A stretch of 64,000 nucleotides of DNA, from NCBI GenBank assembly GCA_035540955.1, contig DATLFP010000030.1, positions 5,709-69,708 of the forward strand, given 5' to 3'. Positions 1 through 64,000 of this stretch are shown one piece after another (the first letter of the stretch is position 1; each line of letters starts with the position of its first letter). The notes beneath the pieces were generated by a model. The model was not told the DNA's origin and made no database searches. It was given only the letters and a program-made list of their open reading frames with translations. Position numbers and translations under genes: made by a program. The stretch comes from Acidimicrobiales bacterium (GTDB taxonomy: Bacteria; Actinomycetota; Acidimicrobiia; Acidimicrobiales; CADCSY01).

Positions 1-2944
1 CGTTGCGAACGCCCGTGAGTGCCTTCATCCGGCGCCAGCGCTCGCGCGCCGTGCCGATGATCTGGTTCACACGGGCTCGTGTCACGTCGAGCTGGCCGGC
101 GACGTCGGCTTGGCTCGGCCACGAGGGGAGCGTTCCGCCATCGGTGAGGCGGGCGGCGTCGTCGAGCCCCAGGAGCAGGCGGATGGCCGCGACCTCGGTC
201 GTGTTGGCGCTGGTCGCCTTGGGCACGAGCAGCGCCGCGATCCGGTCGACGCTGAACGCGGTGGCGTCCGCTTCGTCACCGGTCACGCTCTCGCTCGACT
301 CCACATCGAACCGGGCCCGCAAGGCGCGGGCTGCCGCCGCCACCTCGCGTCTCGTCCGGTCGCCCACGGCGCGAAGGCGCATGACGTCGCGGTACGGGGT
401 CCGCAACAGGTCGTCGACGGTGTGGACGTTGCTGCGGCTCAATGCGTCGAGGGCGCGCGGGGTGAGGCCGAGCTCGACGAGCGGCGTCGCCAGGGTCGCG
501 GTGCTGACGGCCGCGGCCAGGACGCCTGACGACTCGGTGTCCTGTCCGTTCTCGGTGAGGGTGAGCACTGGCTGGTCGGCGCCGAGGAAGGACTCCTGCC
601 ACGCCCGGCGCATCTCGTCGACCGTGCCGAAGCGGTCGGAGGGGTCGCGAGACAGCGCGACCCGGAAGAACGAACCGAGCGCGTCAGCGACGGCCGGGTC
701 GAGCAGGTCCTGGTCGACGGTGACCTCGAGGCCGGGGATGCTCGCGGGATCGACGCCTTCGCCCCATCGGGGGCGGGTACCGGTCGCCATCTCGTACAGG
801 GTGACGGCCGCCGCCCAACGCTCGGCGTGGATGTCCCACCGACGCGCCGGCCGCTCGTCGAGGAACGGGTCGAGGTAGCCGGGCGTGCCGGCGCGGATCT
901 GCTCGGGCGGCGTGCGGGCGAGGGAGAAGTCGAACAGGACGAGGTGCAGCTCGTCGCGCGGCTTGCGGGCCTTGATGCCGAGGTTGTCGGGCTTGATGTC
1001 TCGGTGAGCGATGCCGTCCTGCTCGAGGAAGGTGACGACCTCGAGTAGGTCGTCACCCCATCGTTGGAGGAGGTCGAGACCGAGGCGGCCGTCCTGGCGC
1101 AGCACCTGTGCCAGCGTCCGCTCACCGGCCAGCTCCAGGTGAAGGACGAGCCGGCCGGCGATCTGGTCGAGGTCGTAGGCAGCGGCGATGCCCTTGTGCC
1201 GTGCGATCTGCAGCACCTCGTACTCGCCGCGGAGCCGTTCGTGGTGCTCGGGATCGAGCGCCACCTTGAGCACCTCGGAGCGGCCGGCCCGCTCCGCCAG
1301 CAGTGCTACCGCGCTCGATCCCTTGCCGAGCCGGCGCCGCACGATCCATCCGCCTTCGAGGACGTCGCCCTGGTTGGCGCGCAGCGGGTCGACTGGCTCG
1401 TCGACGGTGTCGGGCGCGCCGGTCAGCTCGTCGAGGGCGAGGTCGAGACCGGCGAGGAAGTCCTCGATCGTTCCCATCCGTTCCGCCACGTCGGCGGCCG
1501 TCGCTTCGCGGATCAGCAGCCGCAGCGCCTCGGCGGGCGCGTCCTGCGCCGCGCTCAGCTCCAGGCCGCCGTGGTCGCGCAGCACGCCCCGCAGCTCGGC
1601 CGCATCGGACGCCGGCGGCCGGCCGGTGAGCACGTGGAAGGCGACCGCGCCGAGCGCGAACACGTCGAGCTGGCGGCCGGGAGCGTCGGGCACCACGAAC
1701 GTCTCCGGCGCCAGATACGCGGTGGCGGTCGCCGTCACCAGATCGACGACGTGAGAGGTGCCGGCGAGCCCGGTCGAGTCACCACCGCCGGGCTGCTCGC
1801 GGGCGCCGGTCTGCCAGTCACCGACGCGGACGGTCGGCTCGGCTCTCTCGGGATTCGACACGAAGATGCTGCGCGGGCTCAGCGCCCGGTGGAACAGCCC
1901 GCGCCCGTGGGCGTGCGCCAGGGCCTCCGCGATCTCGCGGACCACGTGGAGCCGGGTGTCGAGGCTGAGACGGTCGCCCCGGTCTTCCAGCCACCGGTCG
2001 AGGCGCACCGCCGACGGATCGTGATCGAACACGAGCGCCGGCCCGTAGTCGTGCTCGCGGACGTCGAGCGGCCGGATGATCGACGGGTGCTGCACGCCTT
2101 CGAGCAGGCGGTACTCGCGATGGGCGGCGCGCACCAGACGGTCGCGCTCCTCGGCGGTGTGGGTGCTCTCCGCCAGCCACACCCGGATGCGCTTGTGCAC
2201 CTGCGGCATGGCGCGATGCGTCGCCTCCCAGTCCTGCCAGCCGCGGTCTTCGTCGAGCAGGTCGCCGAGGTCGTAGTCGCCGACTCGGCGGTGGCGCTGG
2301 GAGGGGCGGATGCCGGACTGAGCCACCGCCTCGGCGATGGCGGCCGACAGCGGTCGGTCGACAGCGCGTTGCGCACGCGCCGGGCGGTCGCCGCGCGCGG
2401 CGACGACCGGCAGGTTGCCGCGCAGCAGGTCAGCGAGGTTCGGCAGCTGCACACCGTTGGGCGACACCGGCGGGACGCCACGGCCGAACACGCGCGTGCG
2501 ACCGTCGGCGAGGAGCTGCACGTCGAGCGCTGCGTCGGTGAGGAATACGACGGGCTCGATCCAGATCTCTGGCCGTCCTCGCAGCGCCTTCTGGCGCACG
2601 AGGAGCGACTTCAGCTTCTTCGCCTTGCGGTCAGCGGCCAGGAGCGGGTTGTCGATCGTGCGAGTGGTCGACCCTGGCTCCGGTGGCGTCCACCGCCACG
2701 AGTGGGCGTTGCCGCTCATCCGCCCCGGGTGGCCCTTCAGCTCAACGAGGAAGATGCCGGTGCGGCCGACGACCAGGCAGTCGATCTCGTTGATCGAGCC
2801 GTCGTCGCCGACGAACTCGACGTTCGCCCACCCTCGGTACGGTGCGCTCGGCGGCAGAGCGTCGCGGATGAACGCCAAGCCCTCCCGCTCCCACGGGAAG
2901 CGAGACGGGTTGACCTCCGACCACAGCTCCGAGTCGCGCTCCAT
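1..2944 (-). CDS. pglW: NERD-domain + tandem (pseudokinase + kinase) Ser/Thr protein kinase, PglW-like; C-terminal end lies beyond the left window edge
   Basis: Missing from the ORF track because it has no stop inside the window. Manual minus-strand translation from ATG at 2944 gives >980 uninterrupted codons with G/C-rich third positions (MERDSELWSEVNPSRFPWEREGLAFIRDAL...). It shows a NERD-like block EIDCLVVGRTGIFLVELKGHPG. The first kinase-like domain has a degenerate catalytic loop HRALSPRS. The second domain has GKGSSAVALL..VLKV, HRDIKPDN (antisense of 983-1006), FDFSLA and GTPGYLDPF. HhH/HTH-like segments follow (LTPRALDALSRSNVHTVDDLL; LDVTRARVNQIIGTARERW). The CDS itself is about 0.9; the PglW assignment is about 0.5. 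Confidence 0.75.
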   Translation of the reverse strand, partial: MERDSELWSEVNPSRFPWEREGLAFIRDALPPSAPYRGWANVEFVGDDGSINEIDCLVVGRTGIFLVELKGHPGRMSGNAHSWRWTPPEPGSTTRTIDNPLLAADRKAKKLKSLLVRQKALRGRPEIWIEPVVFLTDAALDVQLLADGRTRVFGRGVPPVSPNGVQLPNLADLLRGNLPVVAARGDRPARAQRAVDRPLSAAIAEAVAQSGIRPSQRHRRVGDYDLGDLLDEDRGWQDWEATHRAMPQVHKRIRVWLAESTHTAEERDRLVRAAHREYRLLEGVQHPSIIRPLDVREHDYGPALVFDHDPSAVRLDRWLEDRGDRLSLDTRLHVVREIAEALAHAHGRGLFHRALSPRSIFVSNPERAEPTVRVGDWQTGAREQPGGGDSTGLAGTSHVVDLVTATATAYLAPETFVVPDAPGRQLDVFALGAVAFHVLTGRPPASDAAELRGVLRDHGGLELSAAQDAPAEALRLLIREATAADVAERMGTIEDFLAGLDLALDELTGAPDTVDEPVDPLRANQGDVLEGGWIVRRRLGKGSSAVALLAERAGRSEVLKVALDPEHHERLRGEYEVLQIARHKGIAAAYDLDQIAGRLVLHLELAGERTLAQVLRQDGRLGLDLLQRWGDDLLEVVTFLEQDGIAHRDIKPDNLGIKARKPRDELHLVLFDFSLARTPPEQIRAGTPGYLDPFLDERPARRWDIHAERWAAAVTLYEMATGTRPRWGEGVDPASIPGLEVTVDQDLLDPAVADALGSFFRVALSRDPSDRFGTVDEMRRAWQESFLGADQPVLTLTENGQDTESSGVLAAAVSTATLATPLVELGLTPRALDALSRSNVHTVDDLLRTPYRDVMRLRAVGDRTRREVAAAARALRARFDVESSESVTGDEADATAFSVDRIAALLVPKATSANTTEVAAIRLLLGLDDAARLTDGGTLPSWPSQADVAGQLDVTRARVNQIIGTARERWRRMKALTGVRN

Positions 2945-3084
2945 GGGCCTCTTTCTGGCGTTTCGCCCGCATCACGCGTGCGCAGTCGATGCTAGGAGAC
3001 AGGTGTGACGACGTTTGGCTGACGGCGGCGGACGAAGCGTTCGGGGCGAACTGCCATGCTTGTCCCGGTTCCGGGAGGTGACCA

Positions 3085-3507
3085 GTGAGCGAGGGTGATG
3101 AAGGCCGGAACATGGGAACCCCCGAGGAGGTCGGGGCCGCGTACGAGCAGTTCCGCGCCGCCTTCCGCCCGCGTGCGATGACTCCGGAGGAAGAAGCTGC
3201 CATGGGGCTCGCCATCGAGCTCTCCGACGCGGAGCTCCGCGCGTTCGTCGAGATGAACCGGGCGAGCGCCATGGCTGCCGAGTTTCCGGAGGAGCTGCGC
3301 GAGACGGTGCTCAGCGATCTCGCACAGGCGATGTCGCTGGCCGAAGCACTGCATAGGTCGTGGAGCGCCGACACCGAACCGGCGGACTTGCTCGCCAGTG
3401 CTCGCGCGTTGCGTGACGCGGCTGCCGCACTCGCGACGACGATCGAAGCGCTCTGGCCGGGGAGTCCGCCCCCGGATTACAGCCGCGACTTCCTCGCCGA
3501 CGGCTGA
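3085..3507 (+). CDS. hypothetical protein (140 aa, acidic/helical)
   Basis: ORF 3085..3507 has G/C-rich third positions. SD-like GGGAGG lies about 6-8 nt upstream of the GTG start. It is divergent from the kinase gene. No family recognised. Confidence 0.6.
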   Translation: MSEGDEGRNMGTPEEVGAAYEQFRAAFRPRAMTPEEEAAMGLAIELSDAELRAFVEMNRASAMAAEFPEELRETVLSDLAQAMSLAEALHRSWSADTEPADLLASARALRDAAAALATTIEALWPGSPPPDYSRDFLADG

Positions 3508-3523
3508 CCGCCAGGACAGATCG

Positions 3524-4135
3524 GTGCCTTCGACCGTGGCGAGTCTGTTCGCGGCCGCTGGACTGACCCACGCTGGCGTCATGCGGTGGGGCACGCCACC
3601 GAAACTGGACCAGCCGGGTGCCTACGTCGTCGCCCGTACTGAGTCGCTCGACGACCTCGTGTCCGAGTGGCACGCGGAGCTTTCATCCGCGGCCCTCGCT
3701 GAACTGCTCGACACGCGGCCGGAGCTGCGGCTGGACGGTCGGCGTCCTTCGACCGCCGACCTGGGGGACCGGCTGCAGCACTTCTGGCTTCCCGACGAGC
3801 CCGTGCTGTACATCGGGCTCGCCTCGACATCCGTCCGTACCCGCGTCACCGCGTACTACCGCACCCGGCTCGGAGCGAGGAAGCCCCACGCCGGCGGCTG
3901 GTTCCTGAAGACGCTCAGCGACCTCGATGACCTCTGGGTGCACGTAGCCCCCGCAGCCGATCCCGCAGGTGCCGAGGACGCGATGCTGCGCTCGTTCTGC
4001 TCTGGGGTCTCGGACGCGTCCGGTGCTCGACTCCGGGACCCTGATCGGCCGTTCCCGTTCGCCAACCTCGAGTGGCCGCCCGGCGTGCGGAAGCGGCACG
4101 GGATCACCGGAGCCAAGGAACCTCAGCCTCTATGA
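3524..4135 (+). CDS. hypothetical protein with GIY-YIG-like motifs (tentative nuclease fold)
   Basis: This is the in-frame GTG at 3524 inside ORF 3398..4135; the upstream part of that ORF overlaps the previous gene and is Arg/Ser-rich junk. Motifs are QPGAYVVART ... EPVLYIGLASTSVRTRVTAYY ... AEDAMLRSF ... PFANLEWP. The GxY and YIG elements are much further apart than in canonical GIY-YIG, so the fold call is weak. Confidence 0.55.
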   Translation: MPSTVASLFAAAGLTHAGVMRWGTPPKLDQPGAYVVARTESLDDLVSEWHAELSSAALAELLDTRPELRLDGRRPSTADLGDRLQHFWLPDEPVLYIGLASTSVRTRVTAYYRTRLGARKPHAGGWFLKTLSDLDDLWVHVAPAADPAGAEDAMLRSFCSGVSDASGARLRDPDRPFPFANLEWPPGVRKRHGITGAKEPQPL

Positions 4136-4163
4136 GCGATGCGGGGGTGGACGACCTCGCGAC

Positions 4164-4194
4164 GAGCCGCGCGACACGAGCGGGGTCGCGGCTC
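4164..4194. terminator. possible bidirectional stem-loop between convergent genes
   Basis: Imperfect inverted repeat GAGCCGCGCGAC ... GTCGCGGCTC overlaps the pAgo stop codon. There is no T-tract. Confidence 0.2.
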
Positions 4195-5650
4195 AGATGT
4201 AGTAGCTGAACCTCGTCTGCGGCTCCTCGTCCTCGTCGACCTCAGCCATGATGGTTCCGACCTTCTGTGCGAACGCCAAGGTCACCGGGAACTGCATGTG
4301 ATCGGCGGCCGAGTTCCAGTTCAGCTTGGTGAGCGCCATGACGTCCTGTGCTGCTCGTTCGATGTCGACGTCGTCGTCCGCGACCAGATCGAGCGGAACT
4401 GGGATGTGCGAACCCTTGTAGGTGCGACGGTTGGCTTGGTAGCCGGTGGTGAGGAGAAAGGCGCGATCGCCGATCGTCGTGAGCGAGCCTCGCGGAGGCG
4501 GGTAGTCGCCTTGACGGAGCAACCGGAAGTCGCTTGTACGTAGCGCCACGAACTCGACCTCGGGAACGTTGTCCAGGGCACGAAGTGCGCCTCGACGTTC
4601 GCCGTCGGTGAACGCAGTCGTCTTGTGCACCACCACGCGCCGAGGGTCGCGCGCCGTGCGGAGGCGGTAGTGCTCCAGCACATTGAGGACGAGCCGAGCG
4701 GTCTCGTCCTCGGAGAGCCGCAAGCGCAAGTCGTCAGGTGTCTTCTCGGCCTCGCCGCCGCGAAGGGCGAATCCCTCCGATCCCGGATAGAAGGCTTGAG
4801 CGAGTCCGGCGTTGACGGAGTGGCCGCCGCGATGCCACCGGTGGTGGAACGAGATGCCGATGTAGAGCGTGTCGAGCGCGGGCGTCGCCACTCGCCACGG
4901 GGCTCCACCTGCCTTGTAGAAGAGCGCGACACCGAGGTTCCACGCACGACTCGCGGGGTCGTCGTGGCGTCCGGGGATTGGTCCAAAGAGGTTTGGTGTG
5001 ACGATCTGGATCGGCGCCGCAATCCGCATTGCCGACGCCTTCAGCGCGCGACGGAAGTCTCGTTCGAGCAGCGCCTCTGGTCCGGTCAGCGCTTCGATCG
5101 TCGCCGGCTGCTCGTCGAAGAGGCTCAGCTGCGCGGTGGGCTTCACGGGTGCGTCCGCGAAGCGAACGCGACGGCAGTGCTTCAGGACTTCGCCTGGGAT
5201 TGCGCACAAGATGAGGTCCGGAGGAGGATCGCTGTGAACGCGCAGCTGTTCGAGCCCCGCCGTCCAGATTGCGAGCAGCTCGCGGAACGCCTTCGGCGGA
5301 TCAAGGTCCAGAGCTTCGGCGAGCTGATGGTCGGGGATGATGTACGTCCAGCTGTCATCGACGAGCAGCTGGCTATGGAAGGTCGACGCGAAGCCGGGGA
5401 ACGGCGGTCGCTGCAGCTGCATGTCCCCAAGCGTGGGGATGCTGTCTTGCATCATGGCCAGGAAGCCGCGGGCCTTCGATACGGGGCTCGCCGGTCCCAC
5501 GAGGCCCACGCGCACCTGCTGCGGGTGTCTGGCGCCGAGGCTGAGGCTGTACGGCCCGAAGGCCGTGAGCCCCTCCTTGACGCGGCTGTCAGTTCCGGTG
5601 CCGAACTCCAGCGTCGGCTCTTCGAGCTGCCGTACCACGACGCGGGTCAC
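4193..5650 (-). CDS. short prokaryotic Argonaute (MID-PIWI only, catalytically inactive)
   Basis: 485-aa ORF. It has the PIWI-entry motif ALFYKAGGAPWRV. Catalytic DEDX positions are substituted (LYIGISFH instead of GxDV; VVVHKTTAF instead of HRDG). The C-terminus ...QTRFSYYI is pAgo-like. The GTG start overlaps the upstream stop (GTGA at 5647-5650). Confidence 0.85.
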   Translation of the reverse strand: MTRVVVRQLEEPTLEFGTGTDSRVKEGLTAFGPYSLSLGARHPQQVRVGLVGPASPVSKARGFLAMMQDSIPTLGDMQLQRPPFPGFASTFHSQLLVDDSWTYIIPDHQLAEALDLDPPKAFRELLAIWTAGLEQLRVHSDPPPDLILCAIPGEVLKHCRRVRFADAPVKPTAQLSLFDEQPATIEALTGPEALLERDFRRALKASAMRIAAPIQIVTPNLFGPIPGRHDDPASRAWNLGVALFYKAGGAPWRVATPALDTLYIGISFHHRWHRGGHSVNAGLAQAFYPGSEGFALRGGEAEKTPDDLRLRLSEDETARLVLNVLEHYRLRTARDPRRVVVHKTTAFTDGERRGALRALDNVPEVEFVALRTSDFRLLRQGDYPPPRGSLTTIGDRAFLLTTGYQANRRTYKGSHIPVPLDLVADDDVDIERAAQDVMALTKLNWNSAADHMQFPVTLAFAQKVGTIMAEVDEDEEPQTRFSYYI

Positions 5651-8241
5651 GGTTCCTCCACGTCATCGAAGTCGTCGAACTCATCGTCATCGAGGTCGTC
5701 AACTTCGTCGTCGATGTGCTCCAGATCCTCCGGGTCGGGCTCGTCATTTGCACCAGATCCTTGGGTTGGCAGCATCCCTGCTTCGTCGCGGCGGAGCGGG
5801 GTTCGTTCGAGGTAGACGGCATCGGAGCCGTCATCGAGGACCGCCGAGTCCGCATCGCCGCAGATCGCCCATGCCCAGAAGAACACGTGGTTGAGAACGG
5901 ACTGGTTGCGCTCGTTGCCCATCTTTCGTGTCGAAAGCTGCGTTGTGCGTCGGCGCGTCTCGAGCTTCCCGCGCCCGTCGGTCGTGAAGACCCATGTCGG
6001 GTCGACGGTTAGGAGCCACTCGTCCTCGACATGGATGAACGACCACGCCATCGCCTGGTGCTCGTAGTAGGGGCGTCGGCTCTCCGCGGCCTTCATTCGT
6101 GAGACCGTGCGCGTCGCGACGCGCATCCGTGCCTGGTACTCGACTTCGCGGTCACTGCCGTCGTCGTTGATGTGGAACCAGATCCGACCCTTCCTGTGGT
6201 GGACCTCCGTGCCGTCGGCCTGCATGTGCCGCTCGAACATCCGGTTCAGCAGCTCGATGACGTGAGCCTCGCCATCAGGCGACGAGCAGACCTCCTCGAC
6301 GGCGTGAAGCTCGGGAGCCTCGACGTGGGATCGAAGCGGATTAGTCGCCTGCGAGAGGTCCGAGAACGTGTAGAGGTTGCGGCCGTCCAGCACGAAGCGG
6401 GGCACAGCCTCACCTGGATGGGAGTCGAAGACATCTCGAGGCTTGCGCGCCCTCGTCGGGCCTACCCAGATCTCCTCGGGCACCTTGACCCGGAGAGCGT
6501 TCACGTAGAAGACCTCGTACGAGCCCTCGGGGACGACGATTGATGCTCCCGGACGGCTGTCGGCTCGGCTCGTGACTACTGCTTCGAACTGGCGGTTCGC
6601 TGTGCCGACGTCGAAGGTCGCGACGCCTCCTCCGTCGCGTGCCCAGCGACGGACGTCGACCAAGCCGCTCCCGTACTTGTCCATCAAGCCGGTGGCGTAG
6701 AACACCTCTGCGAGGCTCGGATTGCGGTAGTGACGCACGGCTCGCTCACCGAGGTCGTCGATGTCTTCCGGATCGACGAGGCCACCTGGGTTGATGATGC
6801 GGAGACGCTGTTCGTCGATCGAGACGTCGATCGGCTCATCGGCCTCGTGGTCGCGATGCACCAGGGCGTTGACCAGTAGCTCCTTCACCGCCAGTGGCGG
6901 ATACGGGCGCACCTCGAACGACTGGGGGCCCTTGACCCGGTACGGCTCGTTCGCCGCCGCGATCAGCTCGGTCAGCTCGTCATAGAGCTCGAACAGGTTG
7001 CCGGTTACCGAACGGACGCGGCCGCCGCTCTCGATCGTCGCGGCGACTGGCCTGTCGTTCCCGAACAACAGGCGACCGGCGTTCGTCAACGTTTCGCCCA
7101 GGCTTGTTGGCGTCAGCAGGTTCATGAGCCGCAACCGGTCGCGGGCTGCGTCGGCGTCTCGGGAAGGGTTTGAAAGAGCGAGTCGTTCGAGGGCAGCATC
7201 ACCGAGCACTCGAGTCACGAGCTCGCTGTCGAACCCGTCGGCGTCTGCGGACCTTGCATCGAACGGCAACCAGTCGGCTGGCCGGGTCGATGGGTCGCGC
7301 ATCACGCCCTCGTCGAGCTCAGCCATGATCTCGTCGAACCCCTCGATCTCGACGAGCGCGAAGTTCCCGCCGCACCTCTCCGCGAGCTGAAGGACATGCG
7401 GGTGGAGATCGCCGTCGCGCGGTCTCGTGCACCAGTAGACGCCGTGTGGCAGAGCGACGGCTCCCGTCGAAGCGGCGGCGAGCAGGAGGTCGCGGTACAC
7501 CGACGGCTCGGCCCCTCTGTAGCCGATCACGATCAATGGATGATCCGCGATCAGCGGGATGATCCGGCTCGCATACGTGGGGTCGAGCTGTGCGACCTCC
7601 TCCGTGAGGTTGAGGTCCGCGTAGTGCTCGATGACTCCGTGCACGTGGATCACCTGGCTGACCGCCGGATCGGTCGAGATGAGGTCGACTTGCGCGGGTG
7701 ACTGGATCTGGATGATCGATGAGGCCGATGGGTCGCGCCGGCAACTGTCGTAGATGAGCGTCTCGAAGTTCGGCGTAAGGATCGTATGGATGCGCCGCTT
7801 GCCGACCAGCGACGCGAGCGCTCGGTAGCCGCTGCTAGCCAGATCAGGGCTGACGATCACCTGCTCCTGCAGGAACTGTCGACGTCGTTCGCGCGGCTCG
7901 AGGAGTTCCTTGATGTGCCGTGCGTAGAGCTCCTGCAGCTCGAGGGTCGGATCGAACCACTCGTGCGCGCTGACCCACGGGTACCAGTCGCTGCGCATCA
8001 ACGCGGGGTCGTCCAGATCGCGCCCGTGCTTCCGGCAGTACGCGTAACGACCGATCAGCTCGATGAGCTGCCATACGAGGGGCACGCCCGACGTGGCGGA
8101 TGCGCCCGCACCCAGAAGCAGCACGGGACGCGGTCGGCCATCGCGGACCACAGACCGGAGATCGGCGATGTCGGTCTTCCTCATCGGTACCGCCTCGTAC
8201 GTGTGTTCGAACAGTAGTCCTTCGTCGGCATCGCGAACCAC
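5647..8241 (-). CDS. SIR2 - (HATPase_c_4/RecG-C-like module) - APAZ effector partner of short pAgo, with poly-acidic C-terminal tail
   Basis: 864-aa ORF. The N-terminal SIR2-type motifs are VLLLGAGASATSGVP, HTILTPNFETL (Asn) and VIHVHG (His). The central block is LTNAGRLLFG...PLAVKELLVNALVHRDHEADEPIDVSIDEQRLRIINPGGL...YRNPSLAEVFYATGLMDKYGSGL. The C-terminal third follows the APAZ pattern I recall from TIR-APAZ/SIR2-APAZ proteins (PRFVLDGRNLYTFSDL; HVIELLNRMFERHM; YYEHQAMAWSFIHVEDEWLLTVDPTWVFTTDG; ERNQSVLNHVFFW). It ends in DEPDPEDLEHIDDEVDDLDDDEFDDFDDVEEP. Confidence 0.85.
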   Translation of the reverse strand: MVRDADEGLLFEHTYEAVPMRKTDIADLRSVVRDGRPRPVLLLGAGASATSGVPLVWQLIELIGRYAYCRKHGRDLDDPALMRSDWYPWVSAHEWFDPTLELQELYARHIKELLEPRERRRQFLQEQVIVSPDLASSGYRALASLVGKRRIHTILTPNFETLIYDSCRRDPSASSIIQIQSPAQVDLISTDPAVSQVIHVHGVIEHYADLNLTEEVAQLDPTYASRIIPLIADHPLIVIGYRGAEPSVYRDLLLAAASTGAVALPHGVYWCTRPRDGDLHPHVLQLAERCGGNFALVEIEGFDEIMAELDEGVMRDPSTRPADWLPFDARSADADGFDSELVTRVLGDAALERLALSNPSRDADAARDRLRLMNLLTPTSLGETLTNAGRLLFGNDRPVAATIESGGRVRSVTGNLFELYDELTELIAAANEPYRVKGPQSFEVRPYPPLAVKELLVNALVHRDHEADEPIDVSIDEQRLRIINPGGLVDPEDIDDLGERAVRHYRNPSLAEVFYATGLMDKYGSGLVDVRRWARDGGGVATFDVGTANRQFEAVVTSRADSRPGASIVVPEGSYEVFYVNALRVKVPEEIWVGPTRARKPRDVFDSHPGEAVPRFVLDGRNLYTFSDLSQATNPLRSHVEAPELHAVEEVCSSPDGEAHVIELLNRMFERHMQADGTEVHHRKGRIWFHINDDGSDREVEYQARMRVATRTVSRMKAAESRRPYYEHQAMAWSFIHVEDEWLLTVDPTWVFTTDGRGKLETRRRTTQLSTRKMGNERNQSVLNHVFFWAWAICGDADSAVLDDGSDAVYLERTPLRRDEAGMLPTQGSGANDEPDPEDLEHIDDEVDDLDDDEFDDFDDVEEP

Positions 8242-8258
8242 GGCGCTGTAGTTACACG

Positions 8259-8278
8259 GCTGTCAGAAGGGTGACAGC
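8259..8278. promoter_or_regulatory. 7-bp perfect inverted repeat (GCTGTCA-N6-TGACAGC) 18 nt upstream of the SIR2-APAZ start
   Basis: Read directly. It lies in the 178-bp divergent intergenic region between the pAgo operon and the coupling-protein gene. Confidence 0.35.
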
Positions 8279-8419
8279 GTCGGCCTGTGCATCGCTAGGG
8301 GAACAACCCGGGTTCTTCCTGTGGACAACCTGTGGAGCCTGAGCCGCCGCCGGTAGCCGCCGCCGGTAGCCGCACGCTGGAATGTCGCCGAAACGGCCTC
8401 GTGAGGGCTTGCAGGTGGT

Positions 8420-10246
8420 GTGCGAGACCATGACGACCCGATCGCCGTCCTGCTGTTCGGCGTCCTGTGCTTCGTCGCCGCCGTGGCCGGCGTCGTCTGG
8501 GCCGGGGCGGCGTTGGCGACGGTTGTCTCGGGTGGTGGGGGACTCGACGCCGGGGTCGCTGACGCCGCACTAGCGGGGGTCTCGCTTCCAGGCCACCTGA
8601 GCGACCCGGCCGAGGCGTGGCCAGTCCCGGCGTCGGCCCGGATCCCGGGACCGTGGCTCTACTGGCCGTCGACGGCGGTCGCGTTCGTTGCCGCTGGAGG
8701 CGCGACAGCGGCGGTACTGCGGTGGCGGGCAGGTGCGAAGGGCATCGGGCCGATCCGTCTGCAGCGCTTGGGCGTCAAGGGCGCCGCTCGGTTCGCGACG
8801 GCTCGCGACCTGGCGCCGCTGGTCGTCAACGGCCCACAGCCCGGCCGGTTCATCCTCGGCCGCGTCAACGGCAAGCTCGTCGCCACCGAGGACCGTCGCG
8901 CCTCGCCCGCCACCGGCAGGCGGGCACGCCAGCGTCAGGGTGATCGCGGCGCGGTTGCGCTGATCGGGCCGTCTCGGTCGGGCAAGACGACGGCGGCGAT
9001 CGCGGGGATCCTGGAGTGGGACGGCCCCGCAGTCCTCGCATCGGTGAAGACCGACCTGCTCGCGGCGACGGTCAACTGGCGCACGAAGCAGGGCGAGGTG
9101 CGGGTGTTCGACCCGACCGGCTGTACCGGACAGCAGCCGGCGTCGTGGTCGCCGTTGCGCGACGCAACGACGGTGCAGGGCGCACAGCGAGCCGCGCGCA
9201 TCCTCGCGGACACCGCGCCAGGCGACCTCGAGGACGACGCGTTCTGGACGTCGCAGTGCGAGATCCTGCTCTTCGCGCTGCTGTTCACCGCGGCGAACAC
9301 GCCCGGTAGGTCGATGCGCCACGTCGTCGACTGGGTGCTGACCCAGGACAAGCCCGGCGAGCTCGGCCGCGGCGACCTGGAGCCACTGCTCCAGGCGCTC
9401 ATTGCATCGGACGAGCCCGAACTGGTCGCGGGCGCCGAGGAGGCGGGGAAGGCGCTGCTCGCCATCTGGCAGATGGACGAGCGCACGCGCTCCTCCGTGT
9501 ACGCGACGGCGCAGAGCGTCGTGTGGCCGTGGGCCGATCCCGGTGTCGCCGCGTCGGCCGACGACAGCGACGTCGATCTCGATTGGCTGTGCTCGGGCCC
9601 CAACACGCTCTACATCTGCGCGCCGATCGACGACCAGAAGCGGCTGCAGCCGGTGTTTGGCGGCCTCCTCGGTGACCTGATCCGGCAGGCGTTCGCCCAC
9701 GCCAACGGCACCGGCAAGCCGCTCGATCCTCCGTTGCTGGTCGTGATCGACGAGGCGGGAAACACGCCGTTGCGGTCGCTGCCCGAGTACGCGTCCACCG
9801 TCGCCGGCATCGGGATCCTGCTGGTCACCATCTGGCAGTCGAAGGCCCAGCTCGATGTCGCCTACCAGCGGGCCGCAGACACCATCCTCACCAACCACCT
9901 GACGAAGGTCTTCTACACCTCGGCATCGGACCTGTCCGGCCTCGAGCTCGCCGCTCGGCTCGTCGGCGATGCCTACCTGCCGATGCGCGCCACGAACAAC
10001 GACCTGCGCGGACCGGGCGGCTCGCTGTCGGAGTCGTCGCAGGCCATCCCGCTGGCGCCGGCGGAGGTGATGCGGCAGATGGTGCCGGGCGACGCGCTCC
10101 TCATACACGGCACGCTGCCCCCGGCGCAGCTCCGCACCCGGCCGTATCACCGCGAGCGTGACTTGGCTCGACGCGTCGGCGACGTCGACCTCGCCGCTCC
10201 TCCGTCGTCGCAGCAGAAGCAGAGCCCTGTGGGCGCGGAGGCATGA
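8420..10246 (+). CDS. type IV secretion coupling protein (VirD4/TraD/TraG family ATPase)
   Basis: 608 aa. It has N-terminal TM segments, Walker A IGPSRSGKTT, Walker B LLVVIDEAGN and the family pattern ...WTSQCEILLFALLF.... Confidence 0.9.
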   Translation: MRDHDDPIAVLLFGVLCFVAAVAGVVWAGAALATVVSGGGGLDAGVADAALAGVSLPGHLSDPAEAWPVPASARIPGPWLYWPSTAVAFVAAGGATAAVLRWRAGAKGIGPIRLQRLGVKGAARFATARDLAPLVVNGPQPGRFILGRVNGKLVATEDRRASPATGRRARQRQGDRGAVALIGPSRSGKTTAAIAGILEWDGPAVLASVKTDLLAATVNWRTKQGEVRVFDPTGCTGQQPASWSPLRDATTVQGAQRAARILADTAPGDLEDDAFWTSQCEILLFALLFTAANTPGRSMRHVVDWVLTQDKPGELGRGDLEPLLQALIASDEPELVAGAEEAGKALLAIWQMDERTRSSVYATAQSVVWPWADPGVAASADDSDVDLDWLCSGPNTLYICAPIDDQKRLQPVFGGLLGDLIRQAFAHANGTGKPLDPPLLVVIDEAGNTPLRSLPEYASTVAGIGILLVTIWQSKAQLDVAYQRAADTILTNHLTKVFYTSASDLSGLELAARLVGDAYLPMRATNNDLRGPGGSLSESSQAIPLAPAEVMRQMVPGDALLIHGTLPPAQLRTRPYHRERDLARRVGDVDLAAPPSSQQKQSPVGAEA

Positions 10247-10247
10247 C

Positions 10248-10577
10248 GTGCTCGCGGCGCGCACGACGCAAGACGGCGTGCACCTGCGGCGCGCCGACTC
10301 CGCCGAGCCCGTCCCTGCCGGCTGGCGGACACACCCGGCCGGGACGCTCGACGGCGTCCGACTCGACTTCCTCTACCGGCCCGACCGTCACGACATCTGC
10401 CGTGCCATCGGCGCACCGAGCCTCCATCTCGCGGCCGGCCTGCGGCAGGCCGGCTACCAGCGGTCGGCGTGCCTCGACGGCGGGATCGAGCTGTGGGTGC
10501 GGGACCGCCCGGCGTCGGTCCGAGCGCGGCTCGCAGGGTTCACCGTGCTCGACGGCGGGCGGGTGAGGCAGCGGTGA
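10248..10577 (+). CDS. hypothetical protein (conjugative-element core region)
   Basis: In-frame GTG at 10248, directly after the T4CP stop. Third positions are G/C-rich. The stop overlaps the next start (GGTGA). Confidence 0.55.
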   Translation: MLAARTTQDGVHLRRADSAEPVPAGWRTHPAGTLDGVRLDFLYRPDRHDICRAIGAPSLHLAAGLRQAGYQRSACLDGGIELWVRDRPASVRARLAGFTVLDGGRVRQR

Positions 10578-11050
10578 CACCCGAGGAAGCCGTGGTCGTC
10601 GCTTGCGAACGATGCGTCACCGCCGCATCGCTGCTCGCCGCCACGCAGCTCCCGGTCGATGCCGACGACCGCGCCGTCGGTCGCACGCTGGCAGCGGGGG
10701 TGGTGTGCGGTTGGGCAGACGAGACATCGGTGGGCTCGGCCGACGCCACAGGGATCAACGTGCGCGAGCGCGGCGAGACGGCGGCCGTTCGCGTGCGCTG
10801 GACCGAGGTCGCGGCCTCGATCCGCCCCGGGCTGCGCGAGCCCGGCGTCGCCGAACGGCTGGCCGAGGCGTACGGGCGGTACGCGGCCGCGGCAACGGCG
10901 ACCTCGGTCGCGGCGCGCCTCGAGGCGAAGGCGGCGTCGGCGGAGCTGGCCCAGCTCCGGCGTCACGTGCTCGCTCGCGGCCGCGAAGGCGTGCCGTTCC
11001 AGCAGTCGCTGTTCCCGCCAACACCGACACGCGGAAGGAGCCTCGCGTGA
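10574..11050 (+). CDS. hypothetical protein
   Basis: GTG at 10574 within ORF 10469..11050. It is translationally coupled on both sides, and the coding-like composition starts at VTPEEAVVVACERC. Confidence 0.55.
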   Translation: MTPEEAVVVACERCVTAASLLAATQLPVDADDRAVGRTLAAGVVCGWADETSVGSADATGINVRERGETAAVRVRWTEVAASIRPGLREPGVAERLAEAYGRYAAAATATSVAARLEAKAASAELAQLRRHVLARGREGVPFQQSLFPPTPTRGRSLA

Positions 11051-11889
11051 CGCAGGACGACGCAGCGCCGGTCGGTCGCTACGTCGGCCGCGGGGACGCC
11101 GGGGACCGCAACGTGCTCTGGTGGGTGCCACCCGGCGGTGCGCCCCGGGAGCAGCTGCCGAGCGTGCGTCGACGCAGCATCGACGGTCCCAACTGGGGCT
11201 ACGAGGGCAACGGCCCGACCGATGCTGCCGAGGCGATCCTCCTGCACGCGACCGGCGACCCGGTAGCCGCCGAGCGTCACGCCCGGACGTTCGCCGCCGA
11301 CGTGCTCGCCCACCAGGCGATCGACCGCTATCTCGATCTCTCGGCAACGACGGTCGAGGGGTGGGTTCTCGAGCGGGGCATCACGCTCGCGCCGGGGTGG
11401 AGCGCGCACGGGCCGCAACCCGTCGTCCGGCACTGGCGAGAGGTCGACGGGACCGAGCGGTATGCCGTCGCCCTCGACGGCTGGGATCTGCTGCGCATCG
11501 ACCTCCCCGACGAGTCACCGGCGGCGGTCGTCGGGGTCGCCGACCTGAAGTCGCGCCGCGAGTTGCGCTGGTCGAAGTCCATCGTCGTGGCGGAGCCCGG
11601 TGACGGACACGAGCCCGGTGCCGTCGGTGCACGGGTCACTTCCGAGCGGCTGCCGTTCGGCGGCTGGGCGATCCAGGTCGACGGCTTCGACGCCGCCATC
11701 GTCGAGCGCGACAGCGCGGCGGGGACCGACGCACGCGTCGCGATCTACGACCGCACCCCGGACTCGGGCTTCCTCGTGTTCGACGACGTGGTCCGCTACC
11801 GCCAGCTCGCCACCGAGCCGGTCGCCATCGGCGAGCTGCTCCGCCGGTTCAGCGGCACCGCCGGCCGGGATCGAGTCCTCGGCCGGTGA
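11047..11889 (+). CDS. hypothetical protein with WGYxGxGP-type motif (mobile-element associated family)
   Basis: GTG at 11047 within ORF 10603..11889 (GTGA overlap). The motif GPNWGYEGNGPTDAAEAILLHATGD resembles a domain of unknown function seen in actinobacterial mobile elements (from memory, unverified). Confidence 0.6.
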   Translation: MTQDDAAPVGRYVGRGDAGDRNVLWWVPPGGAPREQLPSVRRRSIDGPNWGYEGNGPTDAAEAILLHATGDPVAAERHARTFAADVLAHQAIDRYLDLSATTVEGWVLERGITLAPGWSAHGPQPVVRHWREVDGTERYAVALDGWDLLRIDLPDESPAAVVGVADLKSRRELRWSKSIVVAEPGDGHEPGAVGARVTSERLPFGGWAIQVDGFDAAIVERDSAAGTDARVAIYDRTPDSGFLVFDDVVRYRQLATEPVAIGELLRRFSGTAGRDRVLGR

Positions 11890-11953
11890 CGGCAGGCGAG
11901 GTAGCGTGTGTCTCGGGATCGGAGCGCGCCCCGACAGCAGCAGCTGTCCTTCG

Positions 11954-12307
11954 ATGCGCTCCTCGCCGAGGACCAACTCGCCGAGGAGGCACCCCGTGAA
12001 CGACTTCACGACGCTCGCTCACCACTGGCTGGAGAGCCACCCGAACCCGTCGGCGGTCACGGACGATCCGGACCGCTGGGCCGAACAGACGGGGCTCAGG
12101 ATCCGGCACCGGATCCGGGAGCTGGCCGACCAGCTCGCGCCACGGATGCCGGGGGAGGAGTACCTGGACCGGCTGCGCCGGCTCAACTCGGCCTGGCAGA
12201 CGGCGACGGAAGTGGCGATCGACGAGCACCTGCCGATCTACGACCCGACGCCGGACGAGGACGAGGACTGGGTGCCGCTGATCCCGGACATCTCCGACCT
12301 CCTGTAG
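11954..12307 (+). CDS. hypothetical protein (start ambiguous: 11906, 11954 or 11996)
   Basis: This frame is strongly coding by third-position G/C (..VNDFTTLAHHWLESHPNPSAVTDDPDRWAEQTGLRIRHRIRELADQL..IPDISDLL*). It may be the detached N-terminus of the next gene (see findings). Confidence 0.5.
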   Translation: MRSSPRTNSPRRHPVNDFTTLAHHWLESHPNPSAVTDDPDRWAEQTGLRIRHRIRELADQLAPRMPGEEYLDRLRRLNSAWQTATEVAIDEHLPIYDPTPDEDEDWVPLIPDISDLL

Positions 12308-15300
12308 CGCGGGGGTTCCGCGCGGCCGACCAGTCGGCGTTCGCGCCGGCTGGCGTAGCGGCGAAGACGACCGCCAACCTCGATGCCCTTCGCCTCCTTC
12401 GCACGCTCGAACGCGAAGGGCGGCGCGCCACCAACGACGAGCAGCGCGTCCTGGCCCGGTGGGCGGGTTGGGGCGCGCTCGCACACGCCTTCGACGAGCA
12501 CGATCCAGCCGGACGGCGACTGCACGCTGAGCTCATCGGCCTGCTGACGGACACCGAACTCGCTTCTGCTCGCCGCTCGACGCTCAACGCCCACTACACC
12601 GACGCCGGCATCACCACCGCCATGTGGCGGTTCGCCATCGGACTCGGCTTCGACGGAGGTCGGGTGCTGGAACCCGGCTGCGGCACGGGCGTGTTCCTCG
12701 CCACGCGCCCGGACAACCTCGTGATCGACGCGACCGGCGTCGAGGTCGAACCGGTCACCGCGCGGATCGCCGCCCTCCTGCACCCGGACGCCGACATCCG
12801 CAGCGAGGGTTTCGAGGCGACGCGGCTTGCCGACCTCGTCGACCTCGTGATCGGCAACGTGCCCTTCGCCAAGGTCGCCCTGCACGACCCGGTTCACAAC
12901 CGAGGGCGCCACTCGATCCACAACCACTTCCTCGTCAAGGCACTGGCGCTCACGCGCCCGGGTGGCCTGCTGGTGGCGATCACGTCGCGCTACACCCTCG
13001 ACAGCCGCAACCCCGCGGCCCGGCGCGAGCTCGCCGCGCTCGGGGACTTCGTCGGGGCCGCCCGCCTCCCGTCGGCAGCCCATCGCGCCGCCGCCGGCAC
13101 CGACGTCGTCACCGACATCGTCGTCTACCGACGGCGCTCGGACGGTGACGTGCCGAGCCACGCCGGCCCGTGGCAGGCCAGCGTCCCCCTCGACATCGAC
13201 GGCGGCGTGCGGCCCGTCAACGAGTGGTTCGCCAGCGAAGCCGCCCTCGTCGTCGGTCGACTCGTCGCGGGCAACGGCGTGTACGGGCGTGAGGACCTCA
13301 GCGTCCAGCTCGACGCACCGCTCGAACCGGCGCTCGACGCCGCGCTCGATCGCGTCGCGTCGCTTGCACGCCAGCGCGACCTCGCCTACCGGGCGCGCCC
13401 GTCGGTTGCGAGCCTGCCGAGCGCGGCCGTCGCTCCACGCGGCGGCGTGCCAGCCGGCGCGAAGGAAGGGTCGATCCATCGTGCCGGAAGCAGCTTCGTG
13501 CGAGTGGTCGGAGGCGTGCCTCAACCGTTCGAACCCTCACCTCGCAAGGACGCTTCGGAGCTGGTGGCGCTGTGCGACCTGCGCGACACGACCATCGGGC
13601 TGCTCGACGTACAGGCACTGCACGTCGACGACGCCCGATGCCTGGCGCTGCAAGCGGAGCTCAACGATCGCTATGACCGCTACGTCGAGAGGTTCGGGCC
13701 GCTCAACCGGTTCCGGCTGGCGCGCACCGGTCGGACCGACCCCGTCTCCGGCGCCGATCTGTACCGCCGGATGAACCCGGCCATGGGCGGGTTCGACGAT
13801 GACCCCGACTTCCGCACGCTCCTCGCCCTCGAGGACTTCGACCCCGACTCACAGACCGCGACCAAGGCGGCGATCTTCAGCCGCCGGCTGCTCGCTCCGG
13901 CGGCAGCGAGGTACGGCGCCGACACGGCGGACGACGCTCTCGCCGTCAGCCTCGATGAGACCGGACGGGTCGACCTCGACCGCATCGCCGAGCTGCTTGA
14001 CCGCAACGCCGATGAGGCGTTGGGCCAGCTCGCCGACCGCGTCTACCGAGACCCGGCCACTGGCGAGCTCGTGCCCGCCGAGCAGTACCTGTCCGGCGAC
14101 GTCCGCGTCCGGCTCGACGCCGCCCGAGCGGCCGCCGAGTCCGATACCGCTTTCGCGGCGAACGTCGCCGCGCTCGAGCGCGTGCTCCCGGCCGATCTCA
14201 CCCCGGCAGAGATCGACGCTCGGCTCGGCGCGCCGTGGATCCCCGCCGCCGATGTCGAAGCGTTCTGCACCGACCTGCTCGGCGCCGACGGCATCGAGGT
14301 CGAGCACGCGCCGCTGACGGCGACATGGGCCATCGCCGCGACGACCTGGTCCCGCCGCACTGTCGCGGCCACGAGCGAGTGGGGCACGGCCCGGGCCGAT
14401 GCCGTCGCGCTGATCGAGGCCTCGCTCAACCAGCGCCCAGCCACGGTGTACGACACGCTCGAAGACGGCACCCGAGTCGTGAACCCGGCGGAGACGATCG
14501 CGGCGCGCGAAAAGCAGGAGGCGATCGATGCCCGCTTCGCCGAATGGCTGTGGTCCGACCCGGACCGGGCCGACCGGCTCGCTCGTGTCTACAACCGAAC
14601 CTTCAACGCCACCGTCCTCGCCCGCTACGACGGCTCGCACCTCACGCTGCCGGGCCTGTCCGCCGCCTTCACCCCGCACCCCCACCAGCGCGACGCCGTG
14701 TGGCGGATCGTGTCGACCGGCGACACGCTGCTCGCGCACGCCGTCGGCGCCGGCAAGACGGCGACCATGGTCATGGCGGCGATGGAGCAGCGCCGCCTCG
14801 GTCTCGTCGAGAAGCCTGCGTTCATCGTGCCCAACCACATGCTTGACCAGTTCGCCCGCGAGCTGCTTCAGCTTTACCCGAGCGCGCGCGTGCTCGTCGC
14901 CACCCGCGAGGACGCGTCGCCCGCGGGCCGCAAGCAGTTCGTCGCCCGGTGCGCAACCGGCGCCTGGGACGCGGTCGTGCTCACTCACTCGAGCTTCGAG
15001 CGGATCCCGCTCGCCGCCGCCACCCGAGCCGAGTTCACAGCTGAACGGATGGAGGAGTTCCGTGCCGCGATCGCCGAATCGGCGTCCGGTAAGGGACTGA
15101 CCGTCAAGCGGCTCGAAGCGACGCTCGCCCGCCTCGAGGCGCGCCACCAAGAGCTCGCCGCCGCCCACAAGAAGGACGACGGCGCCACCTTCGAGCAGAC
15201 GGGCATCGACTTCGTGTTCTGCGACGAGGCCCACGCGTTCAAGAACAAAGCGTTCCCGACCCGCATCCAAGGCGTCGGCGGCACCGGCTCGAAGCGGTCC

Positions 15301-17160
15301 GAGGACCTCGACACGAAGCTGTGGTGGCTGCGCCACCGGCACGGCTCCCGCGCCGCGTGCTTCGCCACCGCGACCCCAATCGCGAACTCGATTGCCGAGC
15401 TGTACGTCGCCCAGACCTACCTCCAGCCGGCAGCGCTCGCCGCCGCCGGCATCGGCGGGTTCGACGCGTGGGCGGCAACGTTCGCGGCGACGGTCGCCTC
15501 GCTCGAGCTCTCGCCCGACGGTGGCTCCTACCGGCTGACCCACCGCCTCGCCCGCTACCGCAACGTCCCCGAGCTCGTTACCCTCGCCCGGCAGGTCGCC
15601 GATGTCCGCACAAGCGACCAGCTCGACCTACCCGTGCCTCACCTGCGCGGCGGACGAGCGGAAACCGTCGTCGCGGCACCATCGGACGAGCTGCGGGACT
15701 ACGTCGCCTCCCTCGTCGATCGCGCCCAGGCGGTTCGCGACCGGCGCGTTCCACCGGAGGAGGACAACATGCTCAAGGTCACGGGCGACGGCCGCAAGGC
15801 CGCGCTCGACCTCCGGCTGGTGGGCCGCCGCCCCGACCCGACCGGCGGCAAGATCGCCGCCGCGGCCGACCGGATCGCCGCGATCCACCTCGCCAACGCG
15901 GACCGTGCGTACGTCGATCCTTCCGGCGACCCATCACCGCGCCCGGGGGCGATGCAGTTCGTGTTCTGCGACCTCGGCACACCGAGCAGCGATCGCTGGA
16001 ACGTCTACGACCATCTGAAGGCGCTGCTCGTCGAGCGTGGTGTACCGGGCGAGCGCATCCGCTTCGTGCATGACGCCACCAACGACCGTGCGAAGGCCGA
16101 CCTGTTCGCCGGCTGCCGCGACGGCCGCGTGAGCGTGCTCGTCGGCTCCACCGAGAAGATGGGCGTCGGGACGAACGCGCAAGATCGTGCCGTCGCCCTC
16201 CATCATCTGGACTGCCCATGGCGACCCGCCGACATCGAACAGCGCGAGGGGCGCATCCGCCGCCAGGGCAACCAGAACCCCGAGGTCGAGATCATCCGCT
16301 ACGTCACAGAGGGCAGTTTCGACATCTTCATGTGGCAGACCGTCGAGCGGAAGGCGGCGTTCATTGCCCAGGTCATGCACGGCGGCACTTTCGCCCGCGA
16401 GATCGACGATGTCGGCGACCAGGCGCTCTCCTACGCCGAAGTGAAGGCGCTAGCGACGGGCAACCCGCACATCGTCGAGAAGGCGGGCGTTGACGCCGAG
16501 GTCGCAAAGCTCACGCGTCTCCGCACGGCGCACCAGCGAGACCAATCGGCGCTCGCGCTGACCCACGCGTCGGCCAGCGCTCGCGCCCAGCGCCTCGAAC
16601 GCGAAGCAGAGTTGTGCGCGGCCGCCATGGACCGGCGCGTCGACACCCGCGCCGACCACTTCCACGCAACCATCGCGGGTACCCGACACTCCTCTCGTGC
16701 CGATGCCGGCGCCCACTTGCGGCAGCTCCTCTCGACCGAGCGCGAGGTCGTCGGGTCGTTCGCCGGCTTTGAGCTGCGCGCTCGAGCGGACCGTCATTCC
16801 GGACTCGTCACCCTCGCTCTCGAGCCCAGTCCGATCACGGTCGAGCTTGACCTGCCCGAGCTCGCCGAGGCCGACCCGGGCCGCCTGATGCAGCGGCTGG
16901 AGCATCGACTCGGGCGCTTGGAGCGCGACCTCGAGGACGCTCGCACCGGTGCGGACATCGCCCGCGCCGAAGGCGAACGAGCCGCCGCGCGGCTCGACCA
17001 GCCGTTCGAGCACGCTGGGCGCCTCACCAAGCTCACGGAGCGGCAAGCCGAGCTCGAACTGCTCCTCACGCCCGAACCAGAGCCACCCGTGGTCGAGCCG
17101 CCCTCAGTCGCCAGCCGGCTCGCCGCTGTCAGCGCCGAACCCGCCGTGAGAACGCGGTGA
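12306..17160 (+). CDS. N6-adenine DNA methyltransferase fused to SNF2/DEAD-like helicase (conjugative-element type); true start unresolved
   Basis: It lies in ORF 11908..17160. Coding composition and family-like sequence begin only at about 12306 (ARGFRAADQSAFAPAGVAAKTTANLDALRLL). MTase motifs are VLEPGCGTGVF and IGNVPFAK. Helicase motifs are LLAHAVGAGKTATMV, FCDEAHAFKN and DIEQREGRIRRQGN. There is no ATG/GTG/TTG in frame between 11908 and 12621. Confidence 0.85.
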
Positions 17161-17235
17161 CGGCGGTCTGGCGCCGCCACCTCCGTCGACCCACCGGTGA
17201 CTTCTGGGACGCGGCCAACGGCACGTGAGGACTCC

Positions 17236-20200
17236 CTACCGGGCGCGGACTCGATTCCGTTGTGGGGGCGTGCCGGTCTCTGCTGCACGGTGGGCGAGCA
17301 CATCCCATTGCCGGCGTCCGAGAGGCTCGTCGGGCCGGGGACCGAGGAGAGAACGCAACCCCCGCTGGGGGCCGTCGTCGACGAGGTCGCGGCTGTACCG
17401 CGACCGGAACTCGGCGATCTCGACATACAGGCGGGCCAGCGTCGAGGTCGGGATGCCGGCAGCGAAGCCCCCGGCCGCGCCGAGCTCGCGGAGGTGCTGT
17501 CGCAGCCAAGGGGGTGGCGCACACAGGAGGGACCGGTGCTCCGGTGCGAGCGCGTTGTCACCGCGGGCGTGGTCCCGGAGCAGTCGAGTGGCGACGCCGG
17601 CCCACACGTCACCGACGAGCCAGAGGGCTTCGGCCCGTTCGGCCGCCTGGGTCTCGCACCCGGGCGAGCCAAGAATTCGGCCGCTGGGGGAGCCACCCGG
17701 GATGGGCGCGGGCTCCCAGCGCGCCCGGTAGGCGCCGACCGCGCCGACGGCAGTGTCCCAGCGCGCTGCGAGCCACGGCACCTCGGGGCGGGCCGGCAGC
17801 AGAGCGTGGACCCACGGTGGAGGCTCGGCAACCGCGGCGCGAGCCGCCGCGTTCGCGGCGATCTGCTCGGCCCGCGTGGCGATGGCGAGATCGTCCTTGT
17901 CTCCTCTATCCATGGCCTCGCGCGCGGCGCGCAGGTGTGCGGGTGTGTGGCCGGCTCGGGCGTCGGCGACCGCGAGGGCGCGGAAGTCGACCTCGAGGGC
18001 GCTGCGGTCCTCGTCGGGGCGGCCGACGGCGGCGAGCACCTCGGCGACGACGTCGTCCTCGGGCGGGCGGGGCAGGTGTCCCTCGCCGCTCAGGTTGTCG
18101 GACGGCGCAGCGATGAACAGGTGGTTGTCGTGCCGACCCCGCGTGAGGTTGACGTACAGCTCGCGCCGTCGCGCGCCGGCGGTCACGGCGCTGGTCGAGG
18201 CCGGCAGCGTCGCGCCTTGCACGGCGTAGCTCGTGAGGGCGTACCCGTAGTCGAGGCCCACCCCTGCGCGACCCCGCCGGTCGGCGTGCTCCTCGACGAA
18301 CTGCCGGGGGACGTCGATGCGCCCGAGGACGTCGAAGTCGACGGTCAGCGAGTCGTCACCGGCGTTCACGACACGTCCTCGTGACCCGTTGCGCACGTAG
18401 GAGCGCGGCGCGCCCGGCGGATGCAGGTCGCGGGCCGGTCGCCGGGCGACGACTTCGTCGCCGACGCAGAACTCCCGCCCGTCGTTCGCGCAGAGACCGG
18501 TGGCGCCGACATCACCTTCGGCTTGCAGCACTCGGTGGGCGACGGCGTTGAGGATGCGCCGGGTCCGGTTGCGACGGTCGATCATCGGGTGTCCTTCACC
18601 GGCGCGGCGCGCCCCGAGCCAGCGGGTGACCATCGCCGCATACAGACCGTCGGCGTCGCGGACCTCGGTCAGCTGTCCCGCCGAGCGCAGCGCAGCGACC
18701 GCCTCGGCGACGCGGCCGGCGCGCACCGCGTCGACCACGTAACGATCGACCGCGGTGGTCTGGCGGCGGTTCTCCTTCAGTACGGGAACCGCCGCCGGCC
18801 TGCGGCGGCACAGCGCCGCGAACATGCCGCCGGCGGCGACGGCGCCGTGCTGTGCAGGGTCACCGACGAGCCGGACCGCCGAGCCTGCCGTGCTCACCTG
18901 CGCCAGCAGACCGGCGAGATCGCGCGTGCCGAGGGTTGACGCCTCGTCGACGAGCACGACGGTGCGGTCGTCGAGGTGCTCGTGGCCGGTTGCGAGCGCG
19001 GTGAGCCACCACGCCATCGTCTCGGCATGGACGCCGGTGGCCTCGCCGAGCAGGCGCGCCGCCTCGCCCTTCACCGCGGCGCCCACGACGCGATTCCCGC
19101 GCGCCTGCCACGCCCGCGCCGCGACAGCGAGGCTGTGGGTCTTGCCGCTGCCGGGGCGTCCGACCGCGCACTGCACACCCATCCCGGATGTGCAGAGGTC
19201 TCGGACGAAGACCTGTTGCTCCTCGGAGAGGGCCTCCCATCCCGGTGCCGCTTCCAACGCCAGTGCTGGTACCACGGCCGCGCCCGCGTCGAGGGCGGCG
19301 TCGAACGCGCGGCGTACGCGGTCCTCGAGCCGAGCGTGGCTCACGGTGGTGAAGGTCGGCTCGCCCCCCGTGGCGTCGACGCGAACACCGTCGCCGCGGG
19401 TGATGGAGTCCCGGGCTCGCCGGCCTCGGCCGTCGAGCTCGATCACGCGCTCCGATGCGAGGAACCGGTCGGCCAAGCGCACGACCTCGTCTGGTGGGAG
19501 CACGACGAGCTCGTTGTCGACCGTCCACCGGCAGATCGCCTCGATCACCTCGCCGCGAGCGAACGTGGGTGACTCGGCGACAACCGCTTCGTCGAGCCAC
19601 GCGGCGAGCGCCCCCTCCATCTCATCGGACAGCCGCACGCGCACACGAGGAGCGCGACGATCGAAGCACGAGGCGAGCGCGCGCCTGCCGAAGCCTGTGG
19701 CGCGAGCGCGCTGCATCCAGCCAGCTCGTAGCTCCTCGACGGGCGTTCGGGCCTTGGCGGCGCGGGTGGCGAGCACGACGCGGTCGGTGTCGGCTGGGCC
19801 GAGGGGTCGGCCGAGGGCCTCGGACAGCTCGGCCAGCGCGGCGTCCACCTCGTCGCGGCGGGTCGAGAACTCGCGGATCGTCGCGTCGGGCACACCGTCG
19901 GCTTCCCACACGCCGCGCGCCGAGCGGCGCCACCGCACGCCGAGCTCATCGGAGAGGCGCCAGCGGATTGCCGCGGTTGCCAGCGCGGCGGCCGCGGGCG
20001 CGTGGCGGTACAGGGCGCGGCCGTCGAGGGCGCGCCGTTCGCCGAACTCGTCCGCCACCGCGTTGGCCACGACGTTGTGCCGGTGTGGGAAGGGATCGAG
20101 CGCCCTCGACGTGGCGTGGAGGAACGACGCGACGACGAGTCCTTCGGTCCCGACGCGCTGGCCCAGTCGGCGACCGACCGCGGCGTGGTCCTCGAGGAAC

Positions 20201-21195
20201 CGCAGCGCGGTGCGGTTTGCCTCGTCGATGGCGCCGAGGACCTGGCGCTGCCGGTCGCCGCGGCTCAGCAACGCCAGGACGGCGATCGACTTCTCCGTCG
20301 ACAGCGTCAGGTCGTAGCCGACGCGCACGACCGGCCGCTGCCGTCGCTCGGCGAACGCCGCGACCTCCCCACGGGTGATCTCGTAGGCCGCGGTCGGTGC
20401 ATCGCTGGCGCGGCTGGCGACGATCCACGCTCGACCCGGCCGCAGCCCTGATGTCTCCAACGCCTCGATGGATGGACGGTGGTCCTCCCAGTACTTGCAG
20501 CAGCCGCGCACGTACTGCCTGCTGACGCCGAGCAGCCGCGCCGCTCGCGTCACCGACAGCACCTCCGCAGGGTCGCCGTCGCCGAGCACCGCGGCGGCGT
20601 CGATCGCTGCCCCTCGCGTCGCGACGCGGTCGAGCTCGGCCTCGGTGACCCATCGTTCGCCGCGCTCGTCCGTGAGCGCTCGCACCCACGGCGCGTCGTC
20701 GGTGTCGTCGACGATCTCGTGGTCGTCGCCCTCCTCGACCAGCGCGTCCAGCTCGCTGCGCGGCAGCCCCAGCGCCTTGGCCGCGTCGTCGAGCCCGTAC
20801 AGCCAGGACCCGTCGGCGGCGCGCCTGGTCGCCTGACCGACGGCGAGGTGGTCCCGGTCGGCCGAGCCCTGGGCGCGCAGCAGCCGCTCACCGGTCACCG
20901 GATGCCGGCCCTCGAGGACGCGAGCGAACGCCTCGCGCTCAACGACGCCGCCGAGGCCGAGCGCGGCAGCGCCCATGCCCAGCCAGCTTCCAGGGCCCTC
21001 GATGGAGTCGGCGTAGTAGCCGCTCGTCCGGTCGACATCCGGTGTCGGCGCGTCCACCTGCGGCGGATCAGTGACGCCCGGCGGGCGCAACTGCTGGGCG
21101 ACACCGGCCAGGTACTCGACGACCGCCTTAGCCACCTGCCCGGCCGACAGGCGCCCCGACCCGATCGGCGTGACGTTCAGGCGCACGGCGCGCAC
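17236..21195 (-). CDS. MobF-family relaxase (TrwC/TraA-like) fused to RecD-like helicase
   Basis: It lies in ORF 17236..21735. The likely GTG start is at 21195 or 21186 (VRAVRLNVTPIG). Relaxase motifs are TSGYYADSIEGPGSWLGMGA, GYDLTLSTEKSIAV and HATSRALDPFPHRHNVVAN. The helicase Walker A is GRPGSGKTH, with VLVDEAS and YALTSYAVQGAT. Confidence 0.9.
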   Translation of the reverse strand: MRAVRLNVTPIGSGRLSAGQVAKAVVEYLAGVAQQLRPPGVTDPPQVDAPTPDVDRTSGYYADSIEGPGSWLGMGAAALGLGGVVEREAFARVLEGRHPVTGERLLRAQGSADRDHLAVGQATRRAADGSWLYGLDDAAKALGLPRSELDALVEEGDDHEIVDDTDDAPWVRALTDERGERWVTEAELDRVATRGAAIDAAAVLGDGDPAEVLSVTRAARLLGVSRQYVRGCCKYWEDHRPSIEALETSGLRPGRAWIVASRASDAPTAAYEITRGEVAAFAERRQRPVVRVGYDLTLSTEKSIAVLALLSRGDRQRQVLGAIDEANRTALRFLEDHAAVGRRLGQRVGTEGLVVASFLHATSRALDPFPHRHNVVANAVADEFGERRALDGRALYRHAPAAAALATAAIRWRLSDELGVRWRRSARGVWEADGVPDATIREFSTRRDEVDAALAELSEALGRPLGPADTDRVVLATRAAKARTPVEELRAGWMQRARATGFGRRALASCFDRRAPRVRVRLSDEMEGALAAWLDEAVVAESPTFARGEVIEAICRWTVDNELVVLPPDEVVRLADRFLASERVIELDGRGRRARDSITRGDGVRVDATGGEPTFTTVSHARLEDRVRRAFDAALDAGAAVVPALALEAAPGWEALSEEQQVFVRDLCTSGMGVQCAVGRPGSGKTHSLAVAARAWQARGNRVVGAAVKGEAARLLGEATGVHAETMAWWLTALATGHEHLDDRTVVLVDEASTLGTRDLAGLLAQVSTAGSAVRLVGDPAQHGAVAAGGMFAALCRRRPAAVPVLKENRRQTTAVDRYVVDAVRAGRVAEAVAALRSAGQLTEVRDADGLYAAMVTRWLGARRAGEGHPMIDRRNRTRRILNAVAHRVLQAEGDVGATGLCANDGREFCVGDEVVARRPARDLHPPGAPRSYVRNGSRGRVVNAGDDSLTVDFDVLGRIDVPRQFVEEHADRRGRAGVGLDYGYALTSYAVQGATLPASTSAVTAGARRRELYVNLTRGRHDNHLFIAAPSDNLSGEGHLPRPPEDDVVAEVLAAVGRPDEDRSALEVDFRALAVADARAGHTPAHLRAAREAMDRGDKDDLAIATRAEQIAANAAARAAVAEPPPWVHALLPARPEVPWLAARWDTAVGAVGAYRARWEPAPIPGGSPSGRILGSPGCETQAAERAEALWLVGDVWAGVATRLLRDHARGDNALAPEHRSLLCAPPPWLRQHLRELGAAGGFAAGIPTSTLARLYVEIAEFRSRYSRDLVDDGPQRGLRSLLGPRPDEPLGRRQWDVLAHRAAETGTPPQRNRVRAR

Positions 21196-21205
21196 CGACC
21201 GGCCC

Positions 21206-21230
21206 GCAGGTTTCCCGAAGGGAAACCTGC
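21206..21230. promoter_or_regulatory. perfect 11-bp hairpin (GCAGGTTTCCC-GAA-GGGAAACCTGC), candidate oriT element or 5'-UTR structure
   Basis: Read directly. It sits 11 nt upstream of the relaxase start candidate 21195, and no U-tract follows on the transcribed strand. Confidence 0.4.
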
Positions 21231-21280
21231 AAGCGTGTATCTGCGGGTAGGGCGGTCCGCGAGGACGCGGGTGGCGCCGC

Positions 21281-21324
21281 AAACGTGAGTGGCTCGCGAG
21301 GCGTTGGGGTCGAAAACGTGAGCG
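21281..21324 (+). repeat. two AAACGTGAG(T/C)G iterons upstream of the relaxase
   Basis: aaacgtgagtgg at 21281-21292 and aaacgtgagcg at 21314-21324. Confidence 0.6.
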
Positions 21325-21367
21325 CGGAGCGAGTTCGCGAGTAGGCCTGGAGAGCGGTGGTTCGCGG

Positions 21368-24062
<2,695 letters not shown>

Positions 24063-24066
24063 GCGT

Positions 24067-24663
24067 TCAGCGACGTTGCGCCAGCGCGGAGTCGAAAACA
24101 GCGGCGACGTCGTAGCGGTAGGCCTCGGCGGCATCAGCGCCGATCTGTACCATGGACATCAGCAGCGACAGGCTGATCGTCAGGATGCCGTTGCCCAGCA
24201 TCGTTGCGTCGACATCGGTGCGGACAGAGCCGGCGAGCTGGCCCGTTCGCAAGCGCTCGATGCACGCTTTGCGCAGCTCGTTGACCGCCGGTATCTCGAG
24301 GACCCGCGAGGTGATCTCGGGCTCGAGGCCACCGAGCAACCGCCGGGCGAGGGGGTGGTGCTCGACGGACGCGAAGAGGTCGAGGATCAGCTGCAACGGC
24401 CAGTCGCCGGATCCCGTCTCGCCCTCGAGGTTCGGCAGCCCTGCTCCGATGACCGCGGCAGCGTCGTCGTCGACCGCTGCGATGAACAGCGCTTCCTTGT
24501 TCGGGAAGTAGGTGTACGCGACCGTCCCGCCGACCGCCGCGTCGCGGGCGATGTCGGCAACCGACGTCGACCGATAGCCGTCGCGGGCGAAGCGGGCGAC
24601 GGCTGCATCGAGGATGGCGCGCCGGGTCTGCTCGCCTCTGCTCGGCCGGCCCACCTGCACCAC
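24067..24663 (-). CDS. TetR-family transcriptional regulator
   Basis: HTH is RRAILDAAVARFARDGYRSTSVADIARDAAVGGTVAYTYFPNKEALF. The start is set at GTG 24663 because third-position G/C collapses upstream (24664-24720). Confidence 0.85.
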   Translation of the reverse strand: MVQVGRPSRGEQTRRAILDAAVARFARDGYRSTSVADIARDAAVGGTVAYTYFPNKEALFIAAVDDDAAAVIGAGLPNLEGETGSGDWPLQLILDLFASVEHHPLARRLLGGLEPEITSRVLEIPAVNELRKACIERLRTGQLAGSVRTDVDATMLGNGILTISLSLLMSMVQIGADAAEAYRYDVAAVFDSALAQRR

Positions 24664-24669
24664 GGTAAC

Positions 24670-24685
24670 CGAATCTGAGGATTCG
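24670..24685. promoter_or_regulatory. perfect palindrome CGAATC-TGAG-GATTCG, candidate TetR operator
   Basis: It lies in the roughly 78-bp divergent region between the TetR gene and the hydrolase gene. Confidence 0.4.
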
Positions 24686-24741
24686 AGGGAATCGCTCAGT
24701 TCCTCTACAGTCGTTGACACCCCCCGGTGACAGGAGCCTTC

Positions 24742-25611
24742 ATGCCCGGCAGCACTTCCAAAGAACGCACGGTCCCGACCCGCCGAATCTCCTTCGAGGA
24801 GTCGCTCGCCGCGGTGCCGAAGCACTTCGGCGCCGACGGCGACGTCGTCCTCAGCCACTTCGCGGCGTCGCTCTCCTCGGTCTTCCCCGACGGCGAGGAC
24901 TTCTTCGTGCGATCGGTCCGCTACTTCCGCGACCAGATCGACGACCCGGTGCTCAAGCGCAACGTCGCCGGGTTCATCGGCCAGGAGGCGATGCACGGGC
25001 GCGAGCACCGCGACTTCAACGTCCGCCTCGCCGAGCTCGGCTACCCGACGAAGCACTTCGAGCGCATGACCAAGCGCGGCGTCGAGCTCGGTGAGCGGGT
25101 GCTGTCGCCGAAGGTGTGCCTCGCTGCGACGGCCGCGCTCGAGCACTTCACCGCGGCGCTGGCCGAGCTCATCCTCAGCGATCCGGAAGCTCGGGACCTG
25201 TTCGGCAACGACGAGGTGAAGAACCTGTTCCTCTGGCACGCGCTCGAAGAGTCCGAGCACAAGGCGGTGGCGTTCGACGTGTACCGCGCGGTCGGCGGTA
25301 GCGAGCGCATGCGGCGGCGAACGATGAACGCGGTCGCCGTCGCGTTCATCGGGGGGATGACGTTCGCTGTCGTCGTCTCCCTGCTCGGTGATCGGGCGAC
25401 GTACCGGCCGCGAGCGCTGCTGCGGGGCCTGCGCCGGTTCTGGCGATCGCCGATGGTCAGCCGAGCGCTGTGGCGTCAGCTGCGCGACTACAACCGCCCC
25501 GGCTTCCATCCGGACGATCGGGACACGCACGCGCTCGTCGAGCACTGGCGCGAGGTGCTCTTCGGCACGGCGGGGTACTTGACCGACAAGCTCACGAGCT
25601 CGGCGGCGTGA
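24742..25611 (+). CDS. predicted metal-dependent hydrolase (PF10118-like)
   Basis: ATG 24742 is preceded by AGGAG. The pattern is FPDGEDFFVRSVRYFRDQIDDPVLKRNVAGFIGQEAMHGREHRDFN...WHALEESEHKAV. Confidence 0.75.
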   Translation: MPGSTSKERTVPTRRISFEESLAAVPKHFGADGDVVLSHFAASLSSVFPDGEDFFVRSVRYFRDQIDDPVLKRNVAGFIGQEAMHGREHRDFNVRLAELGYPTKHFERMTKRGVELGERVLSPKVCLAATAALEHFTAALAELILSDPEARDLFGNDEVKNLFLWHALEESEHKAVAFDVYRAVGGSERMRRRTMNAVAVAFIGGMTFAVVVSLLGDRATYRPRALLRGLRRFWRSPMVSRALWRQLRDYNRPGFHPDDRDTHALVEHWREVLFGTAGYLTDKLTSSAA

Positions 25612-27139
25612 TGTCGGCGACGACGGTGGAGCACCTCGACGTGCTCGTGGTCGGTGCCGGCCTGTCGGGCATCTGCGCCGGGCACTACGTGCAGGCCGAC
25701 TGCCCTTGGGCCTCGTACGCCATCTTCGAGGCGCGCGACTCGGTCGGCGGCACCTGGGACCTGTTTCGCTACCCCGGCGTCCGCTCCGACTCCGACATGT
25801 TCACCCTGGGCTATCCGTTCCGGCCCTGGGCCAGCGATCGCATGATCGTCGACGGCGGATCGATCCTGCGGTACATCGAGGACACCGCGGCCGAGGAGGG
25901 GATCGACGAGCACATCCGCTATCGGCACCGCATCGTCCGGGCCGACTGGTCGACCCCGGACGCGCGCTGGCACGTCACCGCCCAGCGGACCGACACTGGC
26001 GAGACGGTCGAGGTCACGTGTGGGTTCCTGCTCTCCTGCAGCGGCTACTACCGCTACGACCACGGCTACCTGCCCGACTTCCCCGGCATGGATGGCTACG
26101 GCGGCACGATGGTGCACCCGCAGGACTGGCCCGACGACCTCGACCACGCCGGCAAGCGCGTCGTCGTGATCGGCAGCGGCGCGACCGCGGTGACGCTCGT
26201 CCCCGCCCTTGCGGAGACGGCGGCGCAGGTGACGATGCTGCAGCGCTCGCCGACGTACGTCGCGTCGCTCCCCGGCCGCAACCCAGCGGTCGGTCTCATC
26301 CAGCGCGTCCTGCCCGATCGCGTCGGCGGTCCGATCGTGCGCTGGCTCCACGCCCTCGGCACCCAGGCCGCCTACCAGCTGAGCCGGCGCCGCCCGAACC
26401 TCGTCAAGCGGATCCTGCGCTTCGCCCTGCAGCGGGAGCTGCCGGCGGGCTACGACATCGACACCCACTTCACCCCGCGATACGACCCGTGGGACCAGCG
26501 CATGTGCCTCGTCCCCGACGGTGACCTGTTCAAGGCGATCCGCTCCGGCACCGTCGAGGTCGTCACCGACCACATCGACACCTTCACCGAGACCGGCGTG
26601 CGGCTGCAGTCCGGTGCCGAGCTCGAGGCCGACATCATCGTGACCGCGACGGGGCTCGAGCTCCTCTTCGTCGGCGGGATCGAGCTCGTCGTCGACGGCG
26701 CGGTGGTCGAGCTGCCGGACACCCTGACCTACAAGGGGATGATGCTCGACGGCGTGCCGAACTTCGCGTTCGCCGTCGGCTACACGAACGCGTCGTGGAC
26801 CCTCAAGTGCGACCTGACGTGCCGCTACGTCGTCCGCCTCCTCAATCACCTGCGCCGCACCGGGGATCGCCAAGCCCGACCGGTCAACCAGGATCCGACG
26901 GTCACGGCCGCGCCGCTGCTCGACCTGTCGTCGGGCTACATCCAGCGGGGCGCGGACCGCATGCCTCGGCAGGGCTCGAAGTTCCCGTGGCAGGTGCACC
27001 AGAGCTACCTGCGCGACTACCGCGTCATGAAGCTCGGCGGCATCGAGGACGGCGTGCTCGAGCTCTCCAGTCCAGCCGCCCAGCCGGCCGTGGTCGGCGC
27101 CCGGCCGGAAACCGCGACGACCGAACAGGAGCGTGCATC

Positions 27140-27143
<4 letters not shown>
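25611..27143 (+). CDS. EthA-type flavin monooxygenase (Baeyer-Villiger class)
   Basis: ATG at 25611 overlaps the previous stop. The FAD motif is VVGAGLSGI. The BVMO fingerprint variant is YGGTMVHPQDWP. The second Rossmann motif is VVVIGSGATAV. Confidence 0.9.
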
Positions 27144-31175
<4,032 letters not shown>

Positions 31176-31179
<4 letters not shown>

Positions 31180-32078
31180 GGCGCCTCCTTGGCGATGAAC
31201 GCGCCGACCCGGGCGACGGCCTCGTCCGCCTCGGGGACGGCGCCGGCGAAGAAGTGCCAGACGTGCAGCATGTCCTCTGCGACCGTGAGGGTTACGTCGA
31301 CGCCTGCCGCGCTCGCTCGCTCGGCGAGGCGGCGGGCGTCGTCGAGCAGGACCTCGGCGGTGCCGACGTCGACAAGGAGCGGGGGCAGCCCGGCGAGGTC
31401 GGCGAACAACGGGCTCACCGCCGGGTCGCCGGCATCGCGCTCCCCGCGGTACGCGTCGGCCCAGCGGCCGAGATCCTCGGCACGGACCATCGGATCCACG
31501 TCGGCCTTGGTCGCGATCGTCGCGCCGCTCTGGGTCAGGTCGACCCACGGTGACAGGCACACCCCGGCCGCCGGGAGCGGGTCACCGGCGTCGCGCAGCG
31601 CCACCAGCGTCGCCACCGTGAGGCCGCCGCCGGCGGAGTCGCCGCCGATCACCGTTCGCGCCGGGTCGGCGCCCCCGGACGTGAGCGCCCACCGATAGGC
31701 GCGCACGGCGTCATCGAGGGCGGCCGGATGCGGGTCCTCGGGGGCGAGCCGGTAGCCCACCGACAGCACCCGGGCGCGGGCTGCGGCCGACACGTGGCTG
31801 AGCATGGCCCGGTGGCCGAGCACCGAGCCGATGCAGTAGCCCCCACCGTGGAAGTACACGACCGTGCGTCCGGCGTCGGCCTCGGGAGCCACGACCCACT
31901 CGGCGGGCACGCCGCCGGCGTCGACCGCGGTGACCTCGGTGCCGTCGGCGAGCGGCATGAGCTGGCCGAGCCCGTCGTAGGCGGCCCGCCACTCCTCGAC
32001 GGTCATCGCCACGTCGCCCCGCTGCTCGGCGGTGCTCCGCAGCATGGTGACGATCCCCTCGAGTGCCTCGCTCCGCAT
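31176..32078 (-). CDS. alpha/beta-hydrolase esterase/lipase (HSL family)
   Basis: ATG at 32078. It has the HGGGY oxyanion motif and the GDSAGG nucleophile elbow. The upstream 330 codons of ORF 31176..33068 are antisense junk. Confidence 0.85.
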
Positions 32079-32105
32079 GGCGCTCCCCCCGTCGATCGAT
32101 GTGAC

Positions 32106-32133
32106 GTGCGACAGCATGGGCAAGATGTCTCGC
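32106..32133. promoter_or_regulatory. operator-like site GTGCGACA-N12-TGTCTCGC
   Basis: It lies in the 85-bp divergent region between the esterase operon and the enoyl-CoA hydratase operon, and is a member of the ATGCGACA-N12-TGTCGCAT family. Confidence 0.4.
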
Positions 32134-32163
32134 CGGGTCAACTTCGGCGCTACGGTCGCGCCG

Positions 32164-32976
32164 ATGGGCGAACCCCACCTTCTCGTCGACGTGGCCGACG
32201 GCATCGCCCGGCTCACGCTCAACCGTCCCGACAAGCGCAACGCGCTGAGCCCGGAGATGATCGTGCGCCTGGCCGAGGCGTGGGACCAGGTCGCCGACGA
32301 CCCGGCGGTGCGCGTCGCGCTGCTCACCGGCGCCGGCGACGCGGCGTTCTGCTCGGGGGCCGACCTCGGTCGCCTCATCCCCTTGTTCACGGGCGGTCGC
32401 CCGCCCGAGGACGAGTGGGACGAGCGGCTGCGATCCGAGCCCGGCCTGCTCGACCGGGCGCTGCTGCGCACGACCTCGTTCCCCGTGCCCGTCGTGGCCG
32501 CGGCACGCGGGTACGCCGTGGCGGGTGGCATGGAGCTGCTCCTGGCGAGCGACCTGCGCGTCGTCGCCAACGACAGCGAGCTCGGTCTCACCGAGGTGAG
32601 CCGAGGCATCCTGCCGGCCGGCGGTGGGCTGTCTCGCCTCGGCCGCCAGGTGCCGTGGGCGCGGGCCGCGGAGATCGTGCTCGTCGGTGACCGGATCCCG
32701 GCTTCGGAGGCGCTGGCCATCGGGCTCGTGAACCGGGTCGTGCCCTCGGCCGAGGTGCTGCCCACCGCCGAGGCGTTCGCCCGGCGCATGGCCGAGAACG
32801 GCCCGCTCGCGCTGCGGGCAGCCAAGGAGGTGATGGTCACCTCCAACGGGCGCCCGCTGGAGGAGGCGTTCGCCATCGAGAGCCGGGCCGCCGGGGTGGT
32901 CATGCGCTCTGACGACGCTCGCGAGGGGCCGCTGGCGTTCATGGAGAAGCGCCAGCCCAACTTCACCGGCCGATGA
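32164..32976 (+). CDS. enoyl-CoA hydratase/isomerase (crotonase fold)
   Basis: The sequence is MGEPHLLVDVADGIARLTLNRPDKRNAL, with FCSGADL and GYAVAGGMELLLASD. Confidence 0.85.
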   Translation: MGEPHLLVDVADGIARLTLNRPDKRNALSPEMIVRLAEAWDQVADDPAVRVALLTGAGDAAFCSGADLGRLIPLFTGGRPPEDEWDERLRSEPGLLDRALLRTTSFPVPVVAAARGYAVAGGMELLLASDLRVVANDSELGLTEVSRGILPAGGGLSRLGRQVPWARAAEIVLVGDRIPASEALAIGLVNRVVPSAEVLPTAEAFARRMAENGPLALRAAKEVMVTSNGRPLEEAFAIESRAAGVVMRSDDAREGPLAFMEKRQPNFTGR

Positions 32977-32985
32977 CGGGGGAGC

Positions 32986-34155
32986 GTGATGGACTTCGAC
33001 CTGCCCGCTGAGGACGACCCGCGCCGCGTCGCGGTGCGGGCATGGCTGGCCGAGCACCCGTCGCCCACGGGGCGGGCGCTGGCCGAGGCCGGCTACGTCG
33101 CGCCGCACTGGCCTGCGCCGTGGGGCCTCGACGCCGACCCGATCCACCAGCTGGTGATCGACGACGAGCTGGCCCGTGCTGGCGTGCGTCGCCCCATGAA
33201 CCCGATCGGCATCGGCTGGGCGGGGCCGACGATCCTGCACGCCGGCACCGACGAGCAGAAGAACCGCTACCTGATGCCGCTCCTCGCCGGGCAGGAGCTG
33301 TGGTGCCAGCTGTTCTCCGAACCCGGTGCCGGGTCCGATCTCGCGAGCCTCGGCACCCGCGCCGTGCGCGATGGCGACGAGTACATCGTCAACGGCCAGA
33401 AGATCTGGACGTCACTGGCGCAGTGGTCGCGGTACGGCATCCTCATCGCCCGCACCGACCCCGACGCGCCGAAGCACCAGGGCGTGTCCTACTTCATCTG
33501 CCCGATGGACGCTCCGGGCATCGAGATCCGCCCGATCATCGAGATGACCGGCACGCACACGTTCAACGAGGTGTTCTTCACCGACGTGCGCATCCCCGCC
33601 GCCAACCTCGTGGGCGAGGAGAACCTCGGCTGGGGGCTCGCCAAGGTCACGCTCGGCAACGAGCGGGTGTCGCTGTCGGGCGGCGGCGCGCTGTGGGGCA
33701 ACGGACCGGCTGCGGGTGACCTCCTCGACCTCGTGCGCAGCCGGGGCGGCACCGACGACCCGGTGTTGCGCCAGCGGCTCGCCCGCCTCCACATCGAGGC
33801 CGAGGTGCTCCGACTCATCCGCCTCCGCACCGTCACGGCGCGGATCAAGGGCGACCAGCCCGGGGCGGAGGCGTCGATCCGCAAGGCGATGGCCGACGAC
33901 CACGGCCGGCACATCCTCGAGCTGGCCAAGGACCTGGCCGGCGCGGCCGGCATGCTGAGCGACGCCGGCCCGATGGGCGCCGACGCCGGGATGTGGACGC
34001 ACGGGTTCCTGTTCTCGCCGGCGCTCACCATCGGCGGGGGCACCTCGGTCGTGCAGCGCAACATCATCGCGGAGCGCGTGCTGGGGCTGCCCCACGACAT
34101 CGACGTCGAGCAGGGCATGACGTGGGCCGAGACGCGACGGAGGAGTGCAGCATGA
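32986..34155 (+). CDS. acyl-CoA dehydrogenase
   Basis: 389 aa. The pattern is QLFSEPGAGSDLASL...YIVNGQKIWTS...GGGTSVVQRNIIAERVLGLP. Confidence 0.9.
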   Translation: MMDFDLPAEDDPRRVAVRAWLAEHPSPTGRALAEAGYVAPHWPAPWGLDADPIHQLVIDDELARAGVRRPMNPIGIGWAGPTILHAGTDEQKNRYLMPLLAGQELWCQLFSEPGAGSDLASLGTRAVRDGDEYIVNGQKIWTSLAQWSRYGILIARTDPDAPKHQGVSYFICPMDAPGIEIRPIIEMTGTHTFNEVFFTDVRIPAANLVGEENLGWGLAKVTLGNERVSLSGGGALWGNGPAAGDLLDLVRSRGGTDDPVLRQRLARLHIEAEVLRLIRLRTVTARIKGDQPGAEASIRKAMADDHGRHILELAKDLAGAAGMLSDAGPMGADAGMWTHGFLFSPALTIGGGTSVVQRNIIAERVLGLPHDIDVEQGMTWAETRRRSAA

Positions 34156-35657
34156 GCATCGACGAGATGCAGGTGCCGGTGGTGATCGCCGGGGGGCACG
34201 CCATCGAGCGCGAGGCGATCGTGACGACCGAGGACCTCTGCGAGCGCGCCGCGCGCGCCGCGCTCGACGCCGCGCCGAGGCTGGCCGATCGCATCCAGCG
34301 GGTGTCGGTGGTCAGCACGGTGTTCTCGCCGTCGAGCCCGCGCGGCGCCACCGAGCTGGGCGAGCGGCTCGGGCTGGCAGCCGGAGATCGCGAGACCTCG
34401 ACCGTCGGCGGCAACACCCCGCAGTGGCTCGTGACGCGCGCCGCCGAGCAGATCAGCCGCGGCGAGTTGGCGGTGACGCTGCTGGCCGGGGCGGAGTCGA
34501 CGCGCTCGGCGCGCTCCAGCGGCGAGCAGGACCGACTCTTCCGTCGACGCGAGGAGCTCGCGGACGTCGCCGATCCCGTGGTGGGCGCCAGCAGCGACGG
34601 GATGCTCTCGGCCGCCGAGATGGTGCAGCAGCTGTGGCAGCCGGCGCACGTGTACCCGCTGTTCGAGAGCGCGATGGCGGCGCGCGCCGGGCGGACCTTT
34701 GCCGAGCAGCGCGCGTTCCTCGGGCGGATGCTGGCGCCCTTCACCGAGGCGGCGGCGCGCCACCCCTACGCCTGGTTCCGCGACACCGCGACGCCCGACG
34801 AGCTCGCGACGCCGACGCCGGAGAACCGGGTCACCGCCGAGCCCTACACCAAGCGCATGAACGCGTTCCCCAACGTCGACCTCGGCGCCGCACTGATCGT
34901 GTGCTCGCTGGCCGAGGCCCGTCGCGCCGGGCTCGCCGATCGCGCCGTCTTCGTCTGGTCGGGGGCCGACGCCGCCGAGGTGCTGGCACCGACGGCGCGT
35001 CCACACCTCGCTTCTTCACCCGGCATCGCGGCGGCGACGTCGCGTGCGCTCGAGGCCGCCGGCGTCGGCGTCGACGACATCGCCCGCTTCGACTTCTACT
35101 CGTGCTTCCCCTCGGCCGTGCAGGCGGCTGCCGAAGCCGTCGGCATCGCGGTCGACGACCGGCGCGGCCTCACCGTCACCGGCGGGCTGCCGTACTTCGG
35201 CGGGCCCGGCAACAACTACCCGATGCACTCGATCGCCACGATGATCGACCTGCTCCGGAGCGAGCTCGGCCTGGCGCTCGTCACCGGGCTCGGCGGGTTC
35301 ATCACCAAGCACGCCGCCGGCATCTACGGCAGCGAGCCGCCGCCAGCGGGATTCCGCCGCGGTGACACCAGCGCCGACCAGCGCGCCATCGACGCGTCGG
35401 CCATCCCGCTCGCGGTCGACGATGCAGCCGGGGGTGCGACGGTCGACGCCTCGACGGTCGTGTACGCGAGCGACGGCAGCGTGGAGTCGGTCCCCGTGAT
35501 CGCCCGGCTCGACGACGGGCGCCGGGTGGCGGCCAAGGCGCATCCCGGGGAGCTGGCTGGCCTCGCCGGTCAGAGCCTCGTCGGTGCCCGCATCCAGGTC
35601 GACGGCTCGCCGGCGACGTTCCGGGTCGAGTCCGAGCCGGCGCTCGCCGGCCGGTAG
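34152..35657 (+). CDS. thiolase-like protein with C-terminal OB-fold-like extension
   Basis: ATG at 34152 is preceded by GGAGG and overlaps the ACAD stop. The sequence has ...FDFYSCFPSAVQ...GGLPYFGGPGNNY.... Confidence 0.75.
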   Translation: MSIDEMQVPVVIAGGHAIEREAIVTTEDLCERAARAALDAAPRLADRIQRVSVVSTVFSPSSPRGATELGERLGLAAGDRETSTVGGNTPQWLVTRAAEQISRGELAVTLLAGAESTRSARSSGEQDRLFRRREELADVADPVVGASSDGMLSAAEMVQQLWQPAHVYPLFESAMAARAGRTFAEQRAFLGRMLAPFTEAAARHPYAWFRDTATPDELATPTPENRVTAEPYTKRMNAFPNVDLGAALIVCSLAEARRAGLADRAVFVWSGADAAEVLAPTARPHLASSPGIAAATSRALEAAGVGVDDIARFDFYSCFPSAVQAAAEAVGIAVDDRRGLTVTGGLPYFGGPGNNYPMHSIATMIDLLRSELGLALVTGLGGFITKHAAGIYGSEPPPAGFRRGDTSADQRAIDASAIPLAVDDAAGGATVDASTVVYASDGSVESVPVIARLDDGRRVAAKAHPGELAGLAGQSLVGARIQVDGSPATFRVESEPALAGR

Positions 35658-35677
35658 AACGAAGAAAGGGAGGCACC

Positions 35678-37294
35678 GTGGGGGGATGGACGTTCGCTGA
35701 CCTGTGGGAGGTCAACGCCGACGAGCTGCCGGACGCGCCGGCGCTGGTGCAGGGCGAGGTGCGCCGCACGTGGGCGGAGCTCGACAGCCGCGCCGACGGC
35801 GTCGCCGCCTGGCTGCTCGGTCTCGGCGTCGCCGAGCAGGACAAGGTCGCGCAGTACCTCTACAACTGTCCCGAGTACCTCGAGTCGATGTTCGCGGCGT
35901 ACAAGGCGGGCCTGGTGCCGGTGAACACCAACTACCGCTACGCCGATGACGAGCTGCTCTACCTGTGGGACAACGCCGACGCGGTCGCGGTGGTGTTCCA
36001 CGGCACGTTCGCTCCGCGCATCGAGAAGCTGCGGGACCGGCTGCCGAAGGTGAAGGGCTGGCTTTGGGTGGACGACGGCTCGGGCGCATGCCCGGCGTGG
36101 GCCACGCCGTACGAGGAGGCGGCCGCGGCGTCGGTCGAACGCCAGCGGGCGCCGTGGGGTCGCGACGGCGACCACCTCTACATGCTCTACACCGGCGGCA
36201 CCACCGGCATGCCCAAGGGCGTGATGTGGCGCCAGGACGACCTCATCATGCTGCTCGCCAGCCAGCTCGGTGCCGGGTTCCCCGAGGGGCCCGACTACGA
36301 GGCGGTGCGGGCGATGCGCACCGCGCCGGGCGCCATCGCGCTGCCCGCGTGCCCGCTCATGCACGGCACCGGCGCGCTCATCTCGATGGTGACGCTGAGC
36401 CAGGCCGGTTGTGTCGTCCTCCTCACCGAGCGCAACTATGACCCGGTCGAGCTGCTCGACACCGTGCAGCGCGAGAAGGCGAACCTCGTCGTGATCGTCG
36501 GCGACGCGTTCGCCAAGCCCATGCTGCGCGCCCTCGACGCCGACCCCGATCACTGGGACCTGTCGAGCGTGTTCGCCATGACGTCGTCGGGCGTGATGTG
36601 GAGCGAGGAGACCAAGCAAGGACTGCTGGGTCACCACCCGACGATGATGCTCATGGACGGCTTCTCCTCCTCCGAGGCGCTCGGGATGGGCTCGTCGGTC
36701 TCCGGCGGCGGGAGCACGGCGGAGACCGCCACGTTCCAGCTCGGCCCCAACGCCCGAGTGATCACCGAGGCCGGCACGTTCGTCGAGCCCGGCTCGGGCG
36801 AGATCGGCATGGTCGGCGTCGGCGGGCGCGTGCCGCTCGGCTACTACAAGGACGAGGAGAAGAGCGCGCGCACGTTCAAGGTGATCGACGGTGTGCGCTA
36901 CTCGATCCCCGGCGACTTCGCCACGGTCGAGGCCGACGGCACCATCCGACTGCTCGGCCGCGGGTCGGTGTGCATCAACACCGGTGGCGAGAAGGTCTTC
37001 CCCGAGGAGGTCGAGGAGGCGCTCAAGACCCACCCGGCGGTGCGCGACGCCGTAGTGGTCGGCGTCCCCGACGAGAAGTGGGGCGAGGCCATCACCGCGA
37101 TGGTGGAGCTGGCTCCGGGGGACACGCCCGACGAAGGCGCGCTGATCGCCCACGTGAAGCAGCGCATCGCTGCGTTCAAGGCGCCCAAGCACGTGTTGCT
37201 GGTCGACACCGTGGGCCGGGCGCCGAACGGCAAGGTCGACTACAAGCGCTGCCGTGCCGCGGCGGCCGATCGGGTGGGCGTTACGAGCACGTGA
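35678..37294 (+). CDS. acyl-CoA synthetase (AMP-binding, FadD-like)
   Basis: It has the AMP-binding signature YTGGTTGMPKGV, and later GDFATVEADGTIRLLGR. Confidence 0.9.
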   Translation: MGGWTFADLWEVNADELPDAPALVQGEVRRTWAELDSRADGVAAWLLGLGVAEQDKVAQYLYNCPEYLESMFAAYKAGLVPVNTNYRYADDELLYLWDNADAVAVVFHGTFAPRIEKLRDRLPKVKGWLWVDDGSGACPAWATPYEEAAAASVERQRAPWGRDGDHLYMLYTGGTTGMPKGVMWRQDDLIMLLASQLGAGFPEGPDYEAVRAMRTAPGAIALPACPLMHGTGALISMVTLSQAGCVVLLTERNYDPVELLDTVQREKANLVVIVGDAFAKPMLRALDADPDHWDLSSVFAMTSSGVMWSEETKQGLLGHHPTMMLMDGFSSSEALGMGSSVSGGGSTAETATFQLGPNARVITEAGTFVEPGSGEIGMVGVGGRVPLGYYKDEEKSARTFKVIDGVRYSIPGDFATVEADGTIRLLGRGSVCINTGGEKVFPEEVEEALKTHPAVRDAVVVGVPDEKWGEAITAMVELAPGDTPDEGALIAHVKQRIAAFKAPKHVLLVDTVGRAPNGKVDYKRCRAAAADRVGVTST

Positions 37295-38160
37295 TGGCGG
37301 CGGAGGGGGCCCCCGCTGCATGGCCTGACGAGCCGGGCGCCGATCGCCGGCCGCTGACGCTCCTGCTGCTGCTCCTGGCTGGTGGCGACCACGTGCCCGC
37401 TCGACGAGCGGCGCGGCTCGCGGCGCTGACGGGCATCGACGCTGCCACGTGGGATTCCTGCCTCGAAGGTTTCGGTCGACGCGGACTCGTGTCCGTGGCG
37501 ACGAGGGCCGATGGCGACTGGCTGGTGGGCACACCCGAGAGCCGCCGCATGCACGGCCACGTCACGGGTCGCTTCGCCGTCGCCCGGGCGGGCGACATGG
37601 CCGGCCGGCAGTGGGACGGCCGCTGGCGCCTCGTGGCCTTCCAGGACGCGAACGGTGCCGCCGCGATCGACGCGAGGCAGTCGCTCATCGAGCTCGGTGG
37701 CGCAGCCCTGAACGAGCACGTCGTCGTCCTGACCCGTGACTGGCCGGCCCAGCTCGAGCTGCCAGAGCAGACCGCGATCGCCTGGGCAGACCACCTGGTG
37801 ATCGGGAGCACGACGACACCCCGTGAGGTTGCGGCCAGGTTGTGGCCGATCGACGATGTGGCCGCCGGCTATCGCGCGTTCTGCGATCGATGGAGCGGCG
37901 GTGGCCACCCGCGACGGGACGCCGCCGGTTCGCCGACCTTCGCGGCGGCCGATGCGCTCGAGCTGCTGGCAACCTTCTGGCAGTGCTTCGCGCGTGACCC
38001 CGTACTGCCGCCGGAGCTCCTCTCGCGACCGTGGCCCGGCCGCCAGGCGAGGAACCTCCTGGCGACGTCGTTTCGCGGTCTCAACATGCACAGCTCTGAT
38101 CGCGCCGTCGCCGCGGTGCTCCGGATGATCTCCGATGCGCTCGAGCCCGCCGTCGTCTGA
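37294..38160 (+). CDS. PaaX-like transcriptional regulator
   Basis: ATG at 37294 overlaps the FadD stop. The PaaX-type pattern is RQWDGRWRLVAFQDANGAAAIDARQSLIELGGAAL, with a C-terminal segment YRAFCDRW. Confidence 0.65.
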   Translation: MAAEGAPAAWPDEPGADRRPLTLLLLLLAGGDHVPARRAARLAALTGIDAATWDSCLEGFGRRGLVSVATRADGDWLVGTPESRRMHGHVTGRFAVARAGDMAGRQWDGRWRLVAFQDANGAAAIDARQSLIELGGAALNEHVVVLTRDWPAQLELPEQTAIAWADHLVIGSTTTPREVAARLWPIDDVAAGYRAFCDRWSGGGHPRRDAAGSPTFAAADALELLATFWQCFARDPVLPPELLSRPWPGRQARNLLATSFRGLNMHSSDRAVAAVLRMISDALEPAVV

Positions 38161-38206
38161 CGGCTCTCGCGGGGGTCATGACTCGCAAGCGCTCGAGCGC
38201 GAGGGT

Positions 38207-39505
38207 TCAGGCGCCGAGGGCGAGCTCCGACCACGGCCGGTCGGTCATGGGCGCGCCGGCGGCGACGGCGGCGAGCATCGGCGAGTAGCGCGAGCCGTCG
38301 CCGAACAGGTCGAAGTCAGGGGCCAGCACCGCGGCCAGACCGTCGAAGTAGAGGATCTGCTTGAACAGCAGGACCATCGACGCCGGCAGCGGCACCCCGT
38401 GGGCACCCGCCGTCTCCAGTGCCTCGCGCAGCAGTGGCCCCATCTGCATGTCGCTCAGCGAACCGGTGATGTGGCGGCCGGCGACCTCGGCCAGCGCGGC
38501 CCCCGCCTCGGGCGGGGCATGGGCCATCTCGGGTAACAGCGCCATGCCGAGGCCGAGCATCTCGAAGCGGCCGGTGAAGATGCCGTCGAGCATCACCGCG
38601 CACGCCTTCTGCTGCTCGGGCGTGACGCGCCCGACGATGCCGAAGTCGACGAGCACTGGGCCGCCATCGTCGCCGACCATCACGTTGCCCCCGTGGCCAT
38701 CGGCGTGGAAGCGGCCCAGGACGAACGCCGACTCGAGCAGGCTGCCGAGCACCCGGCGGAGGATGTCGTCGGGTCGACCGCCCTTGGCGGCGATGACGGC
38801 GGGGTCACGCACGGGGACGGCGTCGACCCACTCCATGACGAGCACGCGGGGGCCCGAGAGCCGTTCGATCGTCCCTGGCACCCGGATGCCCCACGACGTC
38901 ATGAGGGGGGTGAGGAGCGCCATGTTGTCGAGCTCCCGCCGGAAGTCGAGCTCCTCCTCGAGCCCGACGGCGAGGTCGTCGATGGCTTCCACGATCCGAA
39001 GGGCATCGAGCTGGGGGCGGACGCGCACAGCCGAAGCCGCCACCCGGCGAAGCAAGCGGAGGTCGGCCTCGAGGCTGTCGATGATGCGGTCGCGCTGGAT
39101 CTTCACTGCCACCCGCTGCCCGTCGCCAAGGCGCGCGGCGTGCACCTGGGCCACGCTGCCCGCCGCCACCGGCACCAGGGAGAAGTCGAGGAAGTCGCGG
39201 CGCCACGAGGGAAGCTCGGAGTCGAGCACGGCAGCGGTCGCCTCCGGCGATTGGGGAGCGACGCCGTCGTGCAGCCCCTTGAGGGCGTCGACGACCGCCG
39301 GCGGGAACGAACCGGGGCTGGCGGCGACGAGCTGGCCAACCTTCACCCATGAGGGTCCGAGCTCCTCGATCGCCCGGCGCAGGCCCTCGAGCCGGTCCCG
39401 ACGCCGCCAACCGCTGCGCGCCGCGTGGCGGGCCGAGACAGAACCAACGCGCAGCACGCGTCGGAGCAGGGCGCGGCGGGGCAGCGGTGCAGCTCGTCCG
39501 AACAT
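38207..39505 (-). CDS. ABC1/UbiB (AarF) family atypical kinase
   Basis: ATG at 39505. Motifs are LGPSWVKVGQLVAS, AAGSVAQVHAARL, VAVKIQRDRI and FHADGHGGNVMV. The upstream 770 codons of ORF 38207..41812 are antisense of the BVMO gene. Confidence 0.85.
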   Translation of the reverse strand: MFGRAAPLPRRALLRRVLRVGSVSARHAARSGWRRRDRLEGLRRAIEELGPSWVKVGQLVAASPGSFPPAVVDALKGLHDGVAPQSPEATAAVLDSELPSWRRDFLDFSLVPVAAGSVAQVHAARLGDGQRVAVKIQRDRIIDSLEADLRLLRRVAASAVRVRPQLDALRIVEAIDDLAVGLEEELDFRRELDNMALLTPLMTSWGIRVPGTIERLSGPRVLVMEWVDAVPVRDPAVIAAKGGRPDDILRRVLGSLLESAFVLGRFHADGHGGNVMVGDDGGPVLVDFGIVGRVTPEQQKACAVMLDGIFTGRFEMLGLGMALLPEMAHAPPEAGAALAEVAGRHITGSLSDMQMGPLLREALETAGAHGVPLPASMVLLFKQILYFDGLAAVLAPDFDLFGDGSRYSPMLAAVAAGAPMTDRPWSELALGA

Positions 39506-39527
39506 CAGTGCCAGCGTATGTCCGCGG

Positions 39528-39555
39528 ATGAGACAGACAGCCAGGAGCGTCGCGT
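39528..39555. promoter_or_regulatory. operator-like site ATGAGACA-N12-CGTCGCGT
   Basis: It lies 23 bp upstream of the ABC1 kinase start and is a degenerate member of the ATGCGACA-N12-TGTCGCAT family. Confidence 0.3.
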
Positions 39556-39715
39556 GTCCTCCTCCGACCGTCATTGTCTCAGGCGCCGGCCAACGGGAAA
39601 ACGGCTGGCGCGCCGCTCGCCGCGGCCCGGAAGCGGAACGGGCCGAGAGCCAGTCCGCTTCGCGGCAAGGGGGGGTGCTTGTTGACCTATGTGATGGTTT
39701 ACGATAGTTGTGTCC

Positions 39716-39739
39716 GTGAGTTAGTGGGCACTCACTCAC
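39716..39739. promoter_or_regulatory. palindrome GTGAGTTAGTG-GG-CACTCACTCAC (10/11 arms) in an AT-rich promoter region upstream of the BVMO
   Basis: It lies in the least GC-rich stretch of the window (about 39676-39755). It is preceded by a -35-like TTGACC (39682-39687) and a TACGAT hexamer (39700-39705). Confidence 0.4.
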
Positions 39740-39793
39740 CTCTCGATGTTTGAGGCGAGCGCGCCCGTCAGCCGCTGACCGAGGAGGCCAACC

Positions 39794-41605
39794 GTGAACC
39801 AAGGACGAACGCCGCCTGCCGTGGACCGAGAGGCGTTGCGCCGGAGGTACCGCCTCGAGCGGGACAAGCGCCTGCGGCCGGATGGCAACCAGCAGTACCA
39901 GCGCCTGACCGGGCGGTTCGCGTCCTACGCCGTCGACCCCTACACGCCGGTCATGGCCCGCGACGCCGTGACCGACGACGTGACGGTCGCAGTGATCGGG
40001 GCGGGCTTCGCTGGCCTGCTGACGGCGGCGAGGCTCGTCGAGGCCGACGTCGGTCGCGTGCGCGTCATCGACAAGGGCGGCGACGTCGGCGGCACCTGGT
40101 ATTGGAACCGGTATCCCGGCGCTCAATGCGACACGGCGTCGATGGTGTACATGCCGCTGCTCGAGGAGACGGGCCACATGCCGTCGGAGAAGTACGCGCA
40201 CGGTCCCGAGATCCTCGAGCACTGCCAGCGGATCGCCAAGCACTTCGGGCTCTACGACGACGCCCTCTTCCACACCGAGGTCACCCATCTCGAGTGGGAC
40301 GACGATCGGGCCCGCTGGAAGGTGCGGACCGACCGAGGCGACGACTTCACCGCACGCTTCGTGTCGATGGGCATCGGCCCGCTGCACGTCCCGAAGCTGC
40401 CGGGGATCCCCGGGGTCGACGACTTCGAGGGACGAGCGTTCCACACCAGCCGGTGGGACTACGACTACACCGGCGGCGACCCGACCGGAACGCCCATGAC
40501 CCGGCTGGCCACCAAGCGCGTGGCCATCATCGGCACCGGCGCCACGGCAGTGCAGTGCATCCCTCGCCTCGCCCGTGACGCCGGTCAGCTCTACGTCTTT
40601 CAGCGCACCCCGTCGTCGGTCGACGTGCGGGGCAACCACCCGATCGACCGCGAGTGGTTCGAGTCCATTGCCACCCCGGGCTGGCAGCAGCGCTGGCTCG
40701 AGAACTTCACCATGAACCAGCTCGGCGCCGCCGCCGAGGACCTGGTGCAGGACGGCTGGACGGAGCTCGCCCGCCGGATCGTGGGTCGCATCGCTAGCCT
40801 CGAGGGGGAGGTCACGCCCGAGCGGATCATGGACGCCGTCGAGGACGCCGACCACGAGAAGATGGAGGCGATCCGGGCGCGCGTGGACGCGGTGGTCGAG
40901 GATCCGGCGGCGGCGCAGAAGCTGAAGGCCTGGTACCGGCAGCTGTGCAAGCGCCCGTGCTTCCACGACGAGTACCTGCAGTCGTACAACCGCCCGAACG
41001 TGCAGCTCGTCGACACAGATGGCAAGGGTGTGGAGCGCGTCACCAGGACCGGCGTGGTCGCCAACGGCAGCACCTACGAGGTGGACTGCATCGTGTTCGC
41101 CTCGGGCTTCGAGGTCGGAACACCCTTCGAGCGGCGCGCGGGGTGCGATCCGATCGGTCTCTCGCACGAGCGGCTCTCGCAGCACTGGGCCGACGGGACT
41201 CGCTCCCTCCACGGCGTCCAGGTGCACGGGTTCCCGAACCTGTTCCTCAGCCAGCTCGGGCACGGACCCAACCTCGTTTCCAACGTGCCCCACAACTTCA
41301 CCGAGACCTCCAGGGCGGTCGCTGCGGTCGTACGTCACGCCGTCACGTCGGCCCACGACGTCGTCGAGGTCACCGAGCAGGCCGAGCGGGACTGGATGGA
41401 CTTCATCTCCGCCGGCTCGGTCGGAGCGCTCGGTGGGGGGATCGGCTCCGCCGACTGCACGCCCGGCTACTACAACAACGAGGGACAGCCGGGTGAGGGG
41501 TTCGCGGCAGACATGACCAAGGGTCATCCCGGAGGACCGATGGCGTTCTTCGAGCACCTGCGGCGGTGGCCCGAGACCGGCTTCGCGGGACTCACGTTCC
41601 GATGA
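39794..41605 (+). CDS. type I Baeyer-Villiger monooxygenase (large, ketone monooxygenase-like)
   Basis: 603 aa. Motifs are VIGAGFAGL, GGTWYWNRYPGAQCD, fingerprint FEGRAFHTSRWD, and IIGTGATAVQ. Confidence 0.92.
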   Translation: MNQGRTPPAVDREALRRRYRLERDKRLRPDGNQQYQRLTGRFASYAVDPYTPVMARDAVTDDVTVAVIGAGFAGLLTAARLVEADVGRVRVIDKGGDVGGTWYWNRYPGAQCDTASMVYMPLLEETGHMPSEKYAHGPEILEHCQRIAKHFGLYDDALFHTEVTHLEWDDDRARWKVRTDRGDDFTARFVSMGIGPLHVPKLPGIPGVDDFEGRAFHTSRWDYDYTGGDPTGTPMTRLATKRVAIIGTGATAVQCIPRLARDAGQLYVFQRTPSSVDVRGNHPIDREWFESIATPGWQQRWLENFTMNQLGAAAEDLVQDGWTELARRIVGRIASLEGEVTPERIMDAVEDADHEKMEAIRARVDAVVEDPAAAQKLKAWYRQLCKRPCFHDEYLQSYNRPNVQLVDTDGKGVERVTRTGVVANGSTYEVDCIVFASGFEVGTPFERRAGCDPIGLSHERLSQHWADGTRSLHGVQVHGFPNLFLSQLGHGPNLVSNVPHNFTETSRAVAAVVRHAVTSAHDVVEVTEQAERDWMDFISAGSVGALGGGIGSADCTPGYYNNEGQPGEGFAADMTKGHPGGPMAFFEHLRRWPETGFAGLTFR

Positions 41606-41663
41606 CGCCATGGCCTCGATGCGAGCTGGGCGCCTGCGACGCGGGCGGGAACGGAGGGGGAAC

Positions 41664-42467
41664 ATGGACGTCGAGGTGAACGGCACGCGTTTGCGCGTGA
41701 TGGACGAGGGATCGGGGCATGCCGTGCTGTTCCTCCACGGCATGGGGTGCGATGGCACCGACTGGCAGCCGCAGATCGACGCGTTCCGAGGAACGAATCG
41801 CTGCATCGCCATCGACCACCGCGGCCACGGCCGATCCGACCGCGAGGTCGGCGACGGCTACTCGATCGCCGGGTTCGCGGCCGACGCGCTTGGCGTACTC
41901 GACCACCTCGGCGTCGAGCGGGCCCACGTCGTGGGGCTGTCGATGGGCGGGATGATCGCCCAGCAGCTCACCCTCACCGCGCCCGACCGCGTCTGCACCC
42001 TGAGCCTCCTCGACACCTTCGCTCGGCCGGGAGCGACGGGTGACGGGCTCGGGGCGATGGCCGACCAGGTCGAGGCTGGCGGCCTCGACGCACTGGCAGC
42101 GGGCTTTCAGGCCATGGTGTTCTCCGCGACGACCATCGGTGGGAAGCCCGAGGTCCTCGAGCGCTTCGACACCCAGTTCCGGGCCAACACTCCCGCGTGC
42201 CTGGCATGGGACATGCGGGCCATCGCCGCCGTCGATGTCTATGACCGCCTCGGCTCGATCACCGTGCCGACCGTCGTGCTGTGCGGCGCCGAGGACAACC
42301 TCACGCCCCGGCCGATGGCCGAGGAGCTCGCCGCCGCCATCCCCGGAGCGACCCTCGAGATCGTCCCCGACGCCGGGCACTTCTCGAACATCGAGAACCC
42401 CGAGTTCGTCAACCAGATCCTCGCCAAGCAGCTCGAGCAGCCCTGCGACCACGGAGGTGCGGCATGA
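41664..42467 (+). CDS. alpha/beta hydrolase
   Basis: ATG at 41664 is preceded by GGAGGGGG. It has the HGMG oxyanion region, the nucleophile elbow GLSMGG and a C-terminal DAGHF. Confidence 0.85.
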   Translation: MDVEVNGTRLRVMDEGSGHAVLFLHGMGCDGTDWQPQIDAFRGTNRCIAIDHRGHGRSDREVGDGYSIAGFAADALGVLDHLGVERAHVVGLSMGGMIAQQLTLTAPDRVCTLSLLDTFARPGATGDGLGAMADQVEAGGLDALAAGFQAMVFSATTIGGKPEVLERFDTQFRANTPACLAWDMRAIAAVDVYDRLGSITVPTVVLCGAEDNLTPRPMAEELAAAIPGATLEIVPDAGHFSNIENPEFVNQILAKQLEQPCDHGGAA

Positions 42468-43228
42468 CCGCCCGTCTCGATGGCAAGGTGGCCCTCGTCA
42501 CCGGTGCGGCGCGCGGTCAGGGCGAGGCGCACGTGCGCCGGTTCGTGGCCGAGGGCGCCAAGGTCGTCGCCACCGACGTGCTCATCGCCGAGGGTGAGGC
42601 GCTCGCCGCCGAGCTCGGCGCCGATGTCGTCTTCGAGCACCACGACGTCGCCGACGAGGCGCAGTGGGCGGCGGTGGTCAAGCGGGCGGAGGAGACCTTC
42701 GGCGGCATCGACGTCCTCGTGAACAACGCCGGCATCGCCAGGATGGCGCCGCTCGTCGACATGTCGACCGACGACTATCTCGACGTCATCAAGGTCAACC
42801 AGGTCGGTGTCTTCTTCGGCATGCGGGCGGTCGCGCCGGTCATGCAACGACGCGGCGGTGGCTCGATCGTCAACATCTCCTCCATCGACGGCATGGCGGG
42901 CATGGCCAACGTCATCGGCTACGTGGCGTCGAAGTTCGCGGTTCGGGGCATGACCAAGACCGCTGCCGTCGAGCTCGGCCCCCTCGGCATCCGCGTGAAC
43001 TCGGTGCACCCCGGGGGCGTCGACACGCCGATGATCCGTCCGCCCGGGTTCGAAGAGGTCGACTACGACGCCATGTTCGCCCGCTTGCCGATCCCGCGCT
43101 GCGGGACCCCCGAGGACATCGCGTCGCTCGTGCTGTTCCTCGCCAGCGAGGAGAGCAGCTACATCACCGGCACCGAGCACGTGATCGACGGCGGCCTGCT
43201 CGCCGGCGTCTCTCTGTTCGGGGTCTGA
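42464..43228 (+). CDS. short-chain dehydrogenase/reductase (hydroxysteroid-dehydrogenase-like)
   Basis: ATGA overlap. Motifs are TGAARGQGEA, NNAG and YVASKFAV. Confidence 0.88.
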   Translation: MTARLDGKVALVTGAARGQGEAHVRRFVAEGAKVVATDVLIAEGEALAAELGADVVFEHHDVADEAQWAAVVKRAEETFGGIDVLVNNAGIARMAPLVDMSTDDYLDVIKVNQVGVFFGMRAVAPVMQRRGGGSIVNISSIDGMAGMANVIGYVASKFAVRGMTKTAAVELGPLGIRVNSVHPGGVDTPMIRPPGFEEVDYDAMFARLPIPRCGTPEDIASLVLFLASEESSYITGTEHVIDGGLLAGVSLFGV

Positions 43229-43234
43229 TCGACG

Positions 43235-43828
43235 GTGCCCGCGCCGGCTGTCGCGTCCCGCATGGCCGGCGCCGCGAGGCGCGCCCACCTGCTGACGGTG
43301 GCTCGACGGTGCTTCGCTGCCGGCGGCTACCACGCCACCACACTGTCGTCCATCGCGCGGGAAGCAGGCGTCAGCGAGCCGCTGCTGTTCAAGCACTTCG
43401 GCTCGAAGGAGGAGCTGTTCCGGCTCTCCATCGCCGAGCCCATGCTCGACCTGCTGCGAACGCGAACCGCCCAGCACCCGGCCGACGAGCCCGTCGAAGA
43501 TCAGCAGCTCGCCCTCCGGGCGTTCCTCGTCACCTGGGCCGAGCTCGTGCGCGACGAGCGGTCGCTGGCGCTCGCGCTGCTCGCCGATCTGCAGCAGTTC
43601 CCCGACGTCGGTGCCGAGCTCGGGGTGATGGTCCGGGACCACGTCGACGCGGTGGCGGCGCACATCGCAGCCACGACCGATCGGCGCGAGTACCGGCGCT
43701 TCGACCCCGTCGTCGCCACGTGGTCCGGGCTCGCCGCCGCCACCGTTGCCGGGTTGACCGCCGCCGATCCGGAGGCGTTCGTGGACGAGTACCTCCGCAT
43801 CCTGCTCCACGGGGTCCTCGCGCCGTGA
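43235..43828 (+). CDS. TetR-family transcriptional regulator
   Basis: HTH is HLLTVARRCFAAGGYHATTLSSIAREAGVSEPLLFKHFGSKEELF. Confidence 0.85.
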   Translation: MPAPAVASRMAGAARRAHLLTVARRCFAAGGYHATTLSSIAREAGVSEPLLFKHFGSKEELFRLSIAEPMLDLLRTRTAQHPADEPVEDQQLALRAFLVTWAELVRDERSLALALLADLQQFPDVGAELGVMVRDHVDAVAAHIAATTDRREYRRFDPVVATWSGLAAATVAGLTAADPEAFVDEYLRILLHGVLAP

Positions 43829-44535
43829 ACGGCGACGTGGTGCTCGCCGTCGACGACCTCCACTTCGCGTACGGCAACGTCCCGGTGCTGTTCGGTACCG
43901 ACCTCGAGCTCAGGCGGGGCGAGGTGCTCGGCGTCCTCGGCCCCAACGGCGCCGGAAAGACGACCCTGCTTCGCGTCGTGAGCGGGCTCGAGACACCCGC
44001 CTCCGGGACCGTCGTCCACGACGGTGAGGACATCACCGCGCACGCCCCCGCCCGACGCGCCGAGCGGGGACTCGTCACGGTCTTCGCCGGCCGGTCGACG
44101 TTTCCCGATCTGAGCGTCACCGAGAACCTCCGCGTGAGCGGCCACGTCCTTCGACGCACCCCCGGCCTGCTCGATGAGCGGATCACCGAGACCTTCGACC
44201 TCTTCCCGCGCCTGGCCGAGCGCCGAGGCAGCACCGCCAGCCAGCTGTCCGGCGGCGAGCAGCAGATGCTGGCCCTGGCGCGGGCGTTCCTGCTGCACCC
44301 GGCCGTCCTGTGCATCGACGAGCTCTCGCTCGGCTTGGCGCCGACGCTGGTCGACCGCCTCTCCGACGCGGTCCGCAGCTTTCGCGAACGTGGTGGATCG
44401 GTGCTGCTCGTCGAGCAGTCGATGCCAGTGCTGCTGCACGCGGCAGACCGCGTCGCGCTGATGGAGCGAGGGACCATCCGCCAGGTCCTCGCTGACCCGG
44501 CTGACCTCACCGCCGCGCTGGAGGTGCGCACGTGA
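43825..44535 (+). CDS. branched-chain-amino-acid-type ABC transporter ATPase (LivF-like)
   Basis: GTG at 43825 (GTGA overlap). Walker A is GPNGAGKTT, the signature is LSGGEQQM, and Walker B is LCIDELS. Confidence 0.88.
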   Translation: MNGDVVLAVDDLHFAYGNVPVLFGTDLELRRGEVLGVLGPNGAGKTTLLRVVSGLETPASGTVVHDGEDITAHAPARRAERGLVTVFAGRSTFPDLSVTENLRVSGHVLRRTPGLLDERITETFDLFPRLAERRGSTASQLSGGEQQMLALARAFLLHPAVLCIDELSLGLAPTLVDRLSDAVRSFRERGGSVLLVEQSMPVLLHAADRVALMERGTIRQVLADPADLTAALEVRT

Positions 44536-47324
44536 CGCTGTCCCCGGACGTGTTCGTCATCGGGCTCGTCACCGGCCTGACCTATGCCATCCTCGCCGTC
44601 GGTCTCGTCCTGATCTACCGCTCCACCCGCGTCATCAACTTCGCCCACGGCCAGCTCGGGGCGGCGTCGGCATTGCTGCTGGCGAAGCTCGTCAACGACC
44701 ACGGCGTCAGCTGGTGGCTCGCGTTCCCGCTGGCGCTGGTGCTCGCCGCCGGCGTGGGTGCTGCGGCCGAAGCGCTCGTCATCAGACGGCTCGAGACCGC
44801 GGCCCGGACCACGGTGATGATCGCGACCATCGGCCTCGCCCAGATCCTCTTCGCCGTGAGCTTCTGGAGCGTGGTCCGCCCCGACACCAACCGACTTGCG
44901 CAGGTCGGCTACCCGGTGCCGATCGACTGGAGCTTCGAGGTCGCCGACTACGTGGTGCGTGGCGCCGACCTCATGATCGTGCTGGTGGTGCCGGCCGCGG
45001 CCGCGCTCGTCGCCCTGCTCCTGCGGGCCACGACCATCGGCATCCAGATCCGCGCCGTCGCCGCCAACCGCGAGGCGGCGGAGCTGGCCGCGCTGCCGGT
45101 GCGGCGAGTGACCATGTCGGTGTGGGCGATCGCGGGCGTCCTGTCGGCGGTGACCGCGATCCTGCTCGGGCCGTTGCGGGGGGCCAATCTGACCGAGGTG
45201 CTCGGCCCGTCGCTGATGGTGCGGGCGCTGGCCGCCGCCCTCGTCGGTGGCATGACGAACCTCCCTGTGGCCTTTGCCGCCGGCATCGGCCTCGGCGTCG
45301 TCGAGCAGCTCACGTTCGCGAACTTCGCCAGCGGCGGCGTGACCGAGCTCGCCGTCTTCGCGCTGGTGATGGTCATGCTCGTCCGCCAGGCCGGTGCGCT
45401 CTCGCGCGTGCGCCGTCGGGCCGACGATGACATCGGGCTCATCCGCCCGCCGCGGACGCTCGCCGACGAGCTGGCCACGCGGCCGTGGGCGGGGTGGCTC
45501 CGGCGGGGACCGGTGGCAGCCGCCGCGCTGGCTGCGGTGTTGCTGCCGCTGCTGCCCGGCCTCGACACCCAGAGCAAGGCGTTCCTGCTGACCGAGGTCG
45601 TCATCTACTGCCTGATCGGCGTCTCCCTGGTCGTGGTCACCGGCATCTCGGGCCAGCTCTCCATGGGTCAGTTCGCCCTCCTCGGGCTGGGCGCGTACCT
45701 CACCGTTCGCCTGGCGCCGAGCGACCTCTCGCTGCCGGTCCTGATGGCGATCGTCGGCGGCGCGTGCGCCCTGGCGGCCGCGGCCATCGGTGTCCCTGCG
45801 GTTCGGGTGCGCGGCCTGTTCCTCGGGGTGACCACGCTCAGCTTCGCCGTCCTCGCCTACGGCTATCTCTTCAACCAGCGGTGGCTCACCAACGCCGGCT
45901 CGTCGTTCGTCACCCTCCAGGGCACGGCTCGGCTCCCCTTCGTCGGCGACGTCACCACCAACCGCGGCCTCTACTACACCGCCGTCGGCACGCTCGCGCT
46001 CGCGCTCGCCGCCCTGGCCGCGCTGCGGGCGTCCGGCGCGGCACGGCGGCTGATGGCCGTGCGTGACAACCCGCTCAACGCCGCCGCCCACGGCGTGCCG
46101 CCGGCAGCGACGAACATCGTCGCCTTCGCGCTGTCCGGCTTCGTCGCCGGCGTCGCCGGTGTGCTGTGGGCGCACTCGCACGTCAACTTCGACGCCAACG
46201 CGTTCCCCGCGGCGACGTCGCTCACGGTGCTCAGCGCCGCGGTGATCGGCGGCGTGGCGTCACCGGCCGGGGTCATCCTGGCCACGATCGCCGTCATCGG
46301 CGTGCCCATCGTGTTCGAGTGGAGCACCGTCCTCGTGTACCTGTTCACCGGTGCCGGGGTGCTGGCGGTGGTGCTGGCGCTCCCCGGTGGGATCGTCGCC
46401 GCACTGGTGCGGGCGCGCGACGTCCTGGCTCAGGCGATCGACCGCAACGTGCGCGCCGCCGTGCTCGCCGAAGCAGACGCACCCGGCGCGCCGGCGCTCG
46501 AGTGCCGCGGCGTGACGGTGCGCTTCGGCGGCATCGCCGCGCTCGACGGGGTGTCGCTGCGCGTCGAACCGGGCGAGACGGTGGCGCTCATCGGCTCGAA
46601 CGGCGCCGGCAAGACGACGCTGATGGATTGCGTCTCGGGCTACCTCGCGCCTGACGCCGGAGAGGTCTTGGCCTTCGGCGCTCCGGTCGGCGCCCTGAGC
46701 CCCGAGTACCGGCCGTACACAGGTGTGGCTCGCACCTTCCAGGATGCTCGCCTCTACCAGGGCATGACCGTGCTGCAGTGCGTCCTCGTCGCGCTCGAGA
46801 GCCGCATGTCCTCCGGGTTGCTCTCGAGCCTGTTAGCCGCGCCGTGGGAGCGCTGGGCTGAGCGCGAGCGCGTCGCCGACGCCGAGACGCTGCTGCGACG
46901 AGTGGGTCTGTGGGAGGCGCGCGACGTGCTGCTCGCCGACCTGTCGACCGGCGCGCGACGCGTGTGCGACGTCGCCTGCGCCGCCGCCTTGCGCCCGCGC
47001 CTGCTGCTCCTCGACGAGCCGACTGCCGGGGTCTCGCACCAAGAGGTCCCCGCGCTGCTCGACCTCGTGCGCTCGGTCCGGAGCGAGCTCGACTGCGCCG
47101 TGCTGCTCATCGAGCACGACATGGCTGTGGTCATGCGCCAGGCCGATCGCATCTACGTCCTAGAGGCGGGAAGCGTGATCGCCGAGGGAGTGCCGGCGGC
47201 GATCGCCGACCATCCCGCCGTCATCGAGGCGTACCTCGGGCGGGGCGCCGCCGACCATGCCCCCGCCCGTCGGCGCCGGCGCGCGCAGGTGCAGGCACGA
47301 CCACGAGCAGGGGGAACGAGATGA
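44532..47324 (+). CDS. fused LivH-like permease + LivM-like permease + LivG-like ATPase (930 aa)
   Basis: The N-terminus has TGLTYAILAVGLVLIYRSTRVINFAHG (LivH type). The middle has GISGQLSMGQFALLGLGAY (LivM type). The C-terminus has GSNGAGKTT with the signature LSTGARRV. Confidence 0.88.
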   Translation: MTLSPDVFVIGLVTGLTYAILAVGLVLIYRSTRVINFAHGQLGAASALLLAKLVNDHGVSWWLAFPLALVLAAGVGAAAEALVIRRLETAARTTVMIATIGLAQILFAVSFWSVVRPDTNRLAQVGYPVPIDWSFEVADYVVRGADLMIVLVVPAAAALVALLLRATTIGIQIRAVAANREAAELAALPVRRVTMSVWAIAGVLSAVTAILLGPLRGANLTEVLGPSLMVRALAAALVGGMTNLPVAFAAGIGLGVVEQLTFANFASGGVTELAVFALVMVMLVRQAGALSRVRRRADDDIGLIRPPRTLADELATRPWAGWLRRGPVAAAALAAVLLPLLPGLDTQSKAFLLTEVVIYCLIGVSLVVVTGISGQLSMGQFALLGLGAYLTVRLAPSDLSLPVLMAIVGGACALAAAAIGVPAVRVRGLFLGVTTLSFAVLAYGYLFNQRWLTNAGSSFVTLQGTARLPFVGDVTTNRGLYYTAVGTLALALAALAALRASGAARRLMAVRDNPLNAAAHGVPPAATNIVAFALSGFVAGVAGVLWAHSHVNFDANAFPAATSLTVLSAAVIGGVASPAGVILATIAVIGVPIVFEWSTVLVYLFTGAGVLAVVLALPGGIVAALVRARDVLAQAIDRNVRAAVLAEADAPGAPALECRGVTVRFGGIAALDGVSLRVEPGETVALIGSNGAGKTTLMDCVSGYLAPDAGEVLAFGAPVGALSPEYRPYTGVARTFQDARLYQGMTVLQCVLVALESRMSSGLLSSLLAAPWERWAERERVADAETLLRRVGLWEARDVLLADLSTGARRVCDVACAAALRPRLLLLDEPTAGVSHQEVPALLDLVRSVRSELDCAVLLIEHDMAVVMRQADRIYVLEAGSVIAEGVPAAIADHPAVIEAYLGRGAADHAPARRRRRAQVQARPRAGGTR

Positions 47325-48931
47325 CGTTCGGGATGAAGCTGCGACTGTGGGCGCGCAACGCGCCGCGCAGCAACGTGCTCGCGACCTCGGCGGTCGGGGT
47401 CGCCGTCGCCGTCGCCGTCGTCGCTGCCCTGCTGCCCGGCGGGGGCGACGATGCGGGGACCGCCTTGTTCACCGCGCCGGTCGCCGGCGGTGACACGACG
47501 GCCGGTCCGGTCGGCGGCTCCGAGGGAGCGGTAGACGGCTCCGAAGCCGGGGACGCTGCAACCAGCCCGGCGTCAGCTCTGACGCCGAGCGCGGGCGCGG
47601 CGGGAGGCAGCACCTCGGGCGACCCCGCGCCGGGCGGGTCGGGCTCGTCGGGCGCCTCCGCACCGGGCGGGGCGGGCGCGGCTGCCGGCAGCGGCGGCTC
47701 GGCCGCGAGCGGCGCGCCTGTGCAGCTGACAGCATCCGATCAGGGCGTCACCGAGGAGACGATCAAGGTCGGGTTCCTCATCCCGAGCCTCGCCGGGCTG
47801 GGCAACGTGGGCGCGGCCGCCACCGACAGCCGGACGGACTTGGAAGCAGTGATCAAGGCCTACGTCGACCACGTGAACGAGACCGGCGGCGTGGCCGGCC
47901 GCAAGGTCGTCTACGTGACCACCGAGTCGGACCCCGTCAACGCGTCGAGCCAGCAGGCGGCGTGCATCCGCCTCGCGACCGATGAAAAGGTCTTTGCCGC
48001 CTTCGACACCGCGTCCACGCTCGGCGTTTCCCAGAACTGCTACGCGCAGCGCGGCGTCATCCTCACCACCACCGCGTCGCAGACCAACAGCGAGCAGAAC
48101 TTCCAGCGCAACGGCGGCATGCTTGCCTCCAGCGGATCGAGCCAGAACCGGGTGCTGCTCAACTGGGCCGACCTCGCCCTGGCCGCCGGGTTCATCGGAC
48201 CCGACAAGGGCAAGCTCGGCATCCTGTCGACCGAGTGCGCGCCAGACCCCGAGGCGATCGACGGCGACTTCAAGCCGTACCTCAAGCAGAAGGGCATCGA
48301 CTACCTCGACGTGCGGGTCTCCTGCGACCTCGCCGCCGCCCAGCAGCAGGTCGCGGGCGCTGTGCTGCAGTTCCGCCAAGCGGGCGTCGACCGGGTGCTG
48401 CCGTCGGCGATCTTCGTGACCGTCAACAACTTCCTCCAGGCCGCCGAGTCCCAGCGGTACCGGCCCACCTACTACTGCTCCGACATGTGGGGGATGTGCC
48501 TCGACATCTTCACGAGCAACTTCCCGGCCGCGCAGTGGGACGGGGCCAAGGGCTTCACGTTCTCCCACAGCGGCGCGGACAAGGCCGGGGCGCCGCTGTC
48601 ACCGGCGGTGCAGCGATGCTCCAAGATCCTGACCGACGCCGGCGTCCCCGGTGTCACCGAGCAGATGGGCAAGGACGCCGGCGCCGTCGCCTTCTGCGAC
48701 AGCTTCTTCCTGTGGGTCTCGGCGATGAAGCACGCACCCCCGAACCCCCGCCGGGCCGACTTCCCCGCCGCGCTCGTCGCCGTTGGCGACACCTGGGAGA
48801 GCCCGTACGCGGGGCGGGCGATCTTCAGGTCCGGCAAGTTCAACGGCGGCGACGACTACTCGCCGGTGCAGTGGTCGGGCGACTGCAGCTGTTACACCCA
48901 GACCGGGCCCCGCGCCGCCGCGGCCCACTGA
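47321..48931 (+). CDS. ABC transporter substrate-binding protein (type I periplasmic binding fold), long Gly/Ala/Ser-rich linker
   Basis: ATG at 47321 (ATGA overlap). It has an N-terminal TM/signal (VLATSAVGVAVAVAVVAALL), a low-complexity linker, then IKVGFLIPSLAG... typical of Liv-type binding proteins. Confidence 0.75.
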   Translation: MTFGMKLRLWARNAPRSNVLATSAVGVAVAVAVVAALLPGGGDDAGTALFTAPVAGGDTTAGPVGGSEGAVDGSEAGDAATSPASALTPSAGAAGGSTSGDPAPGGSGSSGASAPGGAGAAAGSGGSAASGAPVQLTASDQGVTEETIKVGFLIPSLAGLGNVGAAATDSRTDLEAVIKAYVDHVNETGGVAGRKVVYVTTESDPVNASSQQAACIRLATDEKVFAAFDTASTLGVSQNCYAQRGVILTTTASQTNSEQNFQRNGGMLASSGSSQNRVLLNWADLALAAGFIGPDKGKLGILSTECAPDPEAIDGDFKPYLKQKGIDYLDVRVSCDLAAAQQQVAGAVLQFRQAGVDRVLPSAIFVTVNNFLQAAESQRYRPTYYCSDMWGMCLDIFTSNFPAAQWDGAKGFTFSHSGADKAGAPLSPAVQRCSKILTDAGVPGVTEQMGKDAGAVAFCDSFFLWVSAMKHAPPNPRRADFPAALVAVGDTWESPYAGRAIFRSGKFNGGDDYSPVQWSGDCSCYTQTGPRAAAAH

Positions 48932-48945
48932 CCAGGAGGGATCGC

Positions 48946-50136
48946 ATGGCAGACCCGGAGCTCGAGTTCCCGATGTTCGACGACGCGGTGAAGCGCGACC
49001 CGTATCCGTATTACGCCCGCATGCGCGAGATCGGACCGATCATGCGCAACCCGGCGCTGCTCGGAGCGTGGATGGTGGCCGCCCACGAGCCAGCGCAAGC
49101 CGTGCTGACGGACCACGCCCGGTTCTCCTCGGCGCAGATGTCGGGCATGCAGGACCGGATCAGCGCCTTCGACGCCCCGACGATGCTCAACTCCGACCCA
49201 CCGGACCACGAGCGGCTGCGGGGCGTCGCCGCCCGGGCGTTCACGCCGAGGTCGATCGCCGCCCTCGAGCCGCGGCTGCGCCAGCTCACCGACGCGATGC
49301 TGGCCCCGCTGCGAGACGGCGAGCCCTTCGACGTGGTCGACCAGCTCGCGTACCCCCTGCCCGTGATGGCGATCTCCGAGCTGCTCGGCGTCTCGGTCGA
49401 CGATCGCGAGTCGTTCCGCACGTGGTCGAACCAGCTCATCGCCGGGACGAACGAGCTGGCGTCGGAAGACGACCTCGCCGCCGCACGCGAGGGCGCCGAG
49501 CACCTGAAGGAGTACTTCCGCGCCGAGATCGCGCGGCGGCGAGCACGCCCGGGGGGTGATGACCTCGTGTCGCGCCTGGTCGAGGCCAACGCCGGCGAGG
49601 TACTCGACGACGCCGAGCTGCTCTCGTCGTGCGTGCTGCTGCTTGTCGCCGGCAACGAGACCACCACCAACCTCATCGCCAACCAGGCGCTGGCGCTCGG
49701 GCGCGACCACGAGCAGCGTGCGCGGGTCATCGCCGACCCCGCGCTCGTGCCGGGCGCGATCGAGGAGGTGATGCGCTATGACAGCCCGGTCCAGGCGACG
49801 GTCCGGGTTCCCGCCGTCGACGTGGAGCTCGCCGGCCAGCGCGTCGGTGCCGGCGAGATGGTCTTCGTGCTCCTGGCCGCCGCCAACCGCGACCCGACGC
49901 GGTTCGAGGACCCCGAGCGCTTCGACGTCGGCCGCGCCCCCAACCCGCACCTCGGCTTCGGCCACGGCATCCACTTCTGCCTGGGTGCCGCTCTGGCCAA
50001 GCTCGAAGCCCGCTTGGCCCTCGAGGGGTTGCTGGCGGTGGCGCCCAGCTACGAGGTCCGCGGCGATCCGTCGAGCCTCGACTACGGGCCCTCGTTCATC
50101 TTCCACAGCCCGCGGACGCTGCCGATCGTGCGCTGA
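48946..50136 (+). CDS. cytochrome P450
   Basis: ATG at 48946 is preceded by AGGAGGG. It has AGNETT, the EXXR motif (EEVMRY) and the heme loop FGHGIHFCLGAALA. Confidence 0.92.
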   Translation: MADPELEFPMFDDAVKRDPYPYYARMREIGPIMRNPALLGAWMVAAHEPAQAVLTDHARFSSAQMSGMQDRISAFDAPTMLNSDPPDHERLRGVAARAFTPRSIAALEPRLRQLTDAMLAPLRDGEPFDVVDQLAYPLPVMAISELLGVSVDDRESFRTWSNQLIAGTNELASEDDLAAAREGAEHLKEYFRAEIARRRARPGGDDLVSRLVEANAGEVLDDAELLSSCVLLLVAGNETTTNLIANQALALGRDHEQRARVIADPALVPGAIEEVMRYDSPVQATVRVPAVDVELAGQRVGAGEMVFVLLAAANRDPTRFEDPERFDVGRAPNPHLGFGHGIHFCLGAALAKLEARLALEGLLAVAPSYEVRGDPSSLDYGPSFIFHSPRTLPIVR

Positions 50137-50170
50137 GGCGTCCGCCGCGGTTGCCGGCGGCCACGGGGAT

Positions 50171-50198
50171 ATGCGACAGTAGGCCAGATTTGTCGCAT
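50171..50198. promoter_or_regulatory. perfect palindromic operator ATGCGACA-N12-TGTCGCAT
   Basis: Read directly. It lies 18 bp upstream of the ATG (50216) of the BVMO paralog. Confidence 0.5.
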
Positions 50199-50215
50199 TG
50201 GTGCAGGAGGGACCC

Positions 50216-52113
50216 ATGACCGTGACCGACGAGCCGACGCCGGCGTTCGACAAGGAGGCGCTCCGGGCGCTGTACCGCGAGGAGCGCGACAAGCGGCTCC
50301 GTGCCGACGGGATCGCGCAGTACCGGCGGCTGGGCGGTGAGCGGGCCGAGGATCCGTACCTCCCGGTCGTGCCCCGCGAGCCCAAGCGCGACCACGCCGC
50401 CTTCACGTTCATCGGCGCCGGCTTCGCCGGGCTCGTCACCGGGGCCCGCCTGCACGAACGCGGCATCAGCGGGGTCCGCCTCATCGACAAGGCCGGCGAC
50501 GTGGGCGGCACCTGGTACTGGAACCGCTACCCCGGCGCCCAGTGCGACACGGCGTCGTTCGTCTACCTCCCGCTCCTCGAGGAGACGGGGCACATGCCCA
50601 CCGAGAAGTACGCGCACGCGCCCGAGATCCTCGAGCACTGCCAGCGCATCGCCAAGCAGTACGACCTCTACGACCAGGCGCTGTTCCACACCGAGGTCAC
50701 CGACCTCCGCTGGGACGAGGAACGCCGGTGCTGGCGGGTGCGCACCAACCGGGGCGACGACTTCACGACGCAGTTCATCGGCATGGGCACCGGCCCGCTG
50801 CACGTCGCCAAGCTGCCCGGCGTCCCCGGCATCGAGGACTTCCGCGGGCACTCGTTCCACACGAGCCGCTGGGACTACGCGTACACCGGGGGTGACCCGG
50901 CCGGTTCGCCGATGGAGCGCCTGGCCGGCAAGCGGGTGGCGATCATCGGCACCGGCGCCACCGCGATCCAGTGCATCCCGCACCTGGCGCGCGACGCTGG
51001 CGAGCTGCTCGTGTTCCAGCGCACCCCCTCCGCGGTTGACGTCCGCAACAACGTGCCCACCGACCCGGACTGGTTCGCCACCATCGCCACGCCGGGCTGG
51101 CAGCAGCGGTGGCTGGAGAGCTTCACCGCCAACACCATGGGCGCGATGGCGATGGCCGAGGCCGAGGACCTCGTCATGGACGGCTGGACCGACATCGCCC
51201 GGCGGGTGAAGACCAAGCTGTTCGAGGCCACGTCCCGCGGCGGGTCCTTCGACGTCAGCACGCTGATGGAGGCCTTCGACGAGGCCGACTTCGAGAAGAT
51301 GGAGGAGATCCGCGCCAGGATCGTCGGGGCCGGCGAGCCCGAGCCTTCGCCGGGGATGTCGATGCCATCGTCGAGGACCCCGAGACCGCGGCCGCGCTCA
51401 AGCCGTGGTACCGCCAGCTCTGCAAGCGGCCCTGCTTCCACGACGAGTACCTCCAGGCCTACAACCGGCCCAACGTGCGCCTGGTCCACACCGACGGCAA
51501 GGGCGTCGAGCGGATCACCGAGCGCGGCGTCGTCGCTCTCGGCACGGAGTACGAGGTGGACTGCATCATCTACGCCACCGGCTTCGAGGTCGGCACCGCG
51601 TACACCTCACGGGCGGGCTACGAGCCGGTCGGGCGGGGCGGCCGCGCGCTGAGCGAGCACTGGGCCGAAGGCATGCGGACCATGCACGGGCTGCACGTCA
51701 ACGGGTTCCCCAACGCGTTCATCGTCCAGCTCACCCAGGGCTCGAACCACATCGCCAACGTGCCCCACAACCTCGCCGAGTCGGCCACGACGATCGCAGC
51801 CATCGTCGCCCATGCCGTCGAGCACGACCACCAGACCGTCGAGGTGAGCAGCGAGGCGGAGCAGGCGTGGCTCGACCTCATGCTCGGCGGCTCGATGTTC
51901 GGTGGCGGCGGGGGCGAGGGCGGCGGTGGTGGGGGGCTTGGCCTCTTGGGCTCGCTCGAGTGCACACCCGGCTACTACAACAACGAGGGCCAGCCGCCCG
52001 CGCCGACCCAACGCTACGACTTCCTCGGCTACCCGACCGGCGCGCTGGGGTTCTTCCAGTACATCGACGGCTGGCGGTCCTCGGGGTCCTTCGAGGGGCT
52101 CACGTTCACCTGA
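50216..52113 (+). pseudogene. type I Baeyer-Villiger monooxygenase paralog, interrupted by a frameshift near 51320-51357
   Basis: Two ORFs (50198..51652 and 51109..52113) together align collinearly to the 39794..41605 BVMO. Shared motifs are GGTWYWNRYPGAQCD, FRGHSFHTSRWD, then after the frame change DVDAIVEDPETAAALKPWYRQLCKRPCFHDEYL...CTPGYYNNEGQ. Confidence 0.8.
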
Positions 52114-52191
52114 CGGCTCGGCGCCCCCGCGGGCGCACGGCCAACGTTGCGGTTCGTAACGATGAGGTCACTTGCTATGCTTCGGAGCGGT

Positions 52192-52219
52192 ATGCGACAC
52201 TGAGGCATCAATGTCGCAT
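52192..52219. promoter_or_regulatory. perfect palindromic operator ATGCGACA-N12-TGTCGCAT (second copy)
   Basis: Read directly. It lies 26 bp upstream of the GTG at 52245. Confidence 0.5.
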
Positions 52220-52244
52220 CTGCGCGACGGAACCGGGGGGTGCC

Positions 52245-53672
52245 GTGGCCAGGGTTGGACTCGCTCGCAGGGCGGCGATCGCCGCAGTCACCGCAGCCGG
52301 CGCCTGCGCGCTCGCCGGTGCGAACGCTGGCGCCGCCGGCGGGGCAGAGACAGGCGGTGATGTCGTGACCGCGGGCGGCGAGCTCGCGGGGCAGGCCAAC
52401 AGCCAGGCCGTCACCGTCGCCCCCTTCGCCGGGCGGCTGGCGCTGCCGGTGAAGGTGATCGCGTCGGGCGCCCGCATCGAGGGCGACGTGACGAGGGCCA
52501 GCGCCGCCGCCGCCGACTTCGGGTTGCTCGGAGCCCTGGGGGCGCTGGCGCTGACCAACACGCCGACGCTCGACCGGGTCGGGCTCGGCTTCGGCGACGT
52601 CGCCCGCAGCTTCACGCTCCCGCCTGCGGCGCGCGCCGACTCCCGCTCGACCCCGAGCGACGAGCGCTCGCCGGTGTTCCCCACGGTCGACGCCGGGCTG
52701 GTGGCCCTCGGCGGTGGCCACGAGAAGGCCACCGCCGCCGAGGCGGGCGAGGGCCGGGCGCGGACCGAGGGCGGGTGGGCCGAGCTGGATCTCGGCGCCG
52801 CGGTCCTCCATGCCAGCGGGCTGGTGTCCGAGGCGATGTCGAGCCCGGCGGCGTCGACCGGGCTCGTGTCACTGGGTGAGCTGCGCATCGAGGCGTTCGG
52901 CACCGTGTCGGTGCTCCGCGGCCTGGAGTGGGAGGTCCGCCAGGAGCTGGGCCGTCCGGCCACCGCGACGTTCCGGCTCGGGTCGGCCACACTCGGCGGC
53001 CGGCGGTACGACACCGGCTCGGCCGACCAGCTGGCGATGGTGTTCGACGAGCTCAACGCCCAGCTCGCGCCGACCGGCCTGAGCGTGCTCCCGCCGGCGG
53101 CGGCGGTCTCGGACCAGGGTGGGCGGATCTCGCCGCTGCGGGTGTCGTTCAAGGACTCGCCGGGCGCCGCCCGGTTCTTCGGCCCCCTCTACGAGCAGGC
53201 GCTGGCCGGCGCGGTGAACGACCTCGAGGCGGCACTCGTCGGCGGCGTGCCCGAGACGGGCCTCGCCATCACGGTCGCCAACGTCGGCCTCGCCGCGGCG
53301 ACCGGCCGGGGAGGCGCCTTCTTCGACCTCGGCGGGGCCGACGCCACCCTCGTGCGGCGGCCGACCGAGACCTACCAGTACGCGCCGCTCGCCGGCGCCC
53401 AGGAGCCCTTCGACGCCGGGGAGGCCTTCGCGGCGCCACGACCCCCGGCGCCGGCGCGCTCGCCGGCCCCGCCGAGCGCGCCGCCGGCGCCTCCCGCCAG
53501 CGTGCTGCCGCCCCCGGTGCAGGAGCTGATCTCGGCGGTCCTCGGCGAGGACGTGAACGCCGGGCTCCTGCTCCTCGGCGGCCTTGCTGCCACCGGCGCC
53601 CTCGCGGCGGCCGACCGCCGGCGCATCGCTGCCGTGCTCGCCCGGGCCCCGGGCGGTTCGAGGGCGGGCTGA
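52245..53672 (+). CDS. secreted, C-terminally membrane-anchored protein of unknown function
   Basis: GTG at 52245 within ORF 51405..53672. The signal-like N-terminus is RRAAIAAVTAAGACALAGANA. Near the C-terminus there is a Pro-rich stretch (PRPPAPARSPAPPSAPPAPPAS), then a hydrophobic helix NAGLLLLGGLAATGALAAA followed by DRRR. Its stop overlaps the next start. Confidence 0.6.
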   Translation: MARVGLARRAAIAAVTAAGACALAGANAGAAGGAETGGDVVTAGGELAGQANSQAVTVAPFAGRLALPVKVIASGARIEGDVTRASAAAADFGLLGALGALALTNTPTLDRVGLGFGDVARSFTLPPAARADSRSTPSDERSPVFPTVDAGLVALGGGHEKATAAEAGEGRARTEGGWAELDLGAAVLHASGLVSEAMSSPAASTGLVSLGELRIEAFGTVSVLRGLEWEVRQELGRPATATFRLGSATLGGRRYDTGSADQLAMVFDELNAQLAPTGLSVLPPAAAVSDQGGRISPLRVSFKDSPGAARFFGPLYEQALAGAVNDLEAALVGGVPETGLAITVANVGLAAATGRGGAFFDLGGADATLVRRPTETYQYAPLAGAQEPFDAGEAFAAPRPPAPARSPAPPSAPPAPPASVLPPPVQELISAVLGEDVNAGLLLLGGLAATGALAAADRRRIAAVLARAPGGSRAG

Positions 53673-55300
53673 TGAGGGCGCGAGCGGTCGACCCCGCCCA
53701 GCGGCTGCTGCTGCGTGGCTACGCCCCGCTGGCCGCGATCCTCGTGCTCTTGGCGTTGCTCGTCGCGCTCGTGCCGTCCAAGGCGCCCGAGGCGCGCGAC
53801 ACCGGCGACGCCGGCTTGATCGGCAACGATGGACCGAGCGACGGGCCCACCGCAGGCGGCAGCAGCGCGGCCGCCCCCGAGTCCGTCGACGGCGCGGCGC
53901 CCACGGCGCCCGAAGGGCTCGGCACAGTTGCCGCCGCCGCCACGTGCGAGGGCGGCGACCGCCAGACCCGCGAGCCGTACTCGCCACCGTGCCTGACCTT
54001 CGAGGGCGACAACGGCGGCGACACGTCGCTCGGGGTGACCGCGGAGAAGATCACCGTCACGTTCAGGACCGGGGCGCTCCCGAGCGTGTTCGCCGTCGCC
54101 GGCCAGGTGGCGGAGAAGGCGAACATCCGCGACACCGAGGAGGACATCCAGCGCACGATCCGCGCCTACTTCGACTACTTCAACGAGAAGTTCCAGGTGT
54201 ACGGCCGTACGGCCGAGGTCGTGTTCTACAAGGGTCAGGGCGACCAGCTCTCGGAGTTCTTCGGCGGCGGCGCCGAGGGCGCCAACGCCGACGCGCTGCG
54301 GGTGGGCCAGGAGATCCGGGCCTTCGCCGACCTCAGCGTGCTCACCGTGCCCTACGCCGAGGCGCTGGTCCGCCAGAAGGTGATCGCCATCCCGCCGGTG
54401 CACATGTCCCAGCGCTGGTACGCCGAACACGCCCCCTACACCTGGGGCGCGCTGGTCGACTGCAGCCGGCTGGCCGACACCCTCGTGGGCTGGCTCGTCA
54501 AGCGGGTCGCGCCGTTCAACGCCCGCTACGCCGGCGACCGGGCGATGCGGGAGCGCCAGCGGAGCTTCGCCATGATCACGCCCGAGGAGCCCTGGTACCA
54601 GGAGTGCGCCGACGCCGGCGACGCCAAGCTCCAGTCGGCGGGGTTCTCCTTCGCCCACCGCATCGACTACAAGCTCGACTTCTTGGCGCTGTCGTCGGAG
54701 GCGGCGAACATGGTCGCCCAGCTCAAGGACCGCGGCATCACGAGCGTGGTGTGCGTGTGCGACCCGATCCTGCCGCTGTTCCTCACCACCCAGGCGACCC
54801 AGCAGGACTACCGGCCGGAGTGGATCGTCACCGGCTCCGCCCTCACCGACGCCGACCTGCTCGGCCAGATCTACGACCCCGACCAGTGGCGGCACGCGTT
54901 CGGGCTCAGCTTCCTCGACGACGTGTTCTCCGGCGTGCAGGCCGAGTCGTATCGGGCGTACAAGGCGGTCCGCGACGACGAGCCCGCGTTCATCCACGAC
55001 GTCCTCTACTACCCGGTGCTCATGTTCTTCCTGGGCGTGCACATGGCGGGGCCGAACCTCATCCCCGAGACGTTCCAGGACGGCATGTTCCGCTACCCGA
55101 CCACCACCGGCGAGACCGGCACCTGGAGCTTCGGGCCGGGCGACTGGACCGCGACCGACGACGCCCGCGAGGTGTGGTTCGACCACGGCACGGTCAGCCC
55201 GTTCAACAACGAGCCGGGCAAGTACGTCCGCTCGCTCGAGCAGCGCTTCATCGGCGACGAGTGGCCCGCCGGTGAGATCACGCTGCCGATCCAGCCGTGA
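53672..55300 (+). CDS. ABC transporter substrate-binding protein (Liv-type fold, divergent)
   Basis: ATG at 53672. It has an N-terminal TM anchor (YAPLAAILVLLALLVALV), then ITVTFRTG... and an alternating pattern typical of type I binding proteins. It is first in an operon with permease and ATPase genes. Confidence 0.65.
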   Translation: MRARAVDPAQRLLLRGYAPLAAILVLLALLVALVPSKAPEARDTGDAGLIGNDGPSDGPTAGGSSAAAPESVDGAAPTAPEGLGTVAAAATCEGGDRQTREPYSPPCLTFEGDNGGDTSLGVTAEKITVTFRTGALPSVFAVAGQVAEKANIRDTEEDIQRTIRAYFDYFNEKFQVYGRTAEVVFYKGQGDQLSEFFGGGAEGANADALRVGQEIRAFADLSVLTVPYAEALVRQKVIAIPPVHMSQRWYAEHAPYTWGALVDCSRLADTLVGWLVKRVAPFNARYAGDRAMRERQRSFAMITPEEPWYQECADAGDAKLQSAGFSFAHRIDYKLDFLALSSEAANMVAQLKDRGITSVVCVCDPILPLFLTTQATQQDYRPEWIVTGSALTDADLLGQIYDPDQWRHAFGLSFLDDVFSGVQAESYRAYKAVRDDEPAFIHDVLYYPVLMFFLGVHMAGPNLIPETFQDGMFRYPTTTGETGTWSFGPGDWTATDDAREVWFDHGTVSPFNNEPGKYVRSLEQRFIGDEWPAGEITLPIQP

Positions 55301-57525
55301 GCGCGGTCCTCGACCGGCTGCGCGCCGCGCCGGCCGCGCCCCGGTGGGCCGCCGGCATCGCGGCGGGGTGGCCGGTGCTCCACGCGGCGCTGCCCGACGG
55401 GCTGCCGCTTGGGATCGTCGTGCTCGGCGCCGCGCTGGGCTCGCTCACCGGGCTCACCGCCATCGGCCTGGTGCTCGTGTACCGGGCATCGCGCATCGTC
55501 AACTTCGCCCAGGCGGCGCTCGGCGCGGCCGCCGGCGTGCTGGCGGTGATGCTGTTCGCCGACTGGGGCTGGAGCTGGTTCCTGTGCATGCCCCTCGGGC
55601 TGGCCGCCGCCGCCGCCGGCGGCGCCGCCGTCGACCTCCTCGTGGTGCGCCGGTTCTTCTGGGCGCCGCGCCTGATCCTCACCCTCGCCACCATCGGCCT
55701 CGCTCAGATCCTGGGCGGGATCGAGCTCGTGATCCCGACCTGGTTCGGCCGGCCGCTGGTGACCAACAGCTTCGCGACCCCGCTGTCGGCCAGCTTCACG
55801 ATTTCGCCGGTGCGCTTCACCGGCAACCACGTGGTGATCTTCGTCATCGTGCCCGTCGTCGTGCTCGCGCTCGGCTGGTTCCTCCACGCCACCGCGGCCG
55901 GCACCGGGATCCGTGCCGCGTCGGAGAACGCCGAGCGGGCGATGACCCTCGGCATCCCGGTGCGGCGCCTGTCGACGATCGTCTGGGCGATCGCGGGCTT
56001 GCTGTCGGCGCTGGCTGTGATGCTCACCGCGCCGATCCAGCCGCTGCCGCCGACGGTCCTCGCCGGCCCCGCGCTGCTGCTGCCGGCGCTCGCCGCCGCC
56101 GTCGTCGCCGGCATGGCGAGCCTGCCCCGCGCCTTCGCCGCCGGGGTCGGCATCGGCGTGCTCCAGCAGGCGACGTTCTGGAACACCTCGCGGAGCAGCC
56201 TCACCGACGTCGCCCTCCTCGTCGTGATCCTCGGTGCGCTGCTGCTGCAGCGCCACCGCCTCAGCCGGGCCGACGACGGCGCGCTGTCGAGCTGGGTCGG
56301 CGCCGCCGACACCCCGCCGGTCCCGCGCGAGCTGCGTCACCTTCCCGAGGTGGTGTGGGGCCGCCGCGTGCTGCTCGTTGCGGCGGCTGCGGCCGCGCTG
56401 GCGGTGCCCGCCGTGCTCAGCGTCAGCCAGCTCAGCGTGATTGGCACCATCTCCGTGACCTACGCCGTGGTGGGCGTGTCACTCGTGGCCCTCACCGGGT
56501 GGAGCGGCCAGCTCAGCCTGGGCCAGTTCGCGCTCGCCGGCGTCGGCGCCGTCGCCGCGGCCAACGTCCTCGACCGCGGTGGCGACCTGGTGCTGGCCCT
56601 CGGCGCGGGGATGGGCGGCGGCGCCGCCGCGGCGTTGCTCATCGGCCTCCCGGCGCTGCGCATCCGCGGCCTGTTCCTTGGCGTCACGTCGCTGGCGTTC
56701 GCGGTCGCGCTGTCGAGCTACTTCCTCAACCCCGCCTACTTCGCCACCATCCTGCCCCAGCAGGTCGACCGGCCGGTGGTGCTGACCCGGTTCGATCTCG
56801 CCGACGAGCGCACCCTCTACTACTTCGCCCTCGCCCTGCTCGGGTTGGCCCTCGCGGTGGCGCGCGCCGTGCGCAGCGCCCGGCCGGGCCGGGTGCTCAT
56901 CGCCGTGCGCGACAACGAGCCGGCGGCCGGCGCCCGCGGCGTCCACGCCGTGCGGGTCAAGCTCATGGCGTTCGGGTTCGCCGGCAGCCTGGCCGGGCTC
57001 GCCGGCGCGCTGCACCTGCTCGTGCTCCAGGGCATCAACTTCGGCACCTTCAGCCCGGCGCAGAGCTTCGAGGCGTTCAGCATGGTCGTGATCGGCGGGC
57101 TCACCTCCGTCGGCGGCGCCGTCGTCGGCGCGGTGGCGCTGCGGTGGGCGCAGTACGCCCTTGGCGGTGGGCTCCAGCTCATCGTCACCGGAAGCGGCGT
57201 GCTCGTGCTCCTCCTCGTGTTCCCCGGCGGCCTCGGCCAGGTGGTGCTGCGCATGCGGCAGCTCCTGCTGCGGGGGGTCGCGGCCCGGCGGGACCTGCTG
57301 GTGCCGAGCCTCGTCGCCGATCGGCGGGTGACCGCCGCCGACCCGGCGAGCGGGGCGCGCACGCTCGGCGACCTGCTCGGTGACCCGGCCGCGCTCGAGG
57401 CGCTCCGGGCGCCGGCCGGCGCCAGCGAGGACGGCGAGCTGGCGCGGCTGCGGGCCGAGGCCGACGAGCTGCGGGCCCGGCTCGAGCGCCTGGAGCAGAC
57501 CGTCGGCCCCGGAGGCGGCCGGTGA
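55297..57525 (+). CDS. fused LivH-like + LivM-like ABC permease with C-terminal coiled-coil tail
   Basis: 742 aa. It has GLTAIGLVLVYRASRIVNFAQ (LivH type) and GWSGQLSLGQFALAGVGA (LivM type). The tail is ELARLRAEADELRARLERLEQ. Confidence 0.85.
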   Translation: MSAVLDRLRAAPAAPRWAAGIAAGWPVLHAALPDGLPLGIVVLGAALGSLTGLTAIGLVLVYRASRIVNFAQAALGAAAGVLAVMLFADWGWSWFLCMPLGLAAAAAGGAAVDLLVVRRFFWAPRLILTLATIGLAQILGGIELVIPTWFGRPLVTNSFATPLSASFTISPVRFTGNHVVIFVIVPVVVLALGWFLHATAAGTGIRAASENAERAMTLGIPVRRLSTIVWAIAGLLSALAVMLTAPIQPLPPTVLAGPALLLPALAAAVVAGMASLPRAFAAGVGIGVLQQATFWNTSRSSLTDVALLVVILGALLLQRHRLSRADDGALSSWVGAADTPPVPRELRHLPEVVWGRRVLLVAAAAAALAVPAVLSVSQLSVIGTISVTYAVVGVSLVALTGWSGQLSLGQFALAGVGAVAAANVLDRGGDLVLALGAGMGGGAAAALLIGLPALRIRGLFLGVTSLAFAVALSSYFLNPAYFATILPQQVDRPVVLTRFDLADERTLYYFALALLGLALAVARAVRSARPGRVLIAVRDNEPAAGARGVHAVRVKLMAFGFAGSLAGLAGALHLLVLQGINFGTFSPAQSFEAFSMVVIGGLTSVGGAVVGAVALRWAQYALGGGLQLIVTGSGVLVLLLVFPGGLGQVVLRMRQLLLRGVAARRDLLVPSLVADRRVTAADPASGARTLGDLLGDPAALEALRAPAGASEDGELARLRAEADELRARLERLEQTVGPGGGR

Positions 57526-59135
57526 GCGCGCCGCTGCTGCGCTGCGAGGCGGTCGACGTCTCCTACGGGCCGGTACAGGTGCTGTTCGGTGTCGACCTCG
57601 AGGTCGACGAGGGCGAGATCGTCGCCCTGCTCGGGACCAACGGCGCCGGCAAGTCGACGCTGCTGCGGGCGGTCTGCGGCCTCAACCGGCCGAGCCGGGG
57701 CTCGATCACCTACGACGGCGCCGACGTCACCGGCGCCGACCCGACCGACCTCGCCCGCCGCGGCATCGGGTTCATGCCCGGTGGGCGGGGCGTCTTCGGC
57801 GGGCTCTCGATCGCCGAGAACCTCCGCATGGCAGGCTGGCTGCTCCGCGACGACCCCGCCGCCCTCGACGCCGCCGTCGAGCGGTCGCTCTCGCTGTTCC
57901 CGGCGCTCGCCGAGCGGTCGAGCACCCAGGCCGCGCTCCTGTCCGGTGGCCAGCAGCAGATGCTGGCGCTGGCGAACGCGCTCGTGAACCGGCCCCGCCT
58001 GCTCCTCCTCGACGAGCTGTCGCTCGGGCTGGCGCCGATCGTGGTGGCCGAGCTCCTCGACGTCGTGGCCCGCCTCACCGCGGGCGGCACCACGGTCGTG
58101 CTGGTCGAGCAATCGGTGAACATCGCGCTCGAGCTCGCCGAGCGCGCCGTGTTCATGGAGAAGGGCGAGGTGCGGTTCACCGGGCCGACCGCGGATCTCC
58201 TCGGCCGGGACGACCTGCTGCGGTCGGTCTTCATCGGCGCAGCCGCAACCGACGGTGAACCGCCGCGGCCGGCGCCGGCCCTCGGCCGACCGGCCCTCAC
58301 CGCCACCGGGCTGACGAAGTCCTTCGGCGGCCTCCGGGCGGTGGACCAGGTCGACCTCGAGGTGCGGGCCGGCGAGATCGTCGGGATCATCGGGCCCAAC
58401 GGCGCAGGGAAGACGACGCTGCTCGACCTGCTGGCCGGCTCGCTTCGCGCCGACCGGGGCCGGGTGCTGCTGGGGGAGGAGGACGTCAGCGAGCTCGGCG
58501 CCGCCGAGCGGGCCGTGCGGGGGATCGCCCGCTCGTTCCAGGACGCCCGCCTGTTCCCCGGGCTGACCGTCGAGGAGAACCTCGCCGTCGCCCTCGAGCG
58601 GTTCACCGTCTCCCGCGACCTCGCCGCCGCCGCCCTGCGGCTGCCGGCGTCAGTGCTGTCCGAGGCGCTCGCCGCCCGCCAGGTCGAAGTGCTCGTCGCC
58701 GCCCTCGGGCTCAGGGCGTTTGGCGACAAGTTCGCGTCCGAGCTCTCGACCGGCTCCCGGCGGGTCGTCGAGCTCGGCTCGCTCGTCGCCCAGCAGGGCG
58801 AGGTCCTGCTGCTCGACGAGCCCGGGGCCGGCCTCGCCCAGCGCGAGACGGAGGCGATGGCGCCGCTGCTGCGGCGCCTGCGCGACGCCACCGGCGCTGC
58901 CGTCGTGGTGGTCGAGCACGACGTGCCGCTCCTCATCGCCGCCTGCGACCGCCTGGTGGCGATGGAACTCGGCCGCGTCATCGCCGACGGCACCCCGGCC
59001 GAGGTCGTGGCCGATCCCGCCGTGGTGGGATCGTACCTCGGCACCCGCGACGTCGCCGTGGCGCGGTCCGGCGCGGGGGCCGCTGCGGGTCAGCCCCGCG
59101 GGGTGAGGACCGGGCGCAGCACCGCCTCGAAGTAG
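57522..59135 (+). CDS. tandem ABC ATPase (LivF-like + LivG-like fused)
   Basis: It has two Walker A motifs (GTNGAGKST, GPNGAGKTT) and two signatures (LSGGQQQM, LSTGSRRV). Confidence 0.88.
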   Translation: MSAPLLRCEAVDVSYGPVQVLFGVDLEVDEGEIVALLGTNGAGKSTLLRAVCGLNRPSRGSITYDGADVTGADPTDLARRGIGFMPGGRGVFGGLSIAENLRMAGWLLRDDPAALDAAVERSLSLFPALAERSSTQAALLSGGQQQMLALANALVNRPRLLLLDELSLGLAPIVVAELLDVVARLTAGGTTVVLVEQSVNIALELAERAVFMEKGEVRFTGPTADLLGRDDLLRSVFIGAAATDGEPPRPAPALGRPALTATGLTKSFGGLRAVDQVDLEVRAGEIVGIIGPNGAGKTTLLDLLAGSLRADRGRVLLGEEDVSELGAAERAVRGIARSFQDARLFPGLTVEENLAVALERFTVSRDLAAAALRLPASVLSEALAARQVEVLVAALGLRAFGDKFASELSTGSRRVVELGSLVAQQGEVLLLDEPGAGLAQRETEAMAPLLRRLRDATGAAVVVVEHDVPLLIAACDRLVAMELGRVIADGTPAEVVADPAVVGSYLGTRDVAVARSGAGAAAGQPRGVRTGRSTASK

Positions 59136-59692
59136 CGATCGGCGTCGACCGGCGGGGCGACGAGGACCGCCGAGGTCACCAGTCGGACCAGCCAGTCGGC
59201 GAGCACCTCGGGATCGGCGTCGGTGAGCTCCCCGGCGGCGGCGCCGGCGGCGAGGAGCGGGACCACCACCGGGCGCACCCGCTCGATCACCGCCGGCAGC
59301 CCGAGCGTGAGGTAGGAGCCGGCCACTTCGGGCTCGTCGGCCAGCACCTTGCGCAGGACGGGGTGCTGGCGCGCCGCGTCACACACCAGCGCCGCCATGC
59401 GCACCACGGCGTCGACCCCGCTGAGCCCCGCCACCTGAGCCGGCAGCGCCTGCAGCATGCGATGGACCTCGCGGGCGAAGAGCAGCGCGCCGAGCCGGTC
59501 CATCGTGCCCACCTGCCGGTAGACCGTGGCCCGCGAGACGCCGAGCTCGCGCGCCACGTCGTGCACCGAGGTGCGGCGTACGCCGTGCCGGGCGAGGCAC
59601 CGCGCGGCGGCGTCGAGGTACGGGTCGAGCGCCGGCGGCGGGACGGCGGGCAGGCTTGCCCCCATGGCGGAGATGTCGACGATCTCGCTCAC
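59090..59692 (-). CDS. TetR-family transcriptional regulator
   Basis: HTH is YLDAAARCLARHGVRRTSVHDVARELGVSRATVYRQVG. Confidence 0.85.
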   Translation of the reverse strand: MSEIVDISAMGASLPAVPPPALDPYLDAAARCLARHGVRRTSVHDVARELGVSRATVYRQVGTMDRLGALLFAREVHRMLQALPAQVAGLSGVDAVVRMAALVCDAARQHPVLRKVLADEPEVAGSYLTLGLPAVIERVRPVVVPLLAAGAAAGELTDADPEVLADWLVRLVTSAVLVAPPVDADRYFEAVLRPVLTPRG

Positions 59693-59712
59693 GGTCGCGT
59701 CGCGTCCCCGGC

Positions 59713-60831
59713 TCAGTACGACGGCGCGGCGCCGACCTTCGCCGGCGCCGGCTCGTCGATGACCGGGTCTGCCGTCTCGAGGTCGTGGAAGCTCGCGAGG
59801 ATTGTGGCCCGCCGCGGGTGGTGCTCGAGCTCGCGCTCGACGACCGAGAGGAACATGGCCCGGTTGCCCTGGCGCTTGCCGCCCAGCCCGAACATGCCCT
59901 TCATCGAGTAGTCCCAGCAGGCGTCGATGACCTCGGTGCCGGGCACATGCTGGCCGTCGACGCCGACGAAGGTGCGAGCGCGCATCTCGGTGAGCGTCGT
60001 GCGCAGGTACTCGACATGCGGCGCCTCGTCCATGCGAATGTAGTTGACGAGGCGGGCGGCGTCAGCGGCGTTGGCGCAGTACCGCTCGTCGCCGACGACC
60101 TGCTCGGCCCATCGGAAGGTGTTCTCGGCCAGGAGCTCGATGAGCAGGAGCCCGGTCATGCGGGTGATGGCGACCTCGATCTGCTCGTCGATCTCGGGCA
60201 CGACGCGCACGGCGCCGCCGAGGGACTGCGCCATCGAGGTCATCACCTCGCTGCCGGCGCCGTCGGCCGCCATCGTCTTCATCGTGAGGGCCAGCGGGTC
60301 GCCGACGTCGGGATCCTCGAGGGCGAGGTCGCGCACGAGGTACCACATCTGCTGATGCCCGCCCTCGTCCTCGAAACCCGACTCGTCCCGGGCGTGGGCC
60401 TCGTACAGCCCCCGCTGCAGGTGCGCCATCGCCGTTCCCTCGATGGGCTCGACGAAGCGGGCCTGGAGGTCGCCCAGCTCGACGAAGCGGATGATCGAGC
60501 CGAACCCCTCGATGGTGCCGATGTGGGTGAGCACGTGGGCGAGCGGCGTCCGGACCGCCTCGGAAAGGAGGTAGGTCGTCTGGTCGACGTTCGGGTAGAA
60601 GGAGGCGAAGAAGTCGGAGGGGCAATCGAGGAGCGGCATGCCGCCGGAGTCGACCGCCAGCTTGGCCTGCCACGCCTTGATCGCCGGGATCCGGTTGCGT
60701 GTGCGGGGCGATCGGTAGGTGCCGTCGGCATCGAAGCCGCCGTGCATGCGCCGGCCGGCGAGCACCAGGGGCTCGGTGTAGTCGTGGCTGGCGAGGAGCT
60801 CCTCGGCGTCATAGGTGAGCTGGTCGGTCAC
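59713..60831 (-). CDS. hypothetical protein, possibly ferritin-like/di-iron fold
   Basis: GTG at 60831 is preceded by GGAGG. It has Glu/His-rich helices (LYEAHARDESGFEDEGGHQQMW; IRMDEAPHVEYLRTT). The fold guess is weak. Confidence 0.55.
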   Translation of the reverse strand: MTDQLTYDAEELLASHDYTEPLVLAGRRMHGGFDADGTYRSPRTRNRIPAIKAWQAKLAVDSGGMPLLDCPSDFFASFYPNVDQTTYLLSEAVRTPLAHVLTHIGTIEGFGSIIRFVELGDLQARFVEPIEGTAMAHLQRGLYEAHARDESGFEDEGGHQQMWYLVRDLALEDPDVGDPLALTMKTMAADGAGSEVMTSMAQSLGGAVRVVPEIDEQIEVAITRMTGLLLIELLAENTFRWAEQVVGDERYCANAADAARLVNYIRMDEAPHVEYLRTTLTEMRARTFVGVDGQHVPGTEVIDACWDYSMKGMFGLGGKRQGNRAMFLSVVERELEHHPRRATILASFHDLETADPVIDEPAPAKVGAAPSY

Positions 60832-60857
60832 GGTGCCTCCATCGATCGGGCGGGACG

Positions 60858-62474
60858 TCACGACGCCCGCTTGCCCCGGCGCGCACCGCTGCGCACCCGC
60901 TGGCGGATGAGCTGGCGGCGCTCCATCAGGTCGGCGTAGCTGAGCGAGTCGTCGGCGAGGCCGAGCGACTCCTTGATGCTGTCGAGATCGACCACGAGCG
61001 AGTCGGGGTCGATGCCGGCGTCGGCCGCGAGCCGTTCCCCGTGGGTCTCGGTGAAGTAGGCCGAGATGCTCATCACTTCGGCGAACAGGTCCATCTCGGG
61101 AGCGTGCAGGGCGATGGCCCCGTCGAGGAAGAGCATGTTCTTCACGAACAGCATGAGGGGCTTCGGGAGCCGAGCGCCGTAACCGAGCAGTGCCTTGATG
61201 AGAGCTTGCAGCTCGCCGACCAGCTCGTCGGCGGACATGGCGTTCGGGTCGGCGATGGTGAGCGGCTTGTCGAGGCCGAGATCGGTGATCACCGCCCGCA
61301 GGTCGGTGTCGGCGGGCAGGGCGCCGAGGTCGCGGAGCGCCTCGAGCTGGGCGCGCACGTCGTTGATGCCGGCGCCGACGAGGAGGCGCACGAACCCGAG
61401 GCGGTTGTGCTCCTCGAGCCGGCCGGTCATGCCGTAGTCGAGCAGCGCGATGCGGCCGTCGGGGCGGATGAACAGGTTGCCGCCGTGGAGGTCGCCGTGG
61501 AACACGCCGTAGAACAGCGCCCCCTCGAGGAAGGCGATGAGCCCGCCCCGGAGCATGGCCGTGGCGTCGATCCCGGCGTCGCGGACGCCGGCGACATCGT
61601 CGAACGCGAACCCGTCGAGCCGCTCCATCACGAGGAGGCGGCGGGTGACGAGCTCGGGGTGGGGTCGGGGCACGACGATGATGCGCTGGCCGGTCTCGGC
61701 GAAGACGCGGGCGATGTCGAGCATGTTCTCGGCCTCGAGCCGGAAGTCGAGCTCCTCGAGGATCGTCTCGGCGAACACCTCGACCAGCGCCGGCGGGTTG
61801 GCCAGGGCGGTGACCGGGATGCGCCCGATGAGCAGCGGGGCGATCCACGACATCGCCGCGATGTCGCGCCGGACGAGCTCCTGCACCTGCGGGCGCTGGA
61901 CCTTGACCACGACGTGCTCACCCGAGCGCAGCGTCGCCCGGTGGACCTGGGCGATGGACGCCGCCGCCACGGGTTGCTCCTCGAAGGTGGCGAACACCGA
62001 CTCGAGCGGCCGGCCGAGCTCCTCCTCGACGACCCGGCGGACGGTGGCGAACGGCTCGGCCGGCACCCGGTCGCGCAGGAGCTTGAACTCCTCGACCAGC
62101 GGGTCGGGGAACAGCCCCTGGCCCGAGGAGATGATCTGGCCGAGCTTGATGTAGGTCGTGCCCAGCCGCTCGAAGGCCTGGCGGAGGCGGCGGGACAGAC
62201 CGGCGATGGACTCGTCACCGCCGCGCCGCCGGTAGGTGCACCACCAGGCGCCGAGCGCCCACGTGAGCCTGACGCCGGTGATGAGGAACCGGCCGAGCGG
62301 TGGCACCCGCCGGCGCCGCATGAGGACCGGGACCTCGGCGCGGGCCGCGGTGCGGAGCTCGCCCAGCCCATCGGCCCAGTCCAGCGCGGCGGGATCGATC
62401 CGCCACGGGCCGTGATCGGTGAAGCTGCCGAGGGACAGATCGGACGTCTCGGTCATCCGGACACTGTGCCCCAC
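60858..62474 (-). CDS. ABC1/UbiB (AarF) family atypical kinase
   Basis: Motifs are LGTTYIKLGQIISS, AAASIAQVHRATL, VVVKVQRP and FHGDLHGGNLFI. The start is GTG 62474 or ATG 62456. Confidence 0.88.
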   Translation of the reverse strand: MGHSVRMTETSDLSLGSFTDHGPWRIDPAALDWADGLGELRTAARAEVPVLMRRRRVPPLGRFLITGVRLTWALGAWWCTYRRRGGDESIAGLSRRLRQAFERLGTTYIKLGQIISSGQGLFPDPLVEEFKLLRDRVPAEPFATVRRVVEEELGRPLESVFATFEEQPVAAASIAQVHRATLRSGEHVVVKVQRPQVQELVRRDIAAMSWIAPLLIGRIPVTALANPPALVEVFAETILEELDFRLEAENMLDIARVFAETGQRIIVVPRPHPELVTRRLLVMERLDGFAFDDVAGVRDAGIDATAMLRGGLIAFLEGALFYGVFHGDLHGGNLFIRPDGRIALLDYGMTGRLEEHNRLGFVRLLVGAGINDVRAQLEALRDLGALPADTDLRAVITDLGLDKPLTIADPNAMSADELVGELQALIKALLGYGARLPKPLMLFVKNMLFLDGAIALHAPEMDLFAEVMSISAYFTETHGERLAADAGIDPDSLVVDLDSIKESLGLADDSLSYADLMERRQLIRQRVRSGARRGKRAS

Positions 62475-62479
62475 CGCCC

Positions 62480-63121
62480 TCAGCCTGTCAAGACAGATCG
62501 ACGATCTTGTCGCATCGTCGCGGCGCCGAGGTGGCGAGCGAGCGCTGGCGTCAGCGGTTCGTCGAGGCGGGGGACGCGCAACCCGATCGTGGCCGAGCGG
62601 TCCCGCACCACCAGCGACGTCGGGACTGTGTCACGGGGCAGCGGGGGCAGCGGCAGCGGGATGCGCACCGGTGGCGCCGGGATCGTCACGCCGAGGACGT
62701 CGGCCCGCTCGGCCACGACGACGACCCGGCCGTCCTCGACGGCGATGCCGGCGTGGAGCTCGGCGAGCCGGATGCCGGCGGCGCCGGTGCGAACGACGAG
62801 CCCGCCCTCGCGGAGCCGGAGCCGGAACGGGAGGGCGTCGGCGAGCAGCCAGTCGTCGAGCGAACCCTGGGTCAGCGTCACCGCAACCTCGATCGGTCCG
62901 GCGCGCAGCCGGGGCGGCCACCCGGGCGCGATCCACGCGCAGCGCGCATCGACGTGCACGACCTCCAGGACGAGGCCGGCGACGGTGACGTCGCGGAGGC
63001 GCAGCGTCACCCGGTCGGCGTGCCCGCCGATGACGCCGCGGGGCGAGAGCCCGAGCCGGACGGTGGCCGGCAGCCCGATGGCGGCGGAGACGGCGGCATC
63101 GGCGACGGAGGTGGCGATCAC
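62480..63121 (-). CDS. hypothetical protein, LmeA/DUF2993-like (tentative)
   Basis: 213 aa. It shows the repetitive beta-rich pattern (VTLRLRDVTVAGLVLEVVHVD...) seen in lipid-binding LmeA-type proteins, and has an ATGA overlap with the upstream gene. Confidence 0.5.
   Translation of the reverse strand: MIATSVADAAVSAAIGLPATVRLGLSPRGVIGGHADRVTLRLRDVTVAGLVLEVVHVDARCAWIAPGWPPRLRAGPIEVAVTLTQGSLDDWLLADALPFRLRLREGGLVVRTGAAGIRLAELHAGIAVEDGRVVVVAERADVLGVTIPAPPVRIPLPLPPLPRDTVPTSLVVRDRSATIGLRVPRLDEPLTPALARHLGAATMRQDRRSVLTG
62488..62515. promoter_or_regulatory. operator-like site TCAAGACA-N12-TGTCGCAT
   Basis: It overlaps the last codons of the upstream gene, 14-32 bp before the ABC1 kinase start. One arm is perfect. 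Confidence 0.3.
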
Positions 63122-64000
63122 CGGACCGGCTCCAAGCGGGCCTGCAGGTCGGGCAACCGCTGCACGAGCGGCATGAGCGCGAGGAACGGCGACGTGCCCG
63201 GCGCCAGCGTCGCCAGCAGCTCGCGGAACGCGAACACGTTGCGCACGAACATCGTCACGTCCACCGGTGGCCGCAGGCGATGGCGCAGCAGGATGCGAAC
63301 CGCGTCGCCCAGCGCGCCGGTGATGGTGTCGCCGCCGCCGGACAGCATCGCCGCGGGCGACAGCGCGGGCGCGGCCGCGAGGTCGGCGACGAGCGCCTCG
63401 GTGTCGATGCCGTCGGGGACGGCACCACCGAGGACCATCGCGTCGACCTGGCCCCGGTGGTCGCCGGAGAACAGCGCGGTGAGGAACCCGAACGCGGCGC
63501 GGCGGGTCGTGAGGTCGAAGCGACCGAGGGTCCCGCAGCCGACCACGCCGAGCGACGCGTCCGGCATGACGACGAGATGCTCGGGGCGGATGTCGGCATG
63601 GAACACGCCCACCGCCAGTCCGGCCTCGAGCGACGCCTGGATCACCGCGGCGATGGCGGCGTCGGGGTCGAGCCGGTCCGAGGCCGACGCGAACGAGCGG
63701 GCGCCGGGGAGCTCCTCGAGCACGAGCGCACGGGACGTGGCCAGGTCCGCCACCGGTCGGGCGACGGTGACGCCGGTGGCGCCGACCTCCTCAAGCGCCA
63801 TCGCCAACCCAACCAGCGCCAGCGCCTCGCGCCGGAGGTCGAGCTCCTCGACGGCCTGGCGCACGGCCAACTCGACGAACCCTAGCGGATGGCTGTCGCG
63901 CAGCGGCGGGACGAGCGCTTCGAGCGACCGCGTCAGCGCCGCGGTCATGCGGGCGTCGGCGAGCACGTCGCGGCGGGCACCGGGACGGCGGACCCGCACC
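63118..64000 (-). CDS. ABC1/UbiB-like kinase-fold protein, probably 5'-truncated by the right window edge
   Basis: It has VGVFHADIRPEHLVV and VVGCGTLGRF (kinase catalytic/activation-like segments). The frame is open to the window end. Confidence 0.7.
   Translation of the reverse strand, partial: VRVRRPGARRDVLADARMTAALTRSLEALVPPLRDSHPLGFVELAVRQAVEELDLRREALALVGLAMALEEVGATGVTVARPVADLATSRALVLEELPGARSFASASDRLDPDAAIAAVIQASLEAGLAVGVFHADIRPEHLVVMPDASLGVVGCGTLGRFDLTTRRAAFGFLTALFSGDHRGQVDAMVLGGAVPDGIDTEALVADLAAAPALSPAAMLSGGGDTITGALGDAVRILLRHRLRPPVDVTMFVRNVFAFRELLATLAPGTSPFLALMPLVQRLPDLQARLEPVR

Follow-up and report, generated by a model that had tools for sequence, protein, structure and literature searches.

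An intact short-Argonaute operon with a SIR2–GHKL–APAZ partner protein in an Acidimicrobiales metagenome-assembled genome

Organization of the two-gene locus

The analysed window, a stretch of 64,000 nucleotides, carries on its minus strand an intact two-gene bacterial immune operon composed of a slicing-dead short prokaryotic Argonaute (pAgo) and a long SIR2/ATPase-like/APAZ partner (Table 1). Both open reading frames reported in the earlier note were confirmed from the ORF list and its translations (5647..8241, 864 aa; 4193..5650, 485 aa), as was the GTGA overlap. Because the TGA ending the partner gene and the GTG opening the pAgo gene share these nucleotides, the two genes appear to be translationally coupled. 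The same 4-nt overlap is present between the corresponding genes of a 97%-identical locus. The pAgo is identical to the NCBI protein HVM52033.1. In this metagenome-assembled genome, conjugative-transfer genes adjoin the operon.

The mechanical ORF of the partner runs up to a GTG at 8241. The real start is most likely the ATG at 8184–8182, which corresponds to residue M20 of the 864-aa translation and gives a protein of 845 aa. This start is favoured because a GAGG motif lies upstream of it, because homologues in the family alignment begin at MRKTDI, i.e. at the Met equivalent to M20, and because the NCBI protein HVM52034.1 is an identical partner of 845 aa. All partner residue numbers below nevertheless follow the 864-aa numbering.

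Table 1. Features of the operon (window positions; partner residues in 864-aa numbering)
Feature	Position	Strand	Details
Short pAgo gene	4193..5650	-	485 aa, MID-PIWI only
SIR2-GHKL-APAZ partner gene	5647..8184	-	845 aa from ATG 8184; stop TGA 5647-5649
Stop/start overlap GTGA	5647..5650	-	TGA ends partner gene, GTG opens pAgo gene; read from sequence
Acidic C-terminal tail	5650..5784	-	residues 820-864; 21 D/E in last 40 residues; disordered, pLDDT <50 (AF2)
APAZ domain	5785..6522	-	about residues 574-819; PDB, Foldseek, PADLOC
Central module: Schlafen-ATPase-type pre-domain + GHKL (HATPase_c_4, PF13749) Bergerat-fold ATP-binding domain	6565..7149	-	residues 365-559
Poorly conserved linker	7150..7296	-	residues 316-364; mostly coil in AF2, pLDDT ~70-90; alignment columns variable
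SIR2 (SIR2_2 / DHS-like) NADase-type domain	7297..8184	-	residues 20-315; GAGAS loop 44-48, N158, H201
GAGG Shine-Dalgarno-like motif	8193..8196	-	8 nt upstream of ATG 8184; read from sequence

Domains of the partner and of the pAgo

The order SIR2, extra module, APAZ, initially read from the translation, is borne out by Pfam, PADLOC, PDB sequence searches and AF2 modelling with Foldseek. Pfam recognizes SIR2_2 at residues 153–275 (24.4 bits) and HATPase_c_4 at 469–537 (E 1.3e-11), PDB sequences of Sir2-APAZ, DIP2311 and DUF4365-/HNH-APAZ align successively to residues 41–318, 319–527 and ~540–859, and the PADLOC profile PDLC02402 (876 positions) matches residues 28–855 over profile positions 5–864 (E 5e-212). 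The AF2 model of the partner has a pTM of only 0.51 and does not predict the inter-domain arrangement. The partner is indeed far longer than a canonical SIR2-APAZ protein (587 aa in PDB 8in8_B), and a whole extra domain is present. Its size, first estimated at ~270 aa, is corrected to ~240 aa: a linker of ~50 aa and ~195 aa forming a Schlafen-ATPase-type subdomain and the GHKL fold.

The SIR2 region is matched by GsSir2-APAZ from the PDB in sequence searches (E 1e-10; ~25% identity over the domain, N158 opposite GsSir2 N142), and by SPARSA Sir2-APAZ and ThsA when the AF2 model is submitted to Foldseek. The motifs quoted in the earlier note are all present, ILTPNFE (N158) and VIHVHG (H201) in the partner, GISF (265–268) and HKTT (342–345) in the pAgo. 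G44, A45, G46, S48, N158 and H201 do not vary in alignments of 23 and of 84 family members, the latter set reaching down to 32% identity; judged by these motifs (GAGxS loop, Asn and His), the SIR2 domain is predicted to be catalytically competent. The SIR2 superfamily includes transferases, and the low identity to GsSir2 and a marginal Pfam score, just under the 24.5-bit cut-off, would suit a domain that does not deplete NAD+, such as an ADP-ribosyltransferase or deacylase acting on a specific target, or a maker of a signalling nucleotide. We consider this highly improbable, since the catalytic Asn and His never vary in the family, no conserved third gene that might encode a substrate or receptor turned up in the locus, and the defence-associated SIR2_2-type domains that the papers used describe (SPARSA, ThsA, DSR2) are all NADases.

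The earlier guess that the insert is HATPase_c_4 agrees with the Pfam match given above, which is accompanied by a match to HATPase_c (E 0.0017). The DIP2311 structure (PDB 3lmm) matches the module by sequence (E 2.6e-12) and by fold (Foldseek E 1.5e-11), and its AF2 secondary structure is that of an alpha/beta sandwich. We thus assign the central module to the ATPase-like GHKL/HATPase_c_4 domains of Schlafen-ATPase type. It carries an N-box (E454/N458/H462), NPGG at 484–487, YRN at 505–507 and GSGL at 524–527; E454, N458, H462, G486, Y505-R506-N507 and G524-S525-G526-L527 are invariant in the 84 sequences, at 32–40% identity overall. The invariance of E454 and N458 suggests a functional module. 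With its non-classical G1 box, it may bind ATP with or without hydrolysing it.

The module could instead be a degenerate spacer or scaffold inherited from a Schlafen-ATPase ancestor, with no nucleotide role, the system then being activated by target DNA alone as in SPARSA or SPARTA. Canonical SIR2-APAZ and TIR-APAZ proteins function without a GHKL module, the G1 box of HATPase_c_4 domains is NPGG or SPGG and not the classical DxGxG, and the usual AlbA_2 nuclease partner of the module has been lost (no Pfam match to PF04326 in the partner at E up to 1). We nevertheless find such a spacer unlikely, because a passive element would hardly keep the full nucleotide-binding motif set invariant across the family and because RzAgo, a Schlafen-pAgo, uses a domain of this Pfam family to bind and hydrolyse ATP.

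An APAZ region is present at the C-terminus, as originally proposed. It is matched by the PDB sequences of DUF4365-APAZ (9qbp_A, E 3e-16), HNH-APAZ (9om4_A, E 2e-13) and DREN-APAZ (9jsb_D, E 6e-5), by Foldseek with target-normalized TM-scores of 0.68–0.80 to the best-fitting SPARDA and SPARHA APAZ chains, and also by PADLOC REase-PNTD1-PNTD2 models. The acidic tail that follows is conserved, 78 of the 84 family members having at least 12 D/E within their last 40 residues.

In the MID-PIWI pAgo, GISF and HKTT stand in place of the catalytic Asp motifs, and the SPARHA pAgo, inactive in experiments, has both of them. Across 79 sequences, these positions and those of the MID 5'-end pocket R200-K204-Q215-K246 are unchanged or conservatively substituted (GISF/HKTT conserved in 79/79; R-K-Q-K invariant). 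The protein is matched by the PADLOC pAgo_I model PDLC02376 (E 1.5e-124), by SPARHA pAgo 9om4_B (E 1.8e-70) and by SPARDA pAgos (E 1e-37 to 1e-40). The prediction of a sensor and not a slicer, made from the missing Asp residues, is upheld by its motifs.

Family, clade and proposed mechanism

The earlier note regarded the three-part arrangement as undescribed. This view has to be abandoned, as the central region is a routine feature of catalogued SIR2-APAZ proteins of this clade. PADLOC-DB v2.0.0 (2023) contains PDLC02402 as ‘Aga_SIR2-PNTD1-PNTD2’ and a sister model, PDLC02418, as ‘Aga_SIR2-Kinase-PNTD1-PNTD2’, in which ‘Kinase’ stands for the ATPase module, similar to that of histidine kinases. 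SIR2_2 and HATPase_c_4 occur together in at least 120 homologue clusters of 830–990 aa. Among 80 related genome loci, 78 carry a full-length short pAgo directly downstream, and the loci span at least seven phyla (phyla and classes named include Actinomycetota, Acidobacteriota, Poribacteria, Bacteroidota, Alphaproteobacteria, Chloroflexota and Planctomycetota). The three-part partner is therefore what this widespread and previously catalogued subfamily normally encodes, and the locus itself is not new. Some relatives gain further N-terminal enzymatic domains (PNP_UDP_1, Metallophos, Trypsin_2), and the nearest sequence relatives outside the family carry PF13749 with or without PF04326. The literature searched yielded no experimental study of the SIR2-GHKL-APAZ/short-pAgo subfamily. 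‘DHS-like-APAZ’ has been placed in S2B (Koopal 2022), which includes ‘a subgroup of SIR2 effectors’ (Prostova 2023), and ‘RecG/DHS-like’ appears among the domains fused to APAZ (preprint).

The SPARSA logic put forward for this operon holds for its two-gene organization, non-slicing pAgo, SIR2 Asn/His and C-terminal APAZ, but not for the suggested S1B placement. The pAgo scores 241 bits against the SPARHA pAgo, 131–143 against SPARDA pAgos, 111–120 against SPARTA pAgos and 81 against that of GsSir2/Ago, and in the PDB search only S2B APAZ chains match the partner APAZ by sequence. By bit scores, the nearest relatives of the pAgo and APAZ appear to be SPARHA and SPARDA, nuclease systems of S2B, and not S1B SPARSA.

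We favour, with a probability of about 0.6, the reading that the operon belongs, as an intact example, to the short pAgo defence systems of clade S2B with SIR2 effectors, in which guide-directed sensing would lead to NAD+ depletion by SIR2, with ATP-dependent oligomerization through GHKL. The sequences themselves show the anatomy, the conserved catalytic and binding motifs, the family membership and the conserved gene pairing; by homology we infer the heterodimer, the type of guide, the NADase output, autoinhibition by the tail and the role of ATP. The co-translated proteins would pair as a heterodimer, with APAZ standing in for the N/L1/L2 half that the short Argonaute lacks, and the 5' end of a guide, probably RNA, would be held by the MID pocket. 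At rest, the acidic tail would probably occupy the nucleic-acid channel as an autoinhibitor; SPARTA is autoinhibited by an acidic tail (preprint). Pairing of guide and invader DNA, plasmid or phage, would expel the tail and allow pAgo–pAgo oligomerization, bringing SIR2 domains together for NAD+ hydrolysis via N158 and H201 and causing cell arrest or death (abortive infection). Oligomeric activation by target has precedents in SPARSA, SPARTA, SPARDA and SPARHA. Since the closest pAgo/APAZ relatives are filament-forming nuclease systems, activation may follow another geometry here than in SPARSA. The GHKL module would most likely bind ATP and act as a dimerization or tetramerization clamp that pre-assembles or licenses SIR2, as in RzAgo.

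GHKL domains generally serve as nucleotide-controlled switches, and the module might accordingly be a sensor or checkpoint for the ATP/energy state or for a phage nucleotide or protein, giving the system two inputs or letting it fire independently of Argonaute. The ATP affinity of RzAgo is only submillimolar, compatible with sensing of physiological ATP, and the added N-terminal domains of relatives suggest a modular signalling platform. However, that almost every locus pairs the partner with a short pAgo argues that the latter is the primary sensor, and PF13749 domains are not known to bind a ligand other than ATP, which makes this possibility quite improbable.

Comparison with known systems

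PDLC02402 and PDLC02418, paired with the pAgo_I model PDLC02376, represent the partner's own family: PDLC02402 and PDLC02376 match the two proteins end to end, the partner agrees in length and three-module order, and no structural difference is seen. These models are entries of a bioinformatic catalogue, with a putative function. SPARSA (GsSir2/Ago, S1B; PDB 8in8, 8jkz, 8y80) is the best whole-chain structural match to the partner (Foldseek E 5.8e-20). It likewise combines a short dead pAgo with an N-terminal SIR2, C-terminal APAZ partner of conserved Asn and His, and NAD+ depletion is the presumed output in our operon too. Its partner, however, lacks the GHKL module and is reported without the acidic tail present in this family, its pAgo is distant and its APAZ shows no detectable sequence similarity.

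SPARHA (HNH-APAZ, 9om4) and SPARDA (DREN/DUF4365-APAZ, 9qbp, 9qbl, 9jsb), both S2B, have the closest pAgo and APAZ in sequence and fold. Their PIWI domains likewise carry GISF and HKTT, and their MID domains the R-K motif; the C-terminal end of the SPARHA partner is also acidic. Their effectors are filament-forming, DNA-degrading nucleases, whereas here the effector is SIR2, with GHKL between it and APAZ.

The stand-alone Schlafen-ATPase (‘Schlatpase’) DIP2311, whose residues 156–376 align to partner residues 319–527 by sequence and also by fold, and COG2865-type ‘RecG-like / HTH regulator’ proteins have AlbA_2 and a C-terminal HTH in the positions taken here by SIR2 and APAZ. The Runella zeae SLFN-pAgo RzAgo (10.64898/2026.05.29.728809) resembles our system in having a PF13749 GHKL domain between an N-terminal effector and an Argonaute-type sensor. 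It is a single-chain long-B pAgo with PAZ and without an APAZ partner, in contrast to the two proteins and short pAgo described here, and it has a Schlafen/AlbA_2 tRNA nuclease as effector instead of SIR2. The two share the E-x-x-x-N motif, E454/N458 corresponding by motif to RzAgo E314/N318, the pair that coordinates Mg2+ and the gamma-phosphate of ATP; in RzAgo, ATP binding to the PF13749 domain drives tetramerization of the effector (10.64898/2026.05.29.728809).

Anatomy of the operon and domains of the long protein

The earlier note had described two minus-strand genes sharing a GTGA overlap, and their coordinates and lengths proved exact. In the overlap at 5647-5650, read from ...GAACCGTGACCC..., TGA closes the gene of the SIR2-GHKL-APAZ partner and GTG opens that of the short Argonaute (pAgo). 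The 864-aa reading frame of the partner exists, but its mechanical start probably overshoots: the methionine equivalent to residue 20 (MRKTDI...) is the N-terminus in close homologues, a GAGG sits 8 nt 5' of the ATG at 8184-8182, and NCBI holds an identical 845-aa partner (HVM52034.1) and an identical pAgo (HVM52033.1), both from a 114-kb contig of an Acidimicrobiales MAG. The ATG start is therefore preferred, although residue numbers follow the 864-aa frame unless otherwise stated. Scanning 3800-8700 for promoter and terminator consensus sequences gave no match, as is to be expected in actinobacterial DNA of 65-70% GC.

Features of the operon, the partner protein and the adjoining genes (nucleotide positions in the window, or partner residues where so marked)
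Feature	Position	Strand	Basis or remark
ORFs of 643 aa and 245 aa	1064-2995, 3398-4135	+	downstream of pAgo; nearer one convergent with pAgo
pAgo ORF	4193..5650	-	485 aa; ORF list and translation
Partner ORF	5647..8241	-	864 aa from first GTG; ORF list and translation
Acidic, disordered C-terminal tail of partner	5650-5784	-	21 D/E in last 40 residues
SIR2 region	residues 41-318		PDB sequence match to Geobacter Sir2-APAZ, E 3e-10
SIR2_2	residues 153-275		Pfam 24.4 bits, marginally below the 24.5 cut-off
Central module	residues 319-527		PDB sequence match to Schlafen-ATPase protein DIP2311 (3lmm, residues 156-376), E 2.6e-12
HATPase_c	residues 451-506		weak Pfam match
HATPase_c_4 (PF13749)	residues 469-537		Pfam E 1.3e-11, 44.8 bits against cut-off 26
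APAZ side	residues 540-859		PDB: DUF4365-APAZ 9qbp (E 3e-16), HNH-APAZ 9om4 (E 2e-13), DREN-APAZ 9jsb
APAZ	about residues 574-819		sequence and fold matches
Type IV coupling protein (TraG/VirD4-type)	8420-10246	+	divergent from pAgo operon
DUF6166	10603-11889	+	
Fusion of methyltransferase-like (N) and SNF2/DrmD-like helicase (C) parts	11908-17160	+	1750 aa
TrwC relaxase with AAA_30	17236-21735	-	

Pfam, a sequence search of the PDB and an AlphaFold2 model compared by Foldseek agree on the order SIR2, extra module, APAZ proposed earlier for the partner, and the guess that the insert was HATPase_c_4 was right. The model, built from the 84-sequence family alignment, has a mean pLDDT of 84.6 and a pTM of 0.51; its single domains are confident, their mutual arrangement is not. 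In 845-aa numbering a Rossmann-like N-domain ends near residue 295 and a largely unstructured linker near 345; next come a small alpha/beta subdomain and an alpha/beta sandwich, which reach about 540, a beta-rich APAZ up to about 800 and a disordered tail. The top whole-chain Foldseek match in the PDB is the Sir2-APAZ chain of the SIR2 system SPARSA (8y80_E, E 5.8e-20), and the best-fitting APAZ chains of the nuclease systems SPARDA (DREN/DUF4365) and SPARHA (HNH) give target-normalised TM-scores of 0.68-0.80. 3lmm spans the middle of the partner (E 1.5e-11); ThsA is also among the matches.

Two other identities of the central region were rejected. A hidden Schlafen domain (AlbA_2) was ruled out because the partner has no Pfam match to PF04326 at E up to 1; the family is also absent from all listed homologues, and upstream of the GHKL lie the linker and the post-AlbA_2 subdomain of 3lmm. 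The partner consequently lacks the Schlafen-ATPase ('Schlatpase') supradomain, with AlbA_2 N-terminal to GHKL; SIR2 takes that place. The name 'HTH transcriptional regulator', given by JGI to some homologues, was discarded too, as the fold is GHKL-like and APAZ replaces the C-terminal HTH of COG2865-type proteins.

The Argonaute and clade S2B

Pfam models (including Piwi) and NCBIfam models do not recognize the pAgo. The PADLOC pAgo_I model PDLC02376 covers it end to end (E 1.5e-124), and short-pAgo chains of the PDB align across its full length of 485 aa. It agrees with the short-pAgo definition of Koopal et al. 2022 in having MID and PIWI only, without the DEDX tetrad, and in sharing an operon with an APAZ partner, as judged from the 4-nt overlap and from the pairing in 78 of 80 loci. 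Alignment with the SPARHA pAgo shows GISFH and HKTT common to both, where the catalytic Asp motifs would be; in 79 pAgo sequences these positions read G/[IV]/[ST]/F and H/K/[T/S]/[S/T], with Asp in none, so that the protein was correctly read as a sensor and not a slicer. The MID 5'-end pocket R200-K204-Q215-K246 is invariant in all 79.

A placement of the operon in clade S1B was rejected, since SPARHA and SPARDA are much closer in both pAgo and APAZ. Against SPARHA 9om4_B the pAgo scores 241 bits, against SPARDA 131-143, against SPARTA 111-120 and against the S1B system GsSir2/Ago (8in8_C) 81. In the APAZ region the sequence matches are to S2B APAZ chains only, and GsSir2-APAZ is not matched. 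This score ranking, which is not a tree, places the operon outside S1A/S1B (phylogenetic SPARSA) and suggests that, instead of being an S1B SPARSA that gained an insertion, it belongs to the heterogeneous clade S2B and bears a SIR2 effector. Likewise by similarity scores and not by a tree, the nearest relatives of its pAgo and APAZ are DUF4365-, HNH- and Mrr-associated systems, and together with the SIR2 effector this corresponds to the S2B SIR2 subgroup of Prostova 2023 (APAZ group IIb of Ryazansky).

A catalogued family and its genomic setting

The three-module partner had been thought undescribed; its central region turned out to be routine in catalogued proteins of the clade. In PADLOC-DB v2.0.0 (2023), partner residues 28-855 match positions 5-864 of the 876-position profile PDLC02402 'Aga_SIR2-PNTD1-PNTD2' (E 5e-212), which thus includes the central module, and the sister model PDLC02418 'Aga_SIR2-Kinase-PNTD1-PNTD2' also matches (E 1e-132). 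With an E-value limit of 1e-5, a search of 5.8 billion proteins returned 209 homologue clusters; of the best 120, almost all measure 830-990 aa and were pre-annotated with PF13289 and/or PF13749, mostly both. In a scan with each GTDB species represented by one genome, 448 loci were found to encode a relative. We examined the best 80, which are spread over Acidimicrobiia, Solirubrobacterales, Acidobacteriota, Poribacteria, Bacteroidota, many Alphaproteobacteria, Chloroflexota and Rhodopirellula; in all but two of them the next gene downstream encodes a full-length short pAgo, the exceptions being a contig end and a truncated gene. Cultured strains with homologues include Mesorhizobium loti DSM 2626 (L061), Novosphingobium naphthalenivorans NBRC 102051 (L036) and Bradyrhizobium yuanmingense (L052).

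An exhaustive HMMER search with the GHKL and APAZ part yielded 69 clusters (50% identity) at E up to 1e-30. Its full-length matches are mostly about 830-930 aa, with shorter and longer ones too, and since they begin at about residue 320-450 the N-terminal space fits a SIR2 domain. Of the full-length architectures, nine were examined with Pfam and all contain SIR2; the search also gave shorter proteins whose N-termini carry no annotation. A hunt for SLFN-GHKL-APAZ proteins (a SIR2-for-Schlafen swap) by searching with the central module gave only fragments and stand-alone Schlafen-ATPases.

Published lists mention fitting groups. Koopal et al. 2022 record S2B operons with 'DHS-like-APAZ', clade S2B according to Prostova et al. 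2023 'includes a subgroup of SIR2 effectors', and a SPARTA structure preprint names 'RecG/DHS-like' among APAZ-fused domains; Pfam describes PF13749 as 'recG C-terminal'. From these domain names, not from accessions, we infer that og_40 and the 'DHS-like-APAZ' of Koopal are the family of the partner; looking up og_40 membership in the Ryazansky 2018 supplements gave no result. The operon is a further copy of a known, catalogued subfamily, and the interest lies in the GHKL module of that subfamily, not in the locus. In the searchable literature we found no experimental study of the SIR2-GHKL-APAZ subgroup and no discussion of GHKL in a short-pAgo partner; papers of 2023-2026 on APAZ, SIR2 and ATPase concern other systems, and GHKL appears with APAZ only in the preprint on RzAgo, the Runella Schlafen-Argonaute. 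For S2B, the SPARHA paper still mentions 'additional uncharacterized effectors'.

Standard annotation misses such operons because the NCBI names are uninformative ('ATP-binding protein' for the partner, 'hypothetical protein' for the pAgo), neither protein has an NCBIfam model and the pAgo escapes Pfam Piwi. Widespread SIR2-GHKL-APAZ operons are thereby invisible. A RefSeq homologue on the Mesorhizobium plasmid NZ_CP083953.1 is labelled only 'SIR2 family protein'.

Two relatives are damaged. In a Beijerinckiaceae MAG (locus L072, 6001-11783), about 1.4 kb with a 463-aa ORF (8334-9725) splits the partner gene near its 3' end. Behind it residues 727-798 are encoded a second time, and the pAgo follows; the insert is probably a mobile element that has inactivated the system. 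In the Acidimicrobiales MAG OZ243946.1 (locus L026, 6001-6885; protein P0101), only a 69%-identical SIR2 part (residues 17-311) is left, with no sign of a pAgo within 6 kb; the related lineage retains a remnant of the same system, decayed or recombined.

The operon has 65% GC and a GC3 of about 0.80, against 70-75% and 0.85-0.97 in its flanks. As it adjoins coupling protein and relaxase genes, it is probably defence cargo of an integrative-conjugative or plasmid-like element. A tRNA scan of the window found none and so pointed to no attachment site; no integrase was found in the window, and the operon matched no plasmid by megablast. For the 643-aa and 245-aa ORFs, Pfam, NCBIfam and PADLOC models gave nothing beyond a weak DUF6301 match below threshold. 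From about 24 kb on the window is ordinary catabolic chromosome. Its cluster at 24700-59200 carries four flavin/Baeyer-Villiger-type monooxygenases (25470-27143, 27894-29912, 39794-41605 and 50198-51652), thiolase-like proteins, an enoyl-CoA hydratase, an acyl-CoA dehydrogenase, an AMP-dependent ligase, an alpha/beta hydrolase, a short-chain dehydrogenase and two branched-chain-type ABC transporter gene sets, in which fused permease/ATPase ORFs are of unusual length (44532-47324; 52928-59135).

The GHKL module and a possible two-input activation

Motif conservation was read from alignments of 23 and 84 family members, of which the most distant are only 32-40% identical to the window protein. 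Invariant in both are, on the SIR2 side, the G-A-G-x-S loop (44-48), N158 (TxNF[DE]), which aligns with N142 of GsSir2, and H201 (HG). The partner thus has the catalytic Asn and His of SIR2 despite its marginal Pfam score. The two-gene logic of the earlier note is reasonable and NADase output is predicted; a SIR2 output of another kind seems very improbable.

On the GHKL side, E454, N458, H462, G486, Y505-R506-N507 and G524-S525-G526-L527 are invariant. The Bergerat-fold features of the superfamily (N-box, G1, G2) are present, and the model shows the helix-strand order of the alpha/beta sandwich. The E-x-x-x-N pair E454 and N458 matches by motif E314 and N318 of RzAgo, which coordinate the ATP gamma-phosphate and Mg2+. 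Because these residues are invariant across the family, conservation argues for a predicted nucleotide-binding role over a passive spacer, an explanation we consider unlikely. ATP binding and hydrolysis are shown only for RzAgo; for the partner, conservation of the same motifs predicts binding and, less surely, hydrolysis. In RzAgo, ATP binding by this domain leads to tetramerisation (2026), which provides a concrete, testable hypothesis for the central module; that GHKL is instead an independent ATP or ligand checkpoint appears less probable still than a spacer.

The acidity of the tail is also kept: 78 of 84 family members have 12 or more D/E among their last 40 residues. According to the SPARTA structure preprint, the acidic tail of SPARTA is an autoinhibitory nucleic-acid mimic in the nucleic-acid channel and SPARSA is reported without one. 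The conserved, SPARTA-like tail therefore gives this SIR2 system an S2-type regulatory feature.

In the mechanism that we propose, partner and pAgo would form a heterodimer via APAZ and MID-PIWI, the R-K-Q-K pocket would hold a small guide, probably RNA, and the acidic tail would probably fill the nucleic-acid channel at rest, by SPARTA precedent. Pairing of guide and invader DNA would expel the tail and allow oligomerisation, whereupon SIR2 domains would assemble and hydrolyse NAD+. By analogy with RzAgo, GHKL would most plausibly provide ATP-dependent self-association that pre-organises or licenses the effector. Through GHKL, activation of SIR2 in this S2B subgroup may take two inputs: ATP binding would license SIR2 dimers or tetramers or assemble them beforehand, and their release would come from the pAgo-APAZ half once it recognises DNA by its guide. 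The same GHKL-APAZ chassis would have been combined elsewhere with further enzymes at the N-terminus (PNP_UDP_1, metallophosphatase, trypsin-like protease) that serve as added effectors. We give this tentative reading a probability of roughly 0.35.

Four-module relatives of 1100-1270 aa carry an extra N-terminal enzymatic domain before SIR2-GHKL-APAZ: PNP_UDP_1 (P0156, P0092), a calcineurin-like metallophosphatase (P0157) or a trypsin-like protease (P0174). P0149 and P0160 have an extra unannotated N-terminal region of about 380 aa.

If the two-input reading is true, the operon encodes a short-Argonaute immune complex with an NADase gated by a Bergerat-fold ATP switch, and ATP-gated NADase activation, if shown, would link short and long-B Argonaute immunity by a common regulatory module. 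Compared with SPARSA GsSir2/Ago, the SIR2 domain gives a sequence match, whereas the pAgo is distant (81 bits) and the APAZ has no sequence match; SPARHA, by comparison, has the nearest pAgo (241 bits) and the same GISFH and HKTT motifs.

What the first reader, a model, noticed from the sequence alone, without database searches (positions are those of the whole stretch)
6530..7290. Inserted HATPase_c_4 / RecG-C-like (Schlafen-associated) nucleic-acid-binding module inside the pAgo effector
Residues about 320-570 of the 864-aa protein read ...LTNAGRLLFGNDRP...PYPPLAVKELLVNALVHRDHEADEPIDVSIDEQRLRIINPGGLVDPEDI...VRHYRNPSLAEVFYATGLMDKYGSGLVDVRRWA.... This is the signature I associate with the C-terminal 'ATP-dependent DNA helicase RecG-like / putative transcriptional regulator' module (REALxNAxxHRDY ... 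EIxNPG ... RNPxLA ... GxGI) that normally follows AlbA_2/Schlafen domains. Schlafen-type modules have been noted near pAgo genes. Here the module is fused in-line between the NADase and APAZ, with the usual Tyr of HRDY replaced by His (HRDH). It could be a second nucleic-acid sensor, an oligomerisation switch or a regulator of the NADase.
Basis: partly seen in the sequence, partly recalled or inferred. Interest (0 to 1): 0.7.

Follow-up and report, generated by a model that had tools for sequence, protein, structure and literature searches.

The report
ATPase domain inside an Argonaute-linked NADase
The flagged stretch is a real, well-folded ATP-binding (GHKL-type) domain sitting between the NAD-destroying SIR2 domain and the Argonaute-docking domain of a two-gene bacterial defence system; the architecture is already catalogued and widespread, but what the ATPase does there has not been tested, and it most likely acts as an ATP-driven assembly switch, not a nucleic-acid binder.

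Summary
Observation confirmed. Window 5647..8184(-) encodes SIR2–GHKL–APAZ. Its stop overlaps the start of a short pAgo gene (4193..5650) in the sequence GTGA.

Residues 319-560 hit Pfam HATPase_c_4 (E 1e-11, above the curated cut-off). They match PDB 3lmm by sequence (E 6e-13) and by fold (Foldseek E 6e-13, TM 0.69), followed by histidine kinases and PDK2. Folded alone, the segment gives pLDDT 91.5.

The module is the complete GHKL ATPase half of AlbA_2-HATPase_c_4 ('Schlatpase') proteins. No AlbA_2/Schlafen or HTH part is present; SIR2 sits where AlbA_2 normally does. The ATP motifs are invariant in 60 homologs: E454xxxN458, PGG, Y505-R-N, G524-S-G-L. The domain is as conserved as SIR2. HRDH is an ordinary variant, and a 97%-identical homolog has HRDY.

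The architecture is not new. A PADLOC model matches full length (E 5e-212). Ryazansky 2018 lists 'SIR2_1 fused with Schlafen' plus APAZ. 79 of 80 genomic relatives from seven phyla carry it, and 78 have a pAgo downstream. The pAgo and APAZ resemble clade S2B (SPARHA/SPARDA), not SPARSA.

Best mechanism, by analogy with RzAgo: ATP-dependent GHKL dimerisation gates SIR2 NADase assembly. Moderate interest.

The parts
5647..8184 (-). Gene for the SIR2–GHKL–APAZ partner protein. It is 845 aa from ATG 8184; the mechanical ORF extends to GTG 8241, giving 864 aa.
   Evidence: ORF and translation. Full-length match to PADLOC PDLC02402, E 5.3e-212. Homologs begin MRKTDIADLR. GAGG lies 8 nt upstream of ATG 8184. 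AF2 full-length model has pLDDT 85.9.
7288..8184 (-). SIR2 NADase domain (ORF residues 20-318). Catalytic N158 and H201 and the GAGxS NAD loop (G44-S48) are invariant.
   Evidence: Pfam SIR2_2 scores 24.4 bits, just under the 24.5 cut-off. PDB SPARSA Sir2 8jkz matches at E 1.5e-10, with N158 and H201 aligned to GsSir2 N142 and H186. Those are the catalytic residues according to PMC11452484. Invariance in 60 sequences.
7126..7287 (-). Helical linker at the start of the module (residues 319-372). It is poorly conserved (26% pairwise identity).
   Evidence: DSSP helices 339-345, 348-353 and 365-372. Per-domain identity. It aligns to the stretch immediately after AlbA_2 in 3lmm and in AlbA_2-HATPase_c_4 proteins.
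6562..7125 (-). GHKL (Bergerat-fold) ATP-binding core of the module (residues 373-560); this is the finding itself.
   Evidence: Pfam HATPase_c_4 E 1.3e-11. Foldseek: 3lmm at E 5.9e-13, then histidine kinases and PDK2. pLDDT 91.5. Pairwise identity 46%, equal to SIR2.
6868..6882 (-). GHKL motif I (N-box), E454-L-L-V-N458. In other GHKL ATPases these are the general-base Glu and the Mg-binding Asn.
   Evidence: E454 and N458 are invariant in 60 of 60. RzAgo E314 and N318 have the same ExxxN spacing and coordinate the gamma-phosphate and Mg.
6781..6792 (-). GHKL motif II (G1 box) variant, N484-P-G-G487.
   Evidence: P485 in 59 of 60, G486 in 60 of 60, G487 in 58 of 60. Position 484 is N in 31 and S in 29, where classic GHKL proteins have Asp.
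6721..6729 (-). Invariant Y505-R506-N507 at the end of the ATP lid. The lid is 17 aa here and 26-27 aa in other subclades.
6661..6672 (-). GHKL motif III (G2 box), G524-S-G-L527.
   Evidence: All four residues are invariant in 60 of 60.
5812..6561 (-). APAZ domain (residues 561-810), the N-L1-L2-like part that docks on the short pAgo.
   Evidence: phmmer to SPARDA DUF4365-APAZ 9qbp (E 3.4e-16) and SPARHA HNH-APAZ 9om4 (E 2e-13). Foldseek TMt 0.7-0.8 to those APAZ chains. PADLOC REase-APAZ models align from residues 554-563 onward.
5650..5769 (-). Acidic C-terminal tail (residues 825-864; 23 D/E in the last 50 residues).
   Evidence: Translation. Acidic composition is kept across the family. 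In apo SPARDA the acidic C-tail fills the guide/target groove (bioRxiv 10.1101/2025.04.08.647717). The same role here is inferred.
4193..5650 (-). Short pAgo gene (MID-PIWI, 485 aa). Its GTG start overlaps the partner gene's stop (GTGA), with GGAGGA upstream.
   Evidence: PADLOC pAgo_I E 1.5e-124. Nearest solved relatives: SPARHA pAgo 9om4_B E 1.8e-70, then SPARDA E 1e-40, SPARTA E 1e-33 and SPARSA E 7e-22. Junction sequence.

Best explanation
The segment is a complete GHKL-type (Bergerat-fold) ATP-binding domain. It corresponds to the ATPase half of the AlbA_2+HATPase_c_4 'Schlatpase' unit. It is built into the partner protein of a clade-S2B-like short-Argonaute defence system with the layout SIR2 NADase – GHKL – APAZ, and the short pAgo gene is translationally coupled downstream.

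Shown:
- The fold and its boundaries.
- Invariant ATP/Mg motifs.
- Intact SIR2 catalytic Asn and His.
- A conserved two-gene operon across seven phyla.

Inferred mechanism:
1. The pAgo/APAZ heterodimer, loaded with a small guide, recognises invader DNA.
2. ATP binding to the GHKL domain closes its lid and dimerises GHKL domains of neighbouring complexes.
3. Together with target-induced pAgo–pAgo contacts, this brings SIR2 domains into the oligomer they need for NAD+ hydrolysis. The result is NAD+ depletion and abortive infection.
4. ATP hydrolysis, through the invariant Glu, would reset the assembly.

The layout (effector–GHKL–N/L1/L2-like–MID–PIWI) is the split, SIR2-bearing counterpart of the single-chain SLFN–GHKL–pAgo protein RzAgo.
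For: Identity of the module:
- Pfam HATPase_c_4 above the curated cut-off.
- 3lmm matches by sequence and by fold, followed by histidine kinases and PDK2.
- Confident stand-alone model.
- The module profile finds 102 representatives at E<=1e-30, mostly 830-960 aa with the module at about residues 300-600. After these come ordinary AlbA_2+HATPase_c_4 proteins, whose residues about 140-390 align to the whole module.

Functional constraint:
- E454, N458, G486, Y505, R506, N507 and G524-S-G-L527 are invariant in 60 homologs of 31-80% identity.
- The GHKL core has 46% pairwise identity, against 47% for SIR2 and 38% for APAZ.

System context:
- Full-length PADLOC match for the partner and a pAgo_I match for the pAgo.
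- 79 of 80 genomic relatives carry SIR2+GHKL+APAZ, and 78 of 80 have a pAgo directly downstream.
- SIR2 N158 and H201 align with GsSir2 N142 and H186.

Mechanistic precedent:
- In RzAgo the same Pfam domain binds and hydrolyses ATP. E314 and N318 coordinate Mg and the gamma-phosphate. ATP binding drives tetramerisation through the lid, and this activates the N-terminal effector.
- SPARSA Sir2 needs tetramerisation to align H186.
- SPARDA and SPARHA, the nearest solved relatives of this pAgo, are activated by oligomer or filament assembly.
Against: - No biochemical data exist for this family, so ATP binding, dimerisation and NADase gating are all inferred.
- The G1-box Asp that contacts adenine in classic GHKL proteins is Asn or Ser here.
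- This subclade has a lid about 10 residues shorter than other subclades. That could alter or abolish lid-mediated dimerisation.
- No RzAgo sequence or structure was at hand. The equivalence of E454/N458 with RzAgo E314/N318 rests on the shared ExxxN motif and on a weak PADLOC cross-hit (PDLC02394, E 3e-5).
- pTM 0.59 for the full-length model gives no information on how the domains pack.
- S2B placement rests on best-hit ranking, not on a tree.
Confidence: 0.55

Rival explanations
1. Second nucleic-acid sensor. The module binds DNA or RNA directly and adds a second recognition input to the pAgo.
For: - The Pfam family name refers to RecG.
- Many proteins with this domain are annotated as HTH transcriptional regulators. 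JGI names show this, and several relatives carry HTH domains.
Against: - The fold is a Bergerat ATP-binding domain, and its structural neighbours are kinases.
- Conservation is concentrated in the ATP/Mg motifs.
- The AlbA_2 and HTH domains that accompany this module in regulators were not detected here at E<=1.
- In RzAgo the domain binds ATP specifically and mediates protein–protein contacts.
Confidence: 0.07
2. Enzymatic or metabolic role rather than an assembly switch. In this reading the GHKL domain is a second output or a sensor of the cell's ATP level. It might act as a kinase (PADLOC calls a sister family 'SIR2-Kinase'), as an ATP-consuming effector working alongside NAD+ depletion, or as a gauge that licenses the NADase only at certain ATP levels.
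For: - The nearest folds after 3lmm are protein kinases of the GHKL class, namely histidine kinases and PDK2.
- PADLOC model PDLC02418 is named Aga_SIR2-Kinase-PNTD1-PNTD2.
- The invariant general-base Glu implies that hydrolysis or phosphotransfer matters.
- Some family members add a PNP_UDP_1 nucleosidase-like domain, pointing to nucleotide-directed chemistry.
Against: - There is no DHp/His-phosphotransfer helix and no substrate-binding domain next to the GHKL core.
- GHKL ATPases turn over slowly, so bulk ATP depletion is unlikely (general knowledge of the superfamily).
- The one studied homologous case uses ATP binding for oligomerisation.
Confidence: 0.15
3. Passive scaffold. The domain is a relic of a Schlatpase ancestor that now serves only as a rigid spacer or docking surface between SIR2 and APAZ and no longer binds nucleotide.
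For: - The G1 Asp is replaced by N or S.
- The lid is shortened in this subclade.
- Lid and hairpin lengths vary between subclades.
Against: - Sixteen invariant residues cluster in the ATP motifs across 31-80% identity.
- The core is as conserved as the catalytic SIR2 domain and more conserved than APAZ.
- A mere spacer would not keep ExxxN, PGG and GSGL intact in seven phyla.
Confidence: 0.1

Closest known systems
PADLOC-DB PDLC02402 'Aga_SIR2-PNTD1-PNTD2' (876 positions) and PDLC02418 'Aga_SIR2-Kinase-PNTD1-PNTD2'. These probably correspond to Ryazansky et al. [quoted passage not shown]
   Same: Full-length match at E 5.3e-212 covering residues 28-855 against model positions 5-864. The three-part architecture is the same, and the pairing with a short pAgo is the same.
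   Different: Nothing structural; this gene is a member of that family. The PDLC02402 label does not mention the ATPase domain. The 2018 paper calls it 'Schlafen', although no AlbA_2/Schlafen nuclease domain was detected. No functional study of this family turned up in the library searched.
SLFN-pAgo RzAgo from Runella zeae (Kuzmenko et al., bioRxiv 10.64898/2026.05.29.728809)
   Same: The same Pfam GHKL domain (PF13749) sits between an N-terminal toxic effector and the Argonaute N/L1/L2-like part. The ExxxN motif is shared. In RzAgo, ATP binding by this domain drives the oligomerisation that activates the effector.
   Different: - RzAgo is a single-chain long-B pAgo with a PAZ domain; here the system is split into an APAZ protein plus a short pAgo.
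- The effector is SIR2 (NADase), not the SLFN tRNase.
- The pAgo here is closest to the S2B short pAgos.
SPARSA (clades S1A/S1B, e.g. Geobacter sulfurreducens Sir2-APAZ/Ago; PDB 8jkz, 8in8, 8y80)
   Same: SIR2 NADase with the same catalytic Asn and His. An APAZ partner of a catalytically inactive short pAgo. The expected output is NAD+ depletion.
   Different: - SPARSA Sir2-APAZ is about 585 aa with no domain between SIR2 and APAZ.
- Its APAZ shows no detectable sequence similarity to this one.
- Its pAgo is the most distant of the solved short pAgos (E 7e-22 against 1.8e-70 for SPARHA).
SPARHA and SPARDA (clade S2B; PDB 9om4, 9qbp, 9qbq, 9jsb)
   Same: They hold the closest solved pAgo and APAZ. 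They have an acidic C-terminal tail. They are activated by target-induced higher-order assembly.
   Different: Their effectors are HNH or DREN nucleases joined directly to APAZ. They have no GHKL domain and no NADase.
AlbA_2–HATPase_c_4(–HTH) proteins, e.g. DIP2311 of Corynebacterium diphtheriae (PDB 3lmm)
   Same: The whole module, including the helical linker, is homologous to the region that follows AlbA_2.
   Different: AlbA_2 and the C-terminal HTH were not detected. SIR2 sits on the N-terminal side and APAZ on the C-terminal side.

Membership tests
GHKL ATPase superfamily / Pfam HATPase_c_4 (PF13749) | Profile match above the curated gathering score | tested here: met
   44.8 bits against a cut-off of 26, E 1.3e-11.
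GHKL ATPase superfamily / Pfam HATPase_c_4 (PF13749) | Bergerat alpha/beta-sandwich fold | tested here: met
   AF2 model with pLDDT 91.5. Foldseek hits to 3lmm, CpxA, CusS, HK853 and PDK2.
GHKL ATPase superfamily / Pfam HATPase_c_4 (PF13749) | Motif I (N-box ExxxN: general-base Glu and Mg-binding Asn) | tested here: met
   E454 and N458 are invariant in 60 of 60.
GHKL ATPase superfamily / Pfam HATPase_c_4 (PF13749) | Motif II (G1 box DxGxG, with the adenine-contacting Asp) | tested here: inconclusive
   The sequence is N/S-P-G-G. The glycines are conserved, but Asp is replaced by Asn (31 of 60) or Ser (29 of 60).
GHKL ATPase superfamily / Pfam HATPase_c_4 (PF13749) | Motif III (G2 box, glycine-rich lid hinge) | tested here: met
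   G524-S-G-L527 is invariant.
GHKL ATPase superfamily / Pfam HATPase_c_4 (PF13749) | ATP binding and hydrolysis | not testable with these tools
   Needs biochemistry. The only precedent is RzAgo.
'Schlatpase' supradomain (AlbA_2/SLFN + GHKL; Kuzmenko 2026) | AlbA_2/Schlafen nuclease domain directly N-terminal of the GHKL domain | tested here: not met
   No PF04326 hit at E<=1. The alignment to 3lmm and to AlbA_2-HATPase_c_4 proteins starts only after their AlbA_2 domain. SIR2 occupies that position.
'Schlatpase' supradomain (AlbA_2/SLFN + GHKL; Kuzmenko 2026) | PF13749 GHKL domain | tested here: met
Short pAgo system, clade S2B | Short (MID-PIWI) pAgo gene in an operon with an APAZ-containing protein | tested here: met
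   PADLOC pAgo_I E 1.5e-124. GTGA overlap between the two genes. APAZ hits. The operon is conserved in 78 of 80 loci.
Short pAgo system, clade S2B | pAgo and APAZ group with S2B members rather than S1 or S2A | tested here: met
   Judged by similarity ranking only. pAgo: SPARHA 1.8e-70, SPARDA 1e-40, SPARTA 1e-33, SPARSA 7e-22. APAZ matches only SPARDA, SPARHA and REase-APAZ. No phylogenetic tree was built.
Short pAgo system, clade S2B | PIWI lacks the DEDX catalytic tetrad | not tested
   Expected for a short pAgo, but the tetrad positions were not mapped here.
SPARSA (S1A/S1B SIR2-APAZ + short pAgo) | SIR2 NADase with catalytic Asn and His | tested here: met
   N158 and H201 align with GsSir2 N142 and H186 and are invariant.
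SPARSA (S1A/S1B SIR2-APAZ + short pAgo) | SIR2 joined directly to an S1-type APAZ (about 580 aa protein), with the pAgo in clade S1 | tested here: not met
   A 240-aa GHKL domain intervenes. The SPARSA chains match only residues 41-318. The SPARSA pAgo is the weakest of the solved short-pAgo hits.
PADLOC PDLC02402 (Aga_SIR2-PNTD1-PNTD2, Class I) | Full-length HMM match | tested here: met
   E 5.3e-212; residues 28-855 against model positions 5-864 of 876.
Ryazansky 2018 orthogroup og_40 (SIR2_1 + 'Schlafen' + APAZ) | Membership in the orthogroup | not testable with these tools
   Only the verbal description is available. JGI labels several homologs 'predicted HTH transcriptional regulator / SIR2'. 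That fits a COG2865-type 'Schlafen' annotation of this module.

The most novel reading that the evidence does not exclude
The GHKL domain makes this short-pAgo NADase a two-input switch that needs both target DNA and ATP. ATP-driven GHKL dimerisation would supply the effector-side interface that SIR2 or TIR domains provide by themselves in SPARSA and SPARTA. 'Toxic effector + GHKL' would then be a portable, oligomerisation-gated cassette, carrying either SLFN or SIR2, that has been plugged into both long-B and short S2B Argonautes.
Probability: 0.4. Interest if true: 0.6.

Novelty: new member of a known kind. Interest (0 to 1): 0.4.

Why it matters
If the ATPase gates the NADase, a large and untested branch of short-Argonaute immunity would be ATP-dependent. 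The family has about 100 clusters at 50% identity and occurs in Actinomycetota, Acidobacteriota, Alphaproteobacteria, Bacteroidota, Poribacteria, Chloroflexota and Planctomycetota.

That would extend the GHKL-driven assembly logic just described for SLFN-pAgo (RzAgo) to short pAgos. It would also give a natural AND-gate that could be used in SPARTA-style nucleic-acid detection tools.

For genome annotation, the practical point is that the 'Schlafen' and 'RecG C-terminal' labels on these proteins are misleading. The domain is a GHKL ATPase without the Schlafen nuclease.

Tried and rejected
- AlbA_2/Schlafen or HTH remnants in residues 319-445 or elsewhere: no Pfam hit at E<=1.
- NCBIfam: no model matches the partner protein.
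- Literature search for PADLOC's 'PNTD' nomenclature returned only unrelated papers. The Koopal 2023 review is not held.
- The only paper found that links GHKL or HATPase domains to Argonautes is Kuzmenko 2026. The other HATPase hit concerns an unrelated two-component system.
- RzAgo is not in the PDB copy. Neither a single-sequence nor a profile search found any GHKL chain other than 3lmm, so E454/N458 could not be aligned residue by residue to RzAgo E314/N318.
- PLSDB megablast of window 4000-12000 gave no match. The best hit among the species representative genomes is only 42% identical, so the source organism was not identified. It is probably a high-GC Actinomycetota.
- dN/dS by domain against the 95.5%-identical contig L081: there were too few substitutions (13 amino-acid changes) to be informative.
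- Promoter and terminator consensus scan of 3900-8500 found nothing. There are no tRNA genes in the window.
- 'Recent local insertion' was rejected, because the module is present in 79 of 80 relatives.
- The one exception, L031/P0101, is a different protein. It shares only the SIR2 domain (70% identity) and diverges exactly at the SIR2/module junction.
- ORF 1064-2995(+) is spurious. The real gene there lies on the minus strand.


Full report
**1. What is at the coordinates**

Window 5647..8241(-) is an 864-codon ORF. Its stop overlaps the GTG start of a 485-aa ORF at 4193..5650(-) in the sequence GTGA, with GGAGGA just upstream.

The real start of the upstream gene is almost certainly ATG 8184, which is M20 of the ORF. 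A GAGG lies 8 nt upstream. The homologs P0001 (97% identical), P0002 and P0101 all begin MRKTDIADLR. The protein is therefore 845 aa.

Residues 320-570 correspond to nt 6532-7284, matching the stated coordinates.

**2. Is the similarity real?**

Yes.
- Pfam scores HATPase_c_4 (PF13749) at 44.8 bits against a curated cut-off of 26, E 1.3e-11, on residues 469-537. There is also a weak hit to the generic HATPase_c model.
- Against PDB sequences, the segment matches only 3lmm (DIP2311 of Corynebacterium diphtheriae). E is 6e-13 over residues 323-528 against 3lmm residues 162-376. A family profile improves this to 2.5e-17.
- An AlphaFold2 model of residues 315-562, built on a 22-sequence alignment, is confident: pLDDT 91.5, pTM 0.88.
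- Foldseek of that model finds 3lmm first (E 5.9e-13, TM 0.69, 252 columns). Next come CpxA, CusS and HK853 histidine kinases and pyruvate dehydrogenase kinase 2. This is the same fold neighbourhood reported for the RzAgo GHKL domain.

The module is therefore a compact domain of about 240 residues, not a linker. It has a short helical lead-in (319-372) and a Bergerat alpha/beta sandwich (373-560).

**3. What flanks it**

- Residues about 41-318 match the Sir2 chains of solved SPARSA complexes (8jkz, 8in8). Residues about 560-810 match the APAZ parts of SPARDA (9qbp, 9qbq) and SPARHA (9om4).
- SIR2 N158 and H201 align with GsSir2 N142 and H186. These are the residues shown to be catalytic (PMC11452484). 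Both are invariant in 60 homologs.
- The downstream protein is a short pAgo: PADLOC pAgo_I, E 1.5e-124.
- Its nearest solved relatives are the SPARHA pAgo (E 1.8e-70) and SPARDA pAgos (about 1e-40). SPARTA follows at about 1e-33, and SPARSA is far behind at 7e-22.
- Taking the APAZ and pAgo results together, the system belongs with clade S2B, not with the classical SIR2 clades S1A/S1B. This rests on similarity ranking; I built no tree.

**4. What the module is and is not**

- No AlbA_2/Schlafen hit and no HTH hit appear anywhere in the protein at E<=1.
- A search of 1.84 billion representatives with the module profile gave 14,299 hits at E<=1e-3 and 102 at E<=1e-30. The top of the list is mostly proteins of 830-960 aa with the module at about residues 300-600.
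- The next tier is ordinary AlbA_2+HATPase_c_4 proteins, with or without HTH or TPR. Their residues about 140-390, directly after AlbA_2, align to the whole module.
- The module is therefore the ATPase half of what Kuzmenko et al. call the 'Schlatpase' supradomain. SIR2 stands where AlbA_2 normally stands.
- The boundaries are sharp. P0101, from an Acidimicrobiales MAG, shares the SIR2 domain at 70% identity up to residue 311 and is then unrelated. PADLOC REase-APAZ models start matching at residues 554-563.

**5. Is it functional?**

- In a 60-sequence alignment (31-80% identity to the query), the invariant residues of the module are T386, N431, K437, S441, E454, N458, A459, H462, G486, Y505, R506, N507 and G524-S-G-L527.
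- These include the GHKL motif I (ExxxN), the glycines of motif II, the end of the ATP lid, and motif III.
- Mean pairwise identity of the GHKL core is 46%. That equals SIR2 (47%) and exceeds APAZ (38%). The helical lead-in is only 26%.
- One caveat: the classical adenine-contacting Asp of motif II is Asn or Ser.
- A second caveat: this subclade has a 17-residue lid, against 26-27 residues in other subclades.
That column reads Y 49, H 7, F 3, L 1, and the 97%-identical homolog has HRDY.

**6. Distribution**

- All 120 listed homolog clusters carry PF13749 and/or SIR2_2. All but a few shorter entries (494-809 aa) are 828-1223 aa long.
- A scan of one genome per GTDB species found 208 relatives. 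Of the best 80 loci, 79 have SIR2+GHKL+APAZ and 78 have a short pAgo immediately downstream. One of the two without a pAgo is cut by a contig end.
- Hosts span Actinomycetota, Acidobacteriota, Alphaproteobacteria, Bacteroidota, Poribacteria, Chloroflexota and Planctomycetota.
- Variants add an N-terminal PNP_UDP_1 domain.
- The module is thus an old, fixed part of a family and not a local insertion.

**7. What was already known**

- PADLOC-DB (2023) holds an 876-position model, PDLC02402 'Aga_SIR2-PNTD1-PNTD2', that matches this protein end to end (E 5.3e-212). It also holds a sister model explicitly named 'Aga_SIR2-Kinase-PNTD1-PNTD2'.
- Ryazansky et al. [quoted passage not shown]
- Koopal et al. 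2022 mention 'DHS-like-APAZ' in S2B.
- Lisitskaya et al. 2023 mention 'a subgroup of SIR2 effectors' in S2B.
- Kanevskaya et al. 2025 still speak of 'additional uncharacterized effectors' in S2B.
- I found no functional study of this family in the library searched.
- The architecture is therefore catalogued, partly under a misleading label, but the role of the ATPase domain in it is untested.

**8. Most likely mechanism**

The best precedent is RzAgo (bioRxiv 10.64898/2026.05.29.728809).
- It is a long-B pAgo with an SLFN–GHKL(PF13749)–Ago layout.
- It binds ATP specifically. E314 and N318 coordinate Mg and the gamma-phosphate, and E314A abolishes hydrolysis but not binding.
- ATP binding drives tetramerisation, mainly through the GHKL domain and its lid, and this assembles the active effector.

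The protein here has the same order of parts: effector – GHKL – N/L1/L2-like APAZ, followed by MID-PIWI on a second chain. Independently, SPARSA Sir2 needs tetramerisation to align H186. SPARDA and SPARHA, the closest solved relatives, fire through target-induced filaments.

I therefore propose the following. Guide-dependent target recognition by pAgo/APAZ, together with ATP-dependent GHKL dimerisation, assembles SIR2 oligomers that hydrolyse NAD+. Hydrolysis at E454 resets the system.

- Shown: the fold, the motifs, conservation, the operon, and the SIR2 active site.
- Inferred: ATP binding, dimerisation, gating, and the type of guide.

The acidic C-tail (23 D/E in the last 50 residues, kept across the family) probably plugs the nucleic-acid groove in the apo state, as in SPARDA. 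This too is inferred.

**9. Rivals**

- A direct nucleic-acid sensor is poorly supported. It rests on the wrong fold, the DNA-binding partner domains are missing, and conservation sits in the ATP pocket.
- A kinase, ATP-consumer or ATP-gauge role remains possible but lacks a substrate-presenting element.
- A purely structural relic is hard to reconcile with the invariant ATP motifs.

**10. Context**

- The operon sits in a stretch of lower G+C: 0.65 against 0.71-0.75 around it.
- On the left is a minus-strand NERD–tandem protein kinase gene that runs off the window.
- On the right is a conjugation block: a T4SS coupling protein, DUF6166, a 1750-aa methyltransferase/SNF2-like helicase, and a TrwC relaxase.
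- A metagenomic contig, L081, is 95.5% identical over window 1-8446 and ends where the conjugation genes begin.
- The system is probably cargo at the edge of a conjugative element in a high-GC actinobacterium. The organism itself was not identified.

**11. Verdict**

The 'nucleic-acid-binding' and 'HRDH' points are not supported. The gene is a new member of an already catalogued but biochemically unstudied family. Interest is moderate (0.4). The value lies in a clear and testable hypothesis: an ATP-gated NADase in short-pAgo immunity.

Noticed in passing
window 1..2944 (-), running off the left end: Large gene encoding NERD + two protein-kinase domains + an RNA-polymerase alpha-CTD-like motif. 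It is 1432 aa in the near-identical contig L081. It lies next to the pAgo operon and may be another defence gene. The mechanical ORF 1064-2995(+) over it is spurious.
   Followed up: partly
window 3085..3507 (+) and 3524..4135 (+): Two small genes (140 and about 203 aa) convergent with the pAgo operon. They are conserved in L081 and have no convincing Pfam or PADLOC match, apart from a sub-threshold DUF6301 hit.
   Followed up: partly
window 8420..21735: Conjugation block: T4SS coupling protein (8420-10246, +), DUF6166 protein (10603-11889, +), a 1750-aa methyltransferase + SNF2/ResIII-like helicase (11908-17160, +), and a TrwC relaxase with AAA_30 helicase (17236-21735, -). The pAgo operon sits at its edge in a G+C dip (0.65 against about 0.72).
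   Followed up: partly
window 5650..5769 (-), residues 825-864: Strongly acidic C-terminal tail of the partner protein. The acidic composition is kept across the family. In SPARDA the equivalent tail occupies the guide/target groove in the apo state.
   Followed up: partly
L031 5953..7494 (P0101, Acidimicrobiales MAG OZ243946.1): A 494-aa protein whose SIR2 domain is 70% identical to this one up to residue 311, followed by an unrelated tail of about 200 aa. It sits beside a HEPN_Swt1–DUF499 gene. This looks like a recent domain swap exactly at the SIR2/GHKL junction.
   Followed up: partly
homologs P0241, P0246, P0252 (1100-1270 aa; not in the window): Family variants with an extra N-terminal PNP_UDP_1 (nucleoside phosphorylase-like) domain ahead of SIR2–GHKL–APAZ. 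Other representatives (P0243, P0245, P0255) start at the GHKL domain with no SIR2; these may be truncated gene calls.
   Followed up: partly
alignment A1, residues 394-413 and 488-504: The family splits into structural subtypes by ATP-lid length (17 against 26-27 residues) and by a beta-hairpin insert (20, 26 or about 50 residues). The window's clade has the shortest version of both.
   Followed up: no
window 38207..41812 (-), 44532..47324 (+), 52928..57525 (+): Beyond about 22 kb the window looks like ordinary chromosome: an ABC1 atypical kinase and branched-chain amino-acid ABC transporter components. This suggests an integrated element rather than a small plasmid.
   Followed up: no
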